Assembly (NCBI GenBank): GCA_964358315.1 | Contig: CAYHOF010000002.1 | Coordinates: 10,738-74,737, forward strand | Direction of reading: 5' to 3' | From: an uncultured Methanosarcinales archaeon | Lineage (GTDB): Archaea; Nanobdellota; Nanobdellia; Woesearchaeales; ARS49 | DNA: 64,000 bases | Part shown: one piece after another, positions 1 to 64,000 of the stretch | Layout of the letters: every line of letters begins with the position of its first letter | Position numbering within the stretch: the first letter of the stretch is position 1 | Program-made: the position numbers and the translations under genes | Notes under the pieces: generated by a model | Seen by the model: the letters and a program-made list of their open reading frames with translations, nothing else | The model's database searches: none | Told to the model about the DNA's origin: nothing

Positions 1-41
1 GCGTTTCCCAAGAAAATCCGGATGGTTTCCGACGGGAAACA

Positions 42-656
42 CTATTCTTTCGAGAAGCGCGGAAGACGTCCGGGCGGCGCGCTCGGATCGCTGTTATATG
101 CGTTGTAGGCGAAAAAGCGTGCGTTGCGCGTCTTGAACGGAATGTATTCTCCCGGTTCTGGAATGTAGTGCGAAGCGATGCCTGGATTGTCGGACAATGA
201 CAACAGTCCTGCGACGTCAGGGACGATCACGAAGCGTGGTTCTTGTTGGAGATGATAGGGATGGTGTTTCGCTAGTGCCGCATAACGTTCTGCGGGCGTG
301 GCGCCTGCCACAGGGTCGTCATGGATGACGTACGTGAAAGGAAGAGCGTTATCTGCGGTCAGGAGTTTTACGAGGCCTCGCACTGCATCAAGCGGTGACG
401 TGTGATTACCATGCAACGTCGTCAGGACGATGCCACAAGGACGACGCGTCTGTCTCAACCGCGCCATCGCGTTCAGATCATATGCGATGTCGACCAACGA
501 AATCTCCTGACGACAGAATATACGGTACGGCAACAACAGCTCCGATGGCACAGGTTTCTCAACAACATCTGACACAGGACGCCTGTCAAGGATCGGTAGA
601 GAACGGGATGTCGAGGTCACACTTGATCGTGGTTGCGCCTCACGCAGTACTTCCAT
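42..656 (-). CDS. Hypothetical protein with a weak metallophosphoesterase-like GNH motif. The ORF is trimmed to the internal ATG at 656, because the upstream part of the 42..893 ORF overlaps a better plus-strand gene.
   Basis: ORF track 42..893. The N-terminal 80 codons are low-complexity and overlap CDS 784..1239. An ATG at 656..654 sits about 27 nt below a minus-strand TATA (ATTAAATAGG, revcomp of 690-699). The LHGNHT motif is only weakly diagnostic. Confidence 0.35.
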   Translation of the reverse strand: MEVLREAQPRSSVTSTSRSLPILDRRPVSDVVEKPVPSELLLPYRIFCRQEISLVDIAYDLNAMARLRQTRRPCGIVLTTLHGNHTSPLDAVRGLVKLLTADNALPFTYVIHDDPVAGATPAERYAALAKHHPYHLQQEPRFVIVPDVAGLLSLSDNPGIASHYIPEPGEYIPFKTRNARFFAYNAYNSDPSAPPGRLPRFSKE

Positions 657-783
657 CCTAGAAGATATGAACGCGGGCCACGACCTATTTAATCCTTGTG
701 AATCCGCATTGTCGTCACCATCGGCAAAGAGTGATAAAAGTTTATAAGAACGGTTTAAAGAGAATGAGCAGGGGGAAACCATC

Positions 784-1239
784 ATGGGATTCATGGACTT
801 GTTCAAGAAGAAGGAGAAACAGCAAGCAGAATCGCTCACGCTGCCTCCACCGCCGGCGCCTGAAGCGCCCATGCCCAGTTCTGAGGTGCGCATCGTCAGC
901 GAATTGCCTGAGATGAGCGAGATGCAAGCGCCGCAAATGCCTCAAGAACCGATGCATGAAGAAATGCTGATGCGCGAAGAAGCGCCTGCGCCCGAACCGA
1001 TGACGATGCCGACAACGCCCGAGAGGGAACCGCTCTTCGTCAGCGTGCAGGACTACCAGGAAGTGCTTGGCAGCATCGGTTATGTGCGCAACAAGCTCGG
1101 CGAAGCGGACGAACTCGTCAAGAAACTCAACAGTCTCAAGGTTTCAGAAGAGAAGGAATTCGAGGCATGGCGCGCCCAACTCGAAGATTTGCAACGCAAG
1201 CTCGCATACGTTGAAGACGTGATCTTCAGCGCGGGCTGA
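784..1239 (+). CDS. Small coiled-coil protein, paralog 1 of a tandem triplet. It has a Pro/Met/Glu-rich N-terminal region and a C-terminal EFEAW motif.
   Basis: The ORF has GC-rich codon usage. A TATA (TTTATAAG) sits around 741-752 and an SD-like GGGGGAAACC precedes the ATG. The C-terminus shows the same conserved pattern as the next two ORFs: VxV.DY.EVL ... EFEAW ... L..V. Confidence 0.55.
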   Translation: MGFMDLFKKKEKQQAESLTLPPPPAPEAPMPSSEVRIVSELPEMSEMQAPQMPQEPMHEEMLMREEAPAPEPMTMPTTPEREPLFVSVQDYQEVLGSIGYVRNKLGEADELVKKLNSLKVSEEKEFEAWRAQLEDLQRKLAYVEDVIFSAG

Positions 1240-1248
1240 GGTGTACTC

Positions 1249-1485
1249 ATGGACAAGAAGATGCAAGTGTTCATCAAGATCGACGATTTCAAGGACATCA
1301 GCGAGATACTCTCGCTCGCCCACCAGCGCCTCCAGCAAGCGAAGGCAGTCATGAACCGCATCGCGGACCTCAAGGCGCAGGAAGACGCGGAGTTCGAGGC
1401 ATGGACCACCGAGCTCGCCGAGATCGAGCACCGCATCGACAGCGTGGACCGCACGCTGCTCGCGCGCGGCGAGGACGGCCAATGA
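1249..1485 (+). CDS. Small coiled-coil protein, paralog 2 (motif DAEFEAWTTELAEIEH).
   Basis: It has the same architecture as 784..1239 (VFIKIDDFKDISEIL ... EFEAW) and is spaced 10 nt from the upstream gene. Confidence 0.5.
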   Translation: MDKKMQVFIKIDDFKDISEILSLAHQRLQQAKAVMNRIADLKAQEDAEFEAWTTELAEIEHRIDSVDRTLLARGEDGQ

Positions 1486-1868
1486 GCCTGTTCGTCCCTG
1501 TCAACGAGCCGGCCGAGATCCGACGCGAACTGCTCACGAGCAGCAAACAGGTCCTCGGCGCGCTCCGACGGTACGAACACTACAGACAACTCCGCAAAGC
1601 AAAGCTCGAAGCATTCCACGAACTCGTCACCATCTGGCAAGACATGGAACGCATGCAACGCAAGCTGCGCGGCGCGCTGCCAAAGACCGACGTCAAGGCG
1701 CCACCCATCCCGAAGACCGCACCGCTCCACCACATCCCTGCAAAAGTCGCGCCCATGGGGACACGCGCACAACCACCACAAAAGCCCGTGCGCGAACAGA
1801 AATCCAAACTCCAACTCCTCGAAGAACAACTCAACAAGATCGAGAACAAGCTCTCGACGATCAAGTAG
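1482..1868 (+). CDS. Small coiled-coil protein, paralog 3 (motif LFVPVNEPAEIRREL ... LEAFHELVTIW).
   Basis: The ATG at 1482 overlaps the stop of the upstream gene (ATGA), which points to translational coupling. It is a divergent copy of the same motif set, and a coiled-coil tail follows the first helical region. Confidence 0.5.
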   Translation: MSLFVPVNEPAEIRRELLTSSKQVLGALRRYEHYRQLRKAKLEAFHELVTIWQDMERMQRKLRGALPKTDVKAPPIPKTAPLHHIPAKVAPMGTRAQPPQKPVREQKSKLQLLEEQLNKIENKLSTIK

Positions 1869-1883
1869 TTCTGGCGGACGAAC

Positions 1884-1892
1884 TTTTATATA
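1884..1892 (+). promoter_or_regulatory. TATA box (TTTTATATA), candidate promoter for tRNA-Leu with a leader of about 55 nt.
   Basis: It is the only AT-rich element upstream of the tRNA. An extended hairpin at 1930-1968 lies between it and the mature 5' end at 1976. Confidence 0.4.
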
Positions 1893-1975
1893 GCATTCCG
1901 TTGCATCGCGAATACAATACACACGCGACGGTGCCGGCACGACGAACTACGGTTCGTGGGTCGGCACCACCTCAC

Positions 1976-2059
1976 GCGGCGGTGCCGGAGTGGTCAAACG
2001 GGGCGGACTCAAAATCCGCTGGCCTAGCGCCTACGCAGGTTCGAATCCTGTCCGCCGCA
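1976..2059 (+). tRNA. tRNA-Leu (anticodon CAA), class II with a long variable arm. CCA is not encoded.
   Basis: Folded by hand. The acceptor GCGGCGG pairs with CCGCCGC, and the discriminator is A. The anticodon stem CGGAC/GUCCG (corrected: GCGGA/UCCGC) encloses the loop CUCAAAA, giving anticodon CAA. The T-arm is GCAGG-UUCGAAU-CCUGU. A long variable arm and a T-run follow. Confidence 0.85.
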
Positions 2060-2061
2060 GC

Positions 2062-2085
2062 TTTTTTGTCCTCCCGGACAAAAAA
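2062..2085 (+). terminator. A perfect 10 bp hairpin (TTTTTTGTCC-TCCC-GGACAAAAAA) with a T-run immediately 3' of tRNA-Leu, a probable terminator or processing structure.
   Basis: The palindrome was read directly from the sequence. Archaeal terminators are oligo-T tracts. Confidence 0.45.
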
Positions 2086-2388
2086 CCTGGGAAAACTTCT
2101 GCGGTGCTTGTTGGCGCTGCGCGCCTGTTTGCACAGACAACTGTTTTCCCCAGGCTCAACAAAGCGAAGCTTTGTGAGCATGAGGCCGTGGCCTCATTGC
2201 TTTTTCGAGCGGGAGCGAGAAAAAGGCTGTACGCGTACGACAAAAAGGATGCAAAGAATAATATACTAGGCACCATTTACAGGTCAAAACAATACATACA
2301 ATCAAACATTTTCCATTCTCGTTCTCTAGCGACGGTTTTATAAGCCTCCTTGTGTTCAACGACGACTGGAAAGAGGTTAGAACATACA

Positions 2389-3738
2389 ATGACAATAGAA
2401 ATAATGGCCGTGGGCGGTTACGGCGAAGTAGGAAAGAACATGACCGCGATCAAAGTCGATGACGACGTCGTCGTCATCGACATGGGCTTTCACATGCCCA
2501 ATTACATCAAGTACACCGAAGGCGAGGAGGAGAAGGATTTCTACCGCGCCGAGGACCTCATCAAGGTCAACGCGATCCCTGACACTGCGCTCATGGAAGA
2601 CTGGATCCCGAACGTGCGCGCGGTCGTTATCTCGCACGCACACCTCGACCATATCGGAGCAGTGCCGTATCTCGCGCCGAAATTCAAGGCGCCCGTGCTT
2701 GGCTCACCATACACCATGGCAGTCATCAAGGCCATCCTGCGCGACAACAAGATGCGCGTGCCCAACCAGTTGCGCACGGTGGCGCTCAACAGCACGTACC
2801 GCGTCAACAAGAACCTGTCGATCGAGTTCATCGGCGTCACGCACAGCATCCCGCACCAGTGTTTCATCGCACTCCACACCAAGTACGGTGTCATCCTGTA
2901 CGCGCTTGATTTCAAGTACGACAACAACCCGGTCGTCGGCGACCGTCCCAATTACGCGGCGATGAAGCGCATCGGCGACAAGGGAGTCATCGTCGCCATG
3001 GTGGACTCGCTCTACTCGCACGAGGAGAAGAAGACACCGTCGGAGAGCGTGGTCAAGGAGATGCTGCGCGACGTCATGATGGGCACGAGCAGCAAAGGCA
3101 ACGCGGTGATCGTCACCACGTTCGCGAGCCACATCGCGCGTCTCAAGACCATCATGGACTTCGGCAAGCAGCTCAACCGCAAGATCGTCTTCTTGGGCCG
3201 TAGCCTCGCCAAGTACGTGGACGCTGCCGAAAGCATCAAGATGGTCAATTTCAGCAAAGGCATGGCTGGCTTTGGCAAGTACGGCAAGCAGACGCGTTCG
3301 CTCCTCAACAGGATCGAGCGCGAAGGCGCGCACAAGTACCTGCTCGTCGTCACAGGCCACCAGGGCGAGCCCAGAAGCACGCTCAGCAAGATGGCGACAG
3401 GCCTCTTGCCCTTCAAGTTCAAGCCAGGGGACCACGTGATTTTCTCGTCGAACATCATCCCGCACCCGACCAACGTGCTGGACAGGCAACGCCTCGAGGC
3501 GGAATTGCGCTCGCATGGCGTACGCATCTTCAAGGACCTCCATGTCTCAGGCCACCCGTGCAGGGAGGACCTGTACGAGTTCTTCCGCCTGATCAAACCC
3601 AAGCACGTCATCCCGGCGCACTCGGAGCACGACCGCATCGAGAAGTTCATCGAGTTCGCCGAGACCCTCGGGTACAAGCGCGGCCACACCGTGCACGAGA
3701 TCTGGACCGGCCAGAAGTTCTCCGTTAAACACGAGTAG
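2389..3738 (+). CDS. rnj: Archaeal RNase J, a beta-CASP metallo-beta-lactamase ribonuclease.
   Basis: It has the HAHLDHIG motif, an MBL fold and a beta-CASP region, and is about 450 aa. The start is taken at ATG 2389, in frame with ORF 2350. A TATA (TTTATAAG) lies at 2337-2344 and an SD-like GAAAGAGGTT is present. Confidence 0.85.
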   Translation: MTIEIMAVGGYGEVGKNMTAIKVDDDVVVIDMGFHMPNYIKYTEGEEEKDFYRAEDLIKVNAIPDTALMEDWIPNVRAVVISHAHLDHIGAVPYLAPKFKAPVLGSPYTMAVIKAILRDNKMRVPNQLRTVALNSTYRVNKNLSIEFIGVTHSIPHQCFIALHTKYGVILYALDFKYDNNPVVGDRPNYAAMKRIGDKGVIVAMVDSLYSHEEKKTPSESVVKEMLRDVMMGTSSKGNAVIVTTFASHIARLKTIMDFGKQLNRKIVFLGRSLAKYVDAAESIKMVNFSKGMAGFGKYGKQTRSLLNRIEREGAHKYLLVVTGHQGEPRSTLSKMATGLLPFKFKPGDHVIFSSNIIPHPTNVLDRQRLEAELRSHGVRIFKDLHVSGHPCREDLYEFFRLIKPKHVIPAHSEHDRIEKFIEFAETLGYKRGHTVHEIWTGQKFSVKHE

Positions 3739-3792
3739 CAAAATACATAAATACCCGGTCGGAGCCCGCGATATCACTAAGGGGGAGTAGAA

Positions 3793-4539
3793 ATGAAACT
3801 TGTCATAGCCGATGCATCGTATCTCAAGGACAGCATCAGCGTCATCGCCGACCTCGTGAACGAGGCACGCTTCAAGCTCACGCGGGACGGCATCGAGGTC
3901 ATCGCGATGGACCCGGCCAACGTGGCGATGGTCATCTTCAAGCTGCTCTCGAGCGGCTTCACCGAGTACGACATCGACAAGGACGTCGACATCGGCATCA
4001 ACCTGCAATCACTCAAGCAGATCCTGCGGCGCTCGTCGCCCCAAGACACACTGACCCTTGAGGCAGGCGCGGACAACAAGCTCAAGATCCAGCTGCGCGG
4101 CCAGAGCATACGCACGTTCTCGCTGCCCATCATCGAGCTCGAGGAGCGCGAACAGCGCGTCCCGAACCTGTCGTTCCCGACCATGATCACGATGCCTTCC
4201 GGCGCGTTGCAGGACGCGATCGCCGACGCCGACATCGTGGCGGAGAGCGTCACGTTCGAGAGCGAACCTGAGCGCTTCATCATCGCAGCGCACGGCGACC
4301 ACTCGAACGCGCACATCGAGATGAAGGCGTCCGAGAGCACGCGCATCAAGCAGTCCGTCAACGCAGGCGTCAAGGCCAAGTACTCGATCGAATACCTCAA
4401 GAAGATGATCACGGGCGGCAAGCTCGCCGACACTGTTGACATCCAGTTCAACCAGGACTACCCGTTGCGCCTCGACTACAAGAAGGTCGACCGGCTCTCG
4501 CTCAGCTTCATCCTCGCGCCGCGCGTCGAGAACGACTGA
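3793..4539 (+). CDS. pcna: PCNA (DNA polymerase sliding clamp).
   Basis: The 248 aa protein shows the typical archaeal PCNA pattern (MKLVIADASYLKDSISVIADLVNEARF...). Confidence 0.9.
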   Translation: MKLVIADASYLKDSISVIADLVNEARFKLTRDGIEVIAMDPANVAMVIFKLLSSGFTEYDIDKDVDIGINLQSLKQILRRSSPQDTLTLEAGADNKLKIQLRGQSIRTFSLPIIELEEREQRVPNLSFPTMITMPSGALQDAIADADIVAESVTFESEPERFIIAAHGDHSNAHIEMKASESTRIKQSVNAGVKAKYSIEYLKKMITGGKLADTVDIQFNQDYPLRLDYKKVDRLSLSFILAPRVEND

Positions 4540-4582
4540 TTTGTCGTAAAGGTTTAAAACCCGTCAGGCGCAGCGCTGACGT

Positions 4583-5494
4583 ATGGACAGCGTCGTCATC
4601 AAGGATCTCGTCAAGACGTACGGCACGACCGAGGCGGTGAGGGAGATCTCGTTCTCGATCCACAAAGGCGAGATCTTCGGTTTTCTCGGACCGAATGGCG
4701 CGGGCAAGACGACGACCCTCAGTTGCATCTGCCAGCTCGCCACGAAGACGACAGGCACGATCGTGGTCGAAGGCCACGACATCGACAAAGACTACCGCGA
4801 CGCGAAACGGCGCATCGGTCTCAGCCCGCAGGAGCCGAGCTTCGACTTATACTTCTCCGTGATCGACACGCTCGTCGCGCAAGGAGGATATTTTGGCATG
4901 CGACAAAAAGACGCGCAAGCGCGCGCATTGCAGCTCCTCACACAGTTCGGCCTGCTCGAAAAGAAGGACGCGCTCTTCCGCGAACTTTCAGGCGGCATGA
5001 AGCGCAAGGTCTCCATCATCAAGGCGCTCATGCACAATCCGAGCGTGCTGATCCTGGACGAGCCCACCGCAGGCATCGACGTGGATTCCCGCTACGAACT
5101 GTGGGAACTCATCCGCCAGCTCAACAAGGACGGCATGACGATCATCCTGACCACGCACTACATCGAGGAAGCGCATCGCCTCTGCGACCGCATCGGCATC
5201 ATCGCCAAAGGATCGCTCATCAAGTTGGATAAGACTAAGACCATCGTGGACGAGCTCTCGCGCAACGTCATACGGTTCTATCTCGAGACCGACAAGCGCC
5301 CGCTCGCACTCGAAGGCTTCGAGCACACGCATCGCGACGGCCAGCTCGAGATCTATGTCGCGAAGAAGGAGCAGGCAGACGTGCTCAAGAAAGTACTGCA
5401 TATATTCGAGAAAGAAAAAGTGCCATACGCCAACTTCGCAGTCGAGGAAGACACGCTTGAGAACATCTTCCGGAGGCTTGTCCGTGAGCACTGA
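4583..5494 (+). CDS. ABC transporter ATP-binding protein.
   Basis: It carries Walker A (GPNGAGKTT), the signature LSGGMKRK and Walker B (ILDEPTAG). Confidence 0.85.
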   Translation: MDSVVIKDLVKTYGTTEAVREISFSIHKGEIFGFLGPNGAGKTTTLSCICQLATKTTGTIVVEGHDIDKDYRDAKRRIGLSPQEPSFDLYFSVIDTLVAQGGYFGMRQKDAQARALQLLTQFGLLEKKDALFRELSGGMKRKVSIIKALMHNPSVLILDEPTAGIDVDSRYELWELIRQLNKDGMTIILTTHYIEEAHRLCDRIGIIAKGSLIKLDKTKTIVDELSRNVIRFYLETDKRPLALEGFEHTHRDGQLEIYVAKKEQADVLKKVLHIFEKEKVPYANFAVEEDTLENIFRRLVREH

Positions 5495-6254
5495 TTGTAT
5501 TGGCTTCTGGACGCTGTTGCGCAGAGAATTCCTGCGCTTCTTCAAGGTGCCAAACAACACCATCGTGCCGCAGATGGTCACCGTGCTGTTCTATTTCCTG
5601 ATCTTCGGCGTCGCGATCGGTAGCCGCATCGAGACCATCGGCGGCGTGCCGTACCTGCTTTTCATCCTGCCAGGGCTGTTCGTGCAGAACCTCATCAACG
5701 GCAGCTACAGCAACGCCTCAGGGTCGCTGTTCGTGAGCCGCATCGTGGGTAACAGCATCCAGGACGTGCTACTCTCCCCCATCTCCTACGTGCAGTTCAC
5801 GCTGGCGTACGTGATCGCCAGCATGCTGCGCGGTGCCTTCTTAGCAGTCGGCACCGTCGCCGTGTTCTTGCTCTTCATGCGCTTCTCCATCGCGCACTGG
5901 GGCATCTTCCTCGCGTACAGCCTGCTGACCGCGTTCGCGTTCTCGTGCTGCGGCATCATCATCGGGTTGTGGTCCAAGAACTGGGACCAGCTCAACATCT
6001 TCATCAACTTCGTCGTCACACCGCTCACCTTCCTCGGCGGCGTGTTCTACACGCTGAGCATGGTGCCGCCCCTCATGTCGACGATCACGCGACTCAACCC
6101 GATCTATTACATGATCAACGGCACGCGCTACGGCATGATCGGCGTCTCGGACGGCAACGTGTACATCGGCCTCGTCTTCTTGAGCGTGCTGTGCGTCGCC
6201 ATGTTCATGTTCGTGCACACGCTCGTGCGACGCGGCTACCATCTGCGGACCTAG
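5484..6254 (+). CDS. ABC-2 type transporter permease.
   Basis: It is a multi-TM protein immediately downstream of the ATPase. The GTG/TTG start at 5478-5484 overlaps the ATPase stop. The upstream part of ORF 5355 is an in-frame overlap artefact. Confidence 0.7.
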   Translation: MSTDCIGFWTLLRREFLRFFKVPNNTIVPQMVTVLFYFLIFGVAIGSRIETIGGVPYLLFILPGLFVQNLINGSYSNASGSLFVSRIVGNSIQDVLLSPISYVQFTLAYVIASMLRGAFLAVGTVAVFLLFMRFSIAHWGIFLAYSLLTAFAFSCCGIIIGLWSKNWDQLNIFINFVVTPLTFLGGVFYTLSMVPPLMSTITRLNPIYYMINGTRYGMIGVSDGNVYIGLVFLSVLCVAMFMFVHTLVRRGYHLRT

Positions 6255-6334
6255 TCACGTACCAGTGATTCTTTTCTGCGCACAAGATTGAAATAGCACC
6301 ACGACAGGCCCGGCCACAGTACGGAGGGAGTGGT

Positions 6335-7132
6335 ATGAGCACAGGTCTTGAAGCGATCGCGGACAAAGAATATATTGGGCGCGTCATCATCATAGGACAA
6401 GTCAACGGTCATGAAGTGATCGCGTACGCGGTCACAGGCCGCAGCGAGAGCAGCAGGGCGCGCGTCCTGAAGGAAGACCGAAATGTCATCCGAACCATGC
6501 CAATCGATAGTGAAACTATCAAAAAAGGCAATCCTACATTATTGCTATACGATTGCATACGCCATTGTGGTACAACATTTATCGTTAGCAACGGTGCGCA
6601 GACAAGTGAGATTACACGTGAAACAGCAGAACACCACATTAATCATACGTACACGATGCCGCGTGCTGTGCTCAATGACGTCTTTAGACGACCCATTATT
6701 CTCAACGGTATCGACGTCACGACGTACGAACCTGACGCACCTAACTTTACGCCGCGAATCAGCGGCATCATCACGCCACAAGGCGCGGGTATGTCCCTGA
6801 TAGAGAAATTTGGCGAAGGCGTCGCACAACATTATTTTGACATTCCTCTTGTTGATGGAAAAGGATTCATGCTGGCAACGTACGCCGGCAAGAACGTGCC
6901 TTCCGGCGAGCGGATCCCCCAACACCAAGGACGACCACTGGATATTGGCATCGCAGGGACGACGCCCCAAGAAGTTGCATGTGCACTTTACAATGCACTC
7001 GGACCCAAAGAAGGCACAGGAATTCTAAGTCCGGGCCAGGACTTCCGCGTCGGCGTCGCTGCTGTGTTCTACAACAGGAAGACGAACACGATGAGCAACC
7101 ACATAATCAACCGCCATGAGGTATCACAATGA
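6335..7132 (+). CDS. purO: IMP cyclohydrolase, archaeal PurO type.
   Basis: The N-terminus resembles PurO (GRVIIIGQVNGHEVIAYAVTGRS). It is the first gene of a purine biosynthesis cluster, and its GC is lower than the neighbouring genes. Confidence 0.55.
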   Translation: MSTGLEAIADKEYIGRVIIIGQVNGHEVIAYAVTGRSESSRARVLKEDRNVIRTMPIDSETIKKGNPTLLLYDCIRHCGTTFIVSNGAQTSEITRETAEHHINHTYTMPRAVLNDVFRRPIILNGIDVTTYEPDAPNFTPRISGIITPQGAGMSLIEKFGEGVAQHYFDIPLVDGKGFMLATYAGKNVPSGERIPQHQGRPLDIGIAGTTPQEVACALYNALGPKEGTGILSPGQDFRVGVAAVFYNRKTNTMSNHIINRHEVSQ

Positions 7133-8574
7133 ACAAGGAACAGGAATACAAGGAACGCATTCACGCATCGCTGGATCAGACGCTCGATTCAGGATTCGTC
7201 CCCGAGCTTGGGGAGTACAAGAAGGGCAAGGTGCGTGACGTCCATTTCTCGGGCGACAAGGTCGTGATGGTTGCGTCCGATCGCGTGAGCTGTTTTGATC
7301 ATGTGCTTTCGCGCCGCATTCCGTTCAAAGGCGCGGTCCTCAATGCGTTCAATGCATGGGCGATGGCGAACACCGCCGACATCATCGAGAACGCGGCTGT
7401 GGCGAGCCCTGACCCGAACGTCGTCGTTCAACGGCGGATGAAGAACGCCGGATTCGAATTCATCGTCCGTGGCTACGTCTGGGGCAGCATAGCTGCCGAT
7501 TATGAAGCGGGTAAGCGCGTGAAGAGCGGCGTCGCACTTCCTGACAACTTGCTGCGCTATCAGCGTTTGGAAACACCCCTTTTCACGCCGACGGACAAGG
7601 CCGAGAAAGGGCACGACGTTGACGTGACGCTCGACGACATCGCTAAAGTCCACGGGCCGGAGATGGCGCAACTCATGAATGGTGTCTCCATCGCACTGTA
7701 CAACCGCGGGGTCAGTATTGCCCAAAGTGCTCGTAAACTGTTGCTGGACACGAAGTTCGAGTTCGGCTTTGACGAGAATGGCGTGCTCTACCTGATTGAT
7801 GAATCTCTCACGCCAGACTCGTCGCGGTATGCTGACGCGCAGGAATACGCACAGAAATGGTCAGTGATAGCGCATGAGATGGACACGGGTGCTTACAAGA
7901 ACGTCAGCGACTTGCTCAAGAAAAAGCCTGAGCTGAAGATCACGGAGGAATCAAAACAATTCGTGCGTGACGTGCTCATCGAGAATGGTTACAAGGATGG
8001 ACAGAAGATCCCTGACCTCACGGACGAACAAGTCGTCGAGACCGCGTGGCGCTACATCAGCTCGTACGAGGCGCTCACGGGCAAGACGTTCGACTTCCAA
8101 CGCACCGACCTGCCCAACGCGAAAGCGCGCATCCTCAACAATCTCAAGAAAGCAGGCATGATCAAGGGAATGTGTGTCGTGCCGATCGTCGCGAGCAACC
8201 GCGGGACGGATCTCGAGTACTGGAGCAAGCTCGAGGAAGCGCTCAAGGAAAACGGCGTTCCATACGTCGCGCCCTTCTTTGGTTCGGCACACAAAGAAAC
8301 AGAAAAGGTCCTTGGCTACGTGGAGAAGATGGACACAAGCCTTGAACCGATCGTGTACATCACGATGGCGGGCCGCAGCAACGGCCTGGGTCCTGTCGTC
8401 GCAGGCAACACCAAGAACCCTGTGATCACGTGTCCTGTCTTCAAGGACGGCGTTGACTACCAAACAAACATCCACTCAAGTTTGCAGATGCCAAGCAAGT
8501 TGCCTATGGCGACGATCATCGATCCAGGCAACGCGGCACTGTACGCGAAGCGCATCATGGACACGCAGAGGTAA
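7129..8574 (+). CDS. purCE: Bifunctional SAICAR synthetase (PurC, long eukaryote-like form) fused to N5-CAIR mutase/AIR carboxylase (PurE), a PAICS-like protein.
   Basis: The N-terminal roughly 330 aa carry SAICAR synthetase motifs (KGKVRDVH, SDRVSCFD). The C-terminal roughly 150 aa carry PurE motifs (VVPIVASNRG, GSAHKE, AGRSNGLGPVVAGNT). The ATG overlaps the purO stop. Confidence 0.75.
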   Translation: MNKEQEYKERIHASLDQTLDSGFVPELGEYKKGKVRDVHFSGDKVVMVASDRVSCFDHVLSRRIPFKGAVLNAFNAWAMANTADIIENAAVASPDPNVVVQRRMKNAGFEFIVRGYVWGSIAADYEAGKRVKSGVALPDNLLRYQRLETPLFTPTDKAEKGHDVDVTLDDIAKVHGPEMAQLMNGVSIALYNRGVSIAQSARKLLLDTKFEFGFDENGVLYLIDESLTPDSSRYADAQEYAQKWSVIAHEMDTGAYKNVSDLLKKKPELKITEESKQFVRDVLIENGYKDGQKIPDLTDEQVVETAWRYISSYEALTGKTFDFQRTDLPNAKARILNNLKKAGMIKGMCVVPIVASNRGTDLEYWSKLEEALKENGVPYVAPFFGSAHKETEKVLGYVEKMDTSLEPIVYITMAGRSNGLGPVVAGNTKNPVITCPVFKDGVDYQTNIHSSLQMPSKLPMATIIDPGNAALYAKRIMDTQR

Positions 8575-8579
8575 CAACA

Positions 8580-10028
8580 ATGGCTGACGATCAAATTGTG
8601 CAGGCGAATCCTAATGTCTTGTCGGAGAGGTATGTGCCGTCTGAAACCAATGAAGTTTTCTCTGAGCGTGGCAAGAACATCGCCGAACGCGAGCTGTGGA
8701 TCGCGGTCATGAAGGGACAAAAAGAACTTGGTGTTCCGATCCCTGGCGAGGATATTGTGAAGTTCGAGAATGCCAAAGACAATGTTGACCTCGCCATGAT
8801 CAAGGAGATCGAACGTAAGACGCGTCACGATATCAAGGCAAAGATCGAAACGTTCGTCAAGACAGCAGGTGCAGGCGAATATTTGCACAAAGCCATGACG
8901 AGCCGGGACCTGACTGATAACGTGGAACAGATGCAGAACTTACGGGCATCAAAGATCATACTAGGTCGTTATGTCGGCGTGGCACGCCACATGATCGACA
9001 AGGTCGAGGAGTACAGAGACATCCTGCTGACCGCGCGCACGCATCACCAAGCAGCCCAACCAACGCTCTTCGGTAGACGGATGGCGATGTGGGCTGATGA
9101 GTTGCTATTCCACATCGGGGAGATGGAACACTTCATCGATGTGTACCCGCTACGCGGCATCAGGGGCCCTGTTGGCACGCAGTTCGACATGCTTTCGCTG
9201 CTCGGCAGCGCTGAAAAAGTAGACCGGCTCGAAATACTCGTCGCAAAACATCTAGGGTTCGCAAAGACGCTTGATGCGACAGGACAAGTGTATCCACGAT
9301 CGCTTGATTATGCACTCGCCGCACGACTGGTCGGTCTCGCGGCGGCGTGCGAAAACTTCGGCATCGGCGTACGCTTGATGTCTGGCTACGAATTGTGTGA
9401 AGAGGGCTTCCAGGAAGGCCAAGTCGGCTCCAGCATCATGCCGCACAAGATGAACACGCGGAGTTCAGAGCGTATTTGCGGCGCAGGCAAGCTTGTCAAA
9501 ATGTACAGTGTCGGCGCGATGTTGCTCTCCGGCGACCAATGGGAGGAAGGCGATGTCTCTTGTTCGATCACGCGACGCGTGGTGCAGCCAGACCAGTTCT
9601 ACGCATCGGAAGCGGTGACCGAGACTACCATGACCGTGCTCAACGAGATGGGCGTCTACCCGGAAATGATCAAGGCAGAATTCAAGAAATACCTGCCGTT
9701 CTTGGCATCGACGGAAATGCTGACGATCGCCACAAAAGCAGGCATCGGTAGGGAGCAGGCGCATAAGATCATCAAACAGCATGCGGTGGGCGAAGCGATT
9801 CGTATGCGCAAGACAGGAGAACTCCCGTATCTTGCAAACCGCCTAGCGCAAGACCCAGTGTTCCAACAACACGGCATCACCGAGAAACAATTGCAGTCTG
9901 TGCTTGATGATACGACGCACTTCATTGGCAATGCGAACAAGCAAATGGACGCGGTGAAGACGAAAGCGCAAGTCTTCATCGACAAGTACAAGGACGCCGC
10001 GGCATACGAGCCACGACCGATCCTCTGA
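8580..10028 (+). CDS. purB: Adenylosuccinate lyase.
   Basis: The 482 aa protein has the fumarate-lyase family signature (MTSRDLTDN, GSSIMPHKMN). Confidence 0.85.
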   Translation: MADDQIVQANPNVLSERYVPSETNEVFSERGKNIAERELWIAVMKGQKELGVPIPGEDIVKFENAKDNVDLAMIKEIERKTRHDIKAKIETFVKTAGAGEYLHKAMTSRDLTDNVEQMQNLRASKIILGRYVGVARHMIDKVEEYRDILLTARTHHQAAQPTLFGRRMAMWADELLFHIGEMEHFIDVYPLRGIRGPVGTQFDMLSLLGSAEKVDRLEILVAKHLGFAKTLDATGQVYPRSLDYALAARLVGLAAACENFGIGVRLMSGYELCEEGFQEGQVGSSIMPHKMNTRSSERICGAGKLVKMYSVGAMLLSGDQWEEGDVSCSITRRVVQPDQFYASEAVTETTMTVLNEMGVYPEMIKAEFKKYLPFLASTEMLTIATKAGIGREQAHKIIKQHAVGEAIRMRKTGELPYLANRLAQDPVFQQHGITEKQLQSVLDDTTHFIGNANKQMDAVKTKAQVFIDKYKDAAAYEPRPIL

Positions 10029-10096
10029 ACCCATCACCTACCAGTGATTTCGTTTTTCGGGCAAGATTTTAATAGACGGAGACAAGGGAGCACATC

Positions 10097-10591
10097 ATGG
10101 CGAAGAAGATCAAGAACACCGCGAAGAAATCCGCAAAGCCAGTCGTCATCAAGGAAGCTGCTGTCGAGAAGAAGGACGCCGTCAAGCATGACGTGAAGCC
10201 ATCGCTCTTCAAGGCAGGCATCGTGGCGTTCGTGGTCATCGCAGTCATCAATTTCGTCGTGAACGGCATCTTGCTCGCACCGGTGTGGAGCGCGATGGAA
10301 GTCGCGGGCGTGGTGCGCGAAGGCCAGGGCGGCCAGATTGCGCTCGCAGGCATCTTCGGCCTCATGCTCGTCATGGGCTTCGTCCTTGCGTGGCTTGTCA
10401 AGCGTGCGCAGCTCAAGGGCGCAGGCGCTGCATTGGGCTTTGGCGTCGTGATCGGCATCTTCATAGCGGTTCCTGACGTCGCAGGATTCCTGTTCTATCG
10501 CGTGCCTGCCATCGTGCCGATCGTGGGGCTTGTGGCCAACATCGTGGGGTTCGCGCTCGCGAGCATGGCTGCCTGGTTCGTCAACAACTAG
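10097..10591 (+). CDS. Membrane protein with a Lys-rich N-terminus followed by 4 TM helices.
   Basis: The hydrophobic segments were read directly from the sequence. No family was recognised. Confidence 0.45.
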   Translation: MAKKIKNTAKKSAKPVVIKEAAVEKKDAVKHDVKPSLFKAGIVAFVVIAVINFVVNGILLAPVWSAMEVAGVVREGQGGQIALAGIFGLMLVMGFVLAWLVKRAQLKGAGAALGFGVVIGIFIAVPDVAGFLFYRVPAIVPIVGLVANIVGFALASMAAWFVNN

Positions 10592-10633
10592 GCGTCCATA
10601 AGTCTTTTAAGCGGCCAGAAGGGTTGTTCTGGC

Positions 10634-11341
10634 ATGCATGACATACATAGTGCCATCCTTCTCGCTGGAGGCCTTGGGACGCGCTTGCGGCCGCTCACGC
10701 TCACGACACCAAAGCCATTGGTGCCGGTGCAGGGCAGGACGCTGATCGAGATGAATTTCGACATCCTGCGTAAGTTCGGCATCACGGACGTGACGTTGTG
10801 CGTCGGCTATCTTGCGGACACGATCAAGGCGTACATTGGAGATGGTTCTCGTTTTGGGCTCCGTGTTTCGTACTGTGTCGAACACGAGCCATTGGGGACT
10901 GGAGGCGCAATCGCGCAGGTGCGCAGGCCTCAAGGCACGACGCTCGTGATGAACAGCGATAACCTCTACGATATCGATCTCAATGACGTCTACAACAAGC
11001 ACAAGGCATCTGGTGCGCTCGTGACAGACATGCTCACGCAAATCGAGGACCCGACCAAATCAGGCGTCGTGCGGCTCGAAGGAGAAAAAATCATTGAGTT
11101 CGTGGAGAAACCGAAGCTCGAAGACGCGCCTTCACGACTCATCAATGCCGGTTATTACTTGTTCGAGCCCAGCGTGTGGGACCACCTGCCCAAAGGCAAG
11201 TGTTCGCTCGAAAAAGACGTGTTCCCTCTGCTCGCGAGAGACCGGAAGATGAACGCCTTCATCGGCACCGGGCAGTGGTTCCCGACCGACACACCAGAAC
11301 TTCTTGCGCAGGTCAACAATAAATGGGTCCCTGTGCGTTGA
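10634..11341 (+). CDS. Sugar-phosphate nucleotidyltransferase (NDP-sugar pyrophosphorylase family).
   Basis: It has the G-rich loop LLAGGLGTRLRPLT and KPLVPV. Confidence 0.7.
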   Translation: MHDIHSAILLAGGLGTRLRPLTLTTPKPLVPVQGRTLIEMNFDILRKFGITDVTLCVGYLADTIKAYIGDGSRFGLRVSYCVEHEPLGTGGAIAQVRRPQGTTLVMNSDNLYDIDLNDVYNKHKASGALVTDMLTQIEDPTKSGVVRLEGEKIIEFVEKPKLEDAPSRLINAGYYLFEPSVWDHLPKGKCSLEKDVFPLLARDRKMNAFIGTGQWFPTDTPELLAQVNNKWVPVR

Positions 11342-11367
11342 ACGCAAGGTTCTAATACCATCATTGC

Positions 11368-11997
11368 GTGTCAAATGGCGTGGTAAAGACGTCGTGGGAT
11401 GCTGAGGTCAAGAGACACCGTTTGCCGGATCACGATATCGAATTCATTTTCTTGAAGCGTTGGTCGCCGCGTTCGATGACGGGAGAATCTATCGATAAGG
11501 AAGAGCTCATGTCGCTCTTCGAAGCGGCGCGCTGGGCGCCCTCATCGTACAACGGACAGCCCTGGCGTTTCGTCTACGCGATGCGTGGCACGACGCAGTT
11601 CGAGACGTTCTTCAAGTTGCTCACGCCAGGCAACCAAGAATGGTGCAAGGACGCCGCTGTGCTCGTCGTGACGGCGTCGCGTGACACCTTCGAATATAAT
11701 AGCAAACCAGAACGCACGCACACCTTCGACACGGGCGCTGCGTGGGAGAACATTGCGTTGCAGGCAGCGGCGCGCGAGCTCGTGGTGCACGCCATGGAAG
11801 GCTTCGATTACGACAAGGCCGCGAAGGTCTGCAAGATACCCAAAGGCCACACTATCGAGATGATGTTCGCCGTGGGCAAGCGCGGCTCAAAGGACAGGCT
11901 GCCCGAGCGTGTGCGCGAGTGGGAGGCACCAAACGCACGCAAGAAGGTGGAAGAGTTCGCCTTCGAGGGCGTGTTCAAGGAAACGAAGAAAAAATGA
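11368..11997 (+). CDS. Nitroreductase family protein.
   Basis: It has the pattern RWAPSSYNGQPWRFV, a GTG start and a length of about 209 aa. Confidence 0.65.
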   Translation: MSNGVVKTSWDAEVKRHRLPDHDIEFIFLKRWSPRSMTGESIDKEELMSLFEAARWAPSSYNGQPWRFVYAMRGTTQFETFFKLLTPGNQEWCKDAAVLVVTASRDTFEYNSKPERTHTFDTGAAWENIALQAAARELVVHAMEGFDYDKAAKVCKIPKGHTIEMMFAVGKRGSKDRLPERVREWEAPNARKKVEEFAFEGVFKETKKK

Positions 11998-12004
11998 CGG
12001 AAGA

Positions 12005-12319
12005 TTATTTGTGTCCGAAGTAGAACATCTTCTTGATGTCGACGTCTTCGGGCGTGTAGTTGCCCTGGCGCGGGTGGGACGCCGGCTTGTCATCGGAAGG
12101 CAGCACTTTCTGTGCTGGTTCTGATCGCTGCTGCCGTGGCGCGGCCGCCATCTGCGCTTTGAGCTGTTGCATGTCCGACACTTGGGCCTTGATACTCTGG
12201 AACTCCATCGCGAGCGCTTGTATGGTGTCCTTGAGCAGCGTGACCTGCTTGTCGTATTTCTTCATCTGTTGCTCGAAGAGCATCTTGTACCGCTCTTCTA
12301 TCAACGCACTGCCATCCAT
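12005..12319 (-). CDS. Coiled-coil hypothetical protein, the last gene of a 3-gene minus-strand operon.
   Basis: The ORF is 104 aa with heptad-like repeats. It is tightly spaced behind the zinc-ribbon gene. Confidence 0.4.
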   Translation of the reverse strand: MDGSALIEERYKMLFEQQMKKYDKQVTLLKDTIQALAMEFQSIKAQVSDMQQLKAQMAAAPRQQRSEPAQKVLPSDDKPASHPRQGNYTPEDVDIKKMFYFGHK

Positions 12320-12337
12320 GATGATTCCTCCTCTTTT

Positions 12338-12574
12338 TCAGTAGTATGGTTCGAACTTCGGTGTGGTCTGGGGCTCGTTCACGGCCGGTTTTGATTGTTG
12401 TGGCGCCGGGATCTTTGCGCGCTGCACTGTTGAAAGCTGGCCGCTGCACTTGTCGCAGTAGACCTTGTTTCCGTTGCGTTGCGAGATGCACATCTCGCAC
12501 ACGCGCACGCCGCACCAGTTGCAGACGCCGATGATATCCTTGCGGTGCTTGATGCACCGGTCAGCACTACCCAT
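12338..12574 (-). CDS. Zinc-ribbon / B-box-like zinc-finger protein.
   Basis: Cys pairs CIKH...CNWC...CEMC...CDKC fall within 50 aa, consistent with a B-box or treble-clef pattern. Confidence 0.5.
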   Translation of the reverse strand: MGSADRCIKHRKDIIGVCNWCGVRVCEMCISQRNGNKVYCDKCSGQLSTVQRAKIPAPQQSKPAVNEPQTTPKFEPYY

Positions 12575-13315
12575 TCATGCACCCTGGAAGTTCTCCTTGA
12601 TGAACTCGAGCATCATGGTGTTGCCTGCCTTTTCGTAGGCGTCGTGCGCCATGCGCAGCACGCCTTGGCGCAGGCACGTGTCGCCGAGCAGGTTAAGCTT
12701 GTCCTTGTCTTCCGCGCCCGAGTATGACTTGAACGCGTACGCGAGCTGGTTGTCCGCGAGGCAGCGGTCGCCCACCTCGACGAGTTTGGGCTTGCTCTTG
12801 ATGGCGCTGAACACTTCGATGGCGAAGTCCCACTTGGACTTGTTCATGCAGAATTCGCCGACCTTGATGAGCTTCTCGTTGTTGCCGAGCAGCCGGTACG
12901 CCTTGATGGCGTCGCCGAGCCTGCCGTCCGTGAGGCACTTGTCGCCGATGCGCATGAGTTCGTCGCGGTTGTCCGCGAGGCGGAACGCGTCGATGGCGTG
13001 CGAGAACAGCGCGACTTTCTCGTAGTCGTGCCCGATCTCGGTGAGCTTCGAGCGGTTGCCGCTGAGGATGAACGCCTTGATCGCCTGGTCGAGCGAGCCT
13101 TTGCGTTGGTATTCCTCGCCAAGCGCGTTGAGGATGCCGAGGCGTGTCTCCTCGTTGAACATCGTCAGGTTGATGTTGTCCAGGCCTTTCTCGATGAGGC
13201 TTGGGACGATGCGTCGGAAATTGTCCATTTCAGGCTTCTTGTTCAAGACGGCCTGGCTTGCCTGCGCCATGTTGTCGACCATCTTCCTCATAATGACTGA
13301 ATCTTCGGCTGCCAC
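12575..13315 (-). CDS. Tandem-repeat protein with six 29-aa repeats (L..hG..C[LM]..G.L..AI.A[FY]...G), a TPR/HEAT-like solenoid.
   Basis: The repeats were aligned by eye, for example LMRIGDKCLTDGRLGDAIKAYRLLGNNEK and LVEVGDRCLADNQLAYAFKSYSGAEDKDK. Its stop abuts the start of the zinc-ribbon gene. Confidence 0.6.
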   Translation of the reverse strand: MAAEDSVIMRKMVDNMAQASQAVLNKKPEMDNFRRIVPSLIEKGLDNINLTMFNEETRLGILNALGEEYQRKGSLDQAIKAFILSGNRSKLTEIGHDYEKVALFSHAIDAFRLADNRDELMRIGDKCLTDGRLGDAIKAYRLLGNNEKLIKVGEFCMNKSKWDFAIEVFSAIKSKPKLVEVGDRCLADNQLAYAFKSYSGAEDKDKLNLLGDTCLRQGVLRMAHDAYEKAGNTMMLEFIKENFQGA

Positions 13316-13451
13316 GTGTTCACCTGCACTTCCTTTTTCTGTGTCCCTCTTTTACTATTCCGCAATAAAAACTGGAGACATATTTAAATTTTATTAGACT
13401 GCAGATGGGCGGGCGCAAAGCTTTTTATCCATTGCAGGGTGCGGCGCTGAC

Positions 13452-13889
13452 ATGGCTGAGGACATCATGACCACGCTGCGTGAGTGGGCGCTGCAGTACC
13501 TGCAGAACCGCGACCTGCTCATGCGGGCCATCACCGGGATCCAGAAGAACACGGACGGGTGGGACATCGTGCTCACGACGACCACGGAGTCCCGTTACGT
13601 GACCGTCCTGCCCGACCTTGGCGCCATCACAGGCATTCTTGAGAAGGCGAGCGGCAAGAATGTGCTTGTCGTCACGACCAACGTGCGCACGAACGTCGAC
13701 GCCGTCATCGCGGCATGGCCGGAACTCATCAAGCACCCTAAACTCTCGATCCTGTTCGTCAACCCGTACTCGGGCACGGACAAGCGCTGGACCATCAACC
13801 CGCACGTGCACGAGAAGGTCACCGAGCGCAAGGCGCTCAAGCTTGGCCTCTATAGTCTTTTCTCGACGGTCGAAGAATACGCGGGCTAA
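13452..13889 (+). CDS. Hypothetical protein (145 aa).
   Basis: The ORF has good GC3 codon usage. A divergent AT-rich promoter (TTTAAATTTTA) lies at about 13380-13395. Confidence 0.45.
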   Translation: MAEDIMTTLREWALQYLQNRDLLMRAITGIQKNTDGWDIVLTTTTESRYVTVLPDLGAITGILEKASGKNVLVVTTNVRTNVDAVIAAWPELIKHPKLSILFVNPYSGTDKRWTINPHVHEKVTERKALKLGLYSLFSTVEEYAG

Positions 13890-14224
13890 CGCGCGGCAAG
13901 GACGATCGTGGCGATGCCGATGAGCGTGCCGGCCACTACTTGCCAGGGCGTGTGGCGCTTGATGTTGTGGTGCCCGAACGCGTCGTACATGACGATGAGC
14001 GCGAACACGAGCGTCACGATAAAGAGCGTGCTCTCGAGGCCTTCAGTGAAGCCGACTGCTGTCACGAGCGAGGACACGAGCGCGGAATGGGAGCTCGGCA
14101 TGCCTCCCGGCTGGAAGAAGCTGCGCCACAAGAAGCGCTTGGCGTGCACGCTATCAATGGTCGTCTTGAGCGATTGCGTGATGAGCCACGCGAGCGGCAC
14201 GTACCAGTAGAGCGTCGACACCAT
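13886..14224 (-). CDS. YuiD/PAP2-like membrane protein (acid phosphatase/vanadium haloperoxidase-related, DUF212).
   Basis: It has the GGMPSSHSA motif and a hydrophobic profile typical of the family. Its ATG lies 2 nt downstream of the tRNA-Gly 3' end. Confidence 0.65.
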   Translation of the reverse strand: MVSTLYWYVPLAWLITQSLKTTIDSVHAKRFLWRSFFQPGGMPSSHSALVSSLVTAVGFTEGLESTLFIVTLVFALIVMYDAFGHHNIKRHTPWQVVAGTLIGIATIVLAAR

Positions 14225-14225
14225 A

Positions 14226-14296
14226 TGCGGCTGGCGGGAATCGAACCCGCATCCGAAGCTTGGGAAGCTCCTATTCTACCACTAAACTACAGCCGC
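14226..14296 (-). tRNA. tRNA-Gly (anticodon CCC). CCA is not encoded.
   Basis: Folded by hand from the reverse complement GCGGCTGTAGTTTAGTGGTAGAATAGGAGCTTCCCAAGCTTCGGATGCGGGTTCGATTCCCGCCAGCCGCA. The 7 bp acceptor stem, the anticodon loop UUCCCAA, the T-arm GCGGG-UUCGAUU-CCCGC and discriminator A are all consistent. Confidence 0.85.
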
Positions 14297-14320
14297 GTAT
14301 GACTGCGGCGATAATGGCAG

Positions 14321-14330
14321 GATAAAAAAC
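14321..14330 (-). promoter_or_regulatory. TATA box (GTTTTTTATC on the minus strand) 25-34 nt upstream of the tRNA-Gly 5' end.
   Basis: The position relative to the tRNA was read directly. The element overlaps the stop of the PRC-barrel gene. Confidence 0.5.
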
Positions 14331-14629
14331 TACTCTTCTGCCTCGGACTCCTCGCCCGAGTAGCTCGGCACCGCGGCCTTGGATATAATCATGACGTCGC
14401 CGATGCTCTTGACGAGCGTGTGCGGCACGACGACTCCTTTTGCCGAGCCGAGCACCTTGCTCAAGAACGAGTTCTTGGTCGCGCGGACGCGCCAGCCATG
14501 CACTTTGGTCGGTGTGAGCACCGCTTCTTCCACGTCACCGAAATAGTCACCGGTATCCGTGAAGACCTTCATATCGTACGCTTCAGAAACCTTCTTGAGC
14601 TTCAACATCACCATTCCCTCCTTACACAA
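14330..14629 (-). CDS. PRC-barrel domain protein.
   Basis: It matches the small archaeal PRC-barrel pattern (VFTDTGDYFGDVEEAVL...VVVPHTLVKSIGDVMII). The exact start among several N-terminal Met codons is uncertain. Confidence 0.55.
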   Translation of the reverse strand: MCKEGMVMLKLKKVSEAYDMKVFTDTGDYFGDVEEAVLTPTKVHGWRVRATKNSFLSKVLGSAKGVVVPHTLVKSIGDVMIISKAAVPSYSGEESEAEE

Positions 14630-14729
14630 CGATTGTTTATACCATTACGTAATGGTCATAGTATTTAAATTTTGTCGGGCTAGAGGATGCACCCATAGGC
14701 ATAAATACGTTCGTTCTGGACGATATCGC

Positions 14730-15401
14730 ATGATTGTGGGCAATCTCGTGATCATCGGCACCAGCCATATCGCCAAGCAGAGCGTGAAGGAGATCGACGC
14801 CGCCTTCGAGGACCACACGCCTGCTGTCGTCGCCATCGAACTCGACAGTGGCCGCCTCGAAGGATTGCTGCATCCGCAGCCGCACAAGGTGCGCTTGCGC
14901 GACATCAGGCAGTTGGGGGTCACGGGGTTCTTGTTCTCCGTCATCGGCGCATGGGCGGAGAAGGCGCTTGGCGGCCAGGTGGGGACAAAACCCGGCGCGG
15001 ACATGCTGCACGCGATCAAGCTCGCGCAGCGACGCAAGATTCCCATAGCGCTCGTCGACCAGGACATCCGCATCACGCTCAAGCGCCTCTCAAAAGGCGT
15101 CACCTGGCGTGAGAAGGGAAGGTTCATCCTGGATGTCGTCAAAGGCGCGCTTGGCGGCAAGAAACAGCTGCCCTTCGACCTCAGCACGGTGCCGAGCCAG
15201 GAGGTCATCGACACGCTCATCAAGGACGTGCGCAAGCGTTATCCGAACGTGTACCGCGTGCTCGTGCACGAACGCAATCACGTCATGGCACGACGGCTCG
15301 CCGACCTTTCCAGGCGCACGACGAACGGACGCGTGGTCGCGATCGTGGGCGCCGGCCACACGCGCGAGATCGCCGGGATCGTGCGGCACCACCTCGGATA
15401 G
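14730..15401 (+). CDS. TraB/GumN family protein.
   Basis: It has IIGTSHIAKQSVKEI ... VVAIELD ... IALVDQDI. The start is taken at ATG 14730, in frame with ORF 14559. Confidence 0.7.
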   Translation: MIVGNLVIIGTSHIAKQSVKEIDAAFEDHTPAVVAIELDSGRLEGLLHPQPHKVRLRDIRQLGVTGFLFSVIGAWAEKALGGQVGTKPGADMLHAIKLAQRRKIPIALVDQDIRITLKRLSKGVTWREKGRFILDVVKGALGGKKQLPFDLSTVPSQEVIDTLIKDVRKRYPNVYRVLVHERNHVMARRLADLSRRTTNGRVVAIVGAGHTREIAGIVRHHLG

Positions 15402-15432
15402 GTTTATAAATCGCTTCTGCGTCGATTTCCTC

Positions 15433-16179
15433 ATGTCGCTGCATAACGAGTGGGCGAAGATAACAAGGTATTTCCCCCCGACGCGCCAGGAATGGCTCGA
15501 GTTCCTGCTCGTCGCGCTCATATTCGGCTTCGTCATCTCGTTCAATGAATGGGGTGCAGGCGCGTTCGACGCGCTCGAAGGCCTGCGCAACCTCTTGCTC
15601 GCCACCCTCCTGTGCGCGCTCGCGCTGGCAGTGCATCACGGCGCGCAACGCTTGGTGGGACTGCGGTTCGATAGCCGCGTGCAGCACCACGTATGGTGGA
15701 CCGGCCTGATGCTCTCGTTGCTCTTCGCATTCATCTCGCGCGGCGCACTGCCCTTCCTCGCCGCGACAGGCACAACTGTCGAGGACATGCCGTTGCACCG
15801 CCTGGGCCACTTCCGCTACAAACTTGGCGCGCTTGCGCAGATGTGGATACAGCTGGCAGGACCGATCGCGAACGTCATCGTGGCGTTCGTGCTGTGGCTG
15901 CTGATCCGCACGACCGTGCTCGCCGGCGGCATCGCGTCGACGTTCGTCGGCATCAACGTCATGATGGCCGTGCTCAACCTTCTGCCCATTCCGCCGCTGG
16001 ACGGGACGCGCGTGTTCTTCGTCTCGCGCCTGTTCTATGCCGTCGCGTTCGGTGCAGTGCTCGCGGGTGGATTGACGTACGTCCTTTCACCGGCAGTGAC
16101 TCCGCTGCTCTTGATCATCATCACCATGGCAGGCGCGATCGTCGCCGGCGTTGGTTGGCATTACGCGTTCGAGAAATGA
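15433..16179 (+). CDS. Site-2 protease (peptidase M50)-like membrane protein with a degenerate zinc-binding motif (HHGAQ in place of HExxH).
   Basis: The LNLLPIPPLDG motif and the TM topology are typical of M50. The HExxH position reads LAVHHGAQRLVG. The start is taken at ATG 15433, in frame with ORF 15109. Confidence 0.6.
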   Translation: MSLHNEWAKITRYFPPTRQEWLEFLLVALIFGFVISFNEWGAGAFDALEGLRNLLLATLLCALALAVHHGAQRLVGLRFDSRVQHHVWWTGLMLSLLFAFISRGALPFLAATGTTVEDMPLHRLGHFRYKLGALAQMWIQLAGPIANVIVAFVLWLLIRTTVLAGGIASTFVGINVMMAVLNLLPIPPLDGTRVFFVSRLFYAVAFGAVLAGGLTYVLSPAVTPLLLIIITMAGAIVAGVGWHYAFEK

Positions 16180-16180
16180 C

Positions 16181-16513
16181 ATGGGAAACTACTTCAACTT
16201 CGCAAAGGACTGGGGCGAGATGCTCGGCGCGATCGCGTTCATCATCGGCATAGTGCTGGCGCTCGCGACAGTCCGCCCTGATATCACGTACGCGGTCGCG
16301 CTCGTGTGCGGCCTCATGTTCGGACGCCAGTGGCATCGCGCGAGGCGCGGCCCGAAACTGCACTGGTACATCATCATCCTCGGGTTCGTCGTCGGCTACA
16401 CCCTGGGTTCCGTGTTCTATGTGCCGTTCGTCGGCATTGTCGTGGCGTTCGTGCTCGGGCTCGTCGGTGGCTATGTGGTGCGCAAATACGTCTTCCACAC
16501 GCTACGCTACTAA
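16181..16513 (+). CDS. Small membrane protein (3-4 TM helices).
   Basis: Hydrophobic ORF. The internal ATG lies just after the upstream stop. Confidence 0.4.
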   Translation: MGNYFNFAKDWGEMLGAIAFIIGIVLALATVRPDITYAVALVCGLMFGRQWHRARRGPKLHWYIIILGFVVGYTLGSVFYVPFVGIVVAFVLGLVGGYVVRKYVFHTLRY

Positions 16514-16798
16514 GCGCAAAATGGTATCGTGCACGTGTGCGAGATTCTGCGGCGTGGTCTGCAAGAACCACAACCCCTGCGGATAGATGACGACGTTGAC
16601 ACCCACGTCGTTGCAGAAGCCCAAGCATCCTGTGCGCGTCACCCACACGCTGCGTGCCAACCCGCGCTCCATCACCCACTGCTTGAGCGCACGATAGATG
16701 TCGATGCCGCCGACCGCGGAACAACAACTGCCCGACGCCCGCTCGTTGCAGCACACAAGCACGTGCACCGCATAACCGAGTTCTTGCTGCGTCTTCAT
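16502..16798 (-). CDS. Thioredoxin-like [2Fe-2S] ferredoxin.
   Basis: The Cys pattern VLVCCNERASGSCC ... GCLGFCNDVGVNVVIYPQGLWF is present. The start is taken at the internal ATG 16798 (MKTQQ). Confidence 0.6.
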   Translation of the reverse strand: MKTQQELGYAVHVLVCCNERASGSCCSAVGGIDIYRALKQWVMERGLARSVWVTRTGCLGFCNDVGVNVVIYPQGLWFLQTTPQNLAHVHDTILRLVA

Positions 16799-16849
16799 GT
16801 GCTGCAGGCAAAAAGACATTCTTATAAAGATTGATGCTACGGCACGACC

Positions 16850-17227
16850 ATGCGTCTGCCCAAACGGTATGGGGAATCGAAAGAAACGAAGTGCCCGTTC
16901 TGCTCGAAACCCGCGATGTCGATCAGCGTGCAGCAAGTGCCGGTGTGCAAGAACCACGTCGACACCAAGCTCCCTGACATACGGTGCGCGTGCGGCAGCT
17001 GGCTCGAGATGCGGGAAGGCAAGTGGGGCCCGTTCTTCTTGTGCGACCGTTGCGGCCCTGTCTCGTTCAAGAAAGGCATCGAGATGCTCGGCTTCATGAA
17101 ACCGAAAGACGCGATACAGACCACGTCCCCATCATCGACCAAGCAGGCCACGACGACCAAGCCCGCGCCTGCGCGCCAACCCGTCACCCAAGTCGTGCGG
17201 AGCGACGACCCGCGGTTCTTTGATTGA
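16850..17227 (+). CDS. Zinc-ribbon protein of the topoisomerase-type C4 finger family.
   Basis: It has the CPFCSK...C...H and CACGSW...GPFFLCDRCG patterns. Confidence 0.5.
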   Translation: MRLPKRYGESKETKCPFCSKPAMSISVQQVPVCKNHVDTKLPDIRCACGSWLEMREGKWGPFFLCDRCGPVSFKKGIEMLGFMKPKDAIQTTSPSSTKQATTTKPAPARQPVTQVVRSDDPRFFD

Positions 17228-17229
17228 AG

Positions 17230-18219
17230 TTAGCGTGGAAGAACGCCGTAGCGTTGTCCATAGCGTCGCGGCAATGAATCACATGCCTCACTATACAACT
17301 CTTTATCGACCTGTCTCAGCCACAGCAGCATTGCACCAACACATTCCGGCACAACAGGCAAGTTCCCTGTGATAACATCACACATATCCTGTGGTCTTGC
17401 AAGTGTCAGAACGCCATCATGGCAGCTTCCATCGCTCGCGGAGAACATTGAGTCATGAATCACGCTTGCGGGCAACAATATTTGAGACTGATAGTACGCT
17501 GCGACACCTGTTGTCCCTTCGACAAAGCCAAGAAGCGATGGGCTCAGGACAGGGATACCAAGTTCCTCATTGAGCTCACATGCGAGTGTCCTCGTTGATA
17601 GGGCAAGGAAATCGTTGGCGCGTGATTCACGCTCCGATCTGAACAACGCTGCAGGATCACCATCGACGAACCCACCGACGGCATGATAGCAACCCGCATA
17701 GGATGCCGTAGCGCTGCGACGAAACAGCAACAAGGAGCCAGAACTATCAAAGAGAAGAATGCCCACGCCAAACGGCCTGCTGAAGAAGGCAAGTGGATCG
17801 GCATACTGCTGCTCACCCGCATGGATAAGGCGATCATACAGAGCGTCATCCGTGTGAGCAGGTAATCCTGTCGCCGCCCGCTCGTGGTATATTGTGGGAC
17901 CGAACCTCAGGACAAGGTGGTGCTTCCCGCCCGCGCCATCAGAACAATCCCAGAATGAACGATGACCGTCAAAGCGAAGCTTCCGATCGTCATACCCGCC
18001 TTTGTTGATGAGCCCCGCACAGAGAGGAGCATGAACGCGCTCCTCCAAGGCGAGATCGAAATCGCGGGAAAGAGTCGGCGCTGCTGAAGGTGAAACAAAA
18101 GGCAAACATGATGCAACTTCAGGTAACACTGCCATAGCATTGCCCTTGACGACGTGGAGCGCATCGTAGTCTGCCATGGCTGCAATCATGTAAAGATGTT
18201 CCATACAGCATGACCTCAA
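17230..18219 (-). CDS. Nudix hydrolase-like protein with an uncharacterised N-terminal domain.
   Basis: It has a Nudix-box-like segment GGFVDG...RTLACELNEELGI. It lies immediately downstream of the Ski2-like helicase on the same strand. Confidence 0.5.
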   Translation of the reverse strand: MRSCCMEHLYMIAAMADYDALHVVKGNAMAVLPEVASCLPFVSPSAAPTLSRDFDLALEERVHAPLCAGLINKGGYDDRKLRFDGHRSFWDCSDGAGGKHHLVLRFGPTIYHERAATGLPAHTDDALYDRLIHAGEQQYADPLAFFSRPFGVGILLFDSSGSLLLFRRSATASYAGCYHAVGGFVDGDPAALFRSERESRANDFLALSTRTLACELNEELGIPVLSPSLLGFVEGTTGVAAYYQSQILLPASVIHDSMFSASDGSCHDGVLTLARPQDMCDVITGNLPVVPECVGAMLLWLRQVDKELYSEACDSLPRRYGQRYGVLPR

Positions 18220-18243
18220 AAAACCCTTAAAAAGCGTTCCGGA

Positions 18244-20154
18244 CTACAGGTTCACTTTGACGATGTCGCGATCCACGCGTTCCATTGCGCGGAAGATCCT
18301 TTCACGGAGATCCTCGCTGTGCGTGGCGTGGCGGATCTGGCGCAGCAGGTCGATCATGCGGCGGAAGAGGTGGACGATGTCGCCTTCCTGCACGTCGGTG
18401 AGGGCGAGCAGTTCGTCAAAGGTTGCGCCATTGCTCCAGCGCGACACGATGCCGGCGAGCTTGCGCAGCGCCATCTTGTCGAGTTCTTTGAGCACGATCG
18501 GGTTGCGGTCGAGGTTTGCGAGGATGGGCTTGACGATCGCGTCCGATCCTTTGAGCGAGTACTTGTCCTGCCTGCGTTCTTCGTAGATGATGGCTGCCGC
18601 GACGACGAGGATCTGCTCTTCGGTGAGTTCTTGCCACAGGTCGGTCGAGAAGATCTCGCCGACCAGGATCTCGTAGGAGTAGATGCTGAGCAGGAAGTGG
18701 CCGCGTTCGGTGATGCTGTTGTCCTCGTTGAGATAGCCGAGCTTCTTGAGCATTCTGAGCTTGTTGTTGTAGGCTGCCATGATGCGGATGTGGCCTTTCT
18801 CCTGTTTGCGGATGAAGTAGTCGAAGTTGCTCTTGAGGATGACCTCGACCTCTTCGGAGTTGTGCTGGCTGACGAGGTGCAGTGCCGTGTTGTAGGACAT
18901 GCGGAACTGGGAGATGATGGGCTCGGTGTCTGCGGACGTGAAGCGTTTGATGCGCTCAAGGTCCGCGGACTGGCGGTCGATGACGCCGATCGCGAACCCT
19001 TCCTTGTCGATGCCACGACGCCCTGCGCGACCTGCAAGTTGGAAGTATTCCTTGCTGTTGAGGTAGCGGAAGTTCATGCCGTCGTACTTCTCGAGCGAAT
19101 TGAACACTGTGGCGCGCGCAGGCAGGTTGAGGCCGACCGCGAACGTCTCTGTCGTGAAGAGCACATAGATCAGGCCGTCGGCAAAGAGCAGCTCGACCGC
19201 TTCCTTGATCGAGGGCAAGAGGCCTGCATGATGCACACCGATGCCTTTGGAGCACCACTCGCGCACTTTGCGGACGCTATCAAGCGATTTCTGATCCTCC
19301 GGGATGACGTCACGGAACCTGTTCTGCACCTTGATGCGCTGTTCTGCGCTGAGGAAGTTGAAACTCTTGGCGAGATAGCCTGCCTGGCGTTCGCAGTCCA
19401 TGCGGCTGAAGATGAAGTACAGGCACGGCAGCCAGCTGCGCGCCTTGAGGTCGCCCACGATCTGCTCAGGCCGGGGTTTCTGCACGCGTTCCTGCCTGCG
19501 ATTGTAGATGTTGCCGCCATGACGGTGGTGTTTCATCGACGTGGCGAGCTCATCAAGCGTCGTGATGCCTTCCTCCGCGTCATAGACAAGATGCGTGAGC
19601 GGCACCGCGCGCTTGTCGAAACGCACGACGTCGACAGGATGGTCCTTGATGCTGCTGATCCATGCCGCGAACTGCACCGCGTTCGGGATGGTCGCACTCA
19701 GGCACAAGAAACGCACGAATTTGGGCGAGAAGATGACGCTCTCCTCCCAGATCGTGCCGCGCTCGATGTCCGAGATGAAGTGGATCTCGTCGAAGATGAC
19801 GTGTGAGACCGTGCCGATGAGCTCGTCGCGCGCGAGCAGCATGTTGCGGTAGATCTCGGTCGTCATGATCAGGATCTGCGCGCTCGTGTTGACCTGCACG
19901 TCGCCCGTGATCAGGCCGATCGCGTCCTTGCCATAGCGTCCTGTGAAGTCGCGGTACTTCTGGTTGCTGAGCGCCTTGATGGGCGCGGTGTAGATGACGC
20001 GCTTGCCCAGCTTGATGTTCTTGTCGATCACGTAATCGGCGATGAGCGTCTTGCCAGTGCCTGTCGCGGCAGAGACCACGACGCTGTTGCCTTTCTCGAT
20101 GCTCGCGATCGCCTCGACCTGGAACGGGTCGAGCGTGAACCCTTGGAATTGCAT
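18244..20154 (-). CDS. Ski2/Mtr4-like superfamily 2 RNA helicase with a C-terminal DSHCT domain. It has no arch insertion.
   Basis: Motifs are AATGTGKT (I), DEIH (II), SAT (III) and LAGRAGRRG (VI). The C-terminus (RWSNGATFDELLALTDVQEGDIVHLFRRMIDLLRQI ... RDIVKVNL) closely parallels the Mtr4/Ski2 DSHCT. Confidence 0.8.
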   Translation of the reverse strand: MQFQGFTLDPFQVEAIASIEKGNSVVVSAATGTGKTLIADYVIDKNIKLGKRVIYTAPIKALSNQKYRDFTGRYGKDAIGLITGDVQVNTSAQILIMTTEIYRNMLLARDELIGTVSHVIFDEIHFISDIERGTIWEESVIFSPKFVRFLCLSATIPNAVQFAAWISSIKDHPVDVVRFDKRAVPLTHLVYDAEEGITTLDELATSMKHHRHGGNIYNRRQERVQKPRPEQIVGDLKARSWLPCLYFIFSRMDCERQAGYLAKSFNFLSAEQRIKVQNRFRDVIPEDQKSLDSVRKVREWCSKGIGVHHAGLLPSIKEAVELLFADGLIYVLFTTETFAVGLNLPARATVFNSLEKYDGMNFRYLNSKEYFQLAGRAGRRGIDKEGFAIGVIDRQSADLERIKRFTSADTEPIISQFRMSYNTALHLVSQHNSEEVEVILKSNFDYFIRKQEKGHIRIMAAYNNKLRMLKKLGYLNEDNSITERGHFLLSIYSYEILVGEIFSTDLWQELTEEQILVVAAAIIYEERRQDKYSLKGSDAIVKPILANLDRNPIVLKELDKMALRKLAGIVSRWSNGATFDELLALTDVQEGDIVHLFRRMIDLLRQIRHATHSEDLRERIFRAMERVDRDIVKVNL

Positions 20155-20274
20155 GGCGGGAACAACTATGATGGGCTTTAATAATGTTCAGACAATGCTA
20201 TTTGGAAATAATGGCTACTTAATAGTGACAGTAATACATAATGTTTATATATGTAGAGAAGGCAAAACGAGATC

Positions 20275-21024
20275 ATGGAACAGAGCTTGGAACGAACAGT
20301 ACAACGCGCCCAAGAATCACACGTTGCGCCAGACCAACGCACATTCACAGTAGAACAAGCGATCAGCATCATCAACGAAGCAGAAGCGCTCCAACGTTTC
20401 GATAAGGATGTACAGGATGAGCATCGACTGCATCTTGAGGGCACGCTGGCGACAACGCCGATGTCGCGCGACGATCTCACGACGCTGGCGCAAAAAGCGG
20501 GCGTTGCCGCACACTACACCGATCGCGTGCTTGACAAGCGATATCCATCATTCGAAGAACAGATGAATGATCTTCGTATGCTTGGCTCAAACCTGAACAG
20601 TGATGTTCGCATGAAGACGTATTTAGATGCGGTCCGAACTATGTTCGGACAAGTCCACCAGCAAGCCTTCCCTCAAGGGCAAGAAACGTTAGAGGTAACA
20701 CGTGATTACGGTAATGGACGAGAGTTTTCACGATGCATACAAACAAGTGTCGAACGTGTTATCCGGCCAGGCATGATTGCGCGCTGGTGCGGCGCAAAGC
20801 TAACAAAAGTCAATGAAGTCCACAAGAAGTACATAGAAGCTGCAACAGTAGCAGTGTTTAGTACGCCTAATATGTGCCAAATAACACTACACGACCCTGT
20901 GTTCACCAAGCTCATCGCAGCACCACTTGCCGAACTTAATCGCGATGTGGCGAAATATTTTTCTGCCATCAACGTGACGCATAAATACGTACCCGGTAAC
21001 AGTCTCGAAGGCTTGAAACTCTAG
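20275..21024 (+). CDS. Hypothetical protein (249 aa) with GC lower than its surroundings.
   Basis: ORF with a leaderless-type promoter (TTTATATATG at about 20244-20253). Confidence 0.45.
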   Translation: MEQSLERTVQRAQESHVAPDQRTFTVEQAISIINEAEALQRFDKDVQDEHRLHLEGTLATTPMSRDDLTTLAQKAGVAAHYTDRVLDKRYPSFEEQMNDLRMLGSNLNSDVRMKTYLDAVRTMFGQVHQQAFPQGQETLEVTRDYGNGREFSRCIQTSVERVIRPGMIARWCGAKLTKVNEVHKKYIEAATVAVFSTPNMCQITLHDPVFTKLIAAPLAELNRDVAKYFSAINVTHKYVPGNSLEGLKL

Positions 21025-21026
21025 TC

Positions 21027-21497
21027 TCAATACAGAATCCCGACGACAACGCCACTGATCGTCTCAAAGCGGACAGGGTCCGTGTCTGGTTCTTGGTTGT
21101 TGTCGCCTTTGGTGGTCGCGTACCATCCTTGTGCGTCCTCGCCTACTGCAATGACCCTGTGGATGATGACAATGCCGCCTCTCCTGTAGGAGATGATGTC
21201 GCCCGCGTTGATGTCGTCTATGCTTGCGGGCGGCAGTTCGAGCGAGACCGTGTTCTTGTTGAGGGTGGGCTCCATCGAGTGTGTGTCTTGCACGCGTGCG
21301 AAGACAAGGCCGCTGCGGTTGATGACGGCACGGTCTGAGAACACCTTGATGTCCGCCATGCTAAGATGGTCTGCTGGCGTGTCGAGCGCAATTGCTGCGT
21401 CCGCGAAAGGAAAACGGCTCTCGTCCGGCTGCAGCGTGAAGGGCACAAGGCCTACGCACAACAGTGCCACTGCTAGATACCCCTTTTTCATACCCAC
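21027..21497 (-). CDS. Signal peptidase I (archaeal/ER type, S26B).
   Basis: It has an N-terminal TM anchor, the SMEPTL motif and the GDNN region. Confidence 0.7.
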   Translation of the reverse strand: MGMKKGYLAVALLCVGLVPFTLQPDESRFPFADAAIALDTPADHLSMADIKVFSDRAVINRSGLVFARVQDTHSMEPTLNKNTVSLELPPASIDDINAGDIISYRRGGIVIIHRVIAVGEDAQGWYATTKGDNNQEPDTDPVRFETISGVVVGILY

Positions 21498-21638
21498 TAA
21501 CCCCAGGAATGGAAACGTATCCTCTCCTTATATGGCTTGTGTTCGTTGTCGACACAAAACAACAACGAGAATTAAGAGCGACCACACCAGTATACGTTTT
21601 ACTAACATTTATATACTGAATATGTCTCAAGAAAAAGC

Positions 21639-24077
21639 ATGCGTCGGGTTGTCGTCGTCCTGTCTTTGCTGCTCGCACTAGCATCGTCTGTCCTTGCCGC
21701 GCCTGCGACAGTCACTATCTCTCCTGTGTCGCTGTATGAGACCACGCAACGGCCCTTCACGCTCACCATCGACAACGACAACATCGGTGCGCAGGCGATC
21801 ACTGCAGTGGACATCACGACGCCCAACATGACCATCGATGCCGTGCGTCCGCTCAGTGGCTGGAGCGAGAACCACACGACGACCACGATCCGCTGGTCTG
21901 ATGGCGTTGTCGCAGAAGGCGCACTGCAGCGGCTGTACTACAACGCGAGTGCGGCCATCGTCACGGCAGACCAGACCATCACGATTCCGGTCATCGCAAC
22001 CACAGCTGGCGGCACGCAGAACACCGATGTCCAGATCACGATCCTCAACGATCCAAGCACGCCGAGCGTGACGTCGAACTTCCCGCAAGACGGCTCCTAC
22101 ATCCGCGAAGGCAAGACCGACCAGCGCGTCTTCGTCGACGCGCAGGACCCGCAGACCGGTGTCAAGAACGCGGACTTCTCCTACTGGGATTGCGCGAGCA
22201 ACACCAGCCACACGAACGTGGCGCTCACGTGCACCGCAGGCGTGTGCGAAACGATTCTCGACGTCTCGTCGTTCGATGAAGGCGACCGGATGTGCTTCGA
22301 ATTCCTCGTCTACAACAACGCGCTCGACGCGACCAACCTCTCCGGCAGCGCGGGCTTTGATGGCACCGCGCCCGCAATCGACGTCATCGCGCCCGCCGAC
22401 GGAGCGTATGGCGCCAACAACACTATCTTCACGTACAATGCGAGCGACAACCTCGCACCTACACTCTCCTGCGACCTGCTGCTGGATGGCACGATCATCG
22501 ATTCGGTGACGGCGACAAACGCCGCCATCACCACGACCACCTACGATATGTCATCGGCATCTGAAGGCACGCACGCGTGGAACCTGCAGTGCACTGACTG
22601 GGTCGGCTGGCTCACGGCGTCAGGCACGCGCAGCATCATCGTGGACAAGACGCCGCCGACCATCACGCTCAATAGTCCTGCGAACGGATCGACCATCCCC
22701 GACGGCATGATTATCGATATCTCGGTGATGGATAACTACGAAGTTGACACCGTGACCTATAGTGCCAGCCGCAATGCGTCCGACTTGCCTGAAGGCCTCA
22801 ACACGCTCACCGTGACCGCGACAGACAAAGCAGGCAACGTTGCGACAATCGGTTACGCATTCACTGTCGATCGGACCGCGCCGACCGTCACGCTCATCGC
22901 GCCGGCAGACAACAGCACGGTGGATGTCGCGCTGGGCTTCGAGTTCAGCGCCACTGACGCATTCGACACGTCACCGACCTGCACGCTCAGCGCTGATGGC
23001 AGCGCGCTCGCGACACAGGATGTCACGAACGGCACGCCGACCAACATCACGCAGACGCTCCCTATCGCGATCCACACATGGCAGGTGTCGTGCACAGACG
23101 ATGCAGGCAATGTCGGGACGAGTACATCCTGGACCGTCAACGTCACCGACCTCAGAGGGCCGACCATCATCTCTGACGTGGTCTACGTGGCACGCACCGA
23201 GGAATTCCCCTTCAGCGCAACGATCACCGACCCGAGTGGCGTGGCGAGCGCTGGTGCCGCGGTCGACGGATCGGCCATCACGTTCAGTGGCGTGAGCCCG
23301 ACTTACAGCGGCTCGATCCTGATGGATATCGGCACGCCGCTTGGCAGCCACGACCTCACGCTCGACGCGACAGACACGTACGGCAACCCGGGCGTGCTTG
23401 TCGATGCGTTCACGCTCATCCAAGGCTACACCATCACACTCAGCGCCAGTCCTGCTTCTGTCCTGCCAGGCGAGAGCGTCACGGTCGCTGGCACGGTCGT
23501 GCTTGACGATGGCGCTGCGGCGCCAGAACAGTCCCTCCTGCTCTTCCTGCCGGGCGAGACGGTGAACATCTCCATCGTCAACGGCACGTTCAGCACGTCG
23601 TTGAGCGCGCCAGGCGCAGGCACGTACACGATCGTTGCGTCCATCATCTCGTCCGAAGGCTTCGCACACAACAAGACGACGACGCTCACTGTCAACAACC
23701 CGCCTGCGCCAAGCGGTGGTGGCGGAGGCGGCGGTGGCCGTCGCAACAGCGGGTCGTCTGGTGTTGTGCAACCTCCTGCGCCGCAGGAGACTCCGCGCGT
23801 CAACCCTGCGCCGCTCTTGCCAGACGAGGATGAAGACAAGCCAGAGGAAGATGACGACAGCGGCAAGACTGAAGATACTGATGCAGGCGAAGTGATTCCT
23901 GAGGACGAGCCGCGCGTGCCCCTCGGCGTGGGTGCGTCCACGTCCTGGTTCGACAACGTGGTCGGCAATGTCTGGGCATGGCTCCTGCTCATCATCATCG
24001 CGATAGCGCTGGGCATCGCGGCCTTCAAGCGCAAGAAGAAGGACAACATCGACTGGGACGGCTATTTCGAGAAGTAG
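21639..24077 (+). CDS. Large secreted surface (S-layer-like) protein with tandem Ig-like beta domains. It has a Gly8/Pro-rich and acidic stalk and a C-terminal TM anchor with a KRKKKD tail.
   Basis: It has a signal peptide (MRRVVVVLSLLLALASSVLAAPA), repeated Thr/Asn-rich beta-rich modules, GGGGGGGG, and a DEDEDKPEEDDD stalk. The C-terminus reads WAWLLLIIIAIALGIAAFKRKKKD. Confidence 0.65.
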   Translation: MRRVVVVLSLLLALASSVLAAPATVTISPVSLYETTQRPFTLTIDNDNIGAQAITAVDITTPNMTIDAVRPLSGWSENHTTTTIRWSDGVVAEGALQRLYYNASAAIVTADQTITIPVIATTAGGTQNTDVQITILNDPSTPSVTSNFPQDGSYIREGKTDQRVFVDAQDPQTGVKNADFSYWDCASNTSHTNVALTCTAGVCETILDVSSFDEGDRMCFEFLVYNNALDATNLSGSAGFDGTAPAIDVIAPADGAYGANNTIFTYNASDNLAPTLSCDLLLDGTIIDSVTATNAAITTTTYDMSSASEGTHAWNLQCTDWVGWLTASGTRSIIVDKTPPTITLNSPANGSTIPDGMIIDISVMDNYEVDTVTYSASRNASDLPEGLNTLTVTATDKAGNVATIGYAFTVDRTAPTVTLIAPADNSTVDVALGFEFSATDAFDTSPTCTLSADGSALATQDVTNGTPTNITQTLPIAIHTWQVSCTDDAGNVGTSTSWTVNVTDLRGPTIISDVVYVARTEEFPFSATITDPSGVASAGAAVDGSAITFSGVSPTYSGSILMDIGTPLGSHDLTLDATDTYGNPGVLVDAFTLIQGYTITLSASPASVLPGESVTVAGTVVLDDGAAAPEQSLLLFLPGETVNISIVNGTFSTSLSAPGAGTYTIVASIISSEGFAHNKTTTLTVNNPPAPSGGGGGGGGRRNSGSSGVVQPPAPQETPRVNPAPLLPDEDEDKPEEDDDSGKTEDTDAGEVIPEDEPRVPLGVGASTSWFDNVVGNVWAWLLLIIIAIALGIAAFKRKKKDNIDWDGYFEK

Positions 24078-24893
24078 ATGGTATTCGAACAATTCCTCGA
24101 GGTCGACCGCGTCAAGCGGCACGTGCTCTCGATAGCAGGCCTTGGCGTGCTGTACGTGGGCGTGAGCTTCCTTGTGGCAGCGTACTTCTTCGGTCGTGAC
24201 GTGTCTGTGGCCATGCTCTTCTCGATCACCATCCTGCTCCTGCCCTCTGCGCACGCGCTCGTCGCGTCCGAGGAGAAGATCGAGCGGCGCACAGGCACGC
24301 GGCACTTCTTGCGCAACCACAAGGACATCTTCCGCACCTACCTCCTCTTGTTCGTCGGCATCCTGGTCGCGTACATCGCGCTGGGCCTCGTGTTCGGTGA
24401 CGGCATCTTCACCTACCAGCTCGGTTTCCTGGGCGCACGCGGTGACATAACAGGCGACATTGCGGCAAATGCGCGCGGACACGTGCCCACGCCGGGCTCC
24501 GTGCTTGGCGTGGCGACGCAGAACGCCATCGTGATCATCATCGGCTTCGTCCTTTCGTTGTTCTTCGGCGCAGGCGCGCTGTTCCTCATCACCCTCAACG
24601 CCTCGGTCTTCGCCGCATTCGTGGTGCACGTGAGCAGGCAGGTCGCGAACCCTGCAGGCATCATAGGATTGTTCCTCATCCACACGATCCCTGAGATGGC
24701 AGGGTTCCTTGTCGCATCCATCGCAGGCGGCGTCGTCTCGCGCGCCATCATGAAGGAACGTCTTGGGAGCGATAAGTTCCGCAACGTGATGAAGGACGCG
24801 CTCGTGCTCCTCGCCATCGCCGTGGGCATCATCATCATCGCCGCAGTGCTCGAACAGTATGGCACCGCCCCCCTCGTCAAGTACGTGGTCTGA
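24078..24893 (+). CDS. SpoIIM/DUF95 family membrane protein.
   Basis: It has 6 TM helices and the pattern typical of DUF95. A paralog lies at 51459..52292. Confidence 0.55.
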   Translation: MVFEQFLEVDRVKRHVLSIAGLGVLYVGVSFLVAAYFFGRDVSVAMLFSITILLLPSAHALVASEEKIERRTGTRHFLRNHKDIFRTYLLLFVGILVAYIALGLVFGDGIFTYQLGFLGARGDITGDIAANARGHVPTPGSVLGVATQNAIVIIIGFVLSLFFGAGALFLITLNASVFAAFVVHVSRQVANPAGIIGLFLIHTIPEMAGFLVASIAGGVVSRAIMKERLGSDKFRNVMKDALVLLAIAVGIIIIAAVLEQYGTAPLVKYVV

Positions 24894-24923
24894 GCACTCC
24901 CCACTCGACATCTCACCGCGACG

Positions 24924-24931
24924 TTTTTAAG
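24924..24931 (+). promoter_or_regulatory. TATA box (TTTTTAAG) about 26 nt upstream of the leaderless ATG of hef.
   Basis: Position read directly from the sequence. Confidence 0.45.
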
Positions 24932-24953
24932 CAGGATTTAGCACCCTTGCTGC

Positions 24954-27200
24954 ATGACCACCGTGACGTTCGCGGCTGTGAGGGACATCACGCCGCGGCT
25001 CTATCAGGAGATCATCCTTGCCACGTGTGTCAAGAAGAACACGCTCGTGGTGCTACCCACAGGCATGGGCAAGACCGCGATCGCGCTCCTGCTCGCGCTG
25101 CACCGCATGCAAACACATCCTGGCTCGAAGGTGCTGTTCCTCGCGCCGACAAAGCCGCTCTGTGAGCAGCACATCAGCACGTTCCGCAGGCATCTGGACG
25201 CGCCCGATGACATGTTCTCGCTCTTCACCGGCAGCGTGCCGCCGGCCAAGCGCGCAGCGCAATGGAAAACAGCACAATTCATCTTTTCCACGCCACAAGG
25301 ACTCGAGAACGACATCATGGGCAGCAGCATCAGTCTCGAGGACTGCTCGCTGATCATCTTCGACGAGGCGCATCGTGCGACCGGCGACTACAGCTATGTC
25401 TTTCTCGCGCAACAGTACAACACGCGCGCGAAATTCCCGCACATCCTCGCGTTGACAGCGTCGCCAGGTAGCGAGGTGGAGAAAGTCATGGAGGTGTGCA
25501 CCAACCTCAAGATCGAACAAGTGGAGGTGCGCACGCCCGACGATCCTGACGTGCAGCCCTACGTACAGGAAGTGGACATCCGACCCATCCGCGTGCAGCT
25601 CACGCCAGACATGGAAGCCATACGGAAACTGCTCATCGCGTGCATGCGTTCCAAAGTGGAGGAGTTGCGTAAGGCAGGCCTCACCAAGCTCTCGTTGAAC
25701 CTCTCGAAGCGCGAACTGCTGGGCATGCAAGCAGAATTGCGTGCCAAGATGACGTCAGGCGAGCATGATTATGACACGATGCGCGCGATCTCGGTCGGCG
25801 CGGAAGCGATGAAGGTGCAGCACGCGCTCGAACTGCTCGAATCGCAAGGGCTCTCGCCGCTCATGGAATATTTCGCGAAGCTGCGCGCCGAAGCCGCCGC
25901 CGGACAGAGCAAGGCCGTCAAGAATCTCATGGTCGACGAACACTGGAAGGGCGCGGACATCAAGACGCAACATCTCGCCGACACTGGCGTCGAACACCCT
26001 AAGGTCGAGAAGGTGCAGGAGATCTGCAAGGCCATGGTCGCGGCCAACCCGAAGGCGAAGATCATCGTGTTCACGCAGTACCGCGACACCGCATCCAAAC
26101 TCAAACAAGTGCTTAGTAGCGCGCCAGGCGTGCTTCCCGAAGTGTTCGTCGGCCAGCAAAAAAAGAAAGGCATCGGTTTGTCACAGAAACAGCAGGTCGA
26201 GTTGTTGCAACAGTTCGGCGACGGCCTCTTCAACGTGCTGCTTGCCACGTGCGTCGCCGAAGAAGGCCTTGACATCCCCACCGTCGACTTGGTGCTCTTC
26301 TACGAGCCTGTGCCAAGCGCTATCAGAACAATCCAGCGCCGCGGCCGGACCGGACGACACGAGGCAGGCAAGGTCATGACGCTCATCACGCAAGGCACGC
26401 GCGACGAAGCGTTCGCTGCAAGCGCGAAATACAAGGAACGCAATATGAACGTCATCCTGCAGGACTTGCGCGCCACGCTCAACAAGAAGTTGCTCCAGCA
26501 ACCACAAGCCACGCTCGCGCGCTACGAGAACACGCAACCCCGGATGACCAAGACCGGTCCGAAGATCTACATCGACTACCGTGAGAAAGCCAGCGGCACG
26601 GCCAAAGAGCTGCTTGAGCGCGGCGCACAGATCACGCTCGAGATGCTGCACGTGGGCGACTATATCGTGAGCGAACGATGCGGCATCGAGTTCAAGACGC
26701 AGGACGACTTCCTTGGCAGTATGATCGACGGACGTTTGCTCGAACAGCTCAAGCACCTGCGCAAAGGGTACGAGCGACCGCTCATCATCGTCGAGGGGGA
26801 CAAGGACTTGTACACATTGCGCAACATCCATCCCAACGCCATCCGCGGCATGCTGGCAGCCATCACCGTCACGTACGGCATACCTATGCTGTGGAGCAAG
26901 ACGCCCATCGAGACCGCGCAGCTCATCATGACGATCGCAGAACGCGAACAGAACGAAACGACGAACAGTTTCTCGCCGCACGCGAACCGCAAACCACTTA
27001 CACTTGCACAGCAACAAGAGTACATCGTCAGTGCATTGCCACAAGTGGGCTTGCAACTCGCGCAGGAACTGCTCAAGAAGTTCGGCAGCGTGCAAGCAGT
27101 GCTGAACGCAAGCATCGACGACCTCAAAGCGGTGGAAGGCGTTGGCGACAAGAAAGCGTCGGTGATAATCGATATCGCGAGGAGCAAGTATGGCAATTGA
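24954..27200 (+). CDS. hef: Hef helicase-nuclease (XPF/FANCM family). It has an SF2 helicase domain, an ERCC4 nuclease domain and a C-terminal (HhH)2.
   Basis: Motifs are PTGMGKT, DEAHRATG and QRRGRTGR. The ERCC4 motif is YIDYREK...GDY...ERK...D. A C-terminal HhH pair is also present. Confidence 0.85.
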   Translation: MTTVTFAAVRDITPRLYQEIILATCVKKNTLVVLPTGMGKTAIALLLALHRMQTHPGSKVLFLAPTKPLCEQHISTFRRHLDAPDDMFSLFTGSVPPAKRAAQWKTAQFIFSTPQGLENDIMGSSISLEDCSLIIFDEAHRATGDYSYVFLAQQYNTRAKFPHILALTASPGSEVEKVMEVCTNLKIEQVEVRTPDDPDVQPYVQEVDIRPIRVQLTPDMEAIRKLLIACMRSKVEELRKAGLTKLSLNLSKRELLGMQAELRAKMTSGEHDYDTMRAISVGAEAMKVQHALELLESQGLSPLMEYFAKLRAEAAAGQSKAVKNLMVDEHWKGADIKTQHLADTGVEHPKVEKVQEICKAMVAANPKAKIIVFTQYRDTASKLKQVLSSAPGVLPEVFVGQQKKKGIGLSQKQQVELLQQFGDGLFNVLLATCVAEEGLDIPTVDLVLFYEPVPSAIRTIQRRGRTGRHEAGKVMTLITQGTRDEAFAASAKYKERNMNVILQDLRATLNKKLLQQPQATLARYENTQPRMTKTGPKIYIDYREKASGTAKELLERGAQITLEMLHVGDYIVSERCGIEFKTQDDFLGSMIDGRLLEQLKHLRKGYERPLIIVEGDKDLYTLRNIHPNAIRGMLAAITVTYGIPMLWSKTPIETAQLIMTIAEREQNETTNSFSPHANRKPLTLAQQQEYIVSALPQVGLQLAQELLKKFGSVQAVLNASIDDLKAVEGVGDKKASVIIDIARSKYGN

Positions 27201-27663
27201 TTGGACAGGCACACTGGAAACAGTCAAGACCATTGGAGCACTTCTTGCCTTCGTTGTGCTTTTCTTCCAGTTAAGAGACTACTGGAAAAACCGAGTGGAC
27301 GTGATAATTCTTGTCAAACAACGAACGTTTGAAACTTACAACATGAAGGGATTTGATTCTGAACCGACTACGCGACTCATGATCGAAGCAGACATACGTA
27401 ACATTGGATTACAACCAACAACAATTGCTGAAGTAAAAATGTACTCCAAGGAAAAATCTTTAGACAATAAAAGACTCGATGTCAATGGCCACCAACAAGG
27501 AATTAGATTAGAGCCGAACGACAGAAGAATGGTGACTCTTAGCTATTCTTGGAGTCATGAAATGCCAAACAGTCTAAAGAAAATAGGCGTGAGGCTGCTA
27601 TTCAAAACAACTCACGAAAACAAGAAGAAAACTCTCAAATTAAAAAGAGATATAATATCTTAG
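27190..27663 (+). CDS. Hypothetical protein (157 aa, one N-terminal TM helix) encoded in a sharply low-GC (about 38%) segment.
   Basis: It has AT-rich codons, in contrast to the flanking genes at about 62% GC. It overlaps the hef stop by 11 nt. Confidence 0.5.
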   Translation: MAIDWTGTLETVKTIGALLAFVVLFFQLRDYWKNRVDVIILVKQRTFETYNMKGFDSEPTTRLMIEADIRNIGLQPTTIAEVKMYSKEKSLDNKRLDVNGHQQGIRLEPNDRRMVTLSYSWSHEMPNSLKKIGVRLLFKTTHENKKKTLKLKRDIIS

Positions 27664-28511
27664 AACGTCATCTTCTTCAGTCGGCTGATGCGTTCCTGCA
27701 TGGGCGGGTGCGTGCTGAGCAATGACTGAATCCCGTGGAGCGTGAAGGGGTTGACGATGAACATGCTCGACGTGGCGGGATTGCCGCGCATGGGATTGTG
27801 GCGTACGCCGTTCTCGATTTTATGTAACGCGTCGGCGAGCGAGTGGCCGTCCTTGATGAATGACGCGCCGCTCTGGTCGGCGAGGTATTCGCGGCTGCGT
27901 GAGATGGCCATCTGCAGCAGGAGCGCGATGATGGGCGTGATGATGCCGATGGCGAGGAGCGAGAGGATGTTCCCGCCGTCGCGGTCATCGCTGCCACCGC
28001 CGAAGAGCGCGCCAAAGCGTGCCATCATGGCGACGTAGGAGATGACGGCGGCCATGACGCTTGCGATCGTGGTGATGAGGATGTCGCGGTTCTTGATGTG
28101 TGCCATCTCGTGCGCGATGACGCCGCGCAATTCCTTCTCGGAGAGCAGCGCAAGGATACCTTCCGTGCATGCCACGACGCCGTTTTTCGGGTTACGGCCT
28201 GTCGCGAACGCGTTGGGCGTGGCATTGGGAACGATGTAGACCTTGGGGGTTGGTATGCCGGCGCTCGACGCGACGTCGCTGACGATGGCGTGGAGCCGTG
28301 CGTACTGTTTTTTGTCCGCTTCTTTGGCGCCGTACATGAACAGCACGATCTTCGCGGAGAAGAAGTAGGTGATGACGTTCATGAGCAGCGCGAACACGAG
28401 CGCGATGGTGAGGCCGGTCGAGCCGCCAAAGAATTGTCCGACGACAAGAGCAAGACCGGTGAGCAGGCCAAGCAGCAGTAATGTCTTGATATGATTCTCG
28501 ATCATGGACAA
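27660..28511 (-). CDS. htpX: Zinc metalloprotease HtpX (peptidase M48).
   Basis: It has HEMAHIKNRD and TM segments. Confidence 0.85.
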   Translation of the reverse strand: MSMIENHIKTLLLLGLLTGLALVVGQFFGGSTGLTIALVFALLMNVITYFFSAKIVLFMYGAKEADKKQYARLHAIVSDVASSAGIPTPKVYIVPNATPNAFATGRNPKNGVVACTEGILALLSEKELRGVIAHEMAHIKNRDILITTIASVMAAVISYVAMMARFGALFGGGSDDRDGGNILSLLAIGIITPIIALLLQMAISRSREYLADQSGASFIKDGHSLADALHKIENGVRHNPMRGNPATSSMFIVNPFTLHGIQSLLSTHPPMQERISRLKKMTF

Positions 28512-28531
28512 ACGAGTGTGAAAATGCGTTT

Positions 28532-28885
28532 TTATGCTTTGCGCATCACAAATGTGGAAAGCCCTTCGATGTGCCGCACGGGCGTCGTGAAGAGGAACTC
28601 ACGGAACGTGTTGTCCACGTGCACGCCATGGCGCATGAGGTGCGTGGCGAGTTCGTGGTAGAGCTTGCGGCCTTCCTCGTCGAGGTCGGTGAGCACCATG
28701 CAGTCCTTCGTGAGCGCGGCGACGCGCTCCACCACCTCGAAGAGCGCGCCTTCAAGAGGGATGACGTTCATGATCCCAAGGTCGGCAAGGGAACGCACGT
28801 CCTTCTTGCCTTCGACGATGATGAGTCCTTTGTACTGGCGCAAGCGTTCGAGGTGCGCCTGCAGTTCTTTCTCGTCTACTCTCAT
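28532..28885 (-). CDS. Small Toprim-domain protein (COG1658-like, RNase M5-like fold).
   Basis: The catalytic Toprim residues are present in LIIVEGKKD and VLTDLDEEG. The start is taken at ATG 28885..28883, with a TATA about 25 nt upstream. The longer TTG-start ORF is discounted. Confidence 0.6.
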   Translation of the reverse strand: MRVDEKELQAHLERLRQYKGLIIVEGKKDVRSLADLGIMNVIPLEGALFEVVERVAALTKDCMVLTDLDEEGRKLYHELATHLMRHGVHVDNTFREFLFTTPVRHIEGLSTFVMRKA

Positions 28886-28908
28886 CCACCTGACACCTCC
28901 GCACAAGC

Positions 28909-28916
28909 TATTTAAA
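28909..28916. promoter_or_regulatory. Palindromic TATA element (TATTTAAA) placed to drive both the Toprim gene on the minus strand and the primase gene on the plus strand.
   Basis: It lies 24-31 nt from the minus-strand start at 28885 and 34 nt from the plus-strand ATG at 28950. Confidence 0.45.
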
Positions 28917-28949
28917 GTTACGCGCAACACCATTTCTCGACGGGGGAAT

Positions 28950-30353
28950 ATGGTCATCCACATCAGCACATTGCTCAAGCACTACAAGCGTCCGGAAGTG
29001 CAGCGCGCGCTGGTCGACGCCTCGCAAGACAGGGAAGTGGGCGTGTTCTACGCAGGGAACAACACCTACGGCAAGCGTCCGGACGTGCTCAATTATCCGC
29101 GCGACGTCATGGAGTTCGTGACTAAAGGCGCGACGAGTTTCCACATCAGCGAGGAGCGCTGGAGCAATCCGCTTGGCATCGTGACTGGCGCGTCCCGTCG
29201 GGACCAGGACGACCTGCGCATCGGCTGGGACTTGATCATCGACATCGACTGTCCGTGGCTCGACTACAGCAAGGTCGCTGCGCACGTGATCGCGCAGAAA
29301 TTCCGCAGCATGGGGATCGGTTGTTTCACGATGAAGTTCTCAGGTAACCATGGCTTCCACATCGCAATACCATTCGAGGCGTTTCCTCCGACAGCGACGG
29401 TCGAGGGCAAGGAGCGTGACGTCAAGGACCTCTTCCCCGAGGGACCAAGAAAGATCGCGGCATACCTGCAAGATGAGATCCGCACACCGCTTGGCAGATT
29501 GCTCGTCGAGAAGTTCACGCTCGATGGCATCAAGAACACGACGGGAAAGACGCACGTCGAGCTTGTCAAGCAAGGACCGAAGGGCCCGTACGTCGATCCG
29601 TTCTCGCTGCTCGCCATCGACACTGTGCTCATCGCGTCACGCCATCTCGTGCGCGCGCCCTACAGCATGCACGACAAATCCGGCCTTGTGAGCATCCCGA
29701 TCGACCCGGACACGGTCATCGATTTTGACAAGAAGACGGCCGCGCCGGACGTGATAACGTTCGAGAGGAAATTCCTTGACAGATCGCGCGCGAAACCCAA
29801 TGAAGCACGTCTGATCTTCGACAACGCGTTCGCGCACAAGCTTCCTTCATCACCGTTGCGTGTGCTCAACGAGGACATCGAGAAGGCGATGAAACACCAA
29901 GAGGACACGATACCGACGGAGGCGCTCGCAGAAAGCATGTTCCCGCCCTGTATGCACAACATCAAGAAAGGCCTCAAGGATGGCAAGAAGCGCGCCATGT
30001 TCGCCGCCGTGAATTTTCTCGTGCTCGCAGGCTGGGAGTATGACAAGATCGAGGAATGGCTGCTGCAGTGGAACAAGAACAACCAGGAGGCGTTGCGCGA
30101 GGTGCACATCAAGGGCCACATCCGGTATCACAAGGCGAACAAGAAGAAAATGCCGCCGCCACGCTGCCGGCAGTACTATAAGGACCTCGGCGTGTGCCAA
30201 CCAGACAGCCTCTGTGACCGCATCAAGAACCCGATCCAGTACGCCAAGCGACGGGCGTTCATGGCCAGCATGGACCAGAAGCCGAAAAGGAAGAAGTCCA
30301 CCGACGAGAACGTGAAAGGCGAAGTGGAGATAGGGACGATGAAAGGCGACTAG
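28950..30353 (+). CDS. priS: DNA primase: a catalytic small subunit PriS fused to the Fe-S C-terminal domain of the large subunit (PriL-CTD).
   Basis: The PriS motifs are LIIDIDCPW and FSGNHGFHI. The C-terminal roughly 130 aa have the PriL-CTD signature FPPCM...LAGW...PPPRCRQYY...GVC...SLCDRIKNPIQY. The start is taken at ATG 28950, in frame with ORF 28665. Confidence 0.8.
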   Translation: MVIHISTLLKHYKRPEVQRALVDASQDREVGVFYAGNNTYGKRPDVLNYPRDVMEFVTKGATSFHISEERWSNPLGIVTGASRRDQDDLRIGWDLIIDIDCPWLDYSKVAAHVIAQKFRSMGIGCFTMKFSGNHGFHIAIPFEAFPPTATVEGKERDVKDLFPEGPRKIAAYLQDEIRTPLGRLLVEKFTLDGIKNTTGKTHVELVKQGPKGPYVDPFSLLAIDTVLIASRHLVRAPYSMHDKSGLVSIPIDPDTVIDFDKKTAAPDVITFERKFLDRSRAKPNEARLIFDNAFAHKLPSSPLRVLNEDIEKAMKHQEDTIPTEALAESMFPPCMHNIKKGLKDGKKRAMFAAVNFLVLAGWEYDKIEEWLLQWNKNNQEALREVHIKGHIRYHKANKKKMPPPRCRQYYKDLGVCQPDSLCDRIKNPIQYAKRRAFMASMDQKPKRKKSTDENVKGEVEIGTMKGD

Positions 30354-30436
30354 GGAATATATTTTATATAGAAATTATCAAACTCCTCGTGAATAGGCGT
30401 GTTATTCCCGTCATGTGATGCCTGCCACAACAAGAT

Positions 30437-30444
30437 TTATAAAG
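30437..30444 (+). promoter_or_regulatory. TATA box (TTTATAAA) of the r-protein operon, about 175 nt upstream of the uL3 start codon.
   Basis: A second TATA-like element lies at 30362-30370. This implies a long 5' leader. Confidence 0.4.
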
Positions 30445-30621
30445 GGGCGGCTTTCTCCTCGAAAGTATCGGTACGTATCGACGATATGTGCCTCAAATAC
30501 GCGACAAGCCTGAGAAGGGACATTCTCAGTACAGTCTGTTTAATCACATTCTGTTTCTACGAAAACGTCCCGCGAAAGGCAGACTTGCACTGGCCGAGCC
30601 CACCATAACGGGCAAACCAAT

Positions 30622-31590
30622 ATGCCAACAAGACGAAACCCACGAAAATCGAGTATGCAGTTCTGGCATAGGCGCCGCTCTCCTCGCATGACCGCAAGGA
30701 TCCGCACGTGGGTCGGCACCAAAGACGCGAAACTCCTGGGTTTCTGCGGCTACAAGGTCGGCATGACCCACATCATCCAGATTGACAACCGTTCCACATC
30801 GCTTTCTAAGGGCGAAGAAATCGCCACTCCTGTGACAATCATCGAAACCCCGCCTATGAGAATCATCGGCTTCAAAACGCTCAAGAACACGTACGGCGGC
30901 AAACAAGTCGCGCAGTTCAAGTGGGTCGACAAGACCGAGAAATACCTCGCACGCGCCATCAACGTGCCAAAGCAAGCAAAAGCAGTCGATATCAACGCGC
31001 AAGGCGTCGTCGCCGTGCGCGTGCTCGTCCAGACCCAGCCACACCTCATCAATCTCAAGAAAACCCCTGACATCGTCGAACTCGGCGTCGGCGGCACCGT
31101 CGAGCAGCAGCTCGCCTACGCGAACAGCATGCTCGGCAAGGAAATCAAGCCGACCGACGTGTTCGTCGAAGGCCAACAAGTCGACGCGCACAGCGTCACC
31201 AAAGGCCACGGCCTGCAAGGTCCTGTCGCACGTCACGGCATCATGATCCGCTCGCACAAGGCAGAGAAGACCAAGCGTGGTCCTGCAACGCTCGGTCCGT
31301 GGGACGGCAACCGTTCCTACCGTGTCGCCCACCAGGGCCAGACCGGCTTCCACCGCCGCACCGAGCTCAACAAGTGGATCGTCAAGATCGAAGCAAAACC
31401 TGAGGAAGTCAACCCCAAGGGCGGCTTTGTCCACTACGGCAACGCGAACGTCGCGTGCATGATGCTCAAGGGCAGCATCGGCGGCGCAAGCAAACGACTT
31501 ATCACACTCACACACGCGCACAGACCGCGCGCGAACATCCCGAACAAGGCACCGGAGGTCACGCATATCAGCGTGGCATCAAAACAATGA
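30622..31590 (+). CDS. rpl3: Ribosomal protein uL3.
   Basis: Diagnostic L3 sequence. Confidence 0.9.
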   Translation: MPTRRNPRKSSMQFWHRRRSPRMTARIRTWVGTKDAKLLGFCGYKVGMTHIIQIDNRSTSLSKGEEIATPVTIIETPPMRIIGFKTLKNTYGGKQVAQFKWVDKTEKYLARAINVPKQAKAVDINAQGVVAVRVLVQTQPHLINLKKTPDIVELGVGGTVEQQLAYANSMLGKEIKPTDVFVEGQQVDAHSVTKGHGLQGPVARHGIMIRSHKAEKTKRGPATLGPWDGNRSYRVAHQGQTGFHRRTELNKWIVKIEAKPEEVNPKGGFVHYGNANVACMMLKGSIGGASKRLITLTHAHRPRANIPNKAPEVTHISVASKQ

Positions 31591-32393
31591 ACCTCAAGAT
31601 CATGACGATGGCAAAGACGGAGAAAGGCACCAAGAAGATGCCAGTCCAGTTCGACGAGCCAGTGCGCGTCGACCTCATCCGCCGCGCGGTCGAATCCGTC
31701 TTGTGCAACATGCGCCAGGCATACGGCGCAGACCCCATGGCAGGCAAGCGCCAGGCCGCTAAGATCTCGCGCCGACGCCGCGACTACAAAGGCGCGTACG
31801 GCCAAGGTATCTCCCGTGTCCCGCGGAAGATCATGAGCCGCAACGGCACGCAGATGAACTGGCAGGGCGCATTCGCGCCAGGTACGAAGGGCGGTCGTCG
31901 CGCGCACCCGGCAAAGGCAGAACGCACGCTCTCCAAGGGCATCAATATCAAGGAACGACGCAAGGCGATCCGCAGCGCGCTCGCAGCCACGCTCGACAAG
32001 GATGTCGTGACGTTGCGCGGCCACAAGATCCCGGCAAGTTATCCATTCATCATCGATGCCGATTTCGAGAACCTCGACAAAACCGTCAAGGTCATCGAAG
32101 CACTCACGACGCTGGAACTCGGCGCCGACCTCGAACGCGCCGGCATCCGCAACATCCGCGCAGGCAAGGGCAAGAACCGAGGCCGCCCCTACAAGGGACG
32201 CAAGGGTCCGCTCATCGTCGTCTCGAAATCCTGCCCCCTCGCGAAGGCGGCAAGCAACATCCCGGGCGTGGATGTCGTCGAGGTCAGCAGGCTCAACGCC
32301 GCGCTCCTCGCGCCAGGCACGCACGCAGGACGCCTCACACTCTACACTGAAGCAGCGATCGAGCGCATGGACAAGGAGGGACTGTTCCGATGA
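31587..32393 (+). CDS. rpl4: Ribosomal protein uL4.
   Basis: L4 pattern. The ATG overlaps the uL3 stop (ATGA). Confidence 0.85.
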   Translation: MNLKIMTMAKTEKGTKKMPVQFDEPVRVDLIRRAVESVLCNMRQAYGADPMAGKRQAAKISRRRRDYKGAYGQGISRVPRKIMSRNGTQMNWQGAFAPGTKGGRRAHPAKAERTLSKGINIKERRKAIRSALAATLDKDVVTLRGHKIPASYPFIIDADFENLDKTVKVIEALTTLELGADLERAGIRNIRAGKGKNRGRPYKGRKGPLIVVSKSCPLAKAASNIPGVDVVEVSRLNAALLAPGTHAGRLTLYTEAAIERMDKEGLFR

Positions 32394-32641
32394 ACGTCAT
32401 CCACTTCCCTGTCTCGACGGAAAAGGCGCTGCGCATGATGGAAAGCGAGAACAAGCTCGTCTTCCAGGTAGATGATCGCGCGACCAAGCAGGACATCCGC
32501 ATCGCGATCGAGAAAGAACTCAAGGCAAAGGTCGTGTCCGTCAACGTCGTGCGCACCATCAGGGGCCACAAGCGCGCCTACGTGCGCTTCGCGCCCGAGA
32601 CGCCCGCGATCGACATCGCGACCAACCTGGGGTTGATGTAG
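32390..32641 (+). CDS. rpl23: Ribosomal protein uL23.
   Basis: L23 pattern. Confidence 0.85.
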   Translation: MNVIHFPVSTEKALRMMESENKLVFQVDDRATKQDIRIAIEKELKAKVVSVNVVRTIRGHKRAYVRFAPETPAIDIATNLGLM

Positions 32642-32642
32642 T

Positions 32643-33359
32643 ATGGGTAAATCCCTCATCCAACAGGCACGTGGCAAAGGTGGCCCGCGTTATCGCGCGC
32701 CTAGCTTCCGCTACGAAGGCGAAGCCAAGCATCGCACAATCATCACTGGCACGATGGAAGCCAGAATCATCGACTTCGTCAAATGTCAAGGCCACCTCGC
32801 ACCGCTCGCCAAGCTCAAGTACGACGACGGCGTCGAATCGCTTATCCAGGCAGCCGAAGGTTTGCGTGTCGGCGACAAAGTCACCTACGGTCCGGGCGCT
32901 GATGTGAAAGCAAGCGGCAACACACTCGCGCTCAAAGACATCCCTGACGGCGCTGCCATCTTCAACATCGAAAGCCAGCCGGGCGATGGCGGCAAGTTCT
33001 GCCGCACGAGCGGCACGTTCGCGAAGATCGTCGGTCGCACAGAAGACGGCGTCAACATCATCCTGCCAAGCAAAGTGGAGAGGCTCTTCAACATCAACTG
33101 CCGCGCGATCATCGGTGTCGTCGCAGGATCGGGCCGCACCGAAAAACCGTTCCTCAAGGCAGGCAACATGCACTATCACATGAAGGCGCGCAACAAGCGC
33201 TATCCAAGCATCAGGGCAGCGGCGCAGAACGCCGTCGACCACCCCTACGGTAACAAGCGTACGTCGAGAAAGGCCAAGAACAAGCCTGTCGGCCACGACG
33301 CTCCGCCAGGCAGGAAGGTCGGTACGCTCTGGTCACGCAGGACGGGGAGGAAGAAGTAA
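32643..33359 (+). CDS. rpl2: Ribosomal protein uL2.
   Basis: L2 pattern (GGGKF...HHM). Confidence 0.9.
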   Translation: MGKSLIQQARGKGGPRYRAPSFRYEGEAKHRTIITGTMEARIIDFVKCQGHLAPLAKLKYDDGVESLIQAAEGLRVGDKVTYGPGADVKASGNTLALKDIPDGAAIFNIESQPGDGGKFCRTSGTFAKIVGRTEDGVNIILPSKVERLFNINCRAIIGVVAGSGRTEKPFLKAGNMHYHMKARNKRYPSIRAAAQNAVDHPYGNKRTSRKAKNKPVGHDAPPGRKVGTLWSRRTGRKK

Positions 33360-33429
33360 GATGACGATCACAAACAACGTTTTGGTCGAGCTTTTCGCGC
33401 AGGCGAAAAGGTCGGGAGCGCAGAAGTAA

Positions 33430-33810
33430 ATGGCAAAGGAATTCGTCTGGTACGGGCTGACGTGGGACAAGGTCGAGAAGCTCAGCATGGACGAGTTCGC
33501 GACCTACCTCCCGGCGCGTGCGCGACGCACGCTCAAGCGCGGGATGCGCGAGCCCGAGAAGAAACTGCTCAAGGAAGTCGAGCTTGGCGCACCCAACATC
33601 AAGACCCACTGCAGGGACATGATCATCACGCCTGTGTTCGCAGGCAAGCAGATCAAGATCCACAACGGCAAGGAATTCTTCCTTGTCATGATCGAGAAGG
33701 ACATGATCGGCCACCGGCTCGGCGAGTTCTCGCAGACGCGCAAGCGTGTCGAGCACAGCGCACCCGGTATCGGCGCGACGCGCAGTTCAGCGTCGATGAG
33801 CGTGAAGTAA
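33430..33810 (+). CDS. rps19: Ribosomal protein uS19.
   Basis: S19 pattern. Confidence 0.9.
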   Translation: MAKEFVWYGLTWDKVEKLSMDEFATYLPARARRTLKRGMREPEKKLLKEVELGAPNIKTHCRDMIITPVFAGKQIKIHNGKEFFLVMIEKDMIGHRLGEFSQTRKRVEHSAPGIGATRSSASMSVK

Positions 33811-33812
33811 AC

Positions 33813-34295
33813 ATGACAGAGTACGGCTACGGATACAAGGCAGGACAGAACGAGGCCAAGGCGGTCGGCGTGGGCCTGCCCATATCCTACAAGCACGGCA
33901 GCGAAGTGGCCAGGTTCATCCGCGGGATGAAGGTCAGCAGGGCCAAGACCGTGCTCGACAACGTCATGCGCTTCAAGGAAGCAGTGCCCTACACGCGCTA
34001 CTTTGAGGAGATCGCCCACCAGAAGAACGTGGGCCCTGGGCGCTTCCCTATCAAGACGTGCAAGAACATCCTTGCCATCCTCGAGAGCGCCGAGGCAAAC
34101 GCGCAGTTCAAGGGGCTCAACACAGGCAACCTCATCATCAAGCATATCGCAGCGCAAGGCGGCGGCAAGGTACACCACTACGGTCGCAACGGCCGCAAAG
34201 CCAAACGCGCGCACATCGAGATCGTCCTCGCGGAATCCGCGCAAACGGCGAAACCCACCAAGAAGGAGGGCAGCAAAGCTGCACCCAAGAAATGA
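33813..34295 (+). CDS. rpl22: Ribosomal protein uL22.
   Basis: L22 pattern. The start is an internal ATG, in frame with ORF 33462. Confidence 0.85.
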   Translation: MTEYGYGYKAGQNEAKAVGVGLPISYKHGSEVARFIRGMKVSRAKTVLDNVMRFKEAVPYTRYFEEIAHQKNVGPGRFPIKTCKNILAILESAEANAQFKGLNTGNLIIKHIAAQGGGKVHHYGRNGRKAKRAHIEIVLAESAQTAKPTKKEGSKAAPKK

Positions 34296-35110
34296 TCGAG
34301 AGGAAATTCGTCAAGGAACAAGTACGCGGCCTTCTCCTCGAGGAGTTCGTCAGCGAGACGCTCAAGAACGTGGGCCTCAGCCACGTCAAGATGTCGCGCA
34401 CGCCGCTCGGCGAGAAGATCACCATCTTCGCCTCGCGCCCCGGCCTCGTGGTCGGACGCAAGGGCGAGAACATCAAGAAGCTCACGCAGACGCTCAAGAA
34501 GAAGTTCGAGCTCGAGAACCCGCAGATCGAGATCGCGGAAGTGTCCGACCCGAACCTGGACGCGCGCATCGTCGGTGAACGCATCGCGAGCACGATCGAA
34601 CGCTTCGGCATCCAGAAGTTCAAGGCCGTGGGCCACAAGACCATGACAGATGTCATGCACTCTGGCGCGCTCGGTGTCCAGATCACGATTTCGGGCAAGA
34701 TCCCGGGCGCACGTGCGAAGACGTGGCGCTTCTACAACGGCTACCTCAAGAAGAGCGGCCAGATCGCCATGGATGGCGTGCGGCACGCGAGCACGGTGGC
34801 CAACATGAAATCCGGCTGCATCGGCATCCAGGTATGGATCATGCCGGCCGACGTGCACCGCCCTGACGACATCCACGTCATCATGGAGCACACGGCGCCT
34901 GCCGTCGTGGCAAAGACAGAGGAGCCCAAGAAGGAAGAGAAGAAGAAGCGCGCGCCCCGCAAGAAAGCGGCCAAGAAACAACGGGAAGAGACATCCCACG
35001 CTCAAGGAAGCGATGCTTCCGTTGAAAAGACCGAAGAAAGCGTCGAAGCCGCCGAAACGGCACCCGTGGAAGCGAAAGAAGAGACCAAGGAGGAGACCGA
35101 TGAAGCGTAA
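34292..35110 (+). CDS. rps3: Ribosomal protein uS3, which carries a KH domain and a Lys/Glu-rich tail.
   Basis: S3 pattern. The start is an ATGA overlap. Confidence 0.9.
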   Translation: MIERKFVKEQVRGLLLEEFVSETLKNVGLSHVKMSRTPLGEKITIFASRPGLVVGRKGENIKKLTQTLKKKFELENPQIEIAEVSDPNLDARIVGERIASTIERFGIQKFKAVGHKTMTDVMHSGALGVQITISGKIPGARAKTWRFYNGYLKKSGQIAMDGVRHASTVANMKSGCIGIQVWIMPADVHRPDDIHVIMEHTAPAVVAKTEEPKKEEKKKRAPRKKAAKKQREETSHAQGSDASVEKTEESVEAAETAPVEAKEETKEETDEA

Positions 35111-35300
35111 GGACGTGCTCGGTCTCGCGCCCGCGGAGAGGGCAGGCAAGCTTGCCGAGCTGCGCTCCGAGCTCATGAAGTTACGATCACAAGCGTCGAC
35201 GGGCACTGCCCAGAAGGCGTCGGGCCGCATCCGTGCGGCACGGCGCGCGATCGCGAGGATACTGACACTACAACGACAAGGAGGGACGAACAAGGAATGA
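35100..35300 (+). CDS. rpl29: Ribosomal protein uL29.
   Basis: L29 pattern (MKRKDV...LRSELMKLR). Confidence 0.8.
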   Translation: MKRKDVLGLAPAERAGKLAELRSELMKLRSQASTGTAQKASGRIRAARRAIARILTLQRQGGTNKE

Positions 35301-35608
35301 GTGACGTGTGCGAAACGTGTGGCCTGCCCGAGGAACTCTGCGTGTGCGAAAGCATAGCGAAAGAGAGCCAGAAGATCGAGATCAGGACCACCGAAAAGAA
35401 ATTCCACAAGAGCTACACTGTCATCAGCGGCATCGACCCAAAGGAAGTCGACATCAAGGACTTGGCCAAGACCCTCAAGAACAAATTGGCGTGCGGGGGC
35501 ACGGTCAAGGACAATGTCATCGAACTCCAAGGCAACCACCTCAAGGATGCGAAGGGCATCCTGGTCGCGGCGGGGTTCGCTCCCGAAATGATCATCGTCA
35601 AAGGATAA
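35297..35608 (+). CDS. Translation initiation factor SUI1 (aIF1).
   Basis: SUI1 pattern (IRTTEKKFHKSYTVISGI...LACGGTV). Confidence 0.85.
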   Translation: MSDVCETCGLPEELCVCESIAKESQKIEIRTTEKKFHKSYTVISGIDPKEVDIKDLAKTLKNKLACGGTVKDNVIELQGNHLKDAKGILVAAGFAPEMIIVKG

Positions 35609-35610
35609 CC

Positions 35611-35976
35611 ATGGCAACTGAAAAAACAATCGGAACACGCGGACGCGAATTCGTCGGCACTGTCGTCAATGCGAAGATGCAGAAGACGGTCACGGTCGAA
35701 TGGCCACGACAGGTATTCATCCCAAAGTTCGAGAGGTTCCTCACCAAGCGCACGCGCGTCAAGGCCCATAACCCGGCAGAGATCGACGCGAAGGTAGGCG
35801 ACCGTGTGCGGATCCAGGAGTGCAGGCCGATCAGCAAGACCAAGTCATTCAAGATCATGGAGAAGCTCGGTGTCGACTTCAAGTACGTCGCACGCGAGGA
35901 GCACCTCAAGGAAGGCGTCGTCGCGCGCGCCGAGAAAGCACGCGAACACCCCAAGGGAGAGGTCAAGGAAGCATGA
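35611..35976 (+). CDS. rps17: Ribosomal protein uS17.
   Basis: S17 pattern. No rpp29 ORF lies between sui1 and rps17. Confidence 0.85.
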   Translation: MATEKTIGTRGREFVGTVVNAKMQKTVTVEWPRQVFIPKFERFLTKRTRVKAHNPAEIDAKVGDRVRIQECRPISKTKSFKIMEKLGVDFKYVAREEHLKEGVVARAEKAREHPKGEVKEA

Positions 35977-36374
35977 AGGCAGTCACGAGCCGCATGACGC
36001 GGGCACTCAACCACGGGACGTGGGTCGAGACCTGTGACAACAGCGGCGCCAAGATCCTCAAGATCATGACGGTCAACCGTCACAAGACGGTCAAGGGACG
36101 CGTGCCGCAGGCCGCGGTCGCCGACCTCGTCATGTGCTCGGTCAAGAGCGGCAAGCCCGACATGCGTAAGCAGGTCGTGTACGCCATCATCGTCCGGCAG
36201 AAGAAGGCGTGGCGCCGCAAGGACGGCACGCGCATCTGTTTCGAGGACAACGCGGCTGTCGTCGTCAAGGACAAGGACGGCAACCCCAAGGGCACGGTCA
36301 TCAAGGGACCGATCGCGAAGGAAGTGGCGGACCGATGGCCGCTGCTCGCAAAGAACGCATCATTGATAGTATGA
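35973..36374 (+). CDS. rpl14: Ribosomal protein uL14.
   Basis: L14 pattern. The start is an ATGA overlap. Confidence 0.9.
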   Translation: MKAVTSRMTRALNHGTWVETCDNSGAKILKIMTVNRHKTVKGRVPQAAVADLVMCSVKSGKPDMRKQVVYAIIVRQKKAWRRKDGTRICFEDNAAVVVKDKDGNPKGTVIKGPIAKEVADRWPLLAKNASLIV

Positions 36375-36384
36375 TACCAATACC

Positions 36385-36837
36385 ATGAAACAATTCACAT
36401 CAAGCTGGAAGGCAAGCAACAAGCCGAACAAGCAGCGCCTGTACGTGTACAGCGCGCCCTTGCACGTCAAGAGCGCGATGCTCGCCGCCCACCTCTCGAA
36501 GGAGCTGCGCGAGAAGCTCAAGAAGCGCTCGATGCGCGTGCGTGTCGGTGACAAGGTCGTCGTCATGAACGGCGAGCACCACAAGAAGAACGGCAAGATC
36601 GAGAGCGTCGATTTGCAGGCGCAGCGCGTGTACATCGCCGGTATCGAACAGGTGCGCAAGGACGGCGGCAAGTCGCTCATCCCCTTCCACCCGAGCAATC
36701 TCGTCATCACCGAGATGGTGAGCGACAAGATGCGCACGAAATCCCGATCACAAAAAGCGCCGGCCGCCAAGGAGACGAAGGCGCCCAAGGCCAAACCAGC
36801 ACTGAAGGAAACCAAGAAAGGGAAGGAATCACAATGA
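36385..36837 (+). CDS. rpl24: Ribosomal protein uL24 (KOW domain).
   Basis: L24 pattern. Confidence 0.85.
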   Translation: MKQFTSSWKASNKPNKQRLYVYSAPLHVKSAMLAAHLSKELREKLKKRSMRVRVGDKVVVMNGEHHKKNGKIESVDLQAQRVYIAGIEQVRKDGGKSLIPFHPSNLVITEMVSDKMRTKSRSQKAPAAKETKAPKAKPALKETKKGKESQ

Positions 36838-37508
36838 GCAGTTACCTCAAGAGATACGCGGCACCGCGCAGCTGGACGCTGCTGCGCAAGGAGACCAAGT
36901 ACGTCATGAAGTCCTCGCCTGGCGCGCACGCGATGGAACACAGCATGCCGATTGGCATGCTGCTCAAGTCGCTGGGCCATGCGTCCACGACCAAGGAAGC
37001 AGGACTCATCATGCGCAACAGCAACGTGCTCATCGACGGTCGCCGCATCAAGGACCACAAGTTCGCGCTCGGCCTCATGGACACCGTCACGCTCAAGGAA
37101 TCAGGCGAGCACTACCGCGTCGTCATCGACGACAAGGCGCGCATCATGCTCGCGAAGATCAGCGGCAAGGACGCCGCGAGCAAGGCATGCCGCGTGCTCG
37201 GCAAGACAGTCATCAAGGGCGGCAAGCTGCAGCTCAACCTCAGCGGCGGTCGCTGCGTCATCACGGATAAGAAAGATTTGTCAGTCGGCGACACCGTCAT
37301 GCTCTCGCTGCCTGACCAGAAGATCACCAGCACGCTCAAACTCGAGAAAGACGCCACCATCCTGCTCACCGCAGGGCGCCATGCCGGCACGATCGGCACC
37401 GTCGAGGACATCACGGAGGAGCGCATCCGCTACGCCACCAAGGACGGCAGCGAGCAGACGCTCACGGACTACGCGTTCGTCATTCCGGAAGGCATGATCA
37501 CACAATGA
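36834..37508 (+). CDS. rps4e: Ribosomal protein eS4.
   Basis: S4e pattern. Confidence 0.9.
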   Translation: MSSYLKRYAAPRSWTLLRKETKYVMKSSPGAHAMEHSMPIGMLLKSLGHASTTKEAGLIMRNSNVLIDGRRIKDHKFALGLMDTVTLKESGEHYRVVIDDKARIMLAKISGKDAASKACRVLGKTVIKGGKLQLNLSGGRCVITDKKDLSVGDTVMLSLPDQKITSTLKLEKDATILLTAGRHAGTIGTVEDITEERIRYATKDGSEQTLTDYAFVIPEGMITQ

Positions 37509-38026
37509 ACCCGATGCAACAGTTGCGGATCGAGAAGCTCACGCTGAACATCGGCGCGGGCAAGGACCAGGCAGTGCTCGAGAAAGGCATGACTGTCATC
37601 AAGAGCATCACCGGCATCGAGCCGCAGAAGAGGATCACACAGAAACGCATCCCGTCATGGGGACTGCGCCCGGGCCTCCCTGTCGGCGTGCGCCTCACCC
37701 TGCGCGGCAAGAAAGCGGAGGAGATGCTGCGCCGCACGCTCAAGGCAAAAGAATTCAAGCTCCGTCCGACGCACTTCGACAACGCAGGCAGCGTGTCGTT
37801 CGGCGTGCCGGAACACATCGAGATCGAGGGCGCCAAGTACGACCCGAAGATCGGCGTCATGGGACTGCAAGTGTGCGTCACGCTCGAGAAGCCCGGCTTC
37901 CACGTCAAGCGCAGGCGCGTCCGCGCGTCGCCCGTGGGCAAAGCACACAGGATCTCGCGCGACCAGAGCATGGCGTTCATGAAGGAGAAGTTCGGCGTCA
38001 ATGTCGCTGAAGGTGAGGAAGCATGA
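37505..38026 (+). CDS. rpl5: Ribosomal protein uL5.
   Basis: L5 pattern. Confidence 0.9.
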   Translation: MNPMQQLRIEKLTLNIGAGKDQAVLEKGMTVIKSITGIEPQKRITQKRIPSWGLRPGLPVGVRLTLRGKKAEEMLRRTLKAKEFKLRPTHFDNAGSVSFGVPEHIEIEGAKYDPKIGVMGLQVCVTLEKPGFHVKRRRVRASPVGKAHRISRDQSMAFMKEKFGVNVAEGEEA

Positions 38027-38253
38027 CGAGCAAGGACTGGCGCAAGACGCTCAAACAACTCAAGGCAAAACCGACCGTGAGGCAGAAGTACATCAAGCAC
38101 AACTCACCGAACGAGCGCACGACCGGCACTGCGTTGCAGAAATGCCGCCGCTGCGGACAGACACGGGCCCACATCAGCAAGTACGGGCTGCACCTGTGCC
38201 GCCTGTGCTTCAAGGACATAGCACTGAGCATCGGTTTCAAGAAATACAATTAG
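38023..38253 (+). CDS. rps14: Ribosomal protein uS14 (zinc-binding type).
   Basis: It has CRRCGQTRAHISKYGLHLCRLCF. Confidence 0.85.
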   Translation: MTSKDWRKTLKQLKAKPTVRQKYIKHNSPNERTTGTALQKCRRCGQTRAHISKYGLHLCRLCFKDIALSIGFKKYN

Positions 38254-38262
38254 GAGAACACA

Positions 38263-38652
38263 ATGAACAACGACCCACTCGCGAACGCGATGTCAAAGAT
38301 CGTCAACTACGAGAAGATCGGACGCAACAGCGTCCAGGTCTACCCTGTCGGCGACCTTGCGAAGGGCGTCCTCGCGATCCTCAACAAGCACGGGTATGTC
38401 GGCACGCTCGAGGAACTGAAGACCACGCGCGGCACGGTCTGCACGCTCGCCTTGCTTGGCACGATCAACAGCGCAGGCGTCATCAAGCCGCGTTTCGCGG
38501 TCGGCACGGACAAGTTCGAGAGGTTCGAAAAGCGTTTCCTGCCTGCACAAGGCGTCGGCGTCATCATCATATCCACGTCCAAGGGCCTCATGACCCTGGA
38601 CGAGGCGCGCAAGGAGAATGTCGGAGGCAGGCTGATCGCCTACTGCTACTGA
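38263..38652 (+). CDS. rps8: Ribosomal protein uS8.
   Basis: S8 pattern. Confidence 0.9.
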   Translation: MNNDPLANAMSKIVNYEKIGRNSVQVYPVGDLAKGVLAILNKHGYVGTLEELKTTRGTVCTLALLGTINSAGVIKPRFAVGTDKFERFEKRFLPAQGVGVIIISTSKGLMTLDEARKENVGGRLIAYCY

Positions 38653-39194
38653 TGAAACAGACTCTCACGTACAACGTTGCCGTGCCTGAAGGCATCGACG
38701 TAGCCGTCAAGGGACGTGACGTCACGGTCAAGGGCAAGAACGGCGCCATCACGCGCCGCCTGCTCGAGCCCCGTGTCACGATCAACGTCGATGGCAAACA
38801 AGTCGTCATCCAGGCGCACAAGTCGACCAAGCGCGAGAAGATGTACATGGGCACGATCCAGGCCCACATCACCAACATGATCAAGGGCGTGCAGGAACCG
38901 TACCTGTACAGGCTCAAGGTGTGCGCAAGCCACTTCCCGATGAACGTCACCGTGGTCGGCAACGAGCTCGTGGTCAAGAACTTCCTCGGCGAGAAAGTGC
39001 CGCGCAAGATCGGCTTCGACGCCGACGTCAAGGTCAAGATCGCGGGCGACGTGATCGAGGTCACGGCGGCCGACATCGAACTCGCAGGACGCACCGCGTC
39101 CAAGTTCGAGGGGATCACGTTCATCAACAAGCGCGACCGCCGCATCTTCCAGGACGGCATCTATATCACGCACAAACCAGGAGTCGATGTATAA
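38652..39194 (+). CDS. rpl6: Ribosomal protein uL6.
   Basis: L6 pattern. The start is an internal ATG overlapping the rps8 stop. Confidence 0.85.
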   Translation: MKQTLTYNVAVPEGIDVAVKGRDVTVKGKNGAITRRLLEPRVTINVDGKQVVIQAHKSTKREKMYMGTIQAHITNMIKGVQEPYLYRLKVCASHFPMNVTVVGNELVVKNFLGEKVPRKIGFDADVKVKIAGDVIEVTAADIELAGRTASKFEGITFINKRDRRIFQDGIYITHKPGVDV

Positions 39195-39768
39195 TACCAT
39201 GGCAGACATGATCAAGCTCAGGAAGGAGATCAAGGACCGTAAGCCTACGTTCCGCCGCCAGATCTACAACCACAGGCCGAACTTGGCCACGACCGGCTGG
39301 CGCAAGCCCAAGGGCTTGCACAGCAAGATGCGGCACAAGAGCGCAGGCCATCAGGCATGCGTGAGCGTGGGTTGGGGCTCGCCTGTCGATGTCGAAGGCA
39401 TGCACCCGAGCGGGCTGTGGCCCATCATCGTCAACAACATGGCGCAGGTCGCGACCCTTGATGCCAAGACGCAGGGCGCGCTCATCGCAGCAGGCGTGGG
39501 CACCCGCGCACGCCTCGGCATCGTCGACGCGCTTGTCAAGAAGAACATCACCATCCTCAACATGAAGGAGCCCAAGAGCTTCGCCGCGACCGTCGCTGCC
39601 GGCATGAAGGCGCGCAAGGACGCAAAGGCGAAGAAAACGGCGCCCAAGGAAGAGAAGAAGCCGTCAAGCAAACCCGCCGCAAAACCCGAACCTGCCATGT
39701 CCGAGGAGGACAAGAAAGAGACGCAGCGCAGGGAAGCGGAGAAAGTCATGATCCAGAAGGAGCGATGA
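39187..39768 (+). CDS. rpl32e: Ribosomal protein eL32 with a Lys/Ala-rich C-terminal extension.
   Basis: L32e pattern. Confidence 0.8.
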   Translation: MYNTMADMIKLRKEIKDRKPTFRRQIYNHRPNLATTGWRKPKGLHSKMRHKSAGHQACVSVGWGSPVDVEGMHPSGLWPIIVNNMAQVATLDAKTQGALIAAGVGTRARLGIVDALVKKNITILNMKEPKSFAATVAAGMKARKDAKAKKTAPKEEKKPSSKPAAKPEPAMSEEDKKETQRREAEKVMIQKER

Positions 39769-39769
39769 A

Positions 39770-40210
39770 ATGATACAACGCAGACTCGCCGCAACCATCT
39801 TCAAGTGCTCGCCGCAGCGCGTGCGCTTCGATGAGACGCGCCTCGCGGACATCAAGGAAGCGATCACCAAGGCCGACGTGCGCGGCCTCATCAAGGAAGG
39901 AATCATCACACGCCTGCCGGTTCACGGCAACGCGAACACGCGCAAGAACGTGCGTGCCAAGCAGAACGCAAAGGGCCGCCGACGTGGCGCAGGCAGTCGT
40001 AAGGGCAAGGCCAACGCACGCATGCCGGAGAAGCAGGTGTGGATGGCACGCATCCGCGTCCAACGCGCGCTGCTCAACCGTCTCCGCGACCGTCAGAAGA
40101 TCGCGGACGACACCTTCCGTGACCTGTACATGAAGGCCAAGGGCGGCTTTTTCCGTAGCGAGAGGCACATCAAAGTCTATCTGGAGGAACAGAACCTGTT
40201 CACGAAGTGA
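39770..40210 (+). CDS. rpl19e: Ribosomal protein eL19.
   Basis: L19e pattern. Confidence 0.85.
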   Translation: MIQRRLAATIFKCSPQRVRFDETRLADIKEAITKADVRGLIKEGIITRLPVHGNANTRKNVRAKQNAKGRRRGAGSRKGKANARMPEKQVWMARIRVQRALLNRLRDRQKIADDTFRDLYMKAKGGFFRSERHIKVYLEEQNLFTK

Positions 40211-40791
40211 TCATCATGGCAACCAATCAACGTTACGTCGTCCCCTTCCGCCGCAAGCGCGAAGGACGCACAGACTACCACAAGCGGCTCAAGCTGCTCA
40301 GCGGCGACGCGCCCAGGTTCGTGATCCGCAAGTCATTGCACCACATGCGCGTGCAGCTCGTCGTGTACGAACCGATGGGCGACAAGGTCCTTGTGAGTGC
40401 GACGACCGAAGAGCTCGTCAAGAAGGGATACAAGGGCGCGACATGCAACGTTCCTGCCGCCTACTTGTGCGGCATGCTGCTCGCAATCAAGGCAAAGGAC
40501 AAGAAGATCGAGCGCGCAGTCGCTGACATCGGCCTCTCGACGCCGGTGCGCGGCTCGGTGCTCTTCGCCGCGGTCGCGGGCGCGCGCGCAGGCGGGCTTG
40601 ACGTGCCCACGGACGAGAAAGCGCTGCCTTCCGAGGACCGCCTCAAGGGCATGCACGTCGCGGCGTACGCGAAACTGCTCAAGAAAGACGATGCCCTGTA
40701 CAAGCGCACGTTCAGCGCGTACCTCAAGAACGGGCTGGCTCCTGAAGAGCTGCCCAAACATGTAGAAGAGATACAGAAAAAACTCAAGTGA
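40207..40791 (+). CDS. rpl18: Ribosomal protein uL18.
   Basis: L18 pattern. Confidence 0.85.
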   Translation: MIIMATNQRYVVPFRRKREGRTDYHKRLKLLSGDAPRFVIRKSLHHMRVQLVVYEPMGDKVLVSATTEELVKKGYKGATCNVPAAYLCGMLLAIKAKDKKIERAVADIGLSTPVRGSVLFAAVAGARAGGLDVPTDEKALPSEDRLKGMHVAAYAKLLKKDDALYKRTFSAYLKNGLAPEELPKHVEEIQKKLK

Positions 40792-41633
40792 TGACCATGA
40801 CTGAAGAAGAAATCACAACACCAATCGACGTGGAAGAGAAGCCGGTGCTCGAAGTGGTCAAGGACACGCTCACCGCGCTCCCTGACATCGAAGCGGCGCC
40901 CACGCCAGCAGAACTCAAGCCCAATTTCGACGTCGCGGCATGGACGCCAAAGACCGAGCTCGGCAGGAAGGTCAAGAGCGGCGAGATCACCACGATCGTG
41001 CAGGCGCTGCGCACAGGCGAGCGTATCATGGAAGCGCAGATCACGGACATCCTGTTGCCCAACATGGAGAGCGACATGCTCTGGATCGGCCAGTCCCGCG
41101 GTAAGTTCGGCGGCGGCGCACGCAGGCTCTTCAAGCAGACGCAGAAGAAGACGCCCGAAGGCAACAAGCCCTCGTTCGGCACGCTGGCCGTCATCGGCAA
41201 CCGTGACGGCATCGTCGGCCTCGGTTATGGCAAGAGCAAGGACACCGTGCCCTCACGCGAGAAGGCGTTGCGCAACGCGAAACTCAACGTGTTCATGATC
41301 AGGCGCGGCTCAGGCAGTTGGGAATCCAACACGACAGAACCGCACAGCATCCCCTTCACCATCGAAGGCAAGTGCGGATCGGTGCGCATCAAACTCATGC
41401 CCGCGCCCAAGGGCAAAGGCCTTGTCATCGAGCCCAACTGCGCGAAAGTGCTCGAGCTCGCAGGCATCAAGGACGTGTGGTCCAAGGCAAGCGGCCAGAC
41501 GCGCCGCACGCGCAACCTCGTCATGGCGCTCGAAGACGCGTTGCGCAAGCTCGCCGTTTTCAAAGTCTCACAGAAGTCACGTGACGCGACAGGCGTCATC
41601 GAAGGGCCCATCATCAAGGAGGCCGGACAATGA
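40788..41633 (+). CDS. rps5: Ribosomal protein uS5 with an N-terminal extension.
   Basis: S5 pattern. Confidence 0.85.
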   Translation: MMTMTEEEITTPIDVEEKPVLEVVKDTLTALPDIEAAPTPAELKPNFDVAAWTPKTELGRKVKSGEITTIVQALRTGERIMEAQITDILLPNMESDMLWIGQSRGKFGGGARRLFKQTQKKTPEGNKPSFGTLAVIGNRDGIVGLGYGKSKDTVPSREKALRNAKLNVFMIRRGSGSWESNTTEPHSIPFTIEGKCGSVRIKLMPAPKGKGLVIEPNCAKVLELAGIKDVWSKASGQTRRTRNLVMALEDALRKLAVFKVSQKSRDATGVIEGPIIKEAGQ

Positions 41634-41992
41634 GCGACAACATCGCGATCGTGCGCGTCCGCGCGCAGGTCCGCATGAGCGGCATGAACGAGGAGACGCT
41701 GCACTTGCTCAACGTGCCTGTGCCAAACTCCTGCGCCGTCATCAAGAACACGCCTGAGAAGATGAACATGGTCACGCGTGTCGCAGGCGTCCTCACCTGG
41801 GGCGAGCTCTCGGACGAGTCGCTCGCGCTGCTGCGCAAGAAGGCGAAGGACCCCAAGGCCACGCATTTCAGGCTCAACCCGCCCCGCAAGGGCTACAGCA
41901 AGAAGGGCTCGAAACTGCCCTTCGTCGTCGGCGGCGCGCTCGGATACCGCGGCGACAAGATCAACGATTTGATTCAACGCATGGTGGACTAA
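41630..41992 (+). CDS. rpl30: Ribosomal protein uL30.
   Basis: L30 pattern. Confidence 0.8.
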   Translation: MSDNIAIVRVRAQVRMSGMNEETLHLLNVPVPNSCAVIKNTPEKMNMVTRVAGVLTWGELSDESLALLRKKAKDPKATHFRLNPPRKGYSKKGSKLPFVVGGALGYRGDKINDLIQRMVD

Positions 41993-42424
41993 ATGGTCGT
42001 CAAGAAACAACGCAAGGTCATCCGCAAGCGCGGCTCGCGCCGTCACGGCTACGGTCGCGCGCACCGCGGTTCAGGCAACAAGGGAGGCTACGGTAACGCG
42101 AGTGGCGGCAAAAAGTCCGACACCAAGAAGCGCAGCTTCCCCGCAGGCTATTTCGGCAAGGAAGGATTCATCTCACACCAGAAAGTGGTGCACACCATCC
42201 TCAACTGCCGCGACCTTGACAGCCGCATCGAGCACTGGACGGTCCAGAAGCTCGCCAAAAAAGAAGGGGACACGTACCACATCGACCTCGGCACGCTTGG
42301 CTACGACAAACTCGTGGGCAGCGGGCAGATCACGCACAAGATCAAGGTCACTGTCGCCTTCGCGGCGAAGTCCGTCGCCGACAAGCTTAAGAATGCCGGC
42401 GGCGAACTCGTGGTACAGCAATAA
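41993..42424 (+). CDS. rpl15: Ribosomal protein uL15.
   Basis: L15 pattern. Confidence 0.85.
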   Translation: MVVKKQRKVIRKRGSRRHGYGRAHRGSGNKGGYGNASGGKKSDTKKRSFPAGYFGKEGFISHQKVVHTILNCRDLDSRIEHWTVQKLAKKEGDTYHIDLGTLGYDKLVGSGQITHKIKVTVAFAAKSVADKLKNAGGELVVQQ

Positions 42425-42427
42425 ACC

Positions 42428-43822
42428 ATGGGACTCTACGACACGATTCTCGCCAACCTGCCTGAAGTGGCGGGCCCGAGCCAGAAACGGCTGTCCTTCA
42501 GCGAAAAACTGAAGTGGACGATCATCACGCTGGTCCTCTTCTTCGTGCTCGGTCTCATCCCGCTCTTCGGCCTTGGCCAGAACGCGCTGCAACGCTTTGA
42601 GTTCCTCTCCATCATCCTGGGCGCGAGCTTCGGCAGCATCATCAGCCTCGGCATCGGGCCGCTCGTCACGTCCAGCATCGTGCTGCAACTGCTCAACGGC
42701 GCAGGCATCATCAAGTTCGATCTCACTACTTCAGAGGGCAAGCGCCGCTTCCAGGGCACGCAGAAGCTGCTGTCCGTGTTCTTCATCGTCTTCGAGGCGG
42801 CGATCTACGTGTTTATGTCCGGCCTCGCGCCAGACCCTGCGCTGCTCGCCGTGCCAGGACTCTATCGTCAGCTCGAACTGCTGCTCGTCTTCCAACTCTT
42901 CTGTGGCGGCATCCTCATCATGTTCATGGACGAAGTCATCTCCAAGTGGGGCTTCGGTTCCGGCATCTCGCTCTTCATCGCGGCAGGCGTGTCGCAGAGC
43001 GTCTTCATACGGGCGTTCTCACCCCTGCCCTCGCCGACCAATCCCGCGATAGCGACAGGCGCCATTCCTGCGCTCGTGCAAAGCCTTGGTGCAGGCGACC
43101 CGCAGACAGCGCTGCTCGAGTTCGCCGCGGTCGCTGCCACCGTCATCATCTTCGTCATCGCGGTCTACATCCAGGCCATGAAGGTCGAGATCCCGCTCTC
43201 GTTCGGCAGGGTGCGCGGGCATGGCATCCGCTGGCCGCTCCACTTCGTCTACACGTCCAACATCCCGGTCATCCTGGTCGCCGCGCTCATGGCCAACATC
43301 CAGCTCTGGGCGCAGCTGATGCAGAACTGGGGTTTTCCGCTCCTTGGCACGTTCAGCGGCGGCTCACCGACATCCGGCCTTGTCGCATGGCTCACGCCGC
43401 CGCCCGTCGTCGGCAACGCCATCCGTGGCAGTCTGCAGCTCTCGGACGTCGGCATCGCCGCAGTGTATCTTTTCGTGCTCGTCGTTGGCGCCGTCATCTT
43501 CTCGTGGTTCTGGGTGCAGACCGCGGGCATGGACGCGCGCAGCCAGGCCAAACAGATCATGGCAAGCGGCTTGCAGATCCCGGGCTTCCGACGCGATGAG
43601 CGCGTGCTCGAACGCCTGCTCGACCGTTACATCGGGCCGTTGACGGTCATGGGCGCCATCACTGTCGGCATCATCGCCGGGCTTGCCGACGTCTCAGGCG
43701 CGCTCACCAACGGCACAGGCCTCCTACTCACCGTCATGATCATCTACAAGCTCTATGAGGACATCGCACGCCAGCACCTCATGGACATGAACCCCATGAT
43801 GCGCAAATTCATGGGTGGCTGA
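42428..43822 (+). CDS. secY: Preprotein translocase SecY.
   Basis: It has 10 TM helices and the SecY signature. Confidence 0.9.
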   Translation: MGLYDTILANLPEVAGPSQKRLSFSEKLKWTIITLVLFFVLGLIPLFGLGQNALQRFEFLSIILGASFGSIISLGIGPLVTSSIVLQLLNGAGIIKFDLTTSEGKRRFQGTQKLLSVFFIVFEAAIYVFMSGLAPDPALLAVPGLYRQLELLLVFQLFCGGILIMFMDEVISKWGFGSGISLFIAAGVSQSVFIRAFSPLPSPTNPAIATGAIPALVQSLGAGDPQTALLEFAAVAATVIIFVIAVYIQAMKVEIPLSFGRVRGHGIRWPLHFVYTSNIPVILVAALMANIQLWAQLMQNWGFPLLGTFSGGSPTSGLVAWLTPPPVVGNAIRGSLQLSDVGIAAVYLFVLVVGAVIFSWFWVQTAGMDARSQAKQIMASGLQIPGFRRDERVLERLLDRYIGPLTVMGAITVGIIAGLADVSGALTNGTGLLLTVMIIYKLYEDIARQHLMDMNPMMRKFMGG

Positions 43823-43824
43823 GG

Positions 43825-44586
43825 ATGGCGTTTTTCGACTTCCTCAATCCCGCGCTCGACTTCTTGCTCGGCTGGTCGTTGTTGTTGCCGCCGTTCTGGG
43901 GCGTTTTGTTGTTGTCGTTCCTCATCTCGCTCATGATTGTGGTGGTCTACAAGTACACCACAGACCAGAACCTGATGAAGCAGCTCAAGGACGAGATGCA
44001 GGCGTTCCAGAAGCAGATGAAGGAACTGCGCGAGCATCCGGACCAGGCTATGGGGGTCCAGAAGCAGGCGATGGAGACCAACATGAAGTACATGATGCAA
44101 TCCTTCAAGAGCACCCTGTACACGCTCATTCCCATCCTGCTCATTTTCGGCTGGCTCAACACGCACTGGGCGTTCGCCGCCATCGCGCCAGGCCAGGAAT
44201 TCAGCGTCGAGCTCAAGTTCGACGAGAAAGCGCTTGGCACAATCACGACGTCCGCGCCAGAGGGGCTTGACGTGCTCAACGATCCCTCGCGCAACATCAC
44301 TGACGGCAGCGCCATCTTCACGTACAAAGGCGTGGACGGGACGTACATCATCGACTACGACTTCAACGGCAAGCCCTACACGGCCCGCGCGCTCGTCACA
44401 GACAGCAAGCGTTATGAGAACCCCATTCAGGTGTTCAAGGACGGCCCGGTACAGAGCATCAGCGTGGGCCTCAAGAAGCTCATCGTGCTCGACCTCTTCG
44501 GCTGGCAGCTCGGGTGGCTAGGCACCTACATCATCTGCTCGATCGTGTTCTCCATGGGCCTGCGCAAACTGTTCAAAGTCTACTGA
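43825..44586 (+). CDS. DUF106 / archaeal YidC-Oxa1-EMC3-like membrane insertase homolog with a C-terminal beta-rich extension.
   Basis: It has the typical 3-TM coiled-coil DUF106 core immediately after secY. No adk or cmk genes are present here. Confidence 0.65.
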   Translation: MAFFDFLNPALDFLLGWSLLLPPFWGVLLLSFLISLMIVVVYKYTTDQNLMKQLKDEMQAFQKQMKELREHPDQAMGVQKQAMETNMKYMMQSFKSTLYTLIPILLIFGWLNTHWAFAAIAPGQEFSVELKFDEKALGTITTSAPEGLDVLNDPSRNITDGSAIFTYKGVDGTYIIDYDFNGKPYTARALVTDSKRYENPIQVFKDGPVQSISVGLKKLIVLDLFGWQLGWLGTYIICSIVFSMGLRKLFKVY

Positions 44587-44707
44587 CGCTCCGTCGATAT
44601 CTTTTCCCTATTTATATACTGGAGTATCGAGGTGTTTATAAACGAAGTTGTTTAAAAGGGCTTTAAATTAGGTGAGATAGTACATCGACGGTAGGGGGTT
44701 AGTGGGA

Positions 44708-45286
44708 ATGGCTACCAAGCAGAGTACGAAGAGTGCAGTCACGGGTAGAAATATCCGGATCGTCAATATCGTGGTGAGCGCCTCGCTCGACCATGACATC
44801 CCGCTGGAGAAGATGGCCGCCACGCTCAGCAATACCGAGTACAACCCTGAACAATTCCCGGGCCTCGTCATCCGCATCAAGGAGCCCAAGACCAGCGCAC
44901 TCATCTTCTCGTCAGGCAAGATCGTCTGCACCGGCGCGCGCACGCTCGAAGAAGTCCGCGCCAGCATCCGCAAGATAATGAAGAGCCTTGAGAAGATCAA
45001 CGTCAAGATCAAGGCAGAGCCTGAGATCCACGTGCAGAACATCGTCGCAAGCGGCGCCGTTGGCATGGACCTCAACCTGAACTTCCTCGCCATGAAGCTG
45101 GACAACACGGAATACGAGCCCGAACAGTTCCCGGGCCTCGTGTACAAGATGCCCGAAGCCAAGGCGACGTTCCTGCTCTTCAGCAACGGCAAGGTCGTGT
45201 GCACAGGCACCAAGAGCGAAGAGCAGCTGCACCAGGTGCTCGACAAGCTCCAGGACACGCTCGTGAACGTGATGAAGAAGAAATAA
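44708..45286 (+). CDS. tbp: TATA-box binding protein.
   Basis: It has the two TBP direct repeats (QNIVASGAVGMDLNL). An AT-rich promoter region carries several TATA-like elements at 44611-44670, and an SD GGGGGT precedes the ATG. Confidence 0.9.
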   Translation: MATKQSTKSAVTGRNIRIVNIVVSASLDHDIPLEKMAATLSNTEYNPEQFPGLVIRIKEPKTSALIFSSGKIVCTGARTLEEVRASIRKIMKSLEKINVKIKAEPEIHVQNIVASGAVGMDLNLNFLAMKLDNTEYEPEQFPGLVYKMPEAKATFLLFSNGKVVCTGTKSEEQLHQVLDKLQDTLVNVMKKK

Positions 45287-45375
45287 TCCAATTCTTTTTT
45301 CTATCATTCCAGTCGATATAAGGTTTTTAATCGCGCCTGTCGTGCGGCACCCATCGCCCACAGCAACAAGACAGT

Positions 45376-48300
45376 GTGACGAACAGACCATACTCGCCCA
45401 TGACCGACCCTGACCAGCTGGATGACGCGCCCGCCACCGAACAGACCGCAGAGGTGTTGCCCGCGCTCCCGATGGACGCCGCGGACATGATCCGCAAGTT
45501 CAAGGAATTCTTCGAACAATACTATTATGGCGAGCTGCTCGAGGCGTTGCGCAAGGGCGAGCGCCACATGGGCATCGACTTCCAGAAGCTCGTGCGCTTC
45601 GACCCGCAGCTTGGCGACCTCGTGCTCGACCAGCCCCAAGACGCGCTCAAGGCAGGCGAGCTTGCCGTGCGCGAGTTCGACGCGAAGGTCAAGCAGTTCA
45701 CCATTCGTCTGAGCAACCTACCTGGCAGCAGCTTCCTCATGTTGCGTCACGTGCGCAGCAGGCACTTGGGCAAGATCATGTTCACCGAAGGGATTGTGCG
45801 CCAGAAAAGCGACGTGCGACCGCAGGTCACGGAGGCGACGTTCGAGTGCCCGAGCTGCGGCAACCGCCTCAGCGTGCTGCAGCTCGACACCACGTTCAAG
45901 GAGCCCACGCGCTGCAGTTGCGGACGCAAGGGGAAGTTCAAGCTCACCGGCAAAGAGCTCGTGGACGCGCAAGGCATCGTGCTCGAGGAGGCCGCGGAAC
46001 AGCTCGAGGGCGGCGAGCAGCCAAAGCGCATGAACATCTTTCTCAAGAACGACCTCGTGAGCCCGATCACCGAAAAAAGAACGAACCCCGGCTCGAAGAT
46101 CCGCATCACCGGCGTCATCAAGGAAGTGCCGATCACGACCAAGTCCGGCGGGACGAGCACGCGTTTCGACCTGCTCATCGAGGCCAACCACGTGCTGCCG
46201 GTCGAGGAGGACTTCTCCGAGATCACGATCAGCAAGGAGGAGATGCAGAAGATCCTCGACCTCAAGAACGACCCACATATCGAGAAAAAGCTCATCGACA
46301 GCGTGGCGCCCAACATCTACGGCCACGAAAAGATCAAAGAAGCGCTCGTCCTCCAGCTCATGGGCGGCGTGCGCAAGACCCGTGACCAGGGCGCGGGCGC
46401 GACGACAAGAGGCGACATCCACATCCTGCTCATCGGCGACCCTGGTTCGGGCAAGTCGCAGATGCTCAAACGCATCAGCAAAGTGGCGTTGCGCGGCCGT
46501 TTCATCTCGGGCAAAGGCGTCTCGGGCGCGGGATTGACCGCGAGCGTCGTCAAGGACGAATTCCTCTCGGGCTGGAGCCTTGAGGCAGGCGCGCTCGTGC
46601 TCTCCAACAAAGGCATCTGTTGCATCGACGAACTCGACAAGATGACGGACGAAGACCGCGCGGCTATGCATGAGGCACTGGAAGGTCAAAGCTATCATCC
46701 TGACACTGAACTGCTGCTCGCGGATGGCAGTCGGACAACGATTGGAAGTTTTGTCGACGACGTGATGCGACAATGCACTGTCGTACAAGGGACCGATTGT
46801 GAATTCGCGTTCCCAAAAGACACCACGATCCTCACCACTGACTTCCAGCGCGTTGCACCTGCACGCATCGCACGCGTGAGCCGTCATCCGGCGCCCACGA
46901 CATTTTTCCGCATCACGTTCTCGAATGGACGCGCCATCACCGTCACGCCCGAACATCCTCTGTTCGTGTACACGCACGGAGAGGTCAGCGTGACGCCCGC
47001 ATGCATGGCCACGGTCGGCACCATGGTGCCGGCGCCCAGACGACTGCCCATCGAAGGACGGGCGGTCGCACTCACGCAACCCGCCAAACAGTATCATCAT
47101 GCCAAACCGCACGTGTTACCGACGCACCTGAACGCCGACCTTGCACGCTTGCTCGGCTACGTCGTCACTGAAGGTCATTGTTATGCGAACCCGACCAACC
47201 GCACGTACGAGATCGGCGTGAGCAATACTGACACGAGAATAATCAATGAGGTCGCCGCTCTGTTCAGGAACATTTTCGCGACCGACGTCATCGTCACAAC
47301 GCAAGCAGCGGACAAGCGAGAAAAAGCGACGCGCGATTTATACACCGTCAGGTGCTGCTCACGTCCTATCCATGATTTTTTCGCGCTGAATTTCCCGGAA
47401 CTCATGACGAAAGCGCCGCGTAAACGCGCTCCCTCCGGCATCATGCGGGCGACGGAGGATTGTGTCCGTGCGTTCTTGCAGGGAGCCTTCCGTGGAGATG
47501 GCACGGTCAGCAGTGATGACGTGGGGTTTGCGACAGCCTCACGAAAACTGGCGGAAGACTACCAGGACCTGATGCTGCGGCTGGGAACGCCATCCATCAT
47601 CCGCACCGAACACCGCAACGCCGCGACGTACCATAAGACCATCGTCACAGGCACGGTGGCCGAAAAAACGCACTGGGCCGATTCCATCGTCGTTGAGGAT
47701 GATCCGCGACATCATCGCATCCGCGCCCTTCTTCGACGTGCTGCGCAGAAGAACAACCAACGCGATCCGGTTCCTTCCGAGATCGCCGCGCTCACGCATA
47801 AGGCGCTTCTCGCGCTGAAAATGGCGGATGGCAATATCTCGAGCACGCTCGCCCGCGGCCACGCGCCCTCACGTCAGACCATCACGACCTACGTCGACAA
47901 GATAGATGGCCGACTCGATCTGATTGCAAGATCAGAAGGACGCACTGCCCGCAGACTCGCCAACGTGCAGGTCAGCTCGCTTGCGGAGGGAATGGGACGA
48001 TCGAGCGGTCACGTCTATAACGCCGAACTGGACCACCATCAGGAACACGCGACATACACCACCGTGCTCGACCGACAGGTCGCCCGGAAGATCGGCACTG
48101 TCCAAGAATTGATGGCTCCTGTCAAGCGTTTCCTCGATGCGGATCTCAGAGTGCACACCATCACGAATGTCGAGAGGATCGACAACCCGGGGATCGCGTT
48201 GGTCTATGACGTCACGGTAGAGCCGCACCACAGCTTCATCAGTCAAGGGATGGTCTTGCACAACACGGTGACGATCAGCAAGGCCAACATCCAGGCGACG

Positions 48301-49068
48301 TTGCGTTGCGAGACCACCGTGCTCGCTGCCGCGAACCCGAAGCTGGGGCGTTTCGACCCGTATGAGATCATCGCGAAACAGATCGACCTGCCGCCGACGC
48401 TCATCAACCGTTTCGACCTCATCTTCCCGATCAAGGACCTGCCTGACCCTGTCAAGGACAACAACATGGCGAGCTTCATCCTCGAGATGCACCGCACCGA
48501 GGCAGGCATGAACGCGACCATCGACACTCCGCTGTTCCGCAAGTTCGTCGCGTACGCGAAACTCCACATCAGGCCGCACCTGAGCGAGGAGGCGATCGCC
48601 GAACTCAAGGACTACTACATCCGCATGCGCGGCAGCAGCTCGAGGGAGAGCGGCGTCGTCAAGAGCATCCCGATCTCGGCGCGTCAGCTTGAAGGTCTCG
48701 TGCGTCTGAGCGAGGCGCACGCACGCATGCGCCTCTCCGAGATCGTCGAGCGCAAGGACGCGCGCAAGGCCATAGAACTCCTCGATTACTGCCTGCGCCA
48801 GATCGCGCTCGACGAGGAGACCGGACAGATCGACATCGACCGCATCGGTTCGGACACGTCGTCGAGCCAACGCAACAAGATCCTCCAGGTCAAGGAGATC
48901 ATCAAGACGCTCGAGAACAAGGTCGGCAAGGTCATCCCGATCGACGACGTCGAGCAGGAAGCCGCCCAGAAGGGAGTCACGGACGCGGAGCTCGACGAGA
49001 TCATCCAGAAGCTCAAGAAGAGCGGCGACGTCTTCGAGCCAAAGAGCGGCTACATCTCACGGATCTGA
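45376..49068 (+). CDS. mcm: MCM replicative helicase interrupted by an in-frame intein. The extein is about 705 aa.
   Basis: The N-terminal OB/Zn domain has CPSCGN...CSCG. Walker A is GDPGSGKSQ. Walker B is CIDELDKM followed by the intein, and the TVTISKANIQATL motif resumes after it. The start is GTG 45376 or ATG 45400. Confidence 0.9.
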   Translation: MTNRPYSPMTDPDQLDDAPATEQTAEVLPALPMDAADMIRKFKEFFEQYYYGELLEALRKGERHMGIDFQKLVRFDPQLGDLVLDQPQDALKAGELAVREFDAKVKQFTIRLSNLPGSSFLMLRHVRSRHLGKIMFTEGIVRQKSDVRPQVTEATFECPSCGNRLSVLQLDTTFKEPTRCSCGRKGKFKLTGKELVDAQGIVLEEAAEQLEGGEQPKRMNIFLKNDLVSPITEKRTNPGSKIRITGVIKEVPITTKSGGTSTRFDLLIEANHVLPVEEDFSEITISKEEMQKILDLKNDPHIEKKLIDSVAPNIYGHEKIKEALVLQLMGGVRKTRDQGAGATTRGDIHILLIGDPGSGKSQMLKRISKVALRGRFISGKGVSGAGLTASVVKDEFLSGWSLEAGALVLSNKGICCIDELDKMTDEDRAAMHEALEGQSYHPDTELLLADGSRTTIGSFVDDVMRQCTVVQGTDCEFAFPKDTTILTTDFQRVAPARIARVSRHPAPTTFFRITFSNGRAITVTPEHPLFVYTHGEVSVTPACMATVGTMVPAPRRLPIEGRAVALTQPAKQYHHAKPHVLPTHLNADLARLLGYVVTEGHCYANPTNRTYEIGVSNTDTRIINEVAALFRNIFATDVIVTTQAADKREKATRDLYTVRCCSRPIHDFFALNFPELMTKAPRKRAPSGIMRATEDCVRAFLQGAFRGDGTVSSDDVGFATASRKLAEDYQDLMLRLGTPSIIRTEHRNAATYHKTIVTGTVAEKTHWADSIVVEDDPRHHRIRALLRRAAQKNNQRDPVPSEIAALTHKALLALKMADGNISSTLARGHAPSRQTITTYVDKIDGRLDLIARSEGRTARRLANVQVSSLAEGMGRSSGHVYNAELDHHQEHATYTTVLDRQVARKIGTVQELMAPVKRFLDADLRVHTITNVERIDNPGIALVYDVTVEPHHSFISQGMVLHNTVTISKANIQATLRCETTVLAAANPKLGRFDPYEIIAKQIDLPPTLINRFDLIFPIKDLPDPVKDNNMASFILEMHRTEAGMNATIDTPLFRKFVAYAKLHIRPHLSEEAIAELKDYYIRMRGSSSRESGVVKSIPISARQLEGLVRLSEAHARMRLSEIVERKDARKAIELLDYCLRQIALDEETGQIDIDRIGSDTSSSQRNKILQVKEIIKTLENKVGKVIPIDDVEQEAAQKGVTDAELDEIIQKLKKSGDVFEPKSGYISRI
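46690..48264 (+). mobile_element. Intein (525 aa) with a LAGLIDADG homing-endonuclease domain, inserted in the MCM Walker B/sensor-1 region.
   Basis: It begins with Ser after ...HEALEGQ and ends in HN, followed by Thr at +1. Block A is SYHPDTELLLADG, and the LAGLIDADG-like motifs are LLGYVVTEG and FLQGAFRGDG. The flanking extein matches the MCM consensus. Confidence 0.8.
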
Positions 49069-49109
49069 GCGAAGCATTTTAATCAGCGTCCACGACCCTT
49101 CAGCGCAGC

Positions 49110-49409
49110 ATGGTGCTGAAGGTTCTCAACGAGTTAGGAAACAAGACCGTTCGTCTTGCGGGCATCCTGCACGGCATCGAGCCCGGTCGCAAAGGGCGCT
49201 GCACGCCGGACCTGTGCGCCACACTCGATGGGCGTCAAGGGGCGGCGTGCTGCAAGATCGGCTATGCGTGTCCGTGCGTCAAGAGCGACCATGCGTGCGG
49301 CGTGTACAGCGTGCGCCCGCCGAACTGCCGGGTGTTTCCGCGCACGCGCGGCGATCTGAAGCACGTCAAGAATTGCGGTTATTGTTGGGATGAGCCCGCA
49401 CAGCGATGA
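49110..49409 (+). CDS. YkgJ/UPF0153-type Cys-rich putative Fe-S or Zn-binding protein.
   Basis: It has the CxxC...CC...C.C cluster (GRCTPDLCATLDGRQGAACCKIGYACPC). Confidence 0.5.
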   Translation: MVLKVLNELGNKTVRLAGILHGIEPGRKGRCTPDLCATLDGRQGAACCKIGYACPCVKSDHACGVYSVRPPNCRVFPRTRGDLKHVKNCGYCWDEPAQR

Positions 49410-49412
49410 TGC

Positions 49413-50804
49413 CTACGCGCACGCGCCTGCCAAGTAGGACGACACGCTGAGTGTCGAGCACGCGAAGCATGCGTTCTTGTACGTGAATTGGTTGTCGGCG
49501 CACACGGGATCGTTGTTGTCGGCGCAGCTGGACGGGCGGGGTTCTGCGCACAAGGTCGGTTGTGGTCCGCTTGGTTGCGGAGGCGCTTGCGCCGCTGCCG
49601 CGTCAAGGTATGCTTCGTCGACGGCGCGTTGCTGCTCGAGCTGGCGCAGGTTGCGCAACGAATTGCACGAGCCGCGCAAGTACCTGTTGCCGATCCTCTC
49701 GCACACGTCGAACTCGTTCTTGCTGAGCGCGAAATCGATGAGGCATTGATCGCGCGTGATGTCCTCGACGATCTGCGCGCACAGGTCGCTCTTGCCTGCG
49801 CTTGAGGCGACGACAGAGAAGCAGCCGTCGCGGTCGGTGGCTTTGGGCAACGAACCGCACAATGCGACCGCACGGTCCGCATCGTCCGGTGCGACCGTAC
49901 GCGCCTCCTCCACGACCTGGTCGGCATTCGGGCCTGAAGGACCCGCGCCGCAGTCCTGCGGGCAGGTCACGGACGTCTCGCCGGCGTTGCAGATGCCGTT
50001 CCCGCAGATGGCAGGCTTGTCGGTGTGCACACACTGGTTCTCGATGCAGGCGTCGTCCGTGTTGAAATCATAATCATTGCAGCCGCCCGGACATTCCGCG
50101 ATCGGCGGCGCGGTGGTGATGGGACCTGTGGGCTGCGTCGGCGGGACGCCCGGCGACACGACTTCAGGGCATGACGCGCACTGGCCCCCGCAATCCACGC
50201 CGGTCTCGGCCTGGTTCTGGATGCCATCCGAACATGACGCCTTGGCCGCGAGGACGCTGATCGAGAACGTGGTCGTGGCTTCCTTGCCTTTGGCGTCGAC
50301 CGCACTGACCTCCATGACATACGTGCCTGGCGGGAGTTTCTGGGGGATGTCAAGAGGCACGCTGCGTTCTTGCTTGCCTTTGCCTGGCAGGAGTTGCTGC
50401 ACAGGGAACGCGACAGGGTTGCCGGTCTGGTCTTTGAGCGTGTGCGTCACGGTGACCGTCCCGCTTGACGTCACCACGTCGTTGATCGTAACAGAATCGC
50501 CTGCACGGACCTCGACTTGTGCGGGCGCCGCGCGCAGTGTCAGTTGGGCGGTGGGTGCGGCGAAGAAGAAAGCGACAAGGATGCCGCCGATGCTCAGACC
50601 AAGCACTGCGCCCGCGATCCACAACCACGGAGGCGGACCTGCCGTTGACGCGGAGAGGACCGTCTGCTGGTGCAGTTGGCGGAATGCATCCTCGATGTCA
50701 TACGCGGTGTAGCCGCCGCGCAGAAGATATGCGCGGACCTGGTCTTCACGGTAGCCGTTGCGGAGCAGAGACTGTATATACGCGAGCAACTGCGGCGACG
50801 CCAT
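49413..50804 (-). CDS. Type II membrane protein with an Ig-like domain, several cysteine-rich modules and a C-terminal Kazal-type inhibitor domain.
   Basis: The start is taken at ATG 50804, with the TATA TTTATAAA 26 nt upstream. It has a TM helix (WLWIAGAVLGLSIGGILVAFFF). The Cys-rich repeats are CGGQCASCP and CGNGICNAGETSVTCPQDCG. The C-terminus (CAEPRPSSCADNNDPVCADNQFTYKNACFAC...GAC) fits the Kazal pattern. Confidence 0.6.
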   Translation of the reverse strand: MASPQLLAYIQSLLRNGYREDQVRAYLLRGGYTAYDIEDAFRQLHQQTVLSASTAGPPPWLWIAGAVLGLSIGGILVAFFFAAPTAQLTLRAAPAQVEVRAGDSVTINDVVTSSGTVTVTHTLKDQTGNPVAFPVQQLLPGKGKQERSVPLDIPQKLPPGTYVMEVSAVDAKGKEATTTFSISVLAAKASCSDGIQNQAETGVDCGGQCASCPEVVSPGVPPTQPTGPITTAPPIAECPGGCNDYDFNTDDACIENQCVHTDKPAICGNGICNAGETSVTCPQDCGAGPSGPNADQVVEEARTVAPDDADRAVALCGSLPKATDRDGCFSVVASSAGKSDLCAQIVEDITRDQCLIDFALSKNEFDVCERIGNRYLRGSCNSLRNLRQLEQQRAVDEAYLDAAAAQAPPQPSGPQPTLCAEPRPSSCADNNDPVCADNQFTYKNACFACSTLSVSSYLAGACA

Positions 50805-50826
50805 CGTCCTACCATCGGTCCGGGGA

Positions 50827-50834
50827 TTTATAAA
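50827..50834. promoter_or_regulatory. Palindromic TATA (TTTATAAA) between the divergent genes at 50804 (minus) and 50889 (plus).
   Basis: Spacing read directly from the sequence. Confidence 0.45.
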
Positions 50835-50888
50835 CTTGTCCACCCTTGTGGCTAAAAGCATAAATAGGAACCCGGGCGCATCCGTGGC

Positions 50889-51458
50889 ATGGTGGAAGGG
50901 GGACGTCTTGTAGCGCAAAAGGCGCGCGTAGCGGACATCGTTGCGGGCAATGTCCAGACCGCGGAAGGCGCCGCGCGCGTGAACATCATGGGATGTGTGG
51001 TCGCCGTGAACCCTGAAGAGCCGCCGTCGTTCATGATGGATGACACGAGCGCGCTCGTGCTCGTGCGCCAGTTCGACAAGCGCGCCGCGCCGCAAATAGG
51101 TTCTGTCGTGTGCGTTATCGGAAGGGTCCGCGACCATCAAGGCGAGCGCTACATCGCGAGCGAGATCGTCAGGCCGCTTGACACAGCATGGTTGGCGGTG
51201 CGGTCATTGGAGCTCGCGCGGGCATCGTCGTTCGTCACGCCGTCGCTTGTCTCTGCGGAGGAACGCGTCGAGGATGACGCGGAGGATGCCGACGCATCGA
51301 TGCTCGCCGTCATACGTGACCTGGATGAAGGCACAGGCGCTTCGCTTGATGATATCGTCTCGCACACGGGTCCGGACGCGGAGAAGACCGTCCAATTCCT
51401 GCTCAGGCGCGGCGACGTGTTCGAAGTCAGCCCTGGCAGGATCAAGATTCTCGAGTGA
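50889..51458 (+). CDS. OB-fold plus winged-helix protein, RPA32/Stn1-like. It is a putative ssDNA-binding or RPA-associated protein.
   Basis: It has the OB-like core VNIMGCVVAV...VVCVIGRVRDHQGERYIASEIV, an acidic linker and a C-terminal wH (ASLDDIVSHTG...VQFLLRRGDVFEV). Confidence 0.45.
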   Translation: MVEGGRLVAQKARVADIVAGNVQTAEGAARVNIMGCVVAVNPEEPPSFMMDDTSALVLVRQFDKRAAPQIGSVVCVIGRVRDHQGERYIASEIVRPLDTAWLAVRSLELARASSFVTPSLVSAEERVEDDAEDADASMLAVIRDLDEGTGASLDDIVSHTGPDAEKTVQFLLRRGDVFEVSPGRIKILE

Positions 51459-52292
51459 TCAGAAGAATATTGGCGTGATGAACGTCTCGATGAAGGCGGC
51501 GACGACCAGGATGACGGCTGCGATGATGATGAGGTCCGATGCGTCGAGCAGCACGCGGTCCATCTGTCGACGTTGCCAGTGGTGCTTGACGAGCGCGACG
51601 GAGAGCACGCCGCCTGCCAGGCCGCCGACGAAGTACGCGGTGATCTCAGGGATGCCGTGGATGAAGTACCGCACCATGCTCATGCCTGACGCGGTCGCAT
51701 ACGCAACGAGCATGTTGGTGGAACCCGCCGTCGTCACCCCTTGCTGCACGAAGTTGCCCAGCGCGACGCCGATGACGGACGCGTTCCACGCGAGGATGAA
51801 GATGGCGCCTGCGCCGTACAGGAACGAGAACAGGACGCAGAACATGAGGACTTTGAGGTTGTTGAGGAGGATGACGAGGAACATGCTGCCGTTCACTGCG
51901 TGGCCGGTGAGCCCTTGGCGGAGCGCCGCGATGGTCTGCGCTTGGACGCCGAAGACCTGCGGGCCTGATGGCAGCGTGATGTACCAGAACGCGTAGGCCG
52001 CACTGAGCCCCATGAAGAGCGCGACGAACGAGAGGATGACCTTCCCGTGCTGTTTGAGCACGGTGCGCTCGTCCGCCACCATGAGGTCGGCGAGTTCCTC
52101 GGATTCCATGAACTGCGCGAAGAGCGGGATGAGCGCGAACACCGTCAGGAAGACCATGACGAGGCTCGCGTAGTCGCGGAAGACCCACACGCTCAGAAGA
52201 AGCCCCACGCTCGCGGCGCAGAAACCGAGCACGGCCATGAGCCACGGACGGCTGACTGCGCTGCGGGTGGAGAGCAGGGACTCAAGGACCAT
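51459..52292 (-). CDS. SpoIIM/DUF95 family membrane protein (a second paralog).
   Basis: The start is taken at the internal ATG 52292 (MVLESLL). It has a multi-TM topology similar to 24078..24893. Confidence 0.55.
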   Translation of the reverse strand: MVLESLLSTRSAVSRPWLMAVLGFCAASVGLLLSVWVFRDYASLVMVFLTVFALIPLFAQFMESEELADLMVADERTVLKQHGKVILSFVALFMGLSAAYAFWYITLPSGPQVFGVQAQTIAALRQGLTGHAVNGSMFLVILLNNLKVLMFCVLFSFLYGAGAIFILAWNASVIGVALGNFVQQGVTTAGSTNMLVAYATASGMSMVRYFIHGIPEITAYFVGGLAGGVLSVALVKHHWQRRQMDRVLLDASDLIIIAAVILVVAAFIETFITPIFF

Positions 52293-52390
52293 GCACAAAC
52301 CATGCCGGACGCGCCTTATATACCTTGTGCTGCCACCCGACGATAGCGGAGATGAAACATTTATATACCGACACGATGGACGGCACGTCA

Positions 52391-52798
52391 ATGGACTACG
52401 ACGCGATGTTGCAACGGGCGCACCAGAACATGCCAAAGGCGGTGCTTGAGAAGGAACGCTTCGAGATACCGAAGGTGCGTGGCCGTATCGAAGGACACAA
52501 GACCGTCATCAGCAACTTTCCCGAGATAGCAAGCACGTTGCGACGCCCTATCGAACACATCCTGAAATTCATCCTCAAAGAGCTCGCGACGCCAGGCGAG
52601 ATGCGGCGTGCGAACCTCGTGTTCGGCTCCAAGATCCCGGCAGCGCGCATCAACCAGAAGATCCGCGAGTACTGCGAGGAGTTCGTCTTCTGCCAGTCCT
52701 GCGGCAAGCCAGACACGGACCTCAAACTGGAAGGCGTCATCACCGTCATGGTGTGCTCGGTGTGCGGCGCTCGCCAAGTGGTCAAGAGCAGGATATGA
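52391..52798 (+). CDS. Translation initiation factor aIF2 beta subunit.
   Basis: It has the aIF2-beta core and the C-terminal zinc ribbon CQSCGKPDT...CSVCGA. The start at ATG 52391 (MDYDAML) was chosen by its spacing to the TATA at about 52359, though earlier in-frame ATGs are possible. Confidence 0.75.
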   Translation: MDYDAMLQRAHQNMPKAVLEKERFEIPKVRGRIEGHKTVISNFPEIASTLRRPIEHILKFILKELATPGEMRRANLVFGSKIPAARINQKIREYCEEFVFCQSCGKPDTDLKLEGVITVMVCSVCGARQVVKSRI

Positions 52799-53091
52799 TT
52801 ATCAAGACACACACCCATAGCGACGGCAGGATTCTCGTGAGCGTGGTCGACAGCGACATCATCGGCAAGAAGTTCGAGGAAGGCCAAGCACAGCTGGACT
52901 TGACCGTCGATTTCTACAAGGGCAAGAAGTGCACGGCTGATGAAGCAGGCGACCTGGTGCGCAATGCAGACATGGTCAACCTGGTGGGTGAACACGCTGT
53001 CGCGCTCGGCGTCCAGGAACAGGTCATCGACCCACAGAACGTCAAGCGCATCAAAGGAATACCGTTCGCGTCAGGCGTCAACGCCCACTAG
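52795..53091 (+). CDS. DUF424 family protein, an archaeal protein often found near aIF2-beta.
   Basis: It has the pattern GRILVSVVDSDIIGKKFEEG...LDLTVDFYKG...NLVGEHAV. Confidence 0.6.
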   Translation: MIIKTHTHSDGRILVSVVDSDIIGKKFEEGQAQLDLTVDFYKGKKCTADEAGDLVRNADMVNLVGEHAVALGVQEQVIDPQNVKRIKGIPFASGVNAH

Positions 53092-53609
53092 TGAGCGTAC
53101 GGGCCTTGCGGGTTTCTGGTCGGCACAATAATGCATGATCGCTATGCGGTGGTCTTTTGGCATGATGATGCGATCTTGCTTGTTGTAGACGCGCAGCAAC
53201 GACGCGATCTGGGAGGGATCGTGCCATTCAGGCGCGCGATGGTCGCGGATCGGGAACTGTGCACCCTCGACTGGCATCGATGCGATGGAGAGCGCGACGT
53301 AACGCTTGGACGCGGCCAGGTCGATGAAGTGCGCCATCTCGAGCCCGGCAGGATGCACCGTGGTGTGTGGGCCCAGCAACCGCTCAAGCCACGCGTCAAG
53401 AGTGACGTCTTTGTCGGTCCGGATCGTCGGCAGTTCGAGGATGCCGCCCGAGCGTATCCTGTTCATGCGATACCGTGCCTCCGGTGTCGTGCAGACGAAG
53501 GGATCGTGATGATGCCATTCATAGCGCCGCACGAGCAAGACCTCGTGGTGCGGCACGCCCTCCCGCAGGCCGGTGTAGTTCGTGATGACGACGGGGATGC
53601 CGCTCACCC
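53071..53609 (-). CDS. Hypothetical protein (about 179 aa), apparently translationally coupled to the PolD large subunit.
   Basis: The GTG start overlaps the TGA stop of the upstream PolD gene in a GGTGAG arrangement. It has good GC3 usage and no recognised family. Only the part of ORF 53071..53808 downstream of the PolD stop was kept. Confidence 0.35.
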
Positions 53610-56600
53610 GAACCACCGTCCGAGCCCTTCCTGTTTCTCCTTGTCCTTGCCGAACACGCTTTCGACGTGACATTTGAGCAGATGGACGGTCTGTTTGAGA
53701 TACGGCGAAAGGTCGTACGCCTCGGCGAGGCTGATGGTGGGCTCGAGGTACTTTATCACGCTGCCTTCCGAGATGGTGAAGAGCAGCTTGCCTTTGCACT
53801 TGGTGCATTTGCCAAGCAACGGCGGCCTACGGAATTTCTCGTTGCAGTCGACGCAACGGAATTCCTGACTCGAGAATTTACGCAGGTTGCCGCGTGTGTC
53901 CTTGATGAAGTGTTTTTCTATCACGAGGCGCGCGACGTCCGATGTGTCCACCGCGCGGATCTTGAACGCGAGGTCCATCTGGCCCTTGAGCTTGTCCTCC
54001 ATGCTCGGGATCATCTTGTAGGCGCTGCACAGCACGCCGTTGTTGATATCGGTGGTGTCGTGCGTGAAGCCGAACCCTTCGTACTGTTCTGGTTTGTCGA
54101 GCACGTGCTTGATCTGCAGGATCTTGACTTCCTTTGGCATCTTGTACTCGAGCGCGGCCTCATAGAGCTCGAGCGGATAGCTCCATGCGATGTCCACGTC
54201 GAAGGCCATGTCGTCGACCTCGGAGGGCGTGAGCACGCTCGTGAGCACGAGCGGCGCGTCCATGGTGCCGCCACGGCTCGTGGGCAGGAACTCCTTGGAG
54301 AAATTCAGCATGCCATCGAGCAGCAACATGAAACCCATCTCGTCGCCGTCGCAGTCGCGACGGCATGCGCAGTGGAAGTACGGATGCGCGAGGAACCCTT
54401 GCGTGCGCGAGAACCCGATGATACGACCCACCATGCCCGCGCTCGTGTGCGGCGCGAGCCCGATGATGAGGTGGCCCACAAGATCGTAGGGCGTCTGCAG
54501 GTTGTAATAGCGGGGCAGGCCGTACATGAGTTCGAGCTGGTCGTCGATGAACTTGGTGACGCGATAGAGCACCGCATCGCTGGGCTCGTGCGGTTTGGCC
54601 TCGAGACAGCAGGGGATGACGATGTCCTGCGGCCGCAGCTCGATCACCTGGTCGTCGCGCTCGATCGGCGCGCCTTTGATGTCGTGCGTGTAGCCGAGTT
54701 CGAGCAGGCGCTCGACCGGCGTGCGGATCTCGCGCGGCCGGAAGTGCGTGAGCGCGACCTCGCTGCAATCATAACGGATGGTGCCATCCTTGTTGACATG
54801 CACGTCGTGCTTTGCGCGCAGGACGGACTTGAAGATGTGCTCCGGGACATGAGTGTCGTTCATCATGCCGCGCACGCCCTTGATCTGGTCCGGGAACGTC
54901 GCCATGTGCAGCCGCTTGACGGTGTTCTCGAACATGCGTTTGATGTCGATCTTTCGGCGTTTCGATGACTCGGTGTCAGGCGTCTTGGACTCGGCGTCCG
55001 CCTGGCGGGTGCGCGAGTAGTAGCGTTGACGGGTGCGGGCGCCGCATTGGTCGCACACGCGGTAGATGCAATCGAGCTTGCACACGTCGCAGTACATGAG
55101 CGGGAAGTCGCCGGTAACGCCTCCCTTCTCGAACGCGGCCTGTAACGAGCGGAGACGCCCGCCTTCGTCACCGACAGGACACAGTCCGTGCGGGCTGCCG
55201 GTCATCTTGCGCATCTTCGCTTTCTCAGGACGCCCCATGCGCGAACCGATATAGATGCCGCTCTTGTCGCGCAAGCGGACAGAGGAAAGCTTGTTCACGA
55301 GCACAAGGACGTTCTCCTGGGGGTTCGCCGAGACGAGCGCCGACCCCTTGAGCGCGTCAGGCGCCGCCATCGCGCCGAGCGAGAGCGCGAGCGCGCCTGC
55401 GACCGGCGCATCGATGACGACGAATTCGTTGTTGACGACGGTGTGCGGGACGCCGAGCAGTTCGAGCGCGCGCTTGGGTTCGGCGTCGATGGGCAGCACG
55501 ATCTTGTCGACGAGACCGTCGTGGTCTGTCCACGTGCCTTTCGAGAGCCAGTCACAGAGCAACGAGAACGCGCCTGGCTCGATGTCTGCCCAGTGGTATG
55601 TGTAGAACGGGTGTAATGGCGTGCTCGATCCTTTGGCGAGCGCGAGCGCCTCTGCGAGGGTGGGCTTCGCCAGCATCGGCTCCGCAAGCAGTTCCTTGAT
55701 GCGGGACGCGCCGAGCCCGCACACGTCCGCGGCCTTCTCCATGTCGAGTGAGCCTGTCGTCGTGACGATGCCTTTCTCGACCTCCTTGGCCCACCATTCT
55801 TCGCAGTAGCCTGCGGGCACGAGCGGGTGGGCGCGGTTGACGAAGTCGCCATACGGGATCAGCACGTCGCCGAGGAAGAGTATCTCGCGCACGCGTGGCG
55901 CCATCGCCTTCGCGAGCTTCTCGTTGTCGAGCAGCAGCACGGATCCGTCGTCGATCTTGACGATCGGCCCTTCGATCATGTCGCAGGGCGTGAATGCCGC
56001 GCCTTTGCCCGGCCTCTCGACCTTGAGCTGCGTGCCGGTCGCGATGTAATTGTTGAGGATGTGCATTGTCGCAGGATGGATGCTCTGGCCGCTCAGGCCC
56101 GATGCGCGCGATCTGCCGTAGCGCAAGCGCCATCCTCCTTTGCGCAAGGGGTGCCCGAGGACCGGACGACCTGCGACGAGATCCGCGATGTAGGTGAAGT
56201 CGGGAAGGATCTTGGGACCGCCTTCTTTTTTCGTCGCGCCTTGCGCCTTCATCTTCTTCTGGATGTTCAGGAATTCCTCCATGAAATCCCAGTGCTCCAT
56301 GCCGAAGTCCTTGCCCCACTTGCCGAGCTGGTTCCAGAGCTTGGGGCCTTTGAGCGGGATGCAGCTGCTGAGGATGAGGCAGTAACCGCTGCGGATCTTG
56401 TTGGTCGGGATGCGCGGCAGGTCCTTGTAATTGCTCACGTCCATCTTCTCGCTGGGCTCGCCCGCGACTTCGACAGGGAGGTTCTTCATGAGGAATTCGA
56501 CCTCCGGCTCGCTCGGGTGGTATTGGAGGTTCGTGACGCGGTCGTGGTAGTCCTGCATCTCGACCGACGCGCGCTTGATCTCCTCAGGGGTGGCATCGTA

Positions 56601-57146
56601 CGTGTCGATGCCCATCTTCTTGCGGACGTAGTCCGCGATGATGACGCTCACCGCGGCGGCCGTGCCCCCTGCGTTGCGGATCGGGCCAGCATAGCTGATG
56701 GAGAGGTAGTCGCCGCGGCCGTCGATGCGTTTCTTGAGTTCGATGGAGACGATGCCGTCCAATGGCGAGCTCACGACGCCCACCGTGACGTAGGCGAACC
56801 CTGTCCTGATGCCGATGTCGATGGCCTCCAGTTTCGTCTCGAACGTGCAGAACTTCTGGGCCGCGACCTCCTCGGCGATCTTGAGCGCGACGCGCCAGTC
56901 GAGCGCGCCGAACTGTCTCTCGAGCTCGATGATGCGCTGCACGACACCTGTGCCGACGATCTGCGGCGCGAGCACCGATATGAGACCCTCGACGCGCTCG
57001 GCCATGTTCTCGGCGAGCTTGATCTCGACGTCGTCGGACGGATCGAACCCTGCCGCGCGCGCACGCTTGCCGATGGCGACCATTGCCATCGAGGCCTTCT
57101 TGAGCGTCTCGAAATACCGCTGCATCATCGGGCTCGCGGCGGTCAT
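53604..57146 (-). CDS. dp2: DNA polymerase II (PolD) large catalytic subunit DP2.
   Basis: The 1180 aa protein has the DP2 pattern and a C-terminal zinc finger (CDVCKLDC...CDQCG). It contains no intein. Confidence 0.9.
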   Translation of the reverse strand: MTAASPMMQRYFETLKKASMAMVAIGKRARAAGFDPSDDVEIKLAENMAERVEGLISVLAPQIVGTGVVQRIIELERQFGALDWRVALKIAEEVAAQKFCTFETKLEAIDIGIRTGFAYVTVGVVSSPLDGIVSIELKKRIDGRGDYLSISYAGPIRNAGGTAAAVSVIIADYVRKKMGIDTYDATPEEIKRASVEMQDYHDRVTNLQYHPSEPEVEFLMKNLPVEVAGEPSEKMDVSNYKDLPRIPTNKIRSGYCLILSSCIPLKGPKLWNQLGKWGKDFGMEHWDFMEEFLNIQKKMKAQGATKKEGGPKILPDFTYIADLVAGRPVLGHPLRKGGWRLRYGRSRASGLSGQSIHPATMHILNNYIATGTQLKVERPGKGAAFTPCDMIEGPIVKIDDGSVLLLDNEKLAKAMAPRVREILFLGDVLIPYGDFVNRAHPLVPAGYCEEWWAKEVEKGIVTTTGSLDMEKAADVCGLGASRIKELLAEPMLAKPTLAEALALAKGSSTPLHPFYTYHWADIEPGAFSLLCDWLSKGTWTDHDGLVDKIVLPIDAEPKRALELLGVPHTVVNNEFVVIDAPVAGALALSLGAMAAPDALKGSALVSANPQENVLVLVNKLSSVRLRDKSGIYIGSRMGRPEKAKMRKMTGSPHGLCPVGDEGGRLRSLQAAFEKGGVTGDFPLMYCDVCKLDCIYRVCDQCGARTRQRYYSRTRQADAESKTPDTESSKRRKIDIKRMFENTVKRLHMATFPDQIKGVRGMMNDTHVPEHIFKSVLRAKHDVHVNKDGTIRYDCSEVALTHFRPREIRTPVERLLELGYTHDIKGAPIERDDQVIELRPQDIVIPCCLEAKPHEPSDAVLYRVTKFIDDQLELMYGLPRYYNLQTPYDLVGHLIIGLAPHTSAGMVGRIIGFSRTQGFLAHPYFHCACRRDCDGDEMGFMLLLDGMLNFSKEFLPTSRGGTMDAPLVLTSVLTPSEVDDMAFDVDIAWSYPLELYEAALEYKMPKEVKILQIKHVLDKPEQYEGFGFTHDTTDINNGVLCSAYKMIPSMEDKLKGQMDLAFKIRAVDTSDVARLVIEKHFIKDTRGNLRKFSSQEFRCVDCNEKFRRPPLLGKCTKCKGKLLFTISEGSVIKYLEPTISLAEAYDLSPYLKQTVHLLKCHVESVFGKDKEKQEGLGRWFG

Positions 57147-58612
57147 GCTGCATCACCGCTGCTGAAGTTGAGCACGCTGACCTCGCGAGTCTGGAGGTTG
57201 ACGATGGGCACGCGGCACGGGTCGGGGTTGTGCCCGACTTTCTCCTGGAATTTGGTGCGTGCCTGGAAACAGCTGCCGGAGATGATGGTCACGCCACGGT
57301 AATTGAGGAACGACGACTTGTGGATGTGGCCGGAGAAGAAGAAATCCGGGGCGGATTCGATGACGAGCGCGTCGCGCTGCGGGTCGACGATGAACTGCGT
57401 GCTGTCATAGCTTGGCGCGAGGTGTCGGCGCTGCAGGAGGAACCGCATGATGAGGCTGATGCGCGCCGAGACGTCCTTGCCGCTCTCGCGGATGGAGTCG
57501 ACGCGGTCGCCGTAATAATCGTAGCTGTAGCCGTGGTAGAGCAGCACGTCGAACCCCGGGAAGGTGTCCGTGCGCCCTACCACGACGACCGCAGGGTTGC
57601 TCACGAACGTGATGTTGGGCAGATCATGGAGCACGGGGAGGTACTCGCGCGGGATCTTCGGTTGCGGCTCGGCGAGCCTCACCGCGTCGTGGTTGCCCGG
57701 GCTGATGATGACGCGGATGTGCGCGGGGATCTCCTTGATGAAACGCTCGAACTCCTTGTACTGCTCGTTGATGTCGGGAAGGGTGAGTTCCTTGTTCTGC
57801 GCGGGATAGATGCCGACGCCATCCACCGCGTCGCCGACGATGACGACATACCTGACCTTGCGCGCCATCGCGCGCTGGCGTTCGGTGCCGGTCTCCCCCC
57901 TGAGCCACCGTATGCACTTGCCGAACTCCTCGGGAAGGAAGTTGTTCGACCCGACGTGCGGGTCGGAGAGCACCACAAGATAGTCCTCGGTCGGGGATTT
58001 CTTGAGTTCGTGGGTGAGCGGAACGTCCGGGTGGATGATGTCGCTCACGAAGATGGCGCCGCCCGCATTCTGGCCCAGCACGCCTATCACTTCGTCGAGC
58101 ACGAGGTCTTTGGCTTTCTTGAACATCTGCTCGCGGGACTTGGGGAAGATGAGTTTGACCGACCCGGTGAGGTCCTCGAGGACCACGATGAGGTTGCCGT
58201 TCTTGGTCTCTTGCTTGTCCGCGACAAAGCCGATGAGCGCGACCTTCTCGCGTTCGCCGTTCGGGGACAACCTGCTGATGGACGTCACGGCCGCGAGTTC
58301 TTGGCGTTCGCTCAGGATGCGGGCGAGCGCGCGGAAGCGCGCTTTGAAGTATGCGACGAAGTCGTCGACCGTGACCTTGCGGCCCGCCACGTCGTAGTCG
58401 CGGACGATAACGACGCCGGGCGCTTCGGTCCGCGGCACGCTGCCTATCATCTGGTGGATGTCCTGGCCTGGTTGCGGTGACGCGCTCATGTCATAGAGGG
58501 TGTCGAGGAATCGCGGATCGTTCATCCGTTGCAGGAGGTCGGACGTGACGAGCACGTTGTTCTGTAACAGGAACGTGACCACGTTCTTCTTCTTGTCGAG
58601 TGCGTCAGCCAT
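57143..58612 (-). CDS. dp1: DNA polymerase II (PolD) small subunit DP1, a metallophosphoesterase-fold exonuclease.
   Basis: It has a calcineurin-like phosphoesterase domain (GDAVDG...GNHD) and an N-terminal OB. The start was chosen at the ATG overlapping the orc1 stop. Confidence 0.9.
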   Translation of the reverse strand: MADALDKKKNVVTFLLQNNVLVTSDLLQRMNDPRFLDTLYDMSASPQPGQDIHQMIGSVPRTEAPGVVIVRDYDVAGRKVTVDDFVAYFKARFRALARILSERQELAAVTSISRLSPNGEREKVALIGFVADKQETKNGNLIVVLEDLTGSVKLIFPKSREQMFKKAKDLVLDEVIGVLGQNAGGAIFVSDIIHPDVPLTHELKKSPTEDYLVVLSDPHVGSNNFLPEEFGKCIRWLRGETGTERQRAMARKVRYVVIVGDAVDGVGIYPAQNKELTLPDINEQYKEFERFIKEIPAHIRVIISPGNHDAVRLAEPQPKIPREYLPVLHDLPNITFVSNPAVVVVGRTDTFPGFDVLLYHGYSYDYYGDRVDSIRESGKDVSARISLIMRFLLQRRHLAPSYDSTQFIVDPQRDALVIESAPDFFFSGHIHKSSFLNYRGVTIISGSCFQARTKFQEKVGHNPDPCRVPIVNLQTREVSVLNFSSGDAA

Positions 58613-59819
58613 GGATCGAGAGCGCCTCCATGACGATGGCATGCACTTGGGCGAGTGTGGCCGCCGGCAGCGCGATGCCTATCTCCCGCGTCCGTCCGTA
58701 CCTGCCCTTGCTGATGACCTTGCTTTGGATGAGGCCGAGCATGTCGAATTCCTGGATGATATCCGACACCCGCCGTTGGGTCAGCGGACGCAGGCTGGCC
58801 TTGCCGCACAATGCCTGGTACTTTTCGTAGATCTCGCCGGTGAAGACCGCTTGTTGGCGTTCGGCGCACGCGGTGAGGACCGCGCACAAGGTGGCCTGAT
58901 GTTGTTTTGGTTGCGTGCGGACGCAGTCGAGAACGCGTTCGTTCTCCATCGAGGACTCCGCCACGTCGAGGTATGCCATGCCCACTGTCTCGTTATGTTC
59001 GCGTTCGCAGAGTTCGGCGGCGGTGCGCAACAGCATAATGGCCCGTCGGGCGTCGCCGTGGTCTTGCGCCGCGAGCGCCGCGCATTTCTGGACCACGCCG
59101 TCCTCGAGGACGCCCGGCGCGAACGCGAGCGAGGCACGCTGTTTGAGTATGTCGAGCAGTTGCACGGCGTTGTAGCGCGGGAACAACAACTCCTCCTCGG
59201 AGAGCGAACTGCGCACGCGCGGGTCAAGCGTGTCCTTGAACGTGAGGTTGTTCGAGACGCCGACGAGCGTGATACGACTATTGTGCAGGTGTTCGTTGAT
59301 GCGCAGAAGGTTGTAGAGGAGTTGGTCGTCCGCTTTTTCGACCAGTGCGTCGATCTCGTCGAGCACGAGGAGCATGGTGCACTTCTTGGCGTCGAGTTCC
59401 TCGTAGAACGTCTTGTAGACTTCGTCGGTGGGAAGGCCTGTCGCAGGCAGTGGCCGGCCGAGTTCTTTGGCGAGCTGGGCGACGAGGCGGTACTCTGTGT
59501 CCGCGGTGCGTTTGAGCTTGCAGTTGATGTACGTGACGATGACAGGAAGGGCGAGTTTCTCCGCGGCTTGTTTGATCTGCCGTGTCGTGAACAGCGTGAC
59601 GAGCGTCTTGCCCGTGCCAGGATAACCGTAGATGAAGAGGTTGTTGGATTTTTGGCCGCGGAGGATCGGCGCGAGGACGTTCGCCACCTGTGTGATCTGC
59701 TCGTCGCGATGGAGGATGTCCTCTGGCTGGAAATCCGTCTGCAATGCTTGTTTGTTGGCGAACAGCGATTTATGTGATAGGTACTGCTCGAAAAAATTTG
59801 CTAGTTTCCTCTCTTCCAC
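58605..59819 (-). CDS. orc1: Orc1/Cdc6 replication initiator.
   Basis: It has AAA+ Walker A (GYPGTGKT), Walker B (LVLDEID) and a C-terminal wH. It lies directly adjacent to the AT-rich oriC. Confidence 0.9.
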   Translation of the reverse strand: MEERKLANFFEQYLSHKSLFANKQALQTDFQPEDILHRDEQITQVANVLAPILRGQKSNNLFIYGYPGTGKTLVTLFTTRQIKQAAEKLALPVIVTYINCKLKRTADTEYRLVAQLAKELGRPLPATGLPTDEVYKTFYEELDAKKCTMLLVLDEIDALVEKADDQLLYNLLRINEHLHNSRITLVGVSNNLTFKDTLDPRVRSSLSEEELLFPRYNAVQLLDILKQRASLAFAPGVLEDGVVQKCAALAAQDHGDARRAIMLLRTAAELCEREHNETVGMAYLDVAESSMENERVLDCVRTQPKQHQATLCAVLTACAERQQAVFTGEIYEKYQALCGKASLRPLTQRRVSDIIQEFDMLGLIQSKVISKGRYGRTREIGIALPAATLAQVHAIVMEALSIHG

Positions 59820-59917
59820 CGTGACGTCCCCTTTTGTGTGGTTCCATCTGCAATGCAGGTTATTTAAGTTTTTGCAGACTGTATTTGTTGTATCGAAGGA
59901 TCAGTAATGATAATACT

Positions 59918-59947
59918 CCACAGTCACCCCTTGATTTCCTCTGGAAC
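59918..59947 (-). promoter_or_regulatory. Origin recognition box ORB1, a dyad plus G-string.
   Basis: The reverse complement reads ATTGTTCCAGAGGAAATCAAGGGGTGACTGTGG, which resembles the archaeal ORB consensus (TTCCAnnGGAAA plus GGGG). Confidence 0.5.
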
Positions 59948-59949
59948 AA

Positions 59950-60225
59950 TATGATGATAGTTCAAAATTCGTGTTTTATGTTATTTTCTAAAATATATTA
60001 ACAAATACATTATTTATATTATATATTTTGAATCACAACTATTTCGTGTTTTTTCATAGTGTAATATTATATTTTTATATAAAAAATAATAATATATATA
60101 ATATAATATATATAATATAAAATAATAAAAACAAAATAATGTTTGAATAATATAATTAAACAAAAATTTCATACGTACACGAAAAACAAAGGACAAAAAT
60201 CATTCACAACTTCATCAATACTATT
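59950..60225. other. AT-rich duplex unwinding element of the predicted oriC, containing A/T simple repeats.
   Basis: The region is about 15-20% GC within a roughly 60% GC genome. It is flanked by inverted ORB elements and lies next to orc1. Confidence 0.55.
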
Positions 60226-60226
60226 T

Positions 60227-60250
60227 TTCCATACGAAATCAAGGGGTGGG
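60227..60250 (+). promoter_or_regulatory. Origin recognition box ORB2, inverted relative to ORB1.
   Basis: TTCCATACGAAATCAAGGGGTGGG shares the core GAAATCAAGGGGTG with ORB1. Confidence 0.5.
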
Positions 60251-60343
60251 AAGGATTCACGTCGGAGTATATTTGTTGCTACTTAATGAGGATGACATTA
60301 AAGGAAGATTTATATACTAGTTATATCTCTTCCGTAGTAACAA

Positions 60344-60359
60344 GTGGAGTTATCTCCAC
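60344..60359 (+). promoter_or_regulatory. Perfect palindrome GTGGAGTTATCTCCAC between the TATA at 60309-60316 and the trmB start codon, a candidate operator.
   Basis: The dyad was read directly. It overlaps the expected TSS. Confidence 0.35.
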
Positions 60360-60377
60360 ACATGAGGTCCACCCACA

Positions 60378-61157
60378 ATGCTCGTCCAAAACGATTTTTT
60401 GAACAAACTCAAGGATTTCGGTCTCAATAGCTACGAAGCCAAGCTCTGGACAGCGCTCCTCTCGCGCGGCGTCTCGACGGCAGGCGAGCTTTCTGACATT
60501 GCCAACGTCCCTCGTTCACGATCGTACGACGTGCTCGAGAGCCTCGAGAAGAAAGGGTTCATCATCATGAAGCTCGGCAAGCCCATCAAGTACATCGCCG
60601 TGCCTCCTGCAGAAGTCGTCGAGCGCATCAAGAAGAAGGTGCAGGAAGACGCCGTCAAGCACTCGAACGTCCTCGACGGACTCAAGGGCAGCGACGTGCT
60701 CGAGGAGCTCGACATGCTGCACAAGAACGGCATCCAGCTCGTCGACCCGGCCGACATGACAGGCGCCGTCAAAGGCCGCAGCAACCTCTACGACCACATC
60801 CATTCCATGATCAAGAACGCCAAGAAATCCGTCTCCATCATCACGACCGAAGCAGGCCTTGGCCGCAAGACGACCGCGCTCAAAGGCGCGCTCCAGAAGG
60901 CCAAGGAAAAAGGCGTCACGATCCGCATCCTCTCGCCCGGCAAGGCAAACGACCTCAAGGCGCTCGCGCAGATGCGCACGCTCGAGAACATCAACGCACG
61001 CATATGCCTCATCGACGAGACACACGTGATCATGATGCCTCTCGACGACGCGAACACGCACGCCAACTACGACTTCGGCATCTGGGTCAAGACCGACTTC
61101 ATGGCGAACGCCATGGAACGCGTCTTCGACGTGCTCTGGCAGAACGCGAAGAAATAG
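60378..61157 (+). CDS. TrmB-family transcriptional regulator.
   Basis: It has an N-terminal wHTH (LNSYEAKLWTALLSRGVSTAGELSDIANVPRSRSYDVLESLEKKGFI) and a C-terminal sensing domain. Confidence 0.8.
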   Translation: MLVQNDFLNKLKDFGLNSYEAKLWTALLSRGVSTAGELSDIANVPRSRSYDVLESLEKKGFIIMKLGKPIKYIAVPPAEVVERIKKKVQEDAVKHSNVLDGLKGSDVLEELDMLHKNGIQLVDPADMTGAVKGRSNLYDHIHSMIKNAKKSVSIITTEAGLGRKTTALKGALQKAKEKGVTIRILSPGKANDLKALAQMRTLENINARICLIDETHVIMMPLDDANTHANYDFGIWVKTDFMANAMERVFDVLWQNAKK

Positions 61158-61252
61158 TTCGTGGTCTGTCCTTCGTCTCAGACGTACGCACGCTGTAACA
61201 ACCTTTTTATACTGCCTTGTTCTTTGGATGATCAATCATAAGAGGTGATTAC

Positions 61253-61447
61253 ATGGCTGAAGAAGCCCTATTGAGGATTACGCTTGCAGTGATTGTCGGC
61301 ACGCTCGCCGCCATCGTTTATAGTCTGCGCATATTGGTGCTGATGGAGCGCCGCGTGGCGCGTATCGAGGAGCATATCGACACGGTCGCGCACAAGATTC
61401 TCAAGGAAGAACTGACCATCGAGAATCGCATGAAGAAAAAGCGCTGA
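61253..61447 (+). CDS. Small single-TM protein (64 aa).
   Basis: Short ORF with good codon usage. Confidence is weak. Confidence 0.3.
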   Translation: MAEEALLRITLAVIVGTLAAIVYSLRILVLMERRVARIEEHIDTVAHKILKEELTIENRMKKKR

Positions 61448-61448
61448 T

Positions 61449-62090
61449 TCACTCGAGCGCTTTGAGTTCTTTCTTTATTTGTTGTATTTCTTCTTCGATC
61501 TGTTTGATGCGTTGCGTGTTGTCTTCTTGTTCCAGCAACTGGCCGCTTTCCGGACATTTGAACTCGTAGTTCATCGCCTGGTCGAAGTCGAGGCGCATCG
61601 TGACAGGCCCGTTGATGAGGGTGCCATCAGGCAGGCGTTCTTTCTGGTAGCACACGTAGAACTGCGTCTTTTGTTCACGCTCGAGCCTCTCCTGTAGTTT
61701 TTCGAGCTTGCGCTTGCGTAGCGTGATGTAGATGTCCTTGATGCGCGGCGGGTTGAACGTCCAGTAATAGATGTACCAGCCCTTCTTCTTGTCCTTGCGA
61801 CGGATGAAGGTCACGAGGTTGTGTTCGTAGAGGCGATAGAGCATGTTGCGCGTGGCGTTGATCTCGCGCGTGAGGGCTTCGGCAAGCGTGAACTCGCTGA
61901 CGTTCTTCTTGTTGCGCAATATCTTCACGAGCGCGAGCACGTCTTTGCCCGCGACTTCGGTGATGACCTCATCCAGCATCGCCGCGGCCGCGCGTCCTGC
62001 GCCTGCCGGCGCTTTGGCTTTCGCAGGCTTTTTTGGCGTGGGTTGCTTCGCGGCAGGCTTTTTGGCCTTGGGCTTTGTCTTAGAAGGCAT
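61449..62090 (-). CDS. tfe: Transcription factor E alpha (TFE), with a Lys/Ala/Pro-rich N-terminal tail.
   Basis: It has a wH (LTREINATRNMLYRLYEHNLV), a zinc-ribbon region and a C-terminal coiled-coil. Confidence 0.75.
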   Translation of the reverse strand: MPSKTKPKAKKPAAKQPTPKKPAKAKAPAGAGRAAAAMLDEVITEVAGKDVLALVKILRNKKNVSEFTLAEALTREINATRNMLYRLYEHNLVTFIRRKDKKKGWYIYYWTFNPPRIKDIYITLRKRKLEKLQERLEREQKTQFYVCYQKERLPDGTLINGPVTMRLDFDQAMNYEFKCPESGQLLEQEDNTQRIKQIEEEIQQIKKELKALE

Positions 62091-62116
62091 GAAGTGCTTT
62101 TTTCGACGGCCCGTTC

Positions 62117-62518
62117 TTATAAATCTTTCGTCGTGGTGAATTCCTCGAACGTGAGGCCGACGCTTTTCGCGTAGTCATAGTCAAGCACGTAGGCGCCGCC
62201 TGTCTCGCGGAGTTCCTCGACGCTCACGAAGAACCAACCCCTGTTGTCGAAGCGCACAGCGATCCACGCTTCGGCGCCATAGCGCGCTGAGAACTCCCGC
62301 AACTGCCCGACCTGGTCTTTGGTGATGTATTGCGCTCTCTCCTTCGTCGCCTTGACCTCGATGGCAAGCCGGCGCAGGTTGTTCGCCGCGAGGATGTCAG
62401 GAGAAGGATACCTGTTGGACCCGCTGCCCGCGACCCTGCACGCTGCCCACGTGCCTGTCTTCCAGAACATGTGGATGATCTCGCGCTCCGCGCCGCTGCC
62501 TTTCGCTTTCCTGTTCAC
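62117..62518 (-). CDS. hjc: Holliday junction resolvase Hjc.
   Basis: It has KGSGAEREI...SPDILA...IEVKAT motifs. The start is trimmed to a GTG about 27 nt downstream of the minus-strand TATA. The upstream part of ORF 62117..62701 is discounted. Confidence 0.8.
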   Translation of the reverse strand: MNRKAKGSGAEREIIHMFWKTGTWAACRVAGSGSNRYPSPDILAANNLRRLAIEVKATKERAQYITKDQVGQLREFSARYGAEAWIAVRFDNRGWFFVSVEELRETGGAYVLDYDYAKSVGLTFEEFTTTKDL

Positions 62519-62543
62519 CACGACGTGCAGGAAGACCTGCCTC

Positions 62544-62553
62544 TTTTTATAGC
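62544..62553. promoter_or_regulatory. Bidirectional TATA (TTTTTATAGC) driving leaderless hjc on the minus strand and the histone gene on the plus strand.
   Basis: It lies about 25 nt from the histone ATG at 62574 and about 27 nt from the hjc GTG at 62518. Confidence 0.5.
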
Positions 62554-62573
62554 AATTGCACCATTGTCCGGCT

Positions 62574-62795
62574 ATGGTCCGACGTTCACAACGTGGTCTG
62601 CCGCTTGCGGCGATGGAAGAGCTTCTGCGCAAGGCGGGCGCCGAACGTGTCGCGGAGAGCGCGAAAGCCGGCCTCAAGCAAGCGCTCGAGGATGTAGGCA
62701 AGCGGCTCGCGGCAGAAGCGGTGACGTTCTCCCGTCATGCAGGCAGAAGGACGGTCATGCGTGATGACGTGCGGCTCTCGATCGAGAAAGCGTGA
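62574..62795 (+). CDS. Archaeal histone (HMf-like histone fold).
   Basis: LPLAAMEELLRKAGAERVAESAKAGLKQALEDVGKRLAAEAVTFSRHAGRRTVMRDDVRLSIEKA aligns with HMfB. Confidence 0.85.
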   Translation: MVRRSQRGLPLAAMEELLRKAGAERVAESAKAGLKQALEDVGKRLAAEAVTFSRHAGRRTVMRDDVRLSIEKA

Positions 62796-62801
62796 GCGCG
62801 C

Positions 62802-63701
62802 TTATTTTTTATCGAGCGACACTTTCATCAGGTCGTGCGCCGCGATGGTGTTCTGGAATGCTGTCTTTGCGTCCTCGAGCAGTTCGGTCGTGGTCCGGTA
62901 GCGCGCGCTGAAGTGGGTGATGAGGAGTTTCTTGACGCCGGCCTGGCTCGCGAGTTGTGCTGCCTGGCGTGCGGTCATGTGCGTGTATTCCTCCGCCTTC
63001 TCTTCGAGCGTGCTCGTGTAGCTCGCTTCGCAGACGAGCAGGTCCGCGTTCTCGGCGAGTTCGTGCGCTTCCTTGCAGGGTGACGTGTCCGTGACGAACG
63101 CCACGATCGTTCCTTTGACGATGGTCGTCGTGTCTTTCGGATGGACGGGCTTGCCTTTCCAGATGACTTCTTCGCCGCGCTGGAGCTTGCCGAGCAGCGG
63201 TCCTTCGGGGATGCCGAGTTTCTTGACCTTCGCGAGGTTGATGCGGCGCCGGTCCTTTTCCGCGATGCGATACCCGACGCACGGGATGCCGTGGTGCAGT
63301 GGCATCGCGCTGACGAGCAAGTCCTCTGTCTCGAACACCGCGCCTTTGTGCACTTCGCGCACGTCGAGATCGAGTTGTTGCTTGAACTCGAACGTGTCGA
63401 GCACGCTGCGCACGTGTTGTCGCGTGCCGCTTGGGCCATAGATGATGACGGTGCGTCCTGGCGTGCCTTGCGACATCGTCATCAGGAGGCCGGGCAGGCC
63501 CAGCACGTGGTCGCCGTGCCAGTGCGAGAGTAGGATACGGGTGACTTTGGAATGTGCGATGCCTGCATAACTGAGCTGGCGTTGCGTGCCTTCACCGCAA
63601 TCGAGCAGCATGCCTTCAGTGCGGTGCAGCAGTAGGTATGCGCTGTGGTTGCGGTCCTTGGTGGGCACCATCGCGCTCGTGCCCAAGACGACGAGTTCCA
63701 T
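62802..63701 (-). CDS. rnz: Ribonuclease Z (tRNA 3' endonuclease).
   Basis: It has the MBL motif HWHGDH and is about 300 aa from the internal ATG 63701 (MELVVLGTSA). A TATA about 25 nt upstream supports that start. Confidence 0.85.
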   Translation of the reverse strand: MELVVLGTSAMVPTKDRNHSAYLLLHRTEGMLLDCGEGTQRQLSYAGIAHSKVTRILLSHWHGDHVLGLPGLLMTMSQGTPGRTVIIYGPSGTRQHVRSVLDTFEFKQQLDLDVREVHKGAVFETEDLLVSAMPLHHGIPCVGYRIAEKDRRRINLAKVKKLGIPEGPLLGKLQRGEEVIWKGKPVHPKDTTTIVKGTIVAFVTDTSPCKEAHELAENADLLVCEASYTSTLEEKAEEYTHMTARQAAQLASQAGVKKLLITHFSARYRTTTELLEDAKTAFQNTIAAHDLMKVSLDKK

Positions 63702-63768
63702 GCTGTCGTCGAGCGGCGGGCGCTTTAAATAAGTAACCTTTTTAAGGCCGCAGGACGGCAGGACGTGC

Positions 63769-64000
63769 ATGACAGCGACCATCACGGCGGTGTTCGAGGG
63801 CGCGCGTTGCGTGACCGAGAACTCGGCAGAGGCGCAAGGCCTGTTTTCCAAGAACCGTTACGGCACGTTGCGGCCAGACGGCCGACTCGAGCTTGGCGGC
63901 TATGAAGCGCTGTTCTTGGCAGAGACAGGCAGGATCATCGTCCTCGACGGCCGCGGCAGGCAGGTGTCGCTCAAGACGCTGCGCGCGCGCATCATCGGCA
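63769..64000 (+). CDS. endA: tRNA-splicing endonuclease EndA, N-terminal part. It is truncated by the window end.
   Basis: MTATITAVFEGARCVTE...NRYGTL...LELGGYEALFLAETGRIIVLDG matches the EndA N-terminal domain. It is not in the ORF track because no stop codon falls within the window. Confidence 0.55.
   Translation, partial: MTATITAVFEGARCVTENSAEAQGLFSKNRYGTLRPDGRLELGGYEALFLAETGRIIVLDGRGRQVSLKTLRARIIG

Follow-up and report, generated by a model that had tools for sequence, protein, structure and literature searches.

A three-gene locus of DPANN archaea as a candidate membrane-tethered coiled-coil complex

DPANN archaea have minimal genomes and a cell biology that is scarcely characterised by experiment, and a run of three small genes in a groundwater Woesearchaeota/Nanoarchaeota MAG raises the question of what these genes are, how they are related to one another and what their products could do in the cell. 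The earlier note on this DNA had described them as a tandem triplet of paralogous genes for small coiled-coil proteins, partly coupled in translation. We have analysed the triplet within the window, that is, the whole 64-kb stretch of DNA under study, where the locus has the following features.

741..748, forward strand: TATA-like box TTTATAAG, 36 nt 5' of the ORF1 ATG, read from the sequence
771-775, forward strand: Shine-Dalgarno (SD)-like G-rich GGGGG ahead of ORF1
784..1239, forward strand: ORF1, the A subunit, 151 aa
1238..1243, forward strand: SD-like GAGGTG, overlapping the ORF1 stop and 5 nt 5' of the ORF2 ATG, read from the sequence
1249..1485, forward strand: ORF2, the B subunit, 78 aa
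1482..1485, forward strand: ATGA, in which the ORF3 start overlaps the ORF2 stop (translational coupling), read from the sequence
1482..1868, forward strand: ORF3, the C subunit, 128 aa

The span of the triplet and the lengths of its three ORFs were given correctly in that note. The ORF3 ATG overlaps the ORF2 stop as ATGA, and ORF1 and ORF2 are separated by a gap of 9 nt with GAGGTG. In related loci the ORFs are likewise mostly abutting or overlapping, the listed starts being those of the longest ORFs; for ORF3 the 128-aa start is confirmed by its homologues, all of which begin with MSLFVPV. The box TTTATAAG, directly preceded by a purine-rich stretch, is a putative archaeal promoter of the operon; a sigma-70 promoter scan has no bearing on archaeal DNA. 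ORF1, ORF2 and ORF3 are genuine genes, because homologues occur in identical order at each related locus that is long enough, and the description of their products as three small, alpha-helical, co-transcribed proteins is counted correct.

The view that the proteins belong to no described family also holds. Searches of Pfam, NCBIfam, PHROGs and PDB sequences, the last with single sequences and also with a 77-member profile, and Foldseek against the PDB returned only sub-threshold coiled-coil noise, to which we assign the matches to ATG16, Med9, MtrG, EttA and AbiK, and literature searches found no description of the module. SepF gave no match at E<=10 for ORF1-3, nor among the 77 members at E<=0.01. 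Prefoldin was rejected on the lack of a profile match and on the AF2 models, which have one helix per chain and not two joined by beta hairpins. Some ORF3 homologues are labelled as phasin by JGI; no phasin family (Pfam Phasin or Phasin_2) is among the matches at E<=10, and the label is probably a coiled-coil artefact. The family itself is large. A word-indexed search returned only 9-15 matches per ORF, and the resulting impression of a tiny family was overturned by an exhaustive profile search, which recovered 3308 cluster representatives at E<=1e-3 and 1257 at E<=1e-10. All organism names recovered are DPANN, namely Woesearchaeota/Nanoarchaeia, Pacearchaeota and Aenigmarchaeota.

Synteny in related genomes, which the earlier note had named as a check, reveals an invariant A-B-C order in Woesearchaeota, A-C without B in the Pacearchaeota-type lineage, and in Aenigmarchaeota-type genomes only one protein, which is A-like at its front and C-like in its tail. 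The A-B-C arrangement is found at 32 loci, A-C likewise at 32 and B-C at 6; in 9 loci of one lineage a C-like gene lies divergently upstream of A, and 13 loci carry the single protein with its A-like front and C-like terminal helix. Another 9 loci comprise 7 at a contig end, one with insufficient room to judge and one that is unexplained. A and C thus stay linked when the neighbouring genes change, when B is lost and when the pair is turned into the divergent layout, and the unit conserved across lineages is the pair of an ORF1-type and an ORF3-type gene, with ORF2 as a Woesearchaeal extra.

Are the three proteins truly paralogous? For ORF1 and ORF2 the claim stands. The core of ORF1 matches ORF2 by BLASTP with an E of 1e-10, and the C-terminal core of ORF1 aligns with ORF2 by hhalign at 98%, rising with richer profiles to 99.8% (E 7e-28, 76 columns), so in sequence terms ORF2 is a clear paralogue of the ORF1 C-terminal core. 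The A core also has a homologue in the single-protein form (97%, E 4e-11). For ORF3 the similarity is borderline. BLASTP finds no match of ORF3 to ORF1 or ORF2, and hhalign gives 0.9-16% with narrow profiles and less than 4% with Woesearchaeal profiles. Compared with a broad ORF3-family profile, the A core reaches 41% (P 2.7e-4), and the relatives that consist of one protein reach 50% (P 1.6e-4) in an alignment that is collinear and takes in the tail; overall, broad-profile comparisons of ORF3 lie at 40-50% with P values from 1.6e-4 to 2.9e-4. These scores beat 100/100 column shuffles as well as the reversed-profile controls, but coiled-coil sequence bias by itself raises profile scores (17-22 for reversed controls vs 25-30 observed). 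The strand motif alone, in a PSSM test within the ORF3 family, has a median z of 1.1, which is not significant. ORF3 therefore appears to be a distant relative of ORF1 and ORF2 at most, and of the proposed triplet of paralogues a pair is firmly retained, with the third member at a P of about 3e-4.

The common core proposed for the three proteins survives in part. The hydrophobic [FI]V.V..D segment is present in all three, at the same distance to the end of the helix and in the same heptad phase. The suggested equivalence of EFEAW with LEAFHELVTIW fails, the Trp being lost in the ORF3 family beyond its nearest relatives. The heptad phases of the A, B and C cores are -137, -135 and -128 degrees, so that their hydrophobic positions coincide, and all three helices end at +62/63 from the strand motif. 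AF2 predicts one long confident helix per subunit and disordered linkers. The cores differ in net charge, at -2.5 for A, -4.5 for B and +4.5 for C; the charge is negative in 81% of the family for A and in 100% of members for B, and positive in 100% of the family for C. The core charges of A and B are thus complementary to that of C. Given the invariant gene linkage, the equal helix length and register and the opposite net charges, a hetero-oligomer, which the earlier note had raised, would be the natural reading of the operon.

The A subunit carries a net charge of -13 and no TM segment, and its homologues share an identical architecture, which in this window is laid out as follows.

784..819, forward strand: A residues 1-12, MGFMDLFKKKEK, a hydrophobic/aromatic patch followed by a polybasic run
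820..1029, forward strand: A linker, residues 13-82, acidic, Pro/Glu-rich, variable in length, predicted to be disordered
841..855, forward strand: LPPPP motif, A residues 20-24, with invariant columns L20 and P21-P24
1030..1236, forward strand: A core, residues 83-151, strand motif PLFVSV and then one continuous helix 88-150, acidic

The N-terminal consensus, M-G-L-F-x-(F/K)-K-K-K-K, is conserved over 94 A-type proteins and is kept wherever a lineage encodes A and C separately; in several single-protein forms it is missing or modified. The helical hydrophobic moment (muH) of this segment is not above that of shuffled sequences, and we accordingly dropped the term classical amphipathic helix in favour of hydrophobic-polybasic motif. 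A PIP box (Qxx[LIM]xx[FY][FY]) was rejected as well: the motif begins at Met1, so that no Gln is possible, and many A members have a plain MGLF+KKKK in which the second aromatic pair of a PIP box is absent. ESCRT-III subunits are anchored through short N-terminal hydrophobic/basic motifs. A motif of this kind is also the membrane anchor of SepF (PMC8178401), and CdpC is anchored by another (bioRxiv 10.64898/2026.07.16.738847). By analogy, MGFMDLFKKKEK is a putative peripheral membrane-binding motif for the inner face of the cytoplasmic membrane. For the LPPPP motif that follows, the Woesearchaeota consensus is (E)LPPPP and that of the A-C lineage ELPPLxFPELP. Linkers of the A family have a median length of 86 aa and a Pro content of 17%, and 91% of them carry a net negative charge; the AF2 pLDDT of residues 1-87 is about 50, and exceeds 90 in the 63-residue helix 88-150, which has a heptad pattern over its whole length.

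The B subunit has a net charge of -6 and consists of a core only, the strand motif VFIKI followed by a long helix. It is restricted to Woesearchaeota-type loci, and by its sequence it is an additional, anchor-less duplicate of the A core in that group only. The C subunit, with a net charge of +12, has three parts.

1488..1676, forward strand: C core, strand motif LFVPV (residues 3-7) and helix of residues 11-65, basic
1677..1805, forward strand: C linker, residues 66-108, basic and Lys/Pro-rich, predicted to be disordered (AF2 pLDDT <50)
1806..1862, forward strand: C residues 109-127, KSKLQLLEEQLNKIENKLSTIK, a conserved C-terminal heptad helix

The AF2 pLDDT of helix 11-65 is above 90. Linkers of the C family are net positive in 84%, and in one lineage the linker has grown to long Lys/Pro repeats (KPKAKPKP...). 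The terminal helix, with an AF2 pLDDT of about 85, has the consensus SKxDxLEEELAKIEE(R/K)LGxLE and the invariant residues K109, L113, L117, K119, I120, E121 and L124; it is kept in every C lineage and in the single-protein form, and KSKLQLLEEQLNKIENKLSTIK is a putative partner-binding or fold-back element. The parts of the operon that we find most informative, namely the N-terminus of A with its hydrophobic-polybasic and LPPPP motifs, the two oppositely charged linkers and this C-terminal helix of ORF3, all lie beyond what the earlier note had described.

What could such a set of proteins do? We tentatively propose that the operon encodes a small, heteromeric, membrane-tethered coiled-coil complex of a family so far found only in DPANN archaea. 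The hydrophobic-polybasic N-terminus of A, together with LPPPP, would attach to the cytoplasmic membrane on its inner side; from there an extended spacer, acidic and rich in proline, leads on to the short strand motif and the acidic 63-residue helix. The cores of A and C, or of A, B and C in the present genome, would then form an acid-base coiled coil with their helices parallel and in register, the parallel orientation being taken from the shared N-terminal motif and the register only. The result would be a tether held at the membrane at one end through A and displaying at its other end the basic tail and the 20-residue terminal helix of C. As to the cytoplasmic partner of the C end, our guess is that the nucleoid or the division/segregation machinery is most plausible. 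By analogy, the assembly is best read as a peripheral-membrane heteromeric coiled-coil tether that may work in the manner of SepF or CdpC without being homologous to them. A bolder form of this proposal, which we consider doubtful, would make A/(B)/C a DPANN-wide cytoskeletal adaptor, a charge-zippered split tether between the membrane and the division ring or the chromosome, derived by duplication and subfunctionalisation into anchor and effector subunits from a single ancestral protein that persists in Aenigmarchaeota-type genomes.

Comparison with known systems clarifies how far these analogies reach. SepF (PF04472) is likewise a small cytoplasmic protein without a TM segment, in which a short N-terminal membrane-binding segment (putative here) is joined by a flexible linker to a C-terminal interaction domain, and it is present in FtsZ-using archaea, DPANN included (PMC8178401). 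However, SepF has for its core a compact alpha/beta domain, through which it dimerises and binds the C-terminal peptide of FtsZ, whereas the operon core is a single 63-residue helix in the AF2 model with no SepF Pfam match, and the operon has two or three gene products that would form a hetero-oligomer. CdpC (HVO_0399), the haloarchaeal FtsZ1 anchor, is similar in being lineage-restricted and fast-evolving, but it is a single protein with no coiled-coil heteromer and no sequence similarity to the present proteins, and its function requires zinc fingers in its N- and C-terminal domains (bioRxiv 10.64898/2026.07.16.738847), while cysteine is absent from the translations of ORF1, ORF2 and ORF3. 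ESCRT-III proteins (Snf7/CHMP) share an MGLF...KKK-type N-terminus, Pro/Glu-rich linkers and an LxxRLxxL-like C-terminal helix, which is here on ORF3-type proteins; unlike them, the operon places the two end motifs on separate polypeptides, the alpha1-alpha2 hairpin core is absent and there is no Snf7/PspA profile match in Pfam or NCBIfam. CdvA, the crenarchaeal division protein, is archaea-specific and contains a coiled coil; it binds membrane and DNA, and a short C-terminal peptide recruits its partner. Its N-terminal PRC-barrel and its E3B peptide, which binds the CdvB winged helix, are nevertheless absent here, and there is no homology. Partner helices of opposite net charge are also found in acid-base coiled coils of the Fos/Jun type, and an acidic Pro-rich spacer on one chain with a basic one on the other recalls the Glu-Pro and Lys-Pro spacers of TonB, but these analogies are physical only, with no sequence or functional relation.

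The minimal genomes of DPANN archaea and the retention of the module at each Woese- or Pacearchaeal locus examined make it a strong candidate for a core cellular function, such as membrane attachment of the division/segregation apparatus or of the nucleoid. It combines thousands of sequence-diverse relatives and the hallmarks of a membrane tether with the lack of a homologue in described families, and it is a clean case in which one polypeptide of one lineage corresponds to two in another, the first an acidic anchor and the second a basic effector. Were the module merely structural filler, it would be another of many lineage-specific uncharacterised families, of which 51 are common to Pace- and Woesearchaeota (Castelle et al. 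2021).

The gene neighbourhood offers no consistent partner across lineages. In Woesearchaeota the neighbours are GyrA/ScpB/MJ0538-like and RNase J/PCNA genes, with the operon divergent to ScpB and adjoining GyrA and PCNA; their conservation is limited to Woesearchaeota, and we have therefore dropped neighbourhood as a guide to function. The A-C lineage has M50 peptidase/TFE-alpha/AlaRS neighbours instead, and loci of the single-protein form share no conserved neighbours. In the window ScpB is missing from beside the operon, and the region is rich in replication genes (Cdc6, PolD, MCM and PCNA).

Two unlikely alternatives, which we rate alike, draw on this setting. According to one, the operon is a DPANN counterpart of SepF or CdpC that anchors FtsZ, or some other filament of the division machinery, at the membrane, the filament being bound by the conserved terminal helix of C or else by the cores. 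Retention in minimal genomes and the cell-cycle genes beside the Woesearchaeota operon are consistent with this, as is CdpC, which shows that such anchors may be lineage-specific and fast-evolving. However, homology to SepF or CdpC and zinc fingers are both lacking, neighbours vary by lineage, linkage to FtsZ or SepF occurs in none of about 100 loci, and FtsZ-bearing archaea also have SepF (PMC8178401), so that an anchor may exist already. According to the other, C makes non-specific contacts with DNA through its Lys/Pro-rich linker, and the complex thereby joins the chromosome to the membrane, in functional likeness to bacterial Noc or RacA-DivIVA, or to CdvA with its dual binding. The positive charge of C and of most C linkers, the long repeat in one lineage, the ScpB, GyrA and PCNA neighbours in Woesearchaeota and the replication genes of the window would all suit this role. 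A Lys/Pro-repeat linker resembles histone-H1-like tails. Nevertheless, the basic linker of C may equally pair with the acidic linker of A or with acidic lipids, the ScpB linkage is absent from the A-C lineage and from this window, and no DNA-binding fold is recognisable.

Two further explanations have a smaller chance still. The proteins could polymerise through their coiled coils into a self-assembling submembrane scaffold or filament without a specific partner, a DivIVA-, crescentin- or phasin-like coat that shapes or stabilises the membrane. Long single helices, the candidate peripheral-membrane motif and a terminal heptad helix that could join complexes end-to-end are compatible with such a coat, as is the JGI phasin annotation, but at about 9 nm the helices are short, they lie between long disordered linkers, and there is no phasin or DivIVA match in Pfam. 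At a similarly low probability, there may be no complex at all, the three proteins acting independently, with adjacency a matter of inheritance and the likeness of ORF1 and ORF3 a generic coiled-coil bias. The borderline similarity of ORF3 and the scores attained by reversed profiles agree with this; against it stand the survival of A-C linkage described above, the single-protein form that carries both ends, the opposite core charges in all B and C members and the start/stop overlaps of the ORFs.

The least probable explanation is ESCRT-like recruitment, in which the terminal helix of C would act as a MIM1 (LxxRLxxL[K/R]) that recruits a MIT-domain AAA ATPase. The C tail consensus ...ELAKIEERLGSLE / IENKLSTIK presumably matches the MIM1 pattern and MGLFxxFKKK the CHMP N-termini (MGLFGK...), and, as in ESCRT-III, each motif sits where a Pro-rich linker ends; but heptad helices match such loose patterns easily, the final MIM1 position is usually Glu and not Lys/Arg, no Snf7/ESCRT-III or PspA match occurs among the 77 members scanned, no MIT or Vps4 gene lies within the 64-kb window, and a survey of archaeal ESCRT makes no mention of DPANN (PMC10936438).

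An antisense ORF of 286 aa also runs across the locus at 1080-1940. Its homologues occur in only 6 loci, and we rejected it as a true gene; it fits an artefact of high-GC DNA.

The operon in the window consists of three consecutive ORFs on one strand, which an earlier note had described as partly translationally coupled and 151, 78 and 128 aa in size; our reading confirms these sizes and the overlap of ORF2 and ORF3. Their products and homologues are referred to as A, B and C.

741-748, ahead of ORF1: TATA-like TTTATAAG
784-1239, + strand: ORF1 (A), 151 aa, from the ORF reading of the sequence
1249-1485, + strand: ORF2 (B), 78 aa, with GAGGTG just ahead
1482-1868, + strand: ORF3 (C), 128 aa, its ATG overlapping the ORF2 stop as ATGA

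Identical ORF1-3 proteins are also present in Hainich groundwater assemblies and in a MAG at NCBI that is labelled 'Nanoarchaeota archaeon'. An antisense ORF at 1080-1940 was read as an antisense artefact of high-GC DNA, because its homologues were matched in six loci only (cluster 9). Directly 3' of the operon lies a tRNA-Leu(CAA) gene (1976-2059, +) followed by a T-run, which would have a long leader if transcribed from the TATA-like CTTTTATATA at about 1892-1901. On the other side, an ORF at 42-893 (-), divergent to ORF1 and without a match in a family search, overlaps the ORF1 start in its longest form; its true start is probably the ATG at 654-656 (MEVLREAQ...), leaving a divergent promoter region of 127 bp.

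The claim that the triplet is paralogous stands for ORF1 and ORF2. ORF2 matches residues 84-151 of ORF1 with a BLASTP E of 1e-10, and their family profiles align by hhalign at 98%, or at 99.8% (E 7e-28) with 173 and 40 sequences; by these alignments the ORF1 core and ORF2 are paralogues. The case of ORF3 is borderline. BLASTP finds no match between ORF3 and ORF1 or ORF2, hhalign with narrow profiles yields first 16%, then less than 4%, and a PSSM of the strand motif alone, the hydrophobic segment that starts each core, does not reach significance when run on the ORF3 family (median z 1.1). A profile built broadly for the ORF3 family (about 65 sequences, several lineages) reaches 41% with the A core (P 2.7e-4, 60 columns) and 40% with B; with a single-protein relative it reaches 50%, at P 1.6e-4 and over 103 collinear columns. 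The observed profile scores, 25-30, are attained by no control among 100 column shuffles (maxima 14-17), and reversed profiles, in which heptad periodicity is kept, score 17-22. When the three families are superposed at the Phe in h-F-V-x-[IV], hydrophobic positions of the A, B and C cores coincide at +9, +13, +20, +33, +41, +44, +48, +51, +58 and +62, the 3.5-residue phases are -137, -135 and -128 degrees, and the helix ends at +62/63 in all three. Because the broad-profile scores exceed their controls and these positions, phase and helix end are common, ORF3 is probably, if not provably, a very old paralogue of ORF1 and ORF2. The proposed equivalence of EFEAW and ...TIW has to be given up as a family feature, since only the closest relatives of ORF3 retain its Trp.

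Searches of ORF1-3 against Pfam, NCBIfam and PHROGs, sequence searches of the PDB with single proteins and a 77-member profile, a Pfam scan of the 77 members and Foldseek against the PDB returned only sub-threshold coiled-coil noise, in agreement with the earlier note, which had recognized no family. A word-indexed search gave only 9-15 relatives per ORF; when 1.84 billion representatives were searched exhaustively by profile, 3308 proteins passed E<=1e-3 and 1257 of them E<=1e-10. Nearly all long matches listed follow one plan, in which MG(L/F)xx(F)KKKK is followed by (E)LPPPP, a Pro/Glu-rich linker of 40-300 aa and a core of about 70 aa (consensus PLFVSVDDYxxIL...EAE...LNELKNEEDKEFEKWRxQLEDIERKLxYVDKVIF); short ORF2-type members are also among the matches. 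A scan of GTDB species genomes yielded 23 loci. Their titles read Woesearchaeota, Nanoarchaeia or Nanoarchaeota in 12 cases, 'archaeon' alone in two and 'uncultured Methanosarcinales' in nine; we take this last title to be a submitter placeholder label. Further members are named Pacearchaeota and Aenigmarchaeota. Judged from these sequences, the family is large and DPANN-wide. A literature search found no description of this A/B/C module. The genes may belong to the block of 51 mostly unknown families common to Pace- and Woesearchaeota (Castelle et al. 2021, PMC8204110).

Conserved synteny, which had been suggested as a check, is found: genome-scan loci that reach far enough keep the order A-B-C, with genes mostly abutting or overlapping, except that the B gene of one locus (L023) is not resolved. 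A further 80 loci came from a metagenome scan for which divergent A proteins served as seeds, and arrangements were counted on the pooled, de-duplicated set.

Arrangements in the pooled set
A-B-C, 32 loci: Woesearchaeota type
A-C, 32 loci: without B; a Pacearchaeota name is attached to one of the proteins
B-C, 6 loci: the upstream A is cut or has diverged too far
A with a C-like gene divergent upstream, 9 loci: C-like protein of the same build
Single protein, 13 loci: A-like front with its own C-like terminal helix; one member named Aenigmarchaeota
Other A-only or A-B, 9 loci: contig end cuts 7, too little room for a verdict in 1, 1 unexplained

In the divergently encoded C-like protein, a strand motif leads into a helix of some 55 aa, after which come a linker of Lys/Pro repeats (KPKAKPKP...) and a terminal helix. 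The single protein is A-like in its N-terminus, linker and core (97%, E 4e-11 vs the A core) and carries both ends in one chain. From these arrangements, therefore, the conserved unit is A + C, and their linkage outlasts inversion and complete neighbour turnover; B is the extra member, by its sequence a Woesearchaeal duplicate of the A core.

In AF2 models, residues 1-87 of ORF1 are disordered and residues 88-150 form a single helix at pLDDT >90, while ORF3 has helices at 11-65 and 109-127 separated by disorder (66-108). The translations of ORF1-3 contain no cysteine and no TM segment (maximum KD19 0.58). Net charges in the window are -13, -6 and +12 for ORF1, ORF2 and ORF3, and family-wide the 64-aa core carries -2.5 in A (81% negative), -4.5 in B (100% negative) and +4.5 in C (100% positive). 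Linkers of A are acidic in 91% of members (median 86 aa, 17% Pro) and those of C basic in 84%; in C, the C-terminal helix is conserved and three heptads long (SKxDxLEEELAKIEE(R/K)LGxLE). In one lineage, C-type proteins carry Lys/Pro repeats (KPKAKPKP...) of 30-50 residues between core and terminal helices (L069 53-445 (-), L081, L089-L091), an extreme version of the basic linker that resembles histone-H1-like tails. The motif at the N-terminus of A combines a linear patch of hydrophobic residues with a polybasic run; an amphipathic helix was statistically not supported.

Equal helix length, the same register from the shared strand motif, opposite charge, translational coupling and persistent gene linkage speak for a heteromeric coiled coil of the acid-base kind, in which the chains probably run parallel and in register. 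In such a bundle, the linker of A (membrane end) and the basic linker and terminal helix of C (effector end) would exit at opposite ends. The complex would best be read as a peripheral-membrane tether, because the A N-terminus resembles the membrane-binding ends of SepF (PMC8178401), CdpC (bioRxiv 10.64898/2026.07.16.738847) and ESCRT-III subunits and no TM segment is present. Compared with SepF, CdpC, ESCRT-III, phasins, prefoldin and PIP-box proteins, A/B/C fall short on features that define each of these groups, and membership was rejected. The effector end might bind the nucleoid, a candidate based on the basic K/P tail of C, or, by analogy with the logic of SepF and CdpC, the division ring; the weakest candidate is an MIT-type ATPase, suggested by a MIM1-like pattern. 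The protein family is new, and the working principle that we infer for this tether (anchor, linker, interaction module) is already known from non-homologous systems.

Woesearchaeota usually have the operon flanked by genes for GyrA, ScpB and an MJ0538-like wHTH protein (divergent) on one side and by RNase J-PCNA on the other; in the window, the upstream gene is a different ORF. The A-C (Pacearchaeota-type) lineage has M50 peptidase, TFE-alpha and AlaRS as neighbours, and no gene is conserved beside the single-protein form. The context is thus a 'housekeeping region' that names no partner. For the MJ0538-like protein (about 190 aa, precomputed label PF27325 'MJ0538', wHTH-like C-terminal end; L001 4296-4862 (-), L002 4866-5420 (-) and 20 other loci), NCBIfam and the PDB gave no match. 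Its gene always lies upstream of that for a long ScpB (~400 aa) and in most cases diverges from the A-B-C operon; the protein could be a kleisin-like partner of this ScpB.

The rest of the window is rich in replication genes (RNase J, PCNA, intein-containing MCM, PolD DP1/DP2, Cdc6, Hef, TFE-alpha). The MCM helicase, of 1230 aa (45376-49068, +), matches Pfam MCM, Intein_splicing and LAGLIDADG_3; the intein that interrupts it bears a homing-endonuclease domain of the LAGLIDADG type. The genes for DP2 (PolD large subunit), DP1 (PolD small subunit) and Orc1/Cdc6 follow one another at 53604-59819 (-), and since such a row is typical of archaeal replication-origin neighbourhoods, oriC may lie near 59.8-60.4 kb; GC falls to 0.49 in the 60-62 kb bin. 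TFE-alpha is encoded about 60 kb from the operon (61449-62090, -); in the A-C lineage, its gene directly adjoins the A-C pair in divergent orientation (L032 5167-5817 (-)), probably a chance synteny of housekeeping genes. At 12090-13315 (-), a 246-aa TPR protein is encoded with two small genes of about 156 aa (weak VBS_C3G9-like match) and 87 aa, a set that recurs 3' of PCNA in several Woesearchaeota loci (L011 10168-11651, L014, L022, L028) and looks like another conserved small-gene set without assigned function. A 99-aa PRC-barrel protein (14330-14629, -; Pfam PRC, E 4e-5, above gathering score) could by analogy function in the division of this DPANN archaeon, because recent work reportedly showed that the PRC-barrel proteins CdpB1/2 act in FtsZ-based archaeal division.

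Follow-up and report, generated by a model that had tools for sequence, protein, structure and literature searches.

A tightly packed purO-purCE-purB block encoding a long-type PurC-class II PurE fusion in a Woesearchaeota-like archaeon

Fused PurC-PurE proteins are usually described as a eukaryotic or animal trait, archaea having separate genes; substrate channelling in the animal enzyme, PAICS, is an active question, and DPANN archaea are generally thought to be host-dependent for nucleotides. In animal PAICS (human 2H31 and 6YB8, Bombyx 4JA0), a single chain carries an N-terminal PurC domain of the short subfamily and a C-terminal PurE domain of class II. The long-type SAICAR synthetases of Mycobacterium abscessus (3R9R and 6YVQ) and yeast (Ade1, 1A48) are stand-alone enzymes, and Treponema denticola PurE (3RG8) is a stand-alone bacterial class II AIR carboxylase of 159 aa, which has a C-terminal helix and whose P-loop is the canonical GSSSD. 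The archaeal PurO of Methanothermobacter thermautotrophicus (2NTK) has about 200 aa, and most of its active-site residues lie in the N-terminal part (PMC6486802). Brown et al. (2011) called the PurC-PurE fusion eukaryotic (PMC3261824). In the open-access literature we found no paper that had described PurC-PurE fusions from archaea or DPANN, and one DPANN genomics paper there leaves the fusion unmentioned, but an earlier account may exist.

The locus described here lies in a 64-kb stretch of DNA (the window, meaning the whole of the sequence analysed) from a groundwater DPANN (Woesearchaeota-like) archaeon, in which three pur genes are packed tightly on the same strand (Table 1). The positions and identities originally predicted for purO, purCE and purB were correct, each ORF lying exactly where it had been placed and the Pfam domains being in agreement. 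The stop codon of purO overlaps the start codon of purCE (ATGA), only 5 nt separate the purCE stop from the purB start, and a Shine-Dalgarno-like motif (GGAGG or GAGGT) precedes each of the three starts, GGAGG standing 7 nt upstream of the purO ATG and GAGGT upstream of purB. The neighbors of the block are ABC transporter, DUF1761, NTP-transferase and nitroreductase genes. Among the ORFs scanned in the 64 kb, there was no AICAR formyltransferase gene, no early pur gene or any other purine gene, and no ATP-grasp/PurK gene was seen. We consider it likely that the block is a native operon of a DPANN (Woesearchaeota/Nanoarchaeota-type) archaeon that supplies four activities from the late part of de novo purine synthesis, with a fusion that is old, lineage-wide, vertically inherited here at a conserved pur locus and separate in origin from animal PAICS, and with purO and purB as variable partners. 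What is shown directly below is the architecture, the identity of the domains, their conservation, the synteny and the composition.

Table 1. Coordinates of the features of the pur block and its borders in the window
Feature	Coordinates	Strand	Description
42-nt module, upstream copy	6255..6296	+	directly after ABC permease stop
purO-like	6335..7132	+	ORF, 265 aa; divergent long IMP cyclohydrolase
purCE (PurC-PurE fusion)	7129..8574	+	single ORF, 481 aa
PurC half of purCE	7129..8154	+	aa 1-342, long-type SAICAR synthetase; conserved linker helix aa 331-341 at its end
PurE half of purCE	8155..8574	+	aa 343-481, class II AIR carboxylase-type domain
purB, adenylosuccinate lyase	8580..10028	+	ORF, 482 aa
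42-nt module, downstream copy	10034..10075	+	5 nt after purB stop, before DUF1761-like gene
DUF1761-like gene	10097-10591		after downstream 42-nt module copy

Within the one ORF of purCE, Pfam placed SAICAR_synt (aa 31-242) ahead of AIRC (aa 360-479), which, together with a confident two-domain structure model, bore out the proposed N-to-C order of PurC and then PurE. The PurC half matched PF01259 with 155 bits (cut-off, 20) and the equivalog NF009251 (PRK12607) with 273 bits, below the cut-off of 371. Its nearest relatives in the PDB were the PurCs of M. abscessus and yeast (100 to 120 bits, 25 to 33% identity), to which Foldseek also gave a target-normalised TM-score of 0.81. The long-type enzymes are thus its closest counterparts in both sequence and fold, the window PurC differing from them in being fused, and its proposed assignment to the long type was confirmed, the subfamily being that of yeast and Mycobacterium. 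No significant similarity was detected between the PurC half and the PAICS N-domain: phmmer reached PAICS only via the PurE half, and BLASTP against the PAICS-type protein P0246, whose PurC half relates to short and not to long PurCs, gave an E value of 0.25. Orthology of the PurC half to PAICS was therefore rejected. The description of the fusion as PAICS-like consequently applies to the domain order and to the PurE half, but not to the PurC half, which is long (about 340 aa), while that of PAICS belongs to the short subfamily. The orientation of the two domains in the model also differs from that in the PAICS crystals (TM-score, 0.43 to 0.49; RMSD, 21 Å). Since a different PurC subfamily is fused, sequence comparison points to a window-type fusion that arose separately from PAICS.

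The PurE half matched PF00731 with 86.7 bits over profile positions 10 to 129 of 148. It carries SAHK and AGRSNGLGPVVAGNT..PVITCP as do PAICS and the class II PurE of T. denticola, the 40s loop being S386-A-H-K389 and the 70s loop A414-GRSNGLGP; the corresponding loops of PAICS, whose PurE domain is also of class II, are near-identical (SAHK and AGRSNGLGPV-GNT-PVI-CP). Bit scores were 64 to 74 against PAICS C-domains and 70 against T. denticola PurE, compared to 22 to 37 against class I PurEs. By signature loops and bit scores, the half that had been proposed to be PAICS-like is indeed a class II domain. T. denticola PurE was its best stand-alone structural match (36 to 37% identity, RMSD of 1.7 Å). 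The window domain nevertheless differs from both T. denticola PurE and PAICS at two points. It is without the approximately 30 C-terminal residues that every solved PurE has, alignments ending at residue ~128 of 159 in T. denticola and ~393 of 425 in PAICS, and hence is not a full-length PurE (~159 aa). In addition, its P-loop reads ASNRGTD instead of GS[ST]SD and is also unlike the GAS-x-KD of its own clade; the first Ser (S356) and the Asp (D361) are invariant in the family, whereas other residues stand in place of the Gly and the second Ser, and the loop contains an insertion. Judging from the sequence, the altered P-loop and the missing C terminus could affect either the carboxylation of AIR or assembly into the usual octamer.

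The fusion was found in about 35 GTDB species or reference genomes, most of them DPANN archaea. It is common in this lineage and hence ordinary there, so that the original prediction of an architecture unusual for archaea holds for cultured archaea only (PMC3261824) and not for DPANN, where the fusion is widespread. The window protein belongs to an uncharacterised family of PurC-PurE and PurN-PurC-PurE fusions (DPANN, Patescibacteria, Diplonema and others), with which it shares architecture, linker and 45 to 66% identity, full-length homologues of PurC-PurE architecture numbering more than 120. Its sub-clade has the PAICS-like AGRSNGLGP and no C-terminal helix, whereas a larger sub-clade of the family has AGGTDALSG and a C-terminal extension. 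In neighbour-joining trees, which were built on short alignments and included many sequences without taxonomic labels, the fusion-associated PurC halves were all monophyletic (100/100), and the window purCE grouped with a Woesearchaeota copy (L002; bootstrap, 96/100). Nesting of purCE with Woesearchaeota copies left no phylogenetic incongruence of the kind expected from a foreign gene. The gene also occupies a syntenic site in five relatives, RNase J-PCNA preceding purC(E) in L006, L036 and L037 and five downstream window genes lying 3' of purCE in L009 and L012. Its identity to relatives was similar to that of neighboring housekeeping genes (50 versus 48 to 59%, 49 versus 44 to 67%, and 66 versus 57%). 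Taken together with normal codon usage, nesting and synteny on both sides left the proposed horizontal acquisition of purCE unsupported, and on these sequence comparisons inheritance of purCE is more probable than a recent import.

The GC dip of the block proved real but uneven, and less pronounced than had been proposed (measured values of 51 to 56% against 57.5 to 60% in the flanks, instead of 48 to 53% against more than 60%). The block has a GC content of 54.1% (purO, 51.1%; purCE, 55.8%; purB, 54.0%), compared to 57.5% for the ABC ATPase gene, 59.2% for the permease gene, 60.0% for the DUF1761 gene and a window mean of 58.5%; 4% of same-size windows were equally GC-poor. The shift sits at third codon positions, GC3 being 0.54 in purO, 0.73 in purCE and 0.66 in purB (the lowest among 61 modelled genes), against a median of 0.81 (sd, 0.057) for these 61 genes. 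A CAI-like index gave z values of -2.9 for purO, -1.7 for purB and -0.8 for purCE. Codon usage is thus strongly atypical in purO, moderately atypical in purB and in the normal range (within 1 sd) in purCE, and codon adaptation sets the two outer genes apart but not the fusion. Had purCE a chimeric origin, GC3 might shift abruptly where the two domains meet; no such step was seen.

Could the fusion be an artefact of misassembly or of a frameshift near 8100 that joined separate purC and purE genes? Unfused states do occur in the family, since purC and purE are overlapping separate ORFs in L034 and purC is unfused in L036 and L037. Against this, the whole block is 100% identical, with the same gene order, in L086, an independent assembly from another sample that encodes the identical 481-aa protein, and a partial NCBI protein crossing the PurC/PurE junction is identical there. 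The same continuous architecture is present in more than 150 database proteins, the linker residues, including the linker helix, being conserved across the whole fusion family, and the monomer model (pLDDT, 90.5) is confident across the linker, each domain superposing on its solved counterpart. The frameshift that the original prediction had asked to exclude is excluded by the identical protein and the family-wide linker, and the artefact reading, to which we give a negligible chance, is effectively refuted. A real fusion might still carry a catalytically degenerate PurE-like domain, in which case the protein would be a SAICAR synthetase only and its C-terminal domain would have a structural or regulatory role; alternatively, this domain might act on another substrate. 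The altered P-loop and the missing C-terminal helix would fit such a loss, as would "Ca. Tiddalikarchaeum," which has a related fusion yet is reported to be without de novo purine synthesis. We nevertheless consider degeneration quite improbable: the 40s and 70s loops are intact and almost identical to those of PAICS, S356 and D361 of the P-loop are retained throughout the family, and the domain is conserved as strongly as the PurC half (60% and 60% within the clade). Moreover, the C-terminal truncation is common to the whole clade and therefore does not represent decay in this genome.

The remaining alternative, in line with the horizontal acquisition originally predicted, is that purO, purCE and purB together form a cassette from a lower-GC donor that entered the genome between the ABC transporter genes and the DUF1761 gene. 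Direct repeats are present at both block borders, a 42-nt module bracketing exactly this block. The upstream copy contains a TCAC-N6-GTGA palindrome and a T-run followed by a promoter-like CAAGATTGAAATAG. In an all-versus-all Smith-Waterman comparison of intergenic regions, the two copies (34/43 identical) were the best-scoring of 406 pairs, and TACCAGTGATT was found only at these two sites in the 64 kb; owing to the indels between the copies, the module escaped a gap-free repeat finder. Besides the repeat, a cassette would account for a GC content within the lowest 4% of same-size windows, for the low GC3 of purO and purB and for the variable partners of purCE among relatives, and all known fusion-carrying relatives have 30 to 52% GC, so that a donor would be of lower GC. 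On the other hand, codon usage of purCE is normal, and GC3 differs widely among the three genes, which is unexpected for a single-event acquisition. Synteny extends to both sides of purCE, which nests in Woesearchaeota, and the search for a recent donor found none, the best non-self identities being 66% for purCE, 55% for purO and 65% for purB. The tRNA genes closest to the block, at 1976 and 14226, are not adjacent to it, and the neighbors scanned with Pfam included neither an integrase nor a transposase. The promoter-like motif that makes up the second half of the repeat also occurs in other intergenic regions, and the bracketing repeat is absent from the relatives' loci, only the same-genome contig L086 carrying it. 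On balance, we regard a single imported cassette as unlikely, though the atypical codon usage of purO and purB and the bracketing repeat fit an insertion or recombination. For annotation, the block is best treated as an ordinary metabolic operon, GC alone giving no ground for flagging a recent foreign island.

From the domain assignments of this native operon we infer the following chemistry. The class II PurE domain of PurCE would carboxylate AIR directly to CAIR without ATP or PurK, and the long-type PurC domain would then add aspartate to give SAICAR, a predicted chemistry that equals that of PAICS. With two sites in one chain, the labile CAIR could plausibly be passed between them, as proposed for animal PAICS. 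PurB would convert SAICAR to AICAR and adenylosuccinate to AMP, and PurO would close the ring of FAICAR to yield IMP, the AICAR formyltransferase step being either encoded elsewhere or missing. The family thereby offers a natural comparison for PAICS channelling in the form of a small prokaryotic class II AIR carboxylase/SAICAR synthetase. It also calls for a correction of the textbook view, the fused architecture being the norm in a large uncultured archaeal group and apparently independent of PAICS, and late-purine operons in DPANN bear on the degree of autonomy of these archaea. More tentatively, and with somewhat less than even confidence, we propose that PurC-PurE fusions evolved at least twice, from a short PurC and a class II PurE in animals and from a long PurC and a class II PurE in DPANN, Patescibacteria and protists, under convergent selection for CAIR hand-over; that the Woesearchaeal sub-clade shed the C-terminal helix, so that its assembly may differ from the PAICS octamer; and that the pur genes may form a recombination-delimited cassette within the 42-nt repeat.

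The two partners of purCE differ in how well they match described families. purO matched Pfam IMP_cyclohyd (PF07826) with 109 bits (cut-off, 28) but stayed below the NCBIfam cut-offs of TIGR01922 (61.7 versus 158) and NF003167 (59.7 versus 150). In phmmer, it matched the solved PurO 2NTK, a member of the same Pfam family, over the N-terminal 95 aa only, the region holding most active-site residues, and its relatives are DPANN proteins of 240 to 290 aa with at most 55% identity; it thus represents a DPANN-specific form longer than the M. thermautotrophicus protein. purB has the Pfam domains Lyase_1 and ADSL_C, passes TIGR00928 (342.4 bits; cut-off, 326.2) and belongs to a subtype of about 475 aa, whose copies in DPANN archaea and several bacterial phyla share 59 to 65% identity with it. 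Both genes are inconstant companions of purCE, the partners differing among relatives. Because they are compositionally atypical as well, purO and purB may be later recruits to the pur locus, a relative timing that we infer from composition and gene content; their lower GC3 would reflect such recruitment, from relatives of lower GC, or else weaker selection on codons.

Three ORFs were found at exactly the positions predicted for purO, purCE and purB. PurB scored above the curated NCBIfam cut-off, the purCE product gave both purC-type and purE-type NCBIfam matches, and the purO-like product stayed well under the curated purO cut-offs. An ATGA joins the end of purO to the beginning of purCE, so that stop and start overlap, only 5 nt separate the purCE stop from the purB start, and GGAGG or GAGGT precedes all three starts. 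We conclude that purO-purCE-purB truly forms an operon for late steps of purine synthesis, its products having putative activities. Among the ORFs scanned in the 64-kb window, there were no purine genes besides these three.

Coordinates of the pur genes and of the repeats at the borders of the block
Feature	Position	Strand	Description
42-nt module, upstream copy	6255-6296		direct repeat, border of pur block
purO-like gene	6335-7132	+	265 aa; Pfam IMP_cyclohyd
purCE fusion	7129-8574	+	481 aa; Pfam SAICAR_synt aa 31-242 + AIRC aa 360-479
purB	8580-10028	+	482 aa; Pfam Lyase_1 + ADSL_C
42-nt module, downstream copy	10034-10075		direct repeat, border of pur block

The predicted single-gene fusion of PurC followed by PurE proved to be real. 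Contig L086, assembled independently from a different sample (Hainich groundwater), encodes the identical 481-aa protein and is 100% identical to the window across the whole pur block, with the same gene order. The same protein is also recorded on a 100.9-kb contig, and a partial NCBI entry labelled Nanoarchaeota archaeon is identical to it across the junction. Over 120 full-length homologues have the same two-domain architecture, residues conserved family-wide occur in the linker helix (aa 331-341), and the AlphaFold model has high confidence along its whole length (pLDDT 90.5, pTM 0.84). No GC3 step was seen across the PurC/PurE junction.

The original prediction called the fusion PAICS-like, which held for the domain order and for the class of the PurE half but not for the lineage of the PurC half. 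The PurE half carries SAHK and AGRSNGLGPVVAGNT..PVITCP, near-identical to those of insect and human PAICS and of T. denticola PurE, and scores 64 to 74 bits against class II enzymes (PAICS, T. denticola PurE) versus 22 to 37 bits against class I. Superposition on the T. denticola enzyme gave 1.7 A. Judged by its sequence, the PurE half is class II. Its P-loop reads ASNRGTD in place of GS[ST]SD, and it is without the approximately 30 C-terminal residues present in all solved PurEs, a truncation common to the whole sub-clade. Within this sub-clade, identity to the window is 60% for the PurC half and 60% for the PurE half; this equal conservation, together with the sub-clade-wide truncation, argues for a predicted functional PurE domain.

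The PurC half is of the long type, its best matches being M. abscessus and yeast PurC (100 to 120 bits; target-normalised TM-score, 0.81). Compared with P0246, a bona fide PAICS, it gave no significant match in the N-domain (BLASTP E = 0.25); P0246 itself matches human PAICS at 496 bits, and the relatives of its PurC half are short-subfamily PurCs. The window fusion thus shares domain order and PurE class with PAICS, while its PurC half comes from another PurC lineage, and the simplest reading of these sequences is that it arose independently of PAICS. It is a lineage-typical fusion, predicted to work like PAICS, and not a PAICS orthologue.

A GC dip is present, the 3,694-bp block being among the lowest 4% of same-size windows, but the contrast first proposed (48 to 53% against more than 60%) was overstated: GC is 51.1% for purO, 55.8% for purCE and 54.0% for purB, compared to 57.5 to 60.0% for the flanking genes and a window mean of 58.5%. 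The signal sits at third codon positions and differs from gene to gene. With a median GC3 of 0.81 (sd 0.057; 61 genes, self-trained coding model), purCE reached 0.73 and purB 0.66, the lowest among the 61 modelled genes, while purO (0.54) failed even the coding model. Relative to the mean codon usage of the window, the CAI-like z was -2.9 for purO, -1.7 for purB and -0.8 for purCE. Two ORFs without Pfam match, at 27190-27663 and 20275-21024, were more aberrant in composition than the pur genes, one, which immediately follows the Hef gene, having 38.8% GC, and the second a GC3 of 0.49; both are possible recent insertions.

The block had been proposed to be horizontally acquired, yet for purCE a recent acquisition found no support. 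Neighbour-joining placed every fusion-associated PurC half in one clade (100/100), with a Woesearchaeota genome as sister of the window (96/100), and in the PurE-half tree the window clustered with a Micrarchaeota copy and the rest of its sub-clade, away from PAICS-type proteins. Synteny extends to both sides: among loci of related genomes, L006, L036 and L037 have RNase J-PCNA immediately upstream of purC(E), and L009 and L012 have five window genes (12.0 to 15.4 kb plus the Hef gene at 25 kb) a short way downstream of purCE. Identity of purCE to each relative is on par with that of neighbouring housekeeping genes. The GC content of the relatives is 30 to 52%, and purCE follows its host locus in each; the window genome (58.5% GC, gene GC3 of about 0.8) is far GC-richer than every fusion-carrying relative (L001-L037, L081-L085) and is thus the GC-rich outlier of the group. 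Overall, the evidence favours vertical inheritance of purCE within the lineage. The window, which encodes Cdc6/Orc1, PolD, an intein-containing MCM, a fused primase, Hef, PCNA, a ribosomal protein cluster and SecY, is core archaeal chromosome. The MCM intein (gene at 45376-49068) has a LAGLIDADG domain, and the primase ORF (28665-30353) joins small-subunit and large-subunit domains in one protein.

The partners of purCE vary, its neighbours in relatives being RFC genes, guaB-purA with an AICARFT-only gene, or a putative PurQ-PurD fusion with purM. The window purO is of a long form specific to DPANN, with no more than 55% identity to the other members, and purB belongs to a conserved subtype of approximately 475 aa whose archaeal and bacterial copies are about equally similar to it (59 to 65%). 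The low GC3 of both genes is compatible with their later recruitment from lower-GC relatives, as it is with weaker codon selection. The 42-nt repeat brackets the block exactly, and its copies (34/43 identical) gave the top score among 406 intergenic pairs. It may be the trace of a recombination event. Neither a tRNA nor a mobility gene was found next to the block. The first half of the repeat, a TCAC-N6-GTGA palindrome plus T-run, occurs only at these two sites, and its second half, CAAGATTnnAATAG, is also present in further intergenic regions (7 matches versus 1.8 expected) and looks like a candidate BRE/TATA-type promoter. Alternatively, two adjacent transcription units may share the repeat as a terminator-plus-promoter or operator module.

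In L009 (5917-10632), a locus from a Woesearchaeota genome with synteny to the window, the neighbours of purCE are purM and a 693-aa protein, by eye a glutamine amidotransferase (PurQ-like)-PurD fusion; this locus suggests a fuller de novo purine pathway in some DPANN. In L084, another related locus, the order is guaB-purA-purCE-AICARFT-purB, and the AICAR formyltransferase-only gene (11541-12703) was called as two ORFs of 274 and 104 aa; the gene may be split or frameshifted.

Among GTDB species, each scanned through one genome, approximately 35 carry the fusion, mostly Woesearchaeota, Nanoarchaeia, Aenigmatarchaeota and Nanohaloarchaea, with a few MAGs labelled Patescibacteria, Chlamydiae or Bacteroidota; the closest stand-alone PurCs are from Bacteroidota (37 to 41% identity). 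Fused PurCE has been called common in eukaryotes, and no such fusion was reported for cultured archaea (Brown et al. 2011, PMC3261824). Our literature search of open-access papers found no published description of DPANN PurC-PurE fusions. Exhaustive search with the PurE half matched 593 representatives, including many two-domain fusions, stand-alone class II PurEs and PurN (Formyl_trans_N)-PurC-PurE triple fusions of 600 to 690 aa. Such triple fusions are common among these relatives (metagenomic P0126, P0129, P0138, P0152 and P0073, 600 to 711 aa) and join non-consecutive pathway steps in one chain. In a second fusion sub-clade (sub-clade B, alignment A1: P0040-P0102, P0110 from Diplonema, EukProt P0095/P0097), AGGTDALSG in the 70s loop replaces the class I or class II signature, and the C-terminal extension is kept. 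Identity of sub-clade B to the window is 55% for the PurC half and only 32% for the PurE half, indicating that the two halves have incongruent histories. The protist copies (Diplonema, EukProt transcriptomes) are nested within it among DPANN and Patescibacteria copies.

Isolated late-pathway purine genes may be common in DPANN. Ca. Tiddalikarchaeum (Micrarchaeota) was reported to be without de novo purine enzymes (PMC8561730); its protein P0122, however, fuses PurC to PurE, and this PurE half shares 56% identity with that of the window. Unfused states also occur. At the syntenic RNase J-PCNA site, L036 (7962-9080) and L037 (4798-5946) carry long PurC as a separate gene, and the loci examined contain no PurE. 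L034 (1069-2560) has purC and purE as separate, overlapping ORFs that differ in frame; this could reflect either a frameshift or a true split. Finally, a Nanoarchaeota MAG (L031, 7080-10145) encodes a 1021-aa protein in which PurC is fused to a PurK-like ATP-grasp region, the following ORF being a class I PurE (AAGGSAHLPG), and a similar PurC-PurK-like fusion is present in a Chlamydiae MAG (L033, 1385-3079).

What the first reader, a model, noticed from the sequence alone, without database searches (positions are those of the whole stretch)
12005..13315. Three-gene operon: 29-aa tandem-repeat solenoid, B-box-like zinc ribbon and coiled-coil protein
Three tightly abutting minus-strand genes encode a protein of six precise 29-residue repeats with conserved Gly, Cys and Ala positions, a 78-aa Cys8 zinc-ribbon protein and a 104-aa coiled-coil protein. 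None matches a characterised system. The architecture resembles small regulatory or scaffolding modules.
Basis: seen in the sequence. Interest (0 to 1): 0.5.

Follow-up and report, generated by a model that had tools for sequence, protein, structure and literature searches.

The report
FtsZ-linked solenoid and coiled-coil operon
The three genes are a real operon of an uncultured Woesearchaeota-type archaeon, and in related genomes its two core genes sit directly beside the division genes ftsZ or sepF, so it is probably an undescribed accessory module of archaeal cell division.

Summary
Three abutting minus-strand genes encode A (246 aa, six gap-free 29-residue helical repeats), B (78 aa, two-zinc finger with 7 Cys and 1 His, not Cys8) and C (104 aa: coiled coil, disordered linker, near-invariant C-terminal peptide).

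- **Conservation:** A occurs in at least 53 species-level MAGs, nearly all Woesearchaeota/Nanoarchaeia. The conserved core is the A-C pair (about 45 of 57 loci). B occurs in only one clade.
- **Context:** ftsZ lies directly upstream of A in 15 loci. sepF lies directly downstream of A in 3. A PRC-barrel gene lies within 3 kb in 22, including the window.
- **A:** a TPR-clan alpha-solenoid with a short 29-residue period. Its closest natural matches are the clathrin, IFT-A and COPI solenoids. Homology to them is unproven.
- **B:** only weakly B-box-like.
- **C:** matches nothing known.
- **Literature:** I found no paper describing this family.

Best reading (confidence about 0.5): a lineage-specific FtsZ-divisome accessory module. 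A would act as a peptide-binding scaffold, C as a dimerising partner and B as a clade-specific zinc-finger add-on. The functional link rests on gene order in relatives. The window itself has no ftsZ or sepF.

The parts
12575..13315 (-). Gene A: 246-aa alpha-solenoid protein (238 aa if it starts at the ATG at 13291)
   Evidence: ORF. The AF2 model has mean pLDDT 87 and 15 helices. Orthologues occur in 53 GTDB species genomes. ftsZ lies directly upstream in 15 loci and sepF directly downstream in 3.
12611..13132 (-). Six 29-residue helix-hairpin repeats (residues 62-235 of A)
   Evidence: The units align without gaps, with a strong lag-29 autocorrelation. There is no DNA tandem repeat. Pfam gives TPR_2 at 26.9 bits (GA 27) and Clathrin, IFT140/172 and COPA/B TPR below their thresholds.
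13156..13204 (-). Family-specific N-terminal motif of A (about residues 38-53, P-S-L-x2-K-G-x-D-N-x-N-L-x-M-F)
   Evidence: P38, G44, L50, M52 and F53 are invariant in 55 orthologues. Together with the C-terminal G-N-x-M-M-x2-F-I-K-E-N-F motif, this is the best-conserved non-repeat part of A.
12338..12574 (-). Gene B: 78-aa two-zinc finger, Pro-rich linker and C-terminal EPYY
   Evidence: ORF. There are 8 invariant ligands. zf-B_box scores 20.7 bits, below GA 24.1, and all 20 members fall below GA. The AF2 core has pLDDT about 90. B is present only in the PRC-linked clade.
12446..12556 (-). Zinc-binding core of B (residues 7-43; C-x2-H-x7-C-x2-C-x4-C-x2-C-x10-C-x2-C)
   Evidence: Alignments A2 and A8. 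Foldseek gave no significant PDB match. The best hits (E 0.3-2) are FYVE/Rab-effector fingers, LIM domains, the ClpX zinc-binding domain and TRIM5 B-box2.
12005..12319 (-). Gene C: 104-aa coiled coil, disordered linker and conserved C-terminal peptide
   Evidence: ORF. It follows A (or A-B) in about 45 of 57 loci, mostly with gaps under 40 nt. It has no significant Pfam, NCBIfam or PDB match.
12146..12298 (-). Coiled-coil segment of C (about residues 8-58)
   Evidence: Heptad score 0.90 against 0.45 +/- 0.11 in shuffles, with no Pro or Gly.
12008..12076 (-). C-terminal motif of C (HPRQGNYTPEDVDIKKMFYFGHK)
   Evidence: Across 45 orthologues K and F are invariant, V, Y and G are present in 43 of 45, and P, R, G, D and I are nearly so. 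The motif occurs in no other ORF of the 70 loci.
13381..13388 (-). TTTAAATA, a candidate archaeal TATA box for the operon, in the 136-bp divergent intergenic region
   Evidence: Read from the sequence. An AGGTGA Shine-Dalgarno lies 4 nt before the GTG at 13315. This is inferred, not tested.
12327..12333 (-). GAGGAGG Shine-Dalgarno ahead of C
   Evidence: Read from the sequence.
14330..14629 (-). Neighbouring PRC-barrel gene (99 aa), same strand, about 1 kb upstream of A. It is context, not a proven part.
   Evidence: Pfam PRC scores 23.9 bits, above GA 21.2. An orthologue lies within 3 kb upstream of A in 22 loci. PRC-barrel proteins CdpB1-3 are division proteins in haloarchaea (10.1101/2023.03.28.534520).
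13452..13889 (+). Conserved divergent neighbour 'D143' (145 aa, no known family). It is context only.
   Evidence: It lies next to A in 17 loci. It has no Pfam, PADLOC or PDB match.

Best explanation

Shown:
- A and C are a conserved, tightly coupled gene pair.
- In one large clade the pair lies directly downstream of ftsZ.
- In another clade A is followed directly by sepF instead of C.
- In the window's clade the pair has moved next to a PRC-barrel gene and has gained B between A and C.

Inferred mechanism:
- A is a curved TPR-like solenoid that acts as an adaptor for short linear peptides.
- C dimerises through its coiled coil. It offers its near-invariant 22-residue C-terminal peptide, on a flexible linker, either to A or to FtsZ. 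An A-C complex could therefore bridge or bundle division-ring components.
- B (zinc finger, disordered linker, short C-terminal motif) has the same layout as the haloarchaeal FtsZ1 partners CdpC and DipC. It would add a further contact in the clade that has it.
For: **Operon.** The A-B gap is 0 nt and the B-C gap is 18 nt with a Shine-Dalgarno.

**Conservation.** The same three-gene order occurs in independent metagenome contigs. There are 53 loci in GTDB species genomes.

**Gene order** (local HMM searches):
- ftsZ -> A -> C (often followed by a double zinc-ribbon gene) in 15 loci. Most ftsZ-A gaps are under 10 nt.
- A -> sepF in 3 loci. Two of the three were scanned against Pfam and pass the SepF threshold at 42 and 32 bits (GA 27).
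- A PRC-barrel gene within 3 kb upstream in 22 loci, including the window.

**Independence.** These contexts map to separate clades of the A tree, whose members are only 40-50% identical.

**The adjacent FtsZ is genuine.** It carries the Tubulin and FtsZ_C domains, and its best solved relative is M. jannaschii FtsZ1 at 312 bits.

**C's peptide.** K and F are invariant in 45 sequences. That points to a specific protein contact.

**Published parallels.**
- PRC-barrel proteins, SepF and zinc-ribbon-plus-linker proteins are the known archaeal FtsZ partners (10.1101/2023.03.28.534520; PMC8178401; 10.64898/2026.07.16.738847; PMC13228585).
- The CdpC preprint reports remote multi-zinc-ribbon relatives in most DPANN phyla.

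**Exclusions.** There are no defence-system hits. The window is core chromosome, with MCM, PolD, Hef and SecY.
Against: - The 64-kb window has no ftsZ or sepF. The link is transferred from orthologues.
- There are only about three independent gene-order arrangements. Within each clade the synteny is inherited.
- PRC-barrel genes are often not division genes and frequently sit near translation genes (10.1101/2023.03.28.534520). The window's own context is therefore the weakest of the three.
- More distant A-like proteins lie next to TrmB and GlyRS or unrelated genes, not division genes.
- No interaction could be modelled, because the structure tool takes single chains only.
- TPR-like scaffolds serve many processes.
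- The organisms are uncultured, so there are no experimental data.
Confidence: 0.5

Rival explanations
1. A is a generic protein-protein scaffold or co-chaperone-like module (TPR adaptor, zinc finger and coiled coil) for protein folding, assembly or turnover. It would have no specific division role, and its position beside ftsZ or sepF would be incidental operon hitch-hiking.
For: A is in the TPR clan. A distant repeat relative carries a DnaJ domain (P0033). TPR domains classically bind the C-terminal peptides of chaperones (established knowledge). The window's own neighbours are housekeeping genes.
Against: The family lies beside three different division-related genes in three clades, with translational-coupling distances. 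No chaperone gene is conserved nearby.
Confidence: 0.2
2. The module is regulatory. B would be a nucleic-acid-binding zinc finger and C a coiled-coil partner, with A as a sensor or scaffold, together controlling transcription or translation of neighbouring genes.
For: Small archaeal zinc-finger proteins are often regulators (stated in 10.64898/2026.07.16.738847). PRC-barrel genes commonly lie near translation genes. A distant A-like gene is divergent from a TrmB regulator.
Against: B is missing from most of the family, whereas A-C is conserved. None of the three proteins shows a helix-turn-helix or other DNA-binding domain. C's invariant peptide and A's solenoid point to protein-protein contacts.
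Confidence: 0.1
3. A is a prokaryotic relative of the eukaryotic coat-type solenoids (clathrin heavy-chain repeat, IFT-A, COPI) and acts in membrane shaping or vesicle formation, possibly at host-contact sites of these episymbionts.
For: - 51 of 55 members hit Pfam Clathrin at E <= 0.01, with a best value of 1.6e-7. One member passes the curated threshold.
- Longer repeat relatives pass the TPR_COPA_B and Clathrin thresholds.
- The profile aligns to clathrin heavy chain over 119 versus 122 residues, which is the same period.
Against: - The window protein is below every threshold.
- Foldseek TM-scores are low, at 0.25-0.37.
- Designed repeat proteins score higher than any natural one, so the similarity may only reflect convergent helical-hairpin geometry.
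- There is no beta-propeller and no membrane-binding element.
Confidence: 0.07

Closest known systems
Archaeal FtsZ partners: SepF, PRC-barrel CdpB1-3, and CdpC / DipC (zinc ribbon, disordered linker, conserved end)
   Same: - Small accessory proteins genomically tied to ftsZ. The A family lies beside ftsZ, sepF or a PRC-barrel gene.
- B shares the layout of DipC and CdpC: an N-terminal zinc domain, a disordered linker and a conserved C-terminus (PMC13228585; 10.64898/2026.07.16.738847).
   Different: - A and C have no sequence or fold relation to SepF or the PRC barrel.
- B shows no obvious N-terminal amphipathic helix.
- No TPR-like divisome protein has been reported for archaea in the papers searched.
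Peptide-binding TPR adaptors (Hop/Sti1 TPR domains binding EEVD-COOH; bacterial TPR division and envelope proteins such as CpoB and cyanobacterial ZipN/ARC6). Recalled from general knowledge.
   Same: - A stack of helix hairpins that usually binds extended or C-terminal peptides.
- Both partners here carry short conserved C-terminal motifs: EPYY in B and KMFYFGHK in C.
- One SepF adjacent to A ends in EEDYY.
   Different: - The period is 29 residues, not 34. Alignment to consensus TPR needs about 5 gapped residues per repeat.
- No peptide binding has been shown.
- A has its own conserved N- and C-terminal caps that are absent from these proteins.
Clathrin heavy-chain repeat, IFT-A and COPI alpha-solenoids
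   Same: - A hairpin period of about 29-30 residues.
   Different: - Scores are sub-threshold for the window protein.
- There is no beta-propeller.
- A is a 246-aa stand-alone protein.
- Convergence is not excluded.
TRIM-type B-box plus coiled-coil arrangement
   Same: A B-box-like two-zinc finger is followed by a coiled coil, here as the adjacent genes B and C.
   Different: - The two parts are separate polypeptides.
- B is below the B-box threshold in all 20 members, and the TRIM5 B-box2 fold hit has E of about 2.
- The last ligand pair is C-x2-C after 10 residues, instead of H-x2-4-H after 3-6.
- There is no RING domain.

Membership tests
Tetratricopeptide repeat (Pfam clan TPR; TPR_2 PF07719) | Tandem helix-turn-helix hairpins stacked into a solenoid | tested here: met
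   The AF2 model has pLDDT 87 and 15 helices in regular pairs. The top Foldseek hits are consensus TPR, OGT, SPY and LapB.
Tetratricopeptide repeat (Pfam clan TPR; TPR_2 PF07719) | 34-residue period | tested here: not met
   The period is exactly 29 residues in all six units. The profile alignment to consensus TPR covers 167 query residues against 192 target residues.
Tetratricopeptide repeat (Pfam clan TPR; TPR_2 PF07719) | Score at or above the curated Pfam threshold | tested here: inconclusive
   The window protein scores 26.9 bits against a GA of 27. Seven of ten orthologues tested individually pass, at 28.5-36.2 bits. All 55 members hit at E <= 0.01.
Clathrin heavy-chain repeat (Pfam Clathrin PF00637) | Score at or above the curated threshold (29.6 bits) | tested here: not met
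   The window protein scores 18.4 bits. One of ten orthologues tested passes (L062, 31.6 bits). 51 of 55 members hit at E <= 0.01.
Clathrin heavy-chain repeat (Pfam Clathrin PF00637) | Helix-hairpin period of about 29-30 residues | tested here: met
   The family profile aligns to clathrin heavy chain 1b89 over 119 versus 122 residues.
Coat-type (protocoatomer) architecture | N-terminal beta-propeller followed by an alpha-solenoid | tested here: not met
   A is all-helical and has no propeller. No propeller gene is conserved nearby.
B-box zinc finger (Pfam zf-B_box PF00643) | Score at or above the curated threshold (24.1 bits) | tested here: not met
   The window protein scores 20.7 bits. All 20 family members hit, but all are below the threshold; the best E-value is 1.3e-4.
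B-box zinc finger (Pfam zf-B_box PF00643) | Eight ligands with B-box spacing (C-x2-H-x7-C-x2-C-x4-C-x2-C, then H-x2-4-H) | tested here: inconclusive
   The first six ligands fit. The last pair is C-x2-C after 10 residues. The reference spacing was recalled from general knowledge.
B-box zinc finger (Pfam zf-B_box PF00643) | Cross-brace two-zinc fold | tested here: inconclusive
   The model core has pLDDT about 90. Foldseek gave no hit with E < 0.27, and TRIM5 B-box2 has E of about 2.
FtsZ-divisome accessory proteins (a functional class) | Conserved genomic linkage with ftsZ or sepF | tested here: met
   The feature is met for the family: ftsZ is adjacent in 15 loci and sepF in 3. It is not met in the window itself, which has only a PRC-barrel gene about 1 kb upstream.
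FtsZ-divisome accessory proteins (a functional class) | Physical binding to FtsZ or its anchors, and mid-cell localisation | not testable with these tools
   Only single-chain structure prediction was available, and the organisms are uncultured.
CdpC / DipC-type zinc-ribbon division proteins | Sequence homology to HVO_0399 or HVO_3012 | not tested
Only the layout (zinc domain, disordered linker, conserved end) matches.

The most novel reading that the evidence does not exclude
A would be a true prokaryotic homologue of the clathrin / IFT-A / COPI-type short-period alpha-solenoids. It would work directly with a tubulin-family filament (FtsZ1) at a constricting membrane. That would make it a DPANN-archaeal precedent for the pairing of coat-like solenoids with tubulin-family polymers seen in eukaryotic intraflagellar transport. 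The adjacent zinc finger would echo the solenoid-plus-RING layout of Vps11, Vps18 and Vps39.
Probability: 0.06. Interest if true: 0.85.

Novelty: new variant of a known kind. Interest (0 to 1): 0.55.

Why it matters
Very few components of the FtsZ-based archaeal divisome are known: FtsZ1/2, SepF, CdpA, CdpB1-3 and, in 2026 preprints, CdpC and the Dip system. Almost all of them come from haloarchaea. Nothing is known for DPANN archaea, which have tiny cells and reduced genomes.

A protein pair that is conserved across Woesearchaeota and encoded in the ftsZ operon gives concrete candidates for recombinant binding and filament-assembly assays. These can be run without cultivating the organisms.

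The short-period solenoid also bears on whether coat-like repeats existed in archaea outside the Asgard group.

Tried and rejected
- **Defence system:** no PADLOC hit for A, B, C or the divergent neighbour.
- **Mobile element or phage:** the window is core chromosome, with MCM, PolD, Hef, SecY, ribosomal proteins and tRNAs.
- **Recent DNA repeat expansion:** no tandem repeat at the DNA level.
- **Stop-codon read-through fusion:** A, B and C lie in one reading frame in the window, separated only by stops. The frame relation is not conserved in L002 or L007, so this is a coincidence.
- **B homologous to the downstream double zinc-ribbon gene of the ftsZ-linked clade:** hhalign probability about 1%.
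- **C related to ZapB, YabA or another coiled-coil family:** only insignificant coiled-coil noise.
- **C's tail as a generic amphipathic membrane anchor:** its hydrophobic moment is unremarkable and its sequence conservation is far stronger than is usual for such helices. This reading is not excluded.
- **Distant A-like proteins as an independent test of the FtsZ link:** they are not next to division genes.
- **Word-indexed homologue search:** it found only 2 relatives of A and badly understated the family. The exhaustive search found 368 hits and the genome scan found 53 loci.

Full report
**1. What is there**

The three minus-strand ORFs exist exactly as described:
- A at 12575..13315 (246 aa)
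- B at 12338..12574 (78 aa)
- C at 12005..12319 (104 aa)

A's stop codon is followed immediately by B's ATG. B and C are separated by 18 nt that contain a GAGGAGG Shine-Dalgarno. A TTTAAATA box lies about 70 nt upstream of A, in the 136-bp region shared with a divergent gene. This is the layout of a single archaeal transcription unit.

The window is core chromosome of an archaeon. It carries an intein-containing MCM, PolD DP1/DP2, Hef, SecY, ribosomal proteins, RNase J and two tRNAs.

**2. The three proteins**

*Protein A*
- It has six gap-free 29-residue units (residues 62-235). L1, G5 and A17 are invariant, position 8 is Y or C, and position 21 is F or Y.
- BLOSUM autocorrelation at lag 29 is +1.11, against a best value of -0.12 in 1000 shuffles.
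- There is no DNA-level tandem repeat, so the repeats are ancient.
- AlphaFold2 gives a confident model (pLDDT 87) of 15 helices forming a regular solenoid.

*Protein B*
- It has eight invariant ligands: C7, H10, C18, C21, C26, C29, C40 and C43. That is seven Cys and one His, not eight Cys.
- A Pro-rich linker follows. In the window's subclade the protein ends in an invariant EPYY.

*Protein C*
- Residues about 8-58 form a heptad-patterned helix (score 0.90 against 0.45 +/- 0.11 in shuffles).
- A P/Q-rich linker follows.
- The C-terminal motif is hP-R-x-G-x-Y-x-P-x-D-V-x-I-x-K-[MF]-F-Y-[FY]-G-x-K. K and F are invariant, and V, Y and G are present in 43 of 45 orthologues.

**3. Family assignments**

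*Protein A*
- It belongs to the TPR clan but has a short period.
- The window protein is just below the TPR_2 threshold (26.9 against 27 bits). All 55 orthologues hit TPR_2. Seven of the ten scanned individually pass the threshold.
- The next most consistent matches are unusual for a prokaryotic TPR. Pfam Clathrin hits 51 of 55 members (best 1.6e-7, one member above threshold). IFT140/172 TPR hits 27 and COPA/B TPR hits 24.
- A family profile searched against PDB sequences ranks engineered consensus TPRs first, but only with about 5 gapped residues per repeat. Among natural proteins it ranks clathrin heavy chain first (119 against 122 residues, the same period), then IFT140.
- Foldseek TM-scores are low, at 0.25-0.37.
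- I read this as a short-period TPR-like solenoid with coat-type geometry. Homology to coat proteins is not established.

*Protein B*
- It hits zf-B_box in all 20 family members, always below threshold.
- Its model has a confident core, but no PDB match is significant.

*Protein C*
- It matches nothing beyond coiled-coil noise.

None of the three hits NCBIfam or PADLOC.

**4. Distribution**

- The word-indexed search suggested extreme rarity, with 2 to 5 hits per protein. That was an artefact of its sensitivity.
- An exhaustive profile search found 368 proteins at E <= 1e-3 and 145 at E <= 1e-10.
- A pattern scan of one genome per GTDB species found 53 loci. Nearly all are titled Woesearchaeota, Nanoarchaeia or Nanoarchaeota. 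Some are evidently mislabelled bins.
- The window's closest relative is a MAG from a deep mine (L014; A is 85% identical).

**5. Gene order, the main finding**

Using HMMs of A, B and C, phmmer queries and a clustering of all neighbouring ORFs, I found the following:
- C follows A (or A-B) in about 45 of 57 non-redundant loci. A-C gaps are mostly under 40 nt, and A-B gaps run from -4 to +6 nt.
- B is present in only about 24 loci, all in one clade.
- A genuine ftsZ lies directly upstream of A on the same strand in 15 loci, usually less than 10 nt away. It has the Tubulin and FtsZ_C domains, and its best solved relative is M. jannaschii FtsZ1 at 312 bits. In these loci C is often followed by a double zinc-ribbon gene of about 125 aa.
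- In three loci the gene directly after A is sepF, not C. Two of the three were checked against Pfam SepF and score above threshold.
- In 22 loci, including the window (14330..14629), a PRC-barrel gene lies within 3 kb upstream on the same strand (Pfam PRC above threshold).

On a neighbour-joining tree of A these contexts correspond to separate clades whose members are only 40-50% identical. The window's clade is the one with both the PRC-barrel gene and B.

**6. Interpretation**

SepF is the archaeal FtsZ anchor (PMC8178401). The PRC-barrel proteins CdpB1-3 are SepF-recruited division proteins in haloarchaea (10.1101/2023.03.28.534520). Two 2026 preprints add zinc-ribbon-plus-disordered-linker proteins as FtsZ1 partners. 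One is CdpC, with remote multi-zinc-ribbon relatives reported in most DPANN phyla (10.64898/2026.07.16.738847). The other is DipC (PMC13228585).

A protein pair that sits beside ftsZ, sepF or a PRC-barrel gene in three clades, at translational-coupling distances, is most simply explained as a lineage-specific divisome accessory module.

The mechanism below is inferred, not shown:
- The solenoid A is a peptide-binding adaptor.
- C dimerises and presents its invariant tail to A or to FtsZ.
- B has the same layout as DipC and CdpC and adds a contact in its clade.

Two small observations fit a model in which A reads C-terminal peptides. B ends in EPYY, and one A-adjacent SepF ends in EEDYY.

**7. 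Cautions**

- The window has no ftsZ or sepF, so the link is by orthology.
- There are only about three independent arrangements.
- The PRC-barrel paper itself notes that many PRC-barrel genes lie next to translation genes.
- More distant A-like proteins (L067, L071) are not near division genes.
- No complex could be modelled.
- I found no paper describing this family. The library does not cover all journals.

**8. Verdict**

I rate it as a new variant of a known kind (FtsZ accessory proteins), with interest 0.55. Confidence in the division-module reading is about 0.5. The rivals are a generic scaffold (0.2), a regulator (0.1) and a coat-like membrane shaper (0.07).

Noticed in passing
window 45376..49068 (+): The 1230-aa MCM helicase is interrupted by an intein with a LAGLIDADG homing-endonuclease domain (Pfam MCM, Intein_splicing, LAGLIDADG_3).
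   Followed up: no
window 13452..13889 (+): A 145-aa protein is transcribed divergently from A and is conserved next to A in 17 loci. It has no Pfam, PADLOC or PDB match. It may or may not belong to the module.
   Followed up: partly
window 12008..13315 (-): A, B and C lie in a single reading frame, separated only by two stop codons and a six-codon spacer (A*B*KRGGII-C). The frame relation is not conserved in relatives, so it is probably a coincidence.
   Followed up: yes
L033, L034, L040, L042, L046, L048-L050, L052-L054 (gene after C): In ftsZ-A-C loci the next gene is a double zinc-ribbon protein of about 125 aa (C-x2-C...C-x2-C twice, with a CPYCG motif). It may be one of the remote CdpC-like proteins reported for DPANN in a 2026 preprint. 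Homology was not tested.
   Followed up: partly
L057, L058, L064 (gene after A): SepF takes the position of C directly after A. The L064 SepF ends in EEDYY, which resembles the EPYY end of B in the window's clade.
   Followed up: partly
P0001, P0002, P0066: P0001 and P0002 are the same A homologue with different repeat units missing, which suggests assembly collapse or real repeat-number variation. P0066 joins the N-terminus of an A homologue to the C-terminal domains of a tRNA ligase and is probably a chimeric assembly.
   Followed up: no
L066 and the loci titled 'uncultured Methanosarcinales' (e.g. L015-L017, L024): L066 is titled Bacteroidetes bacterium but carries an archaeal ftsZ followed by A, so it looks like a mis-binned contig. 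Many 'Methanosarcinales' bins carry the Woesearchaeal locus and are probably mislabelled.
   Followed up: no
L016-L024, L027-L032, L039, L041, L045, L055, L065 (gene C): In most of the PRC-linked clade C carries an extra N-terminal helix of about 35 residues (MDVEKLRKINxLSxELKKHGM...DAYxQAQ). The window's subclade and the ftsZ-linked clade lack it.
   Followed up: no
window 21639..24077 (+): An 812-aa protein has several bacterial Ig-like domains (Big_3_3, Big_7, Big_13). It is probably a surface or adhesion protein, which may be relevant to an episymbiotic lifestyle.
   Followed up: no
window 14226..14296 (-): tRNA-Gly(CCC) lies between the DUF212 (divergent PAP2) gene and the PRC-barrel gene.
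   Followed up: no
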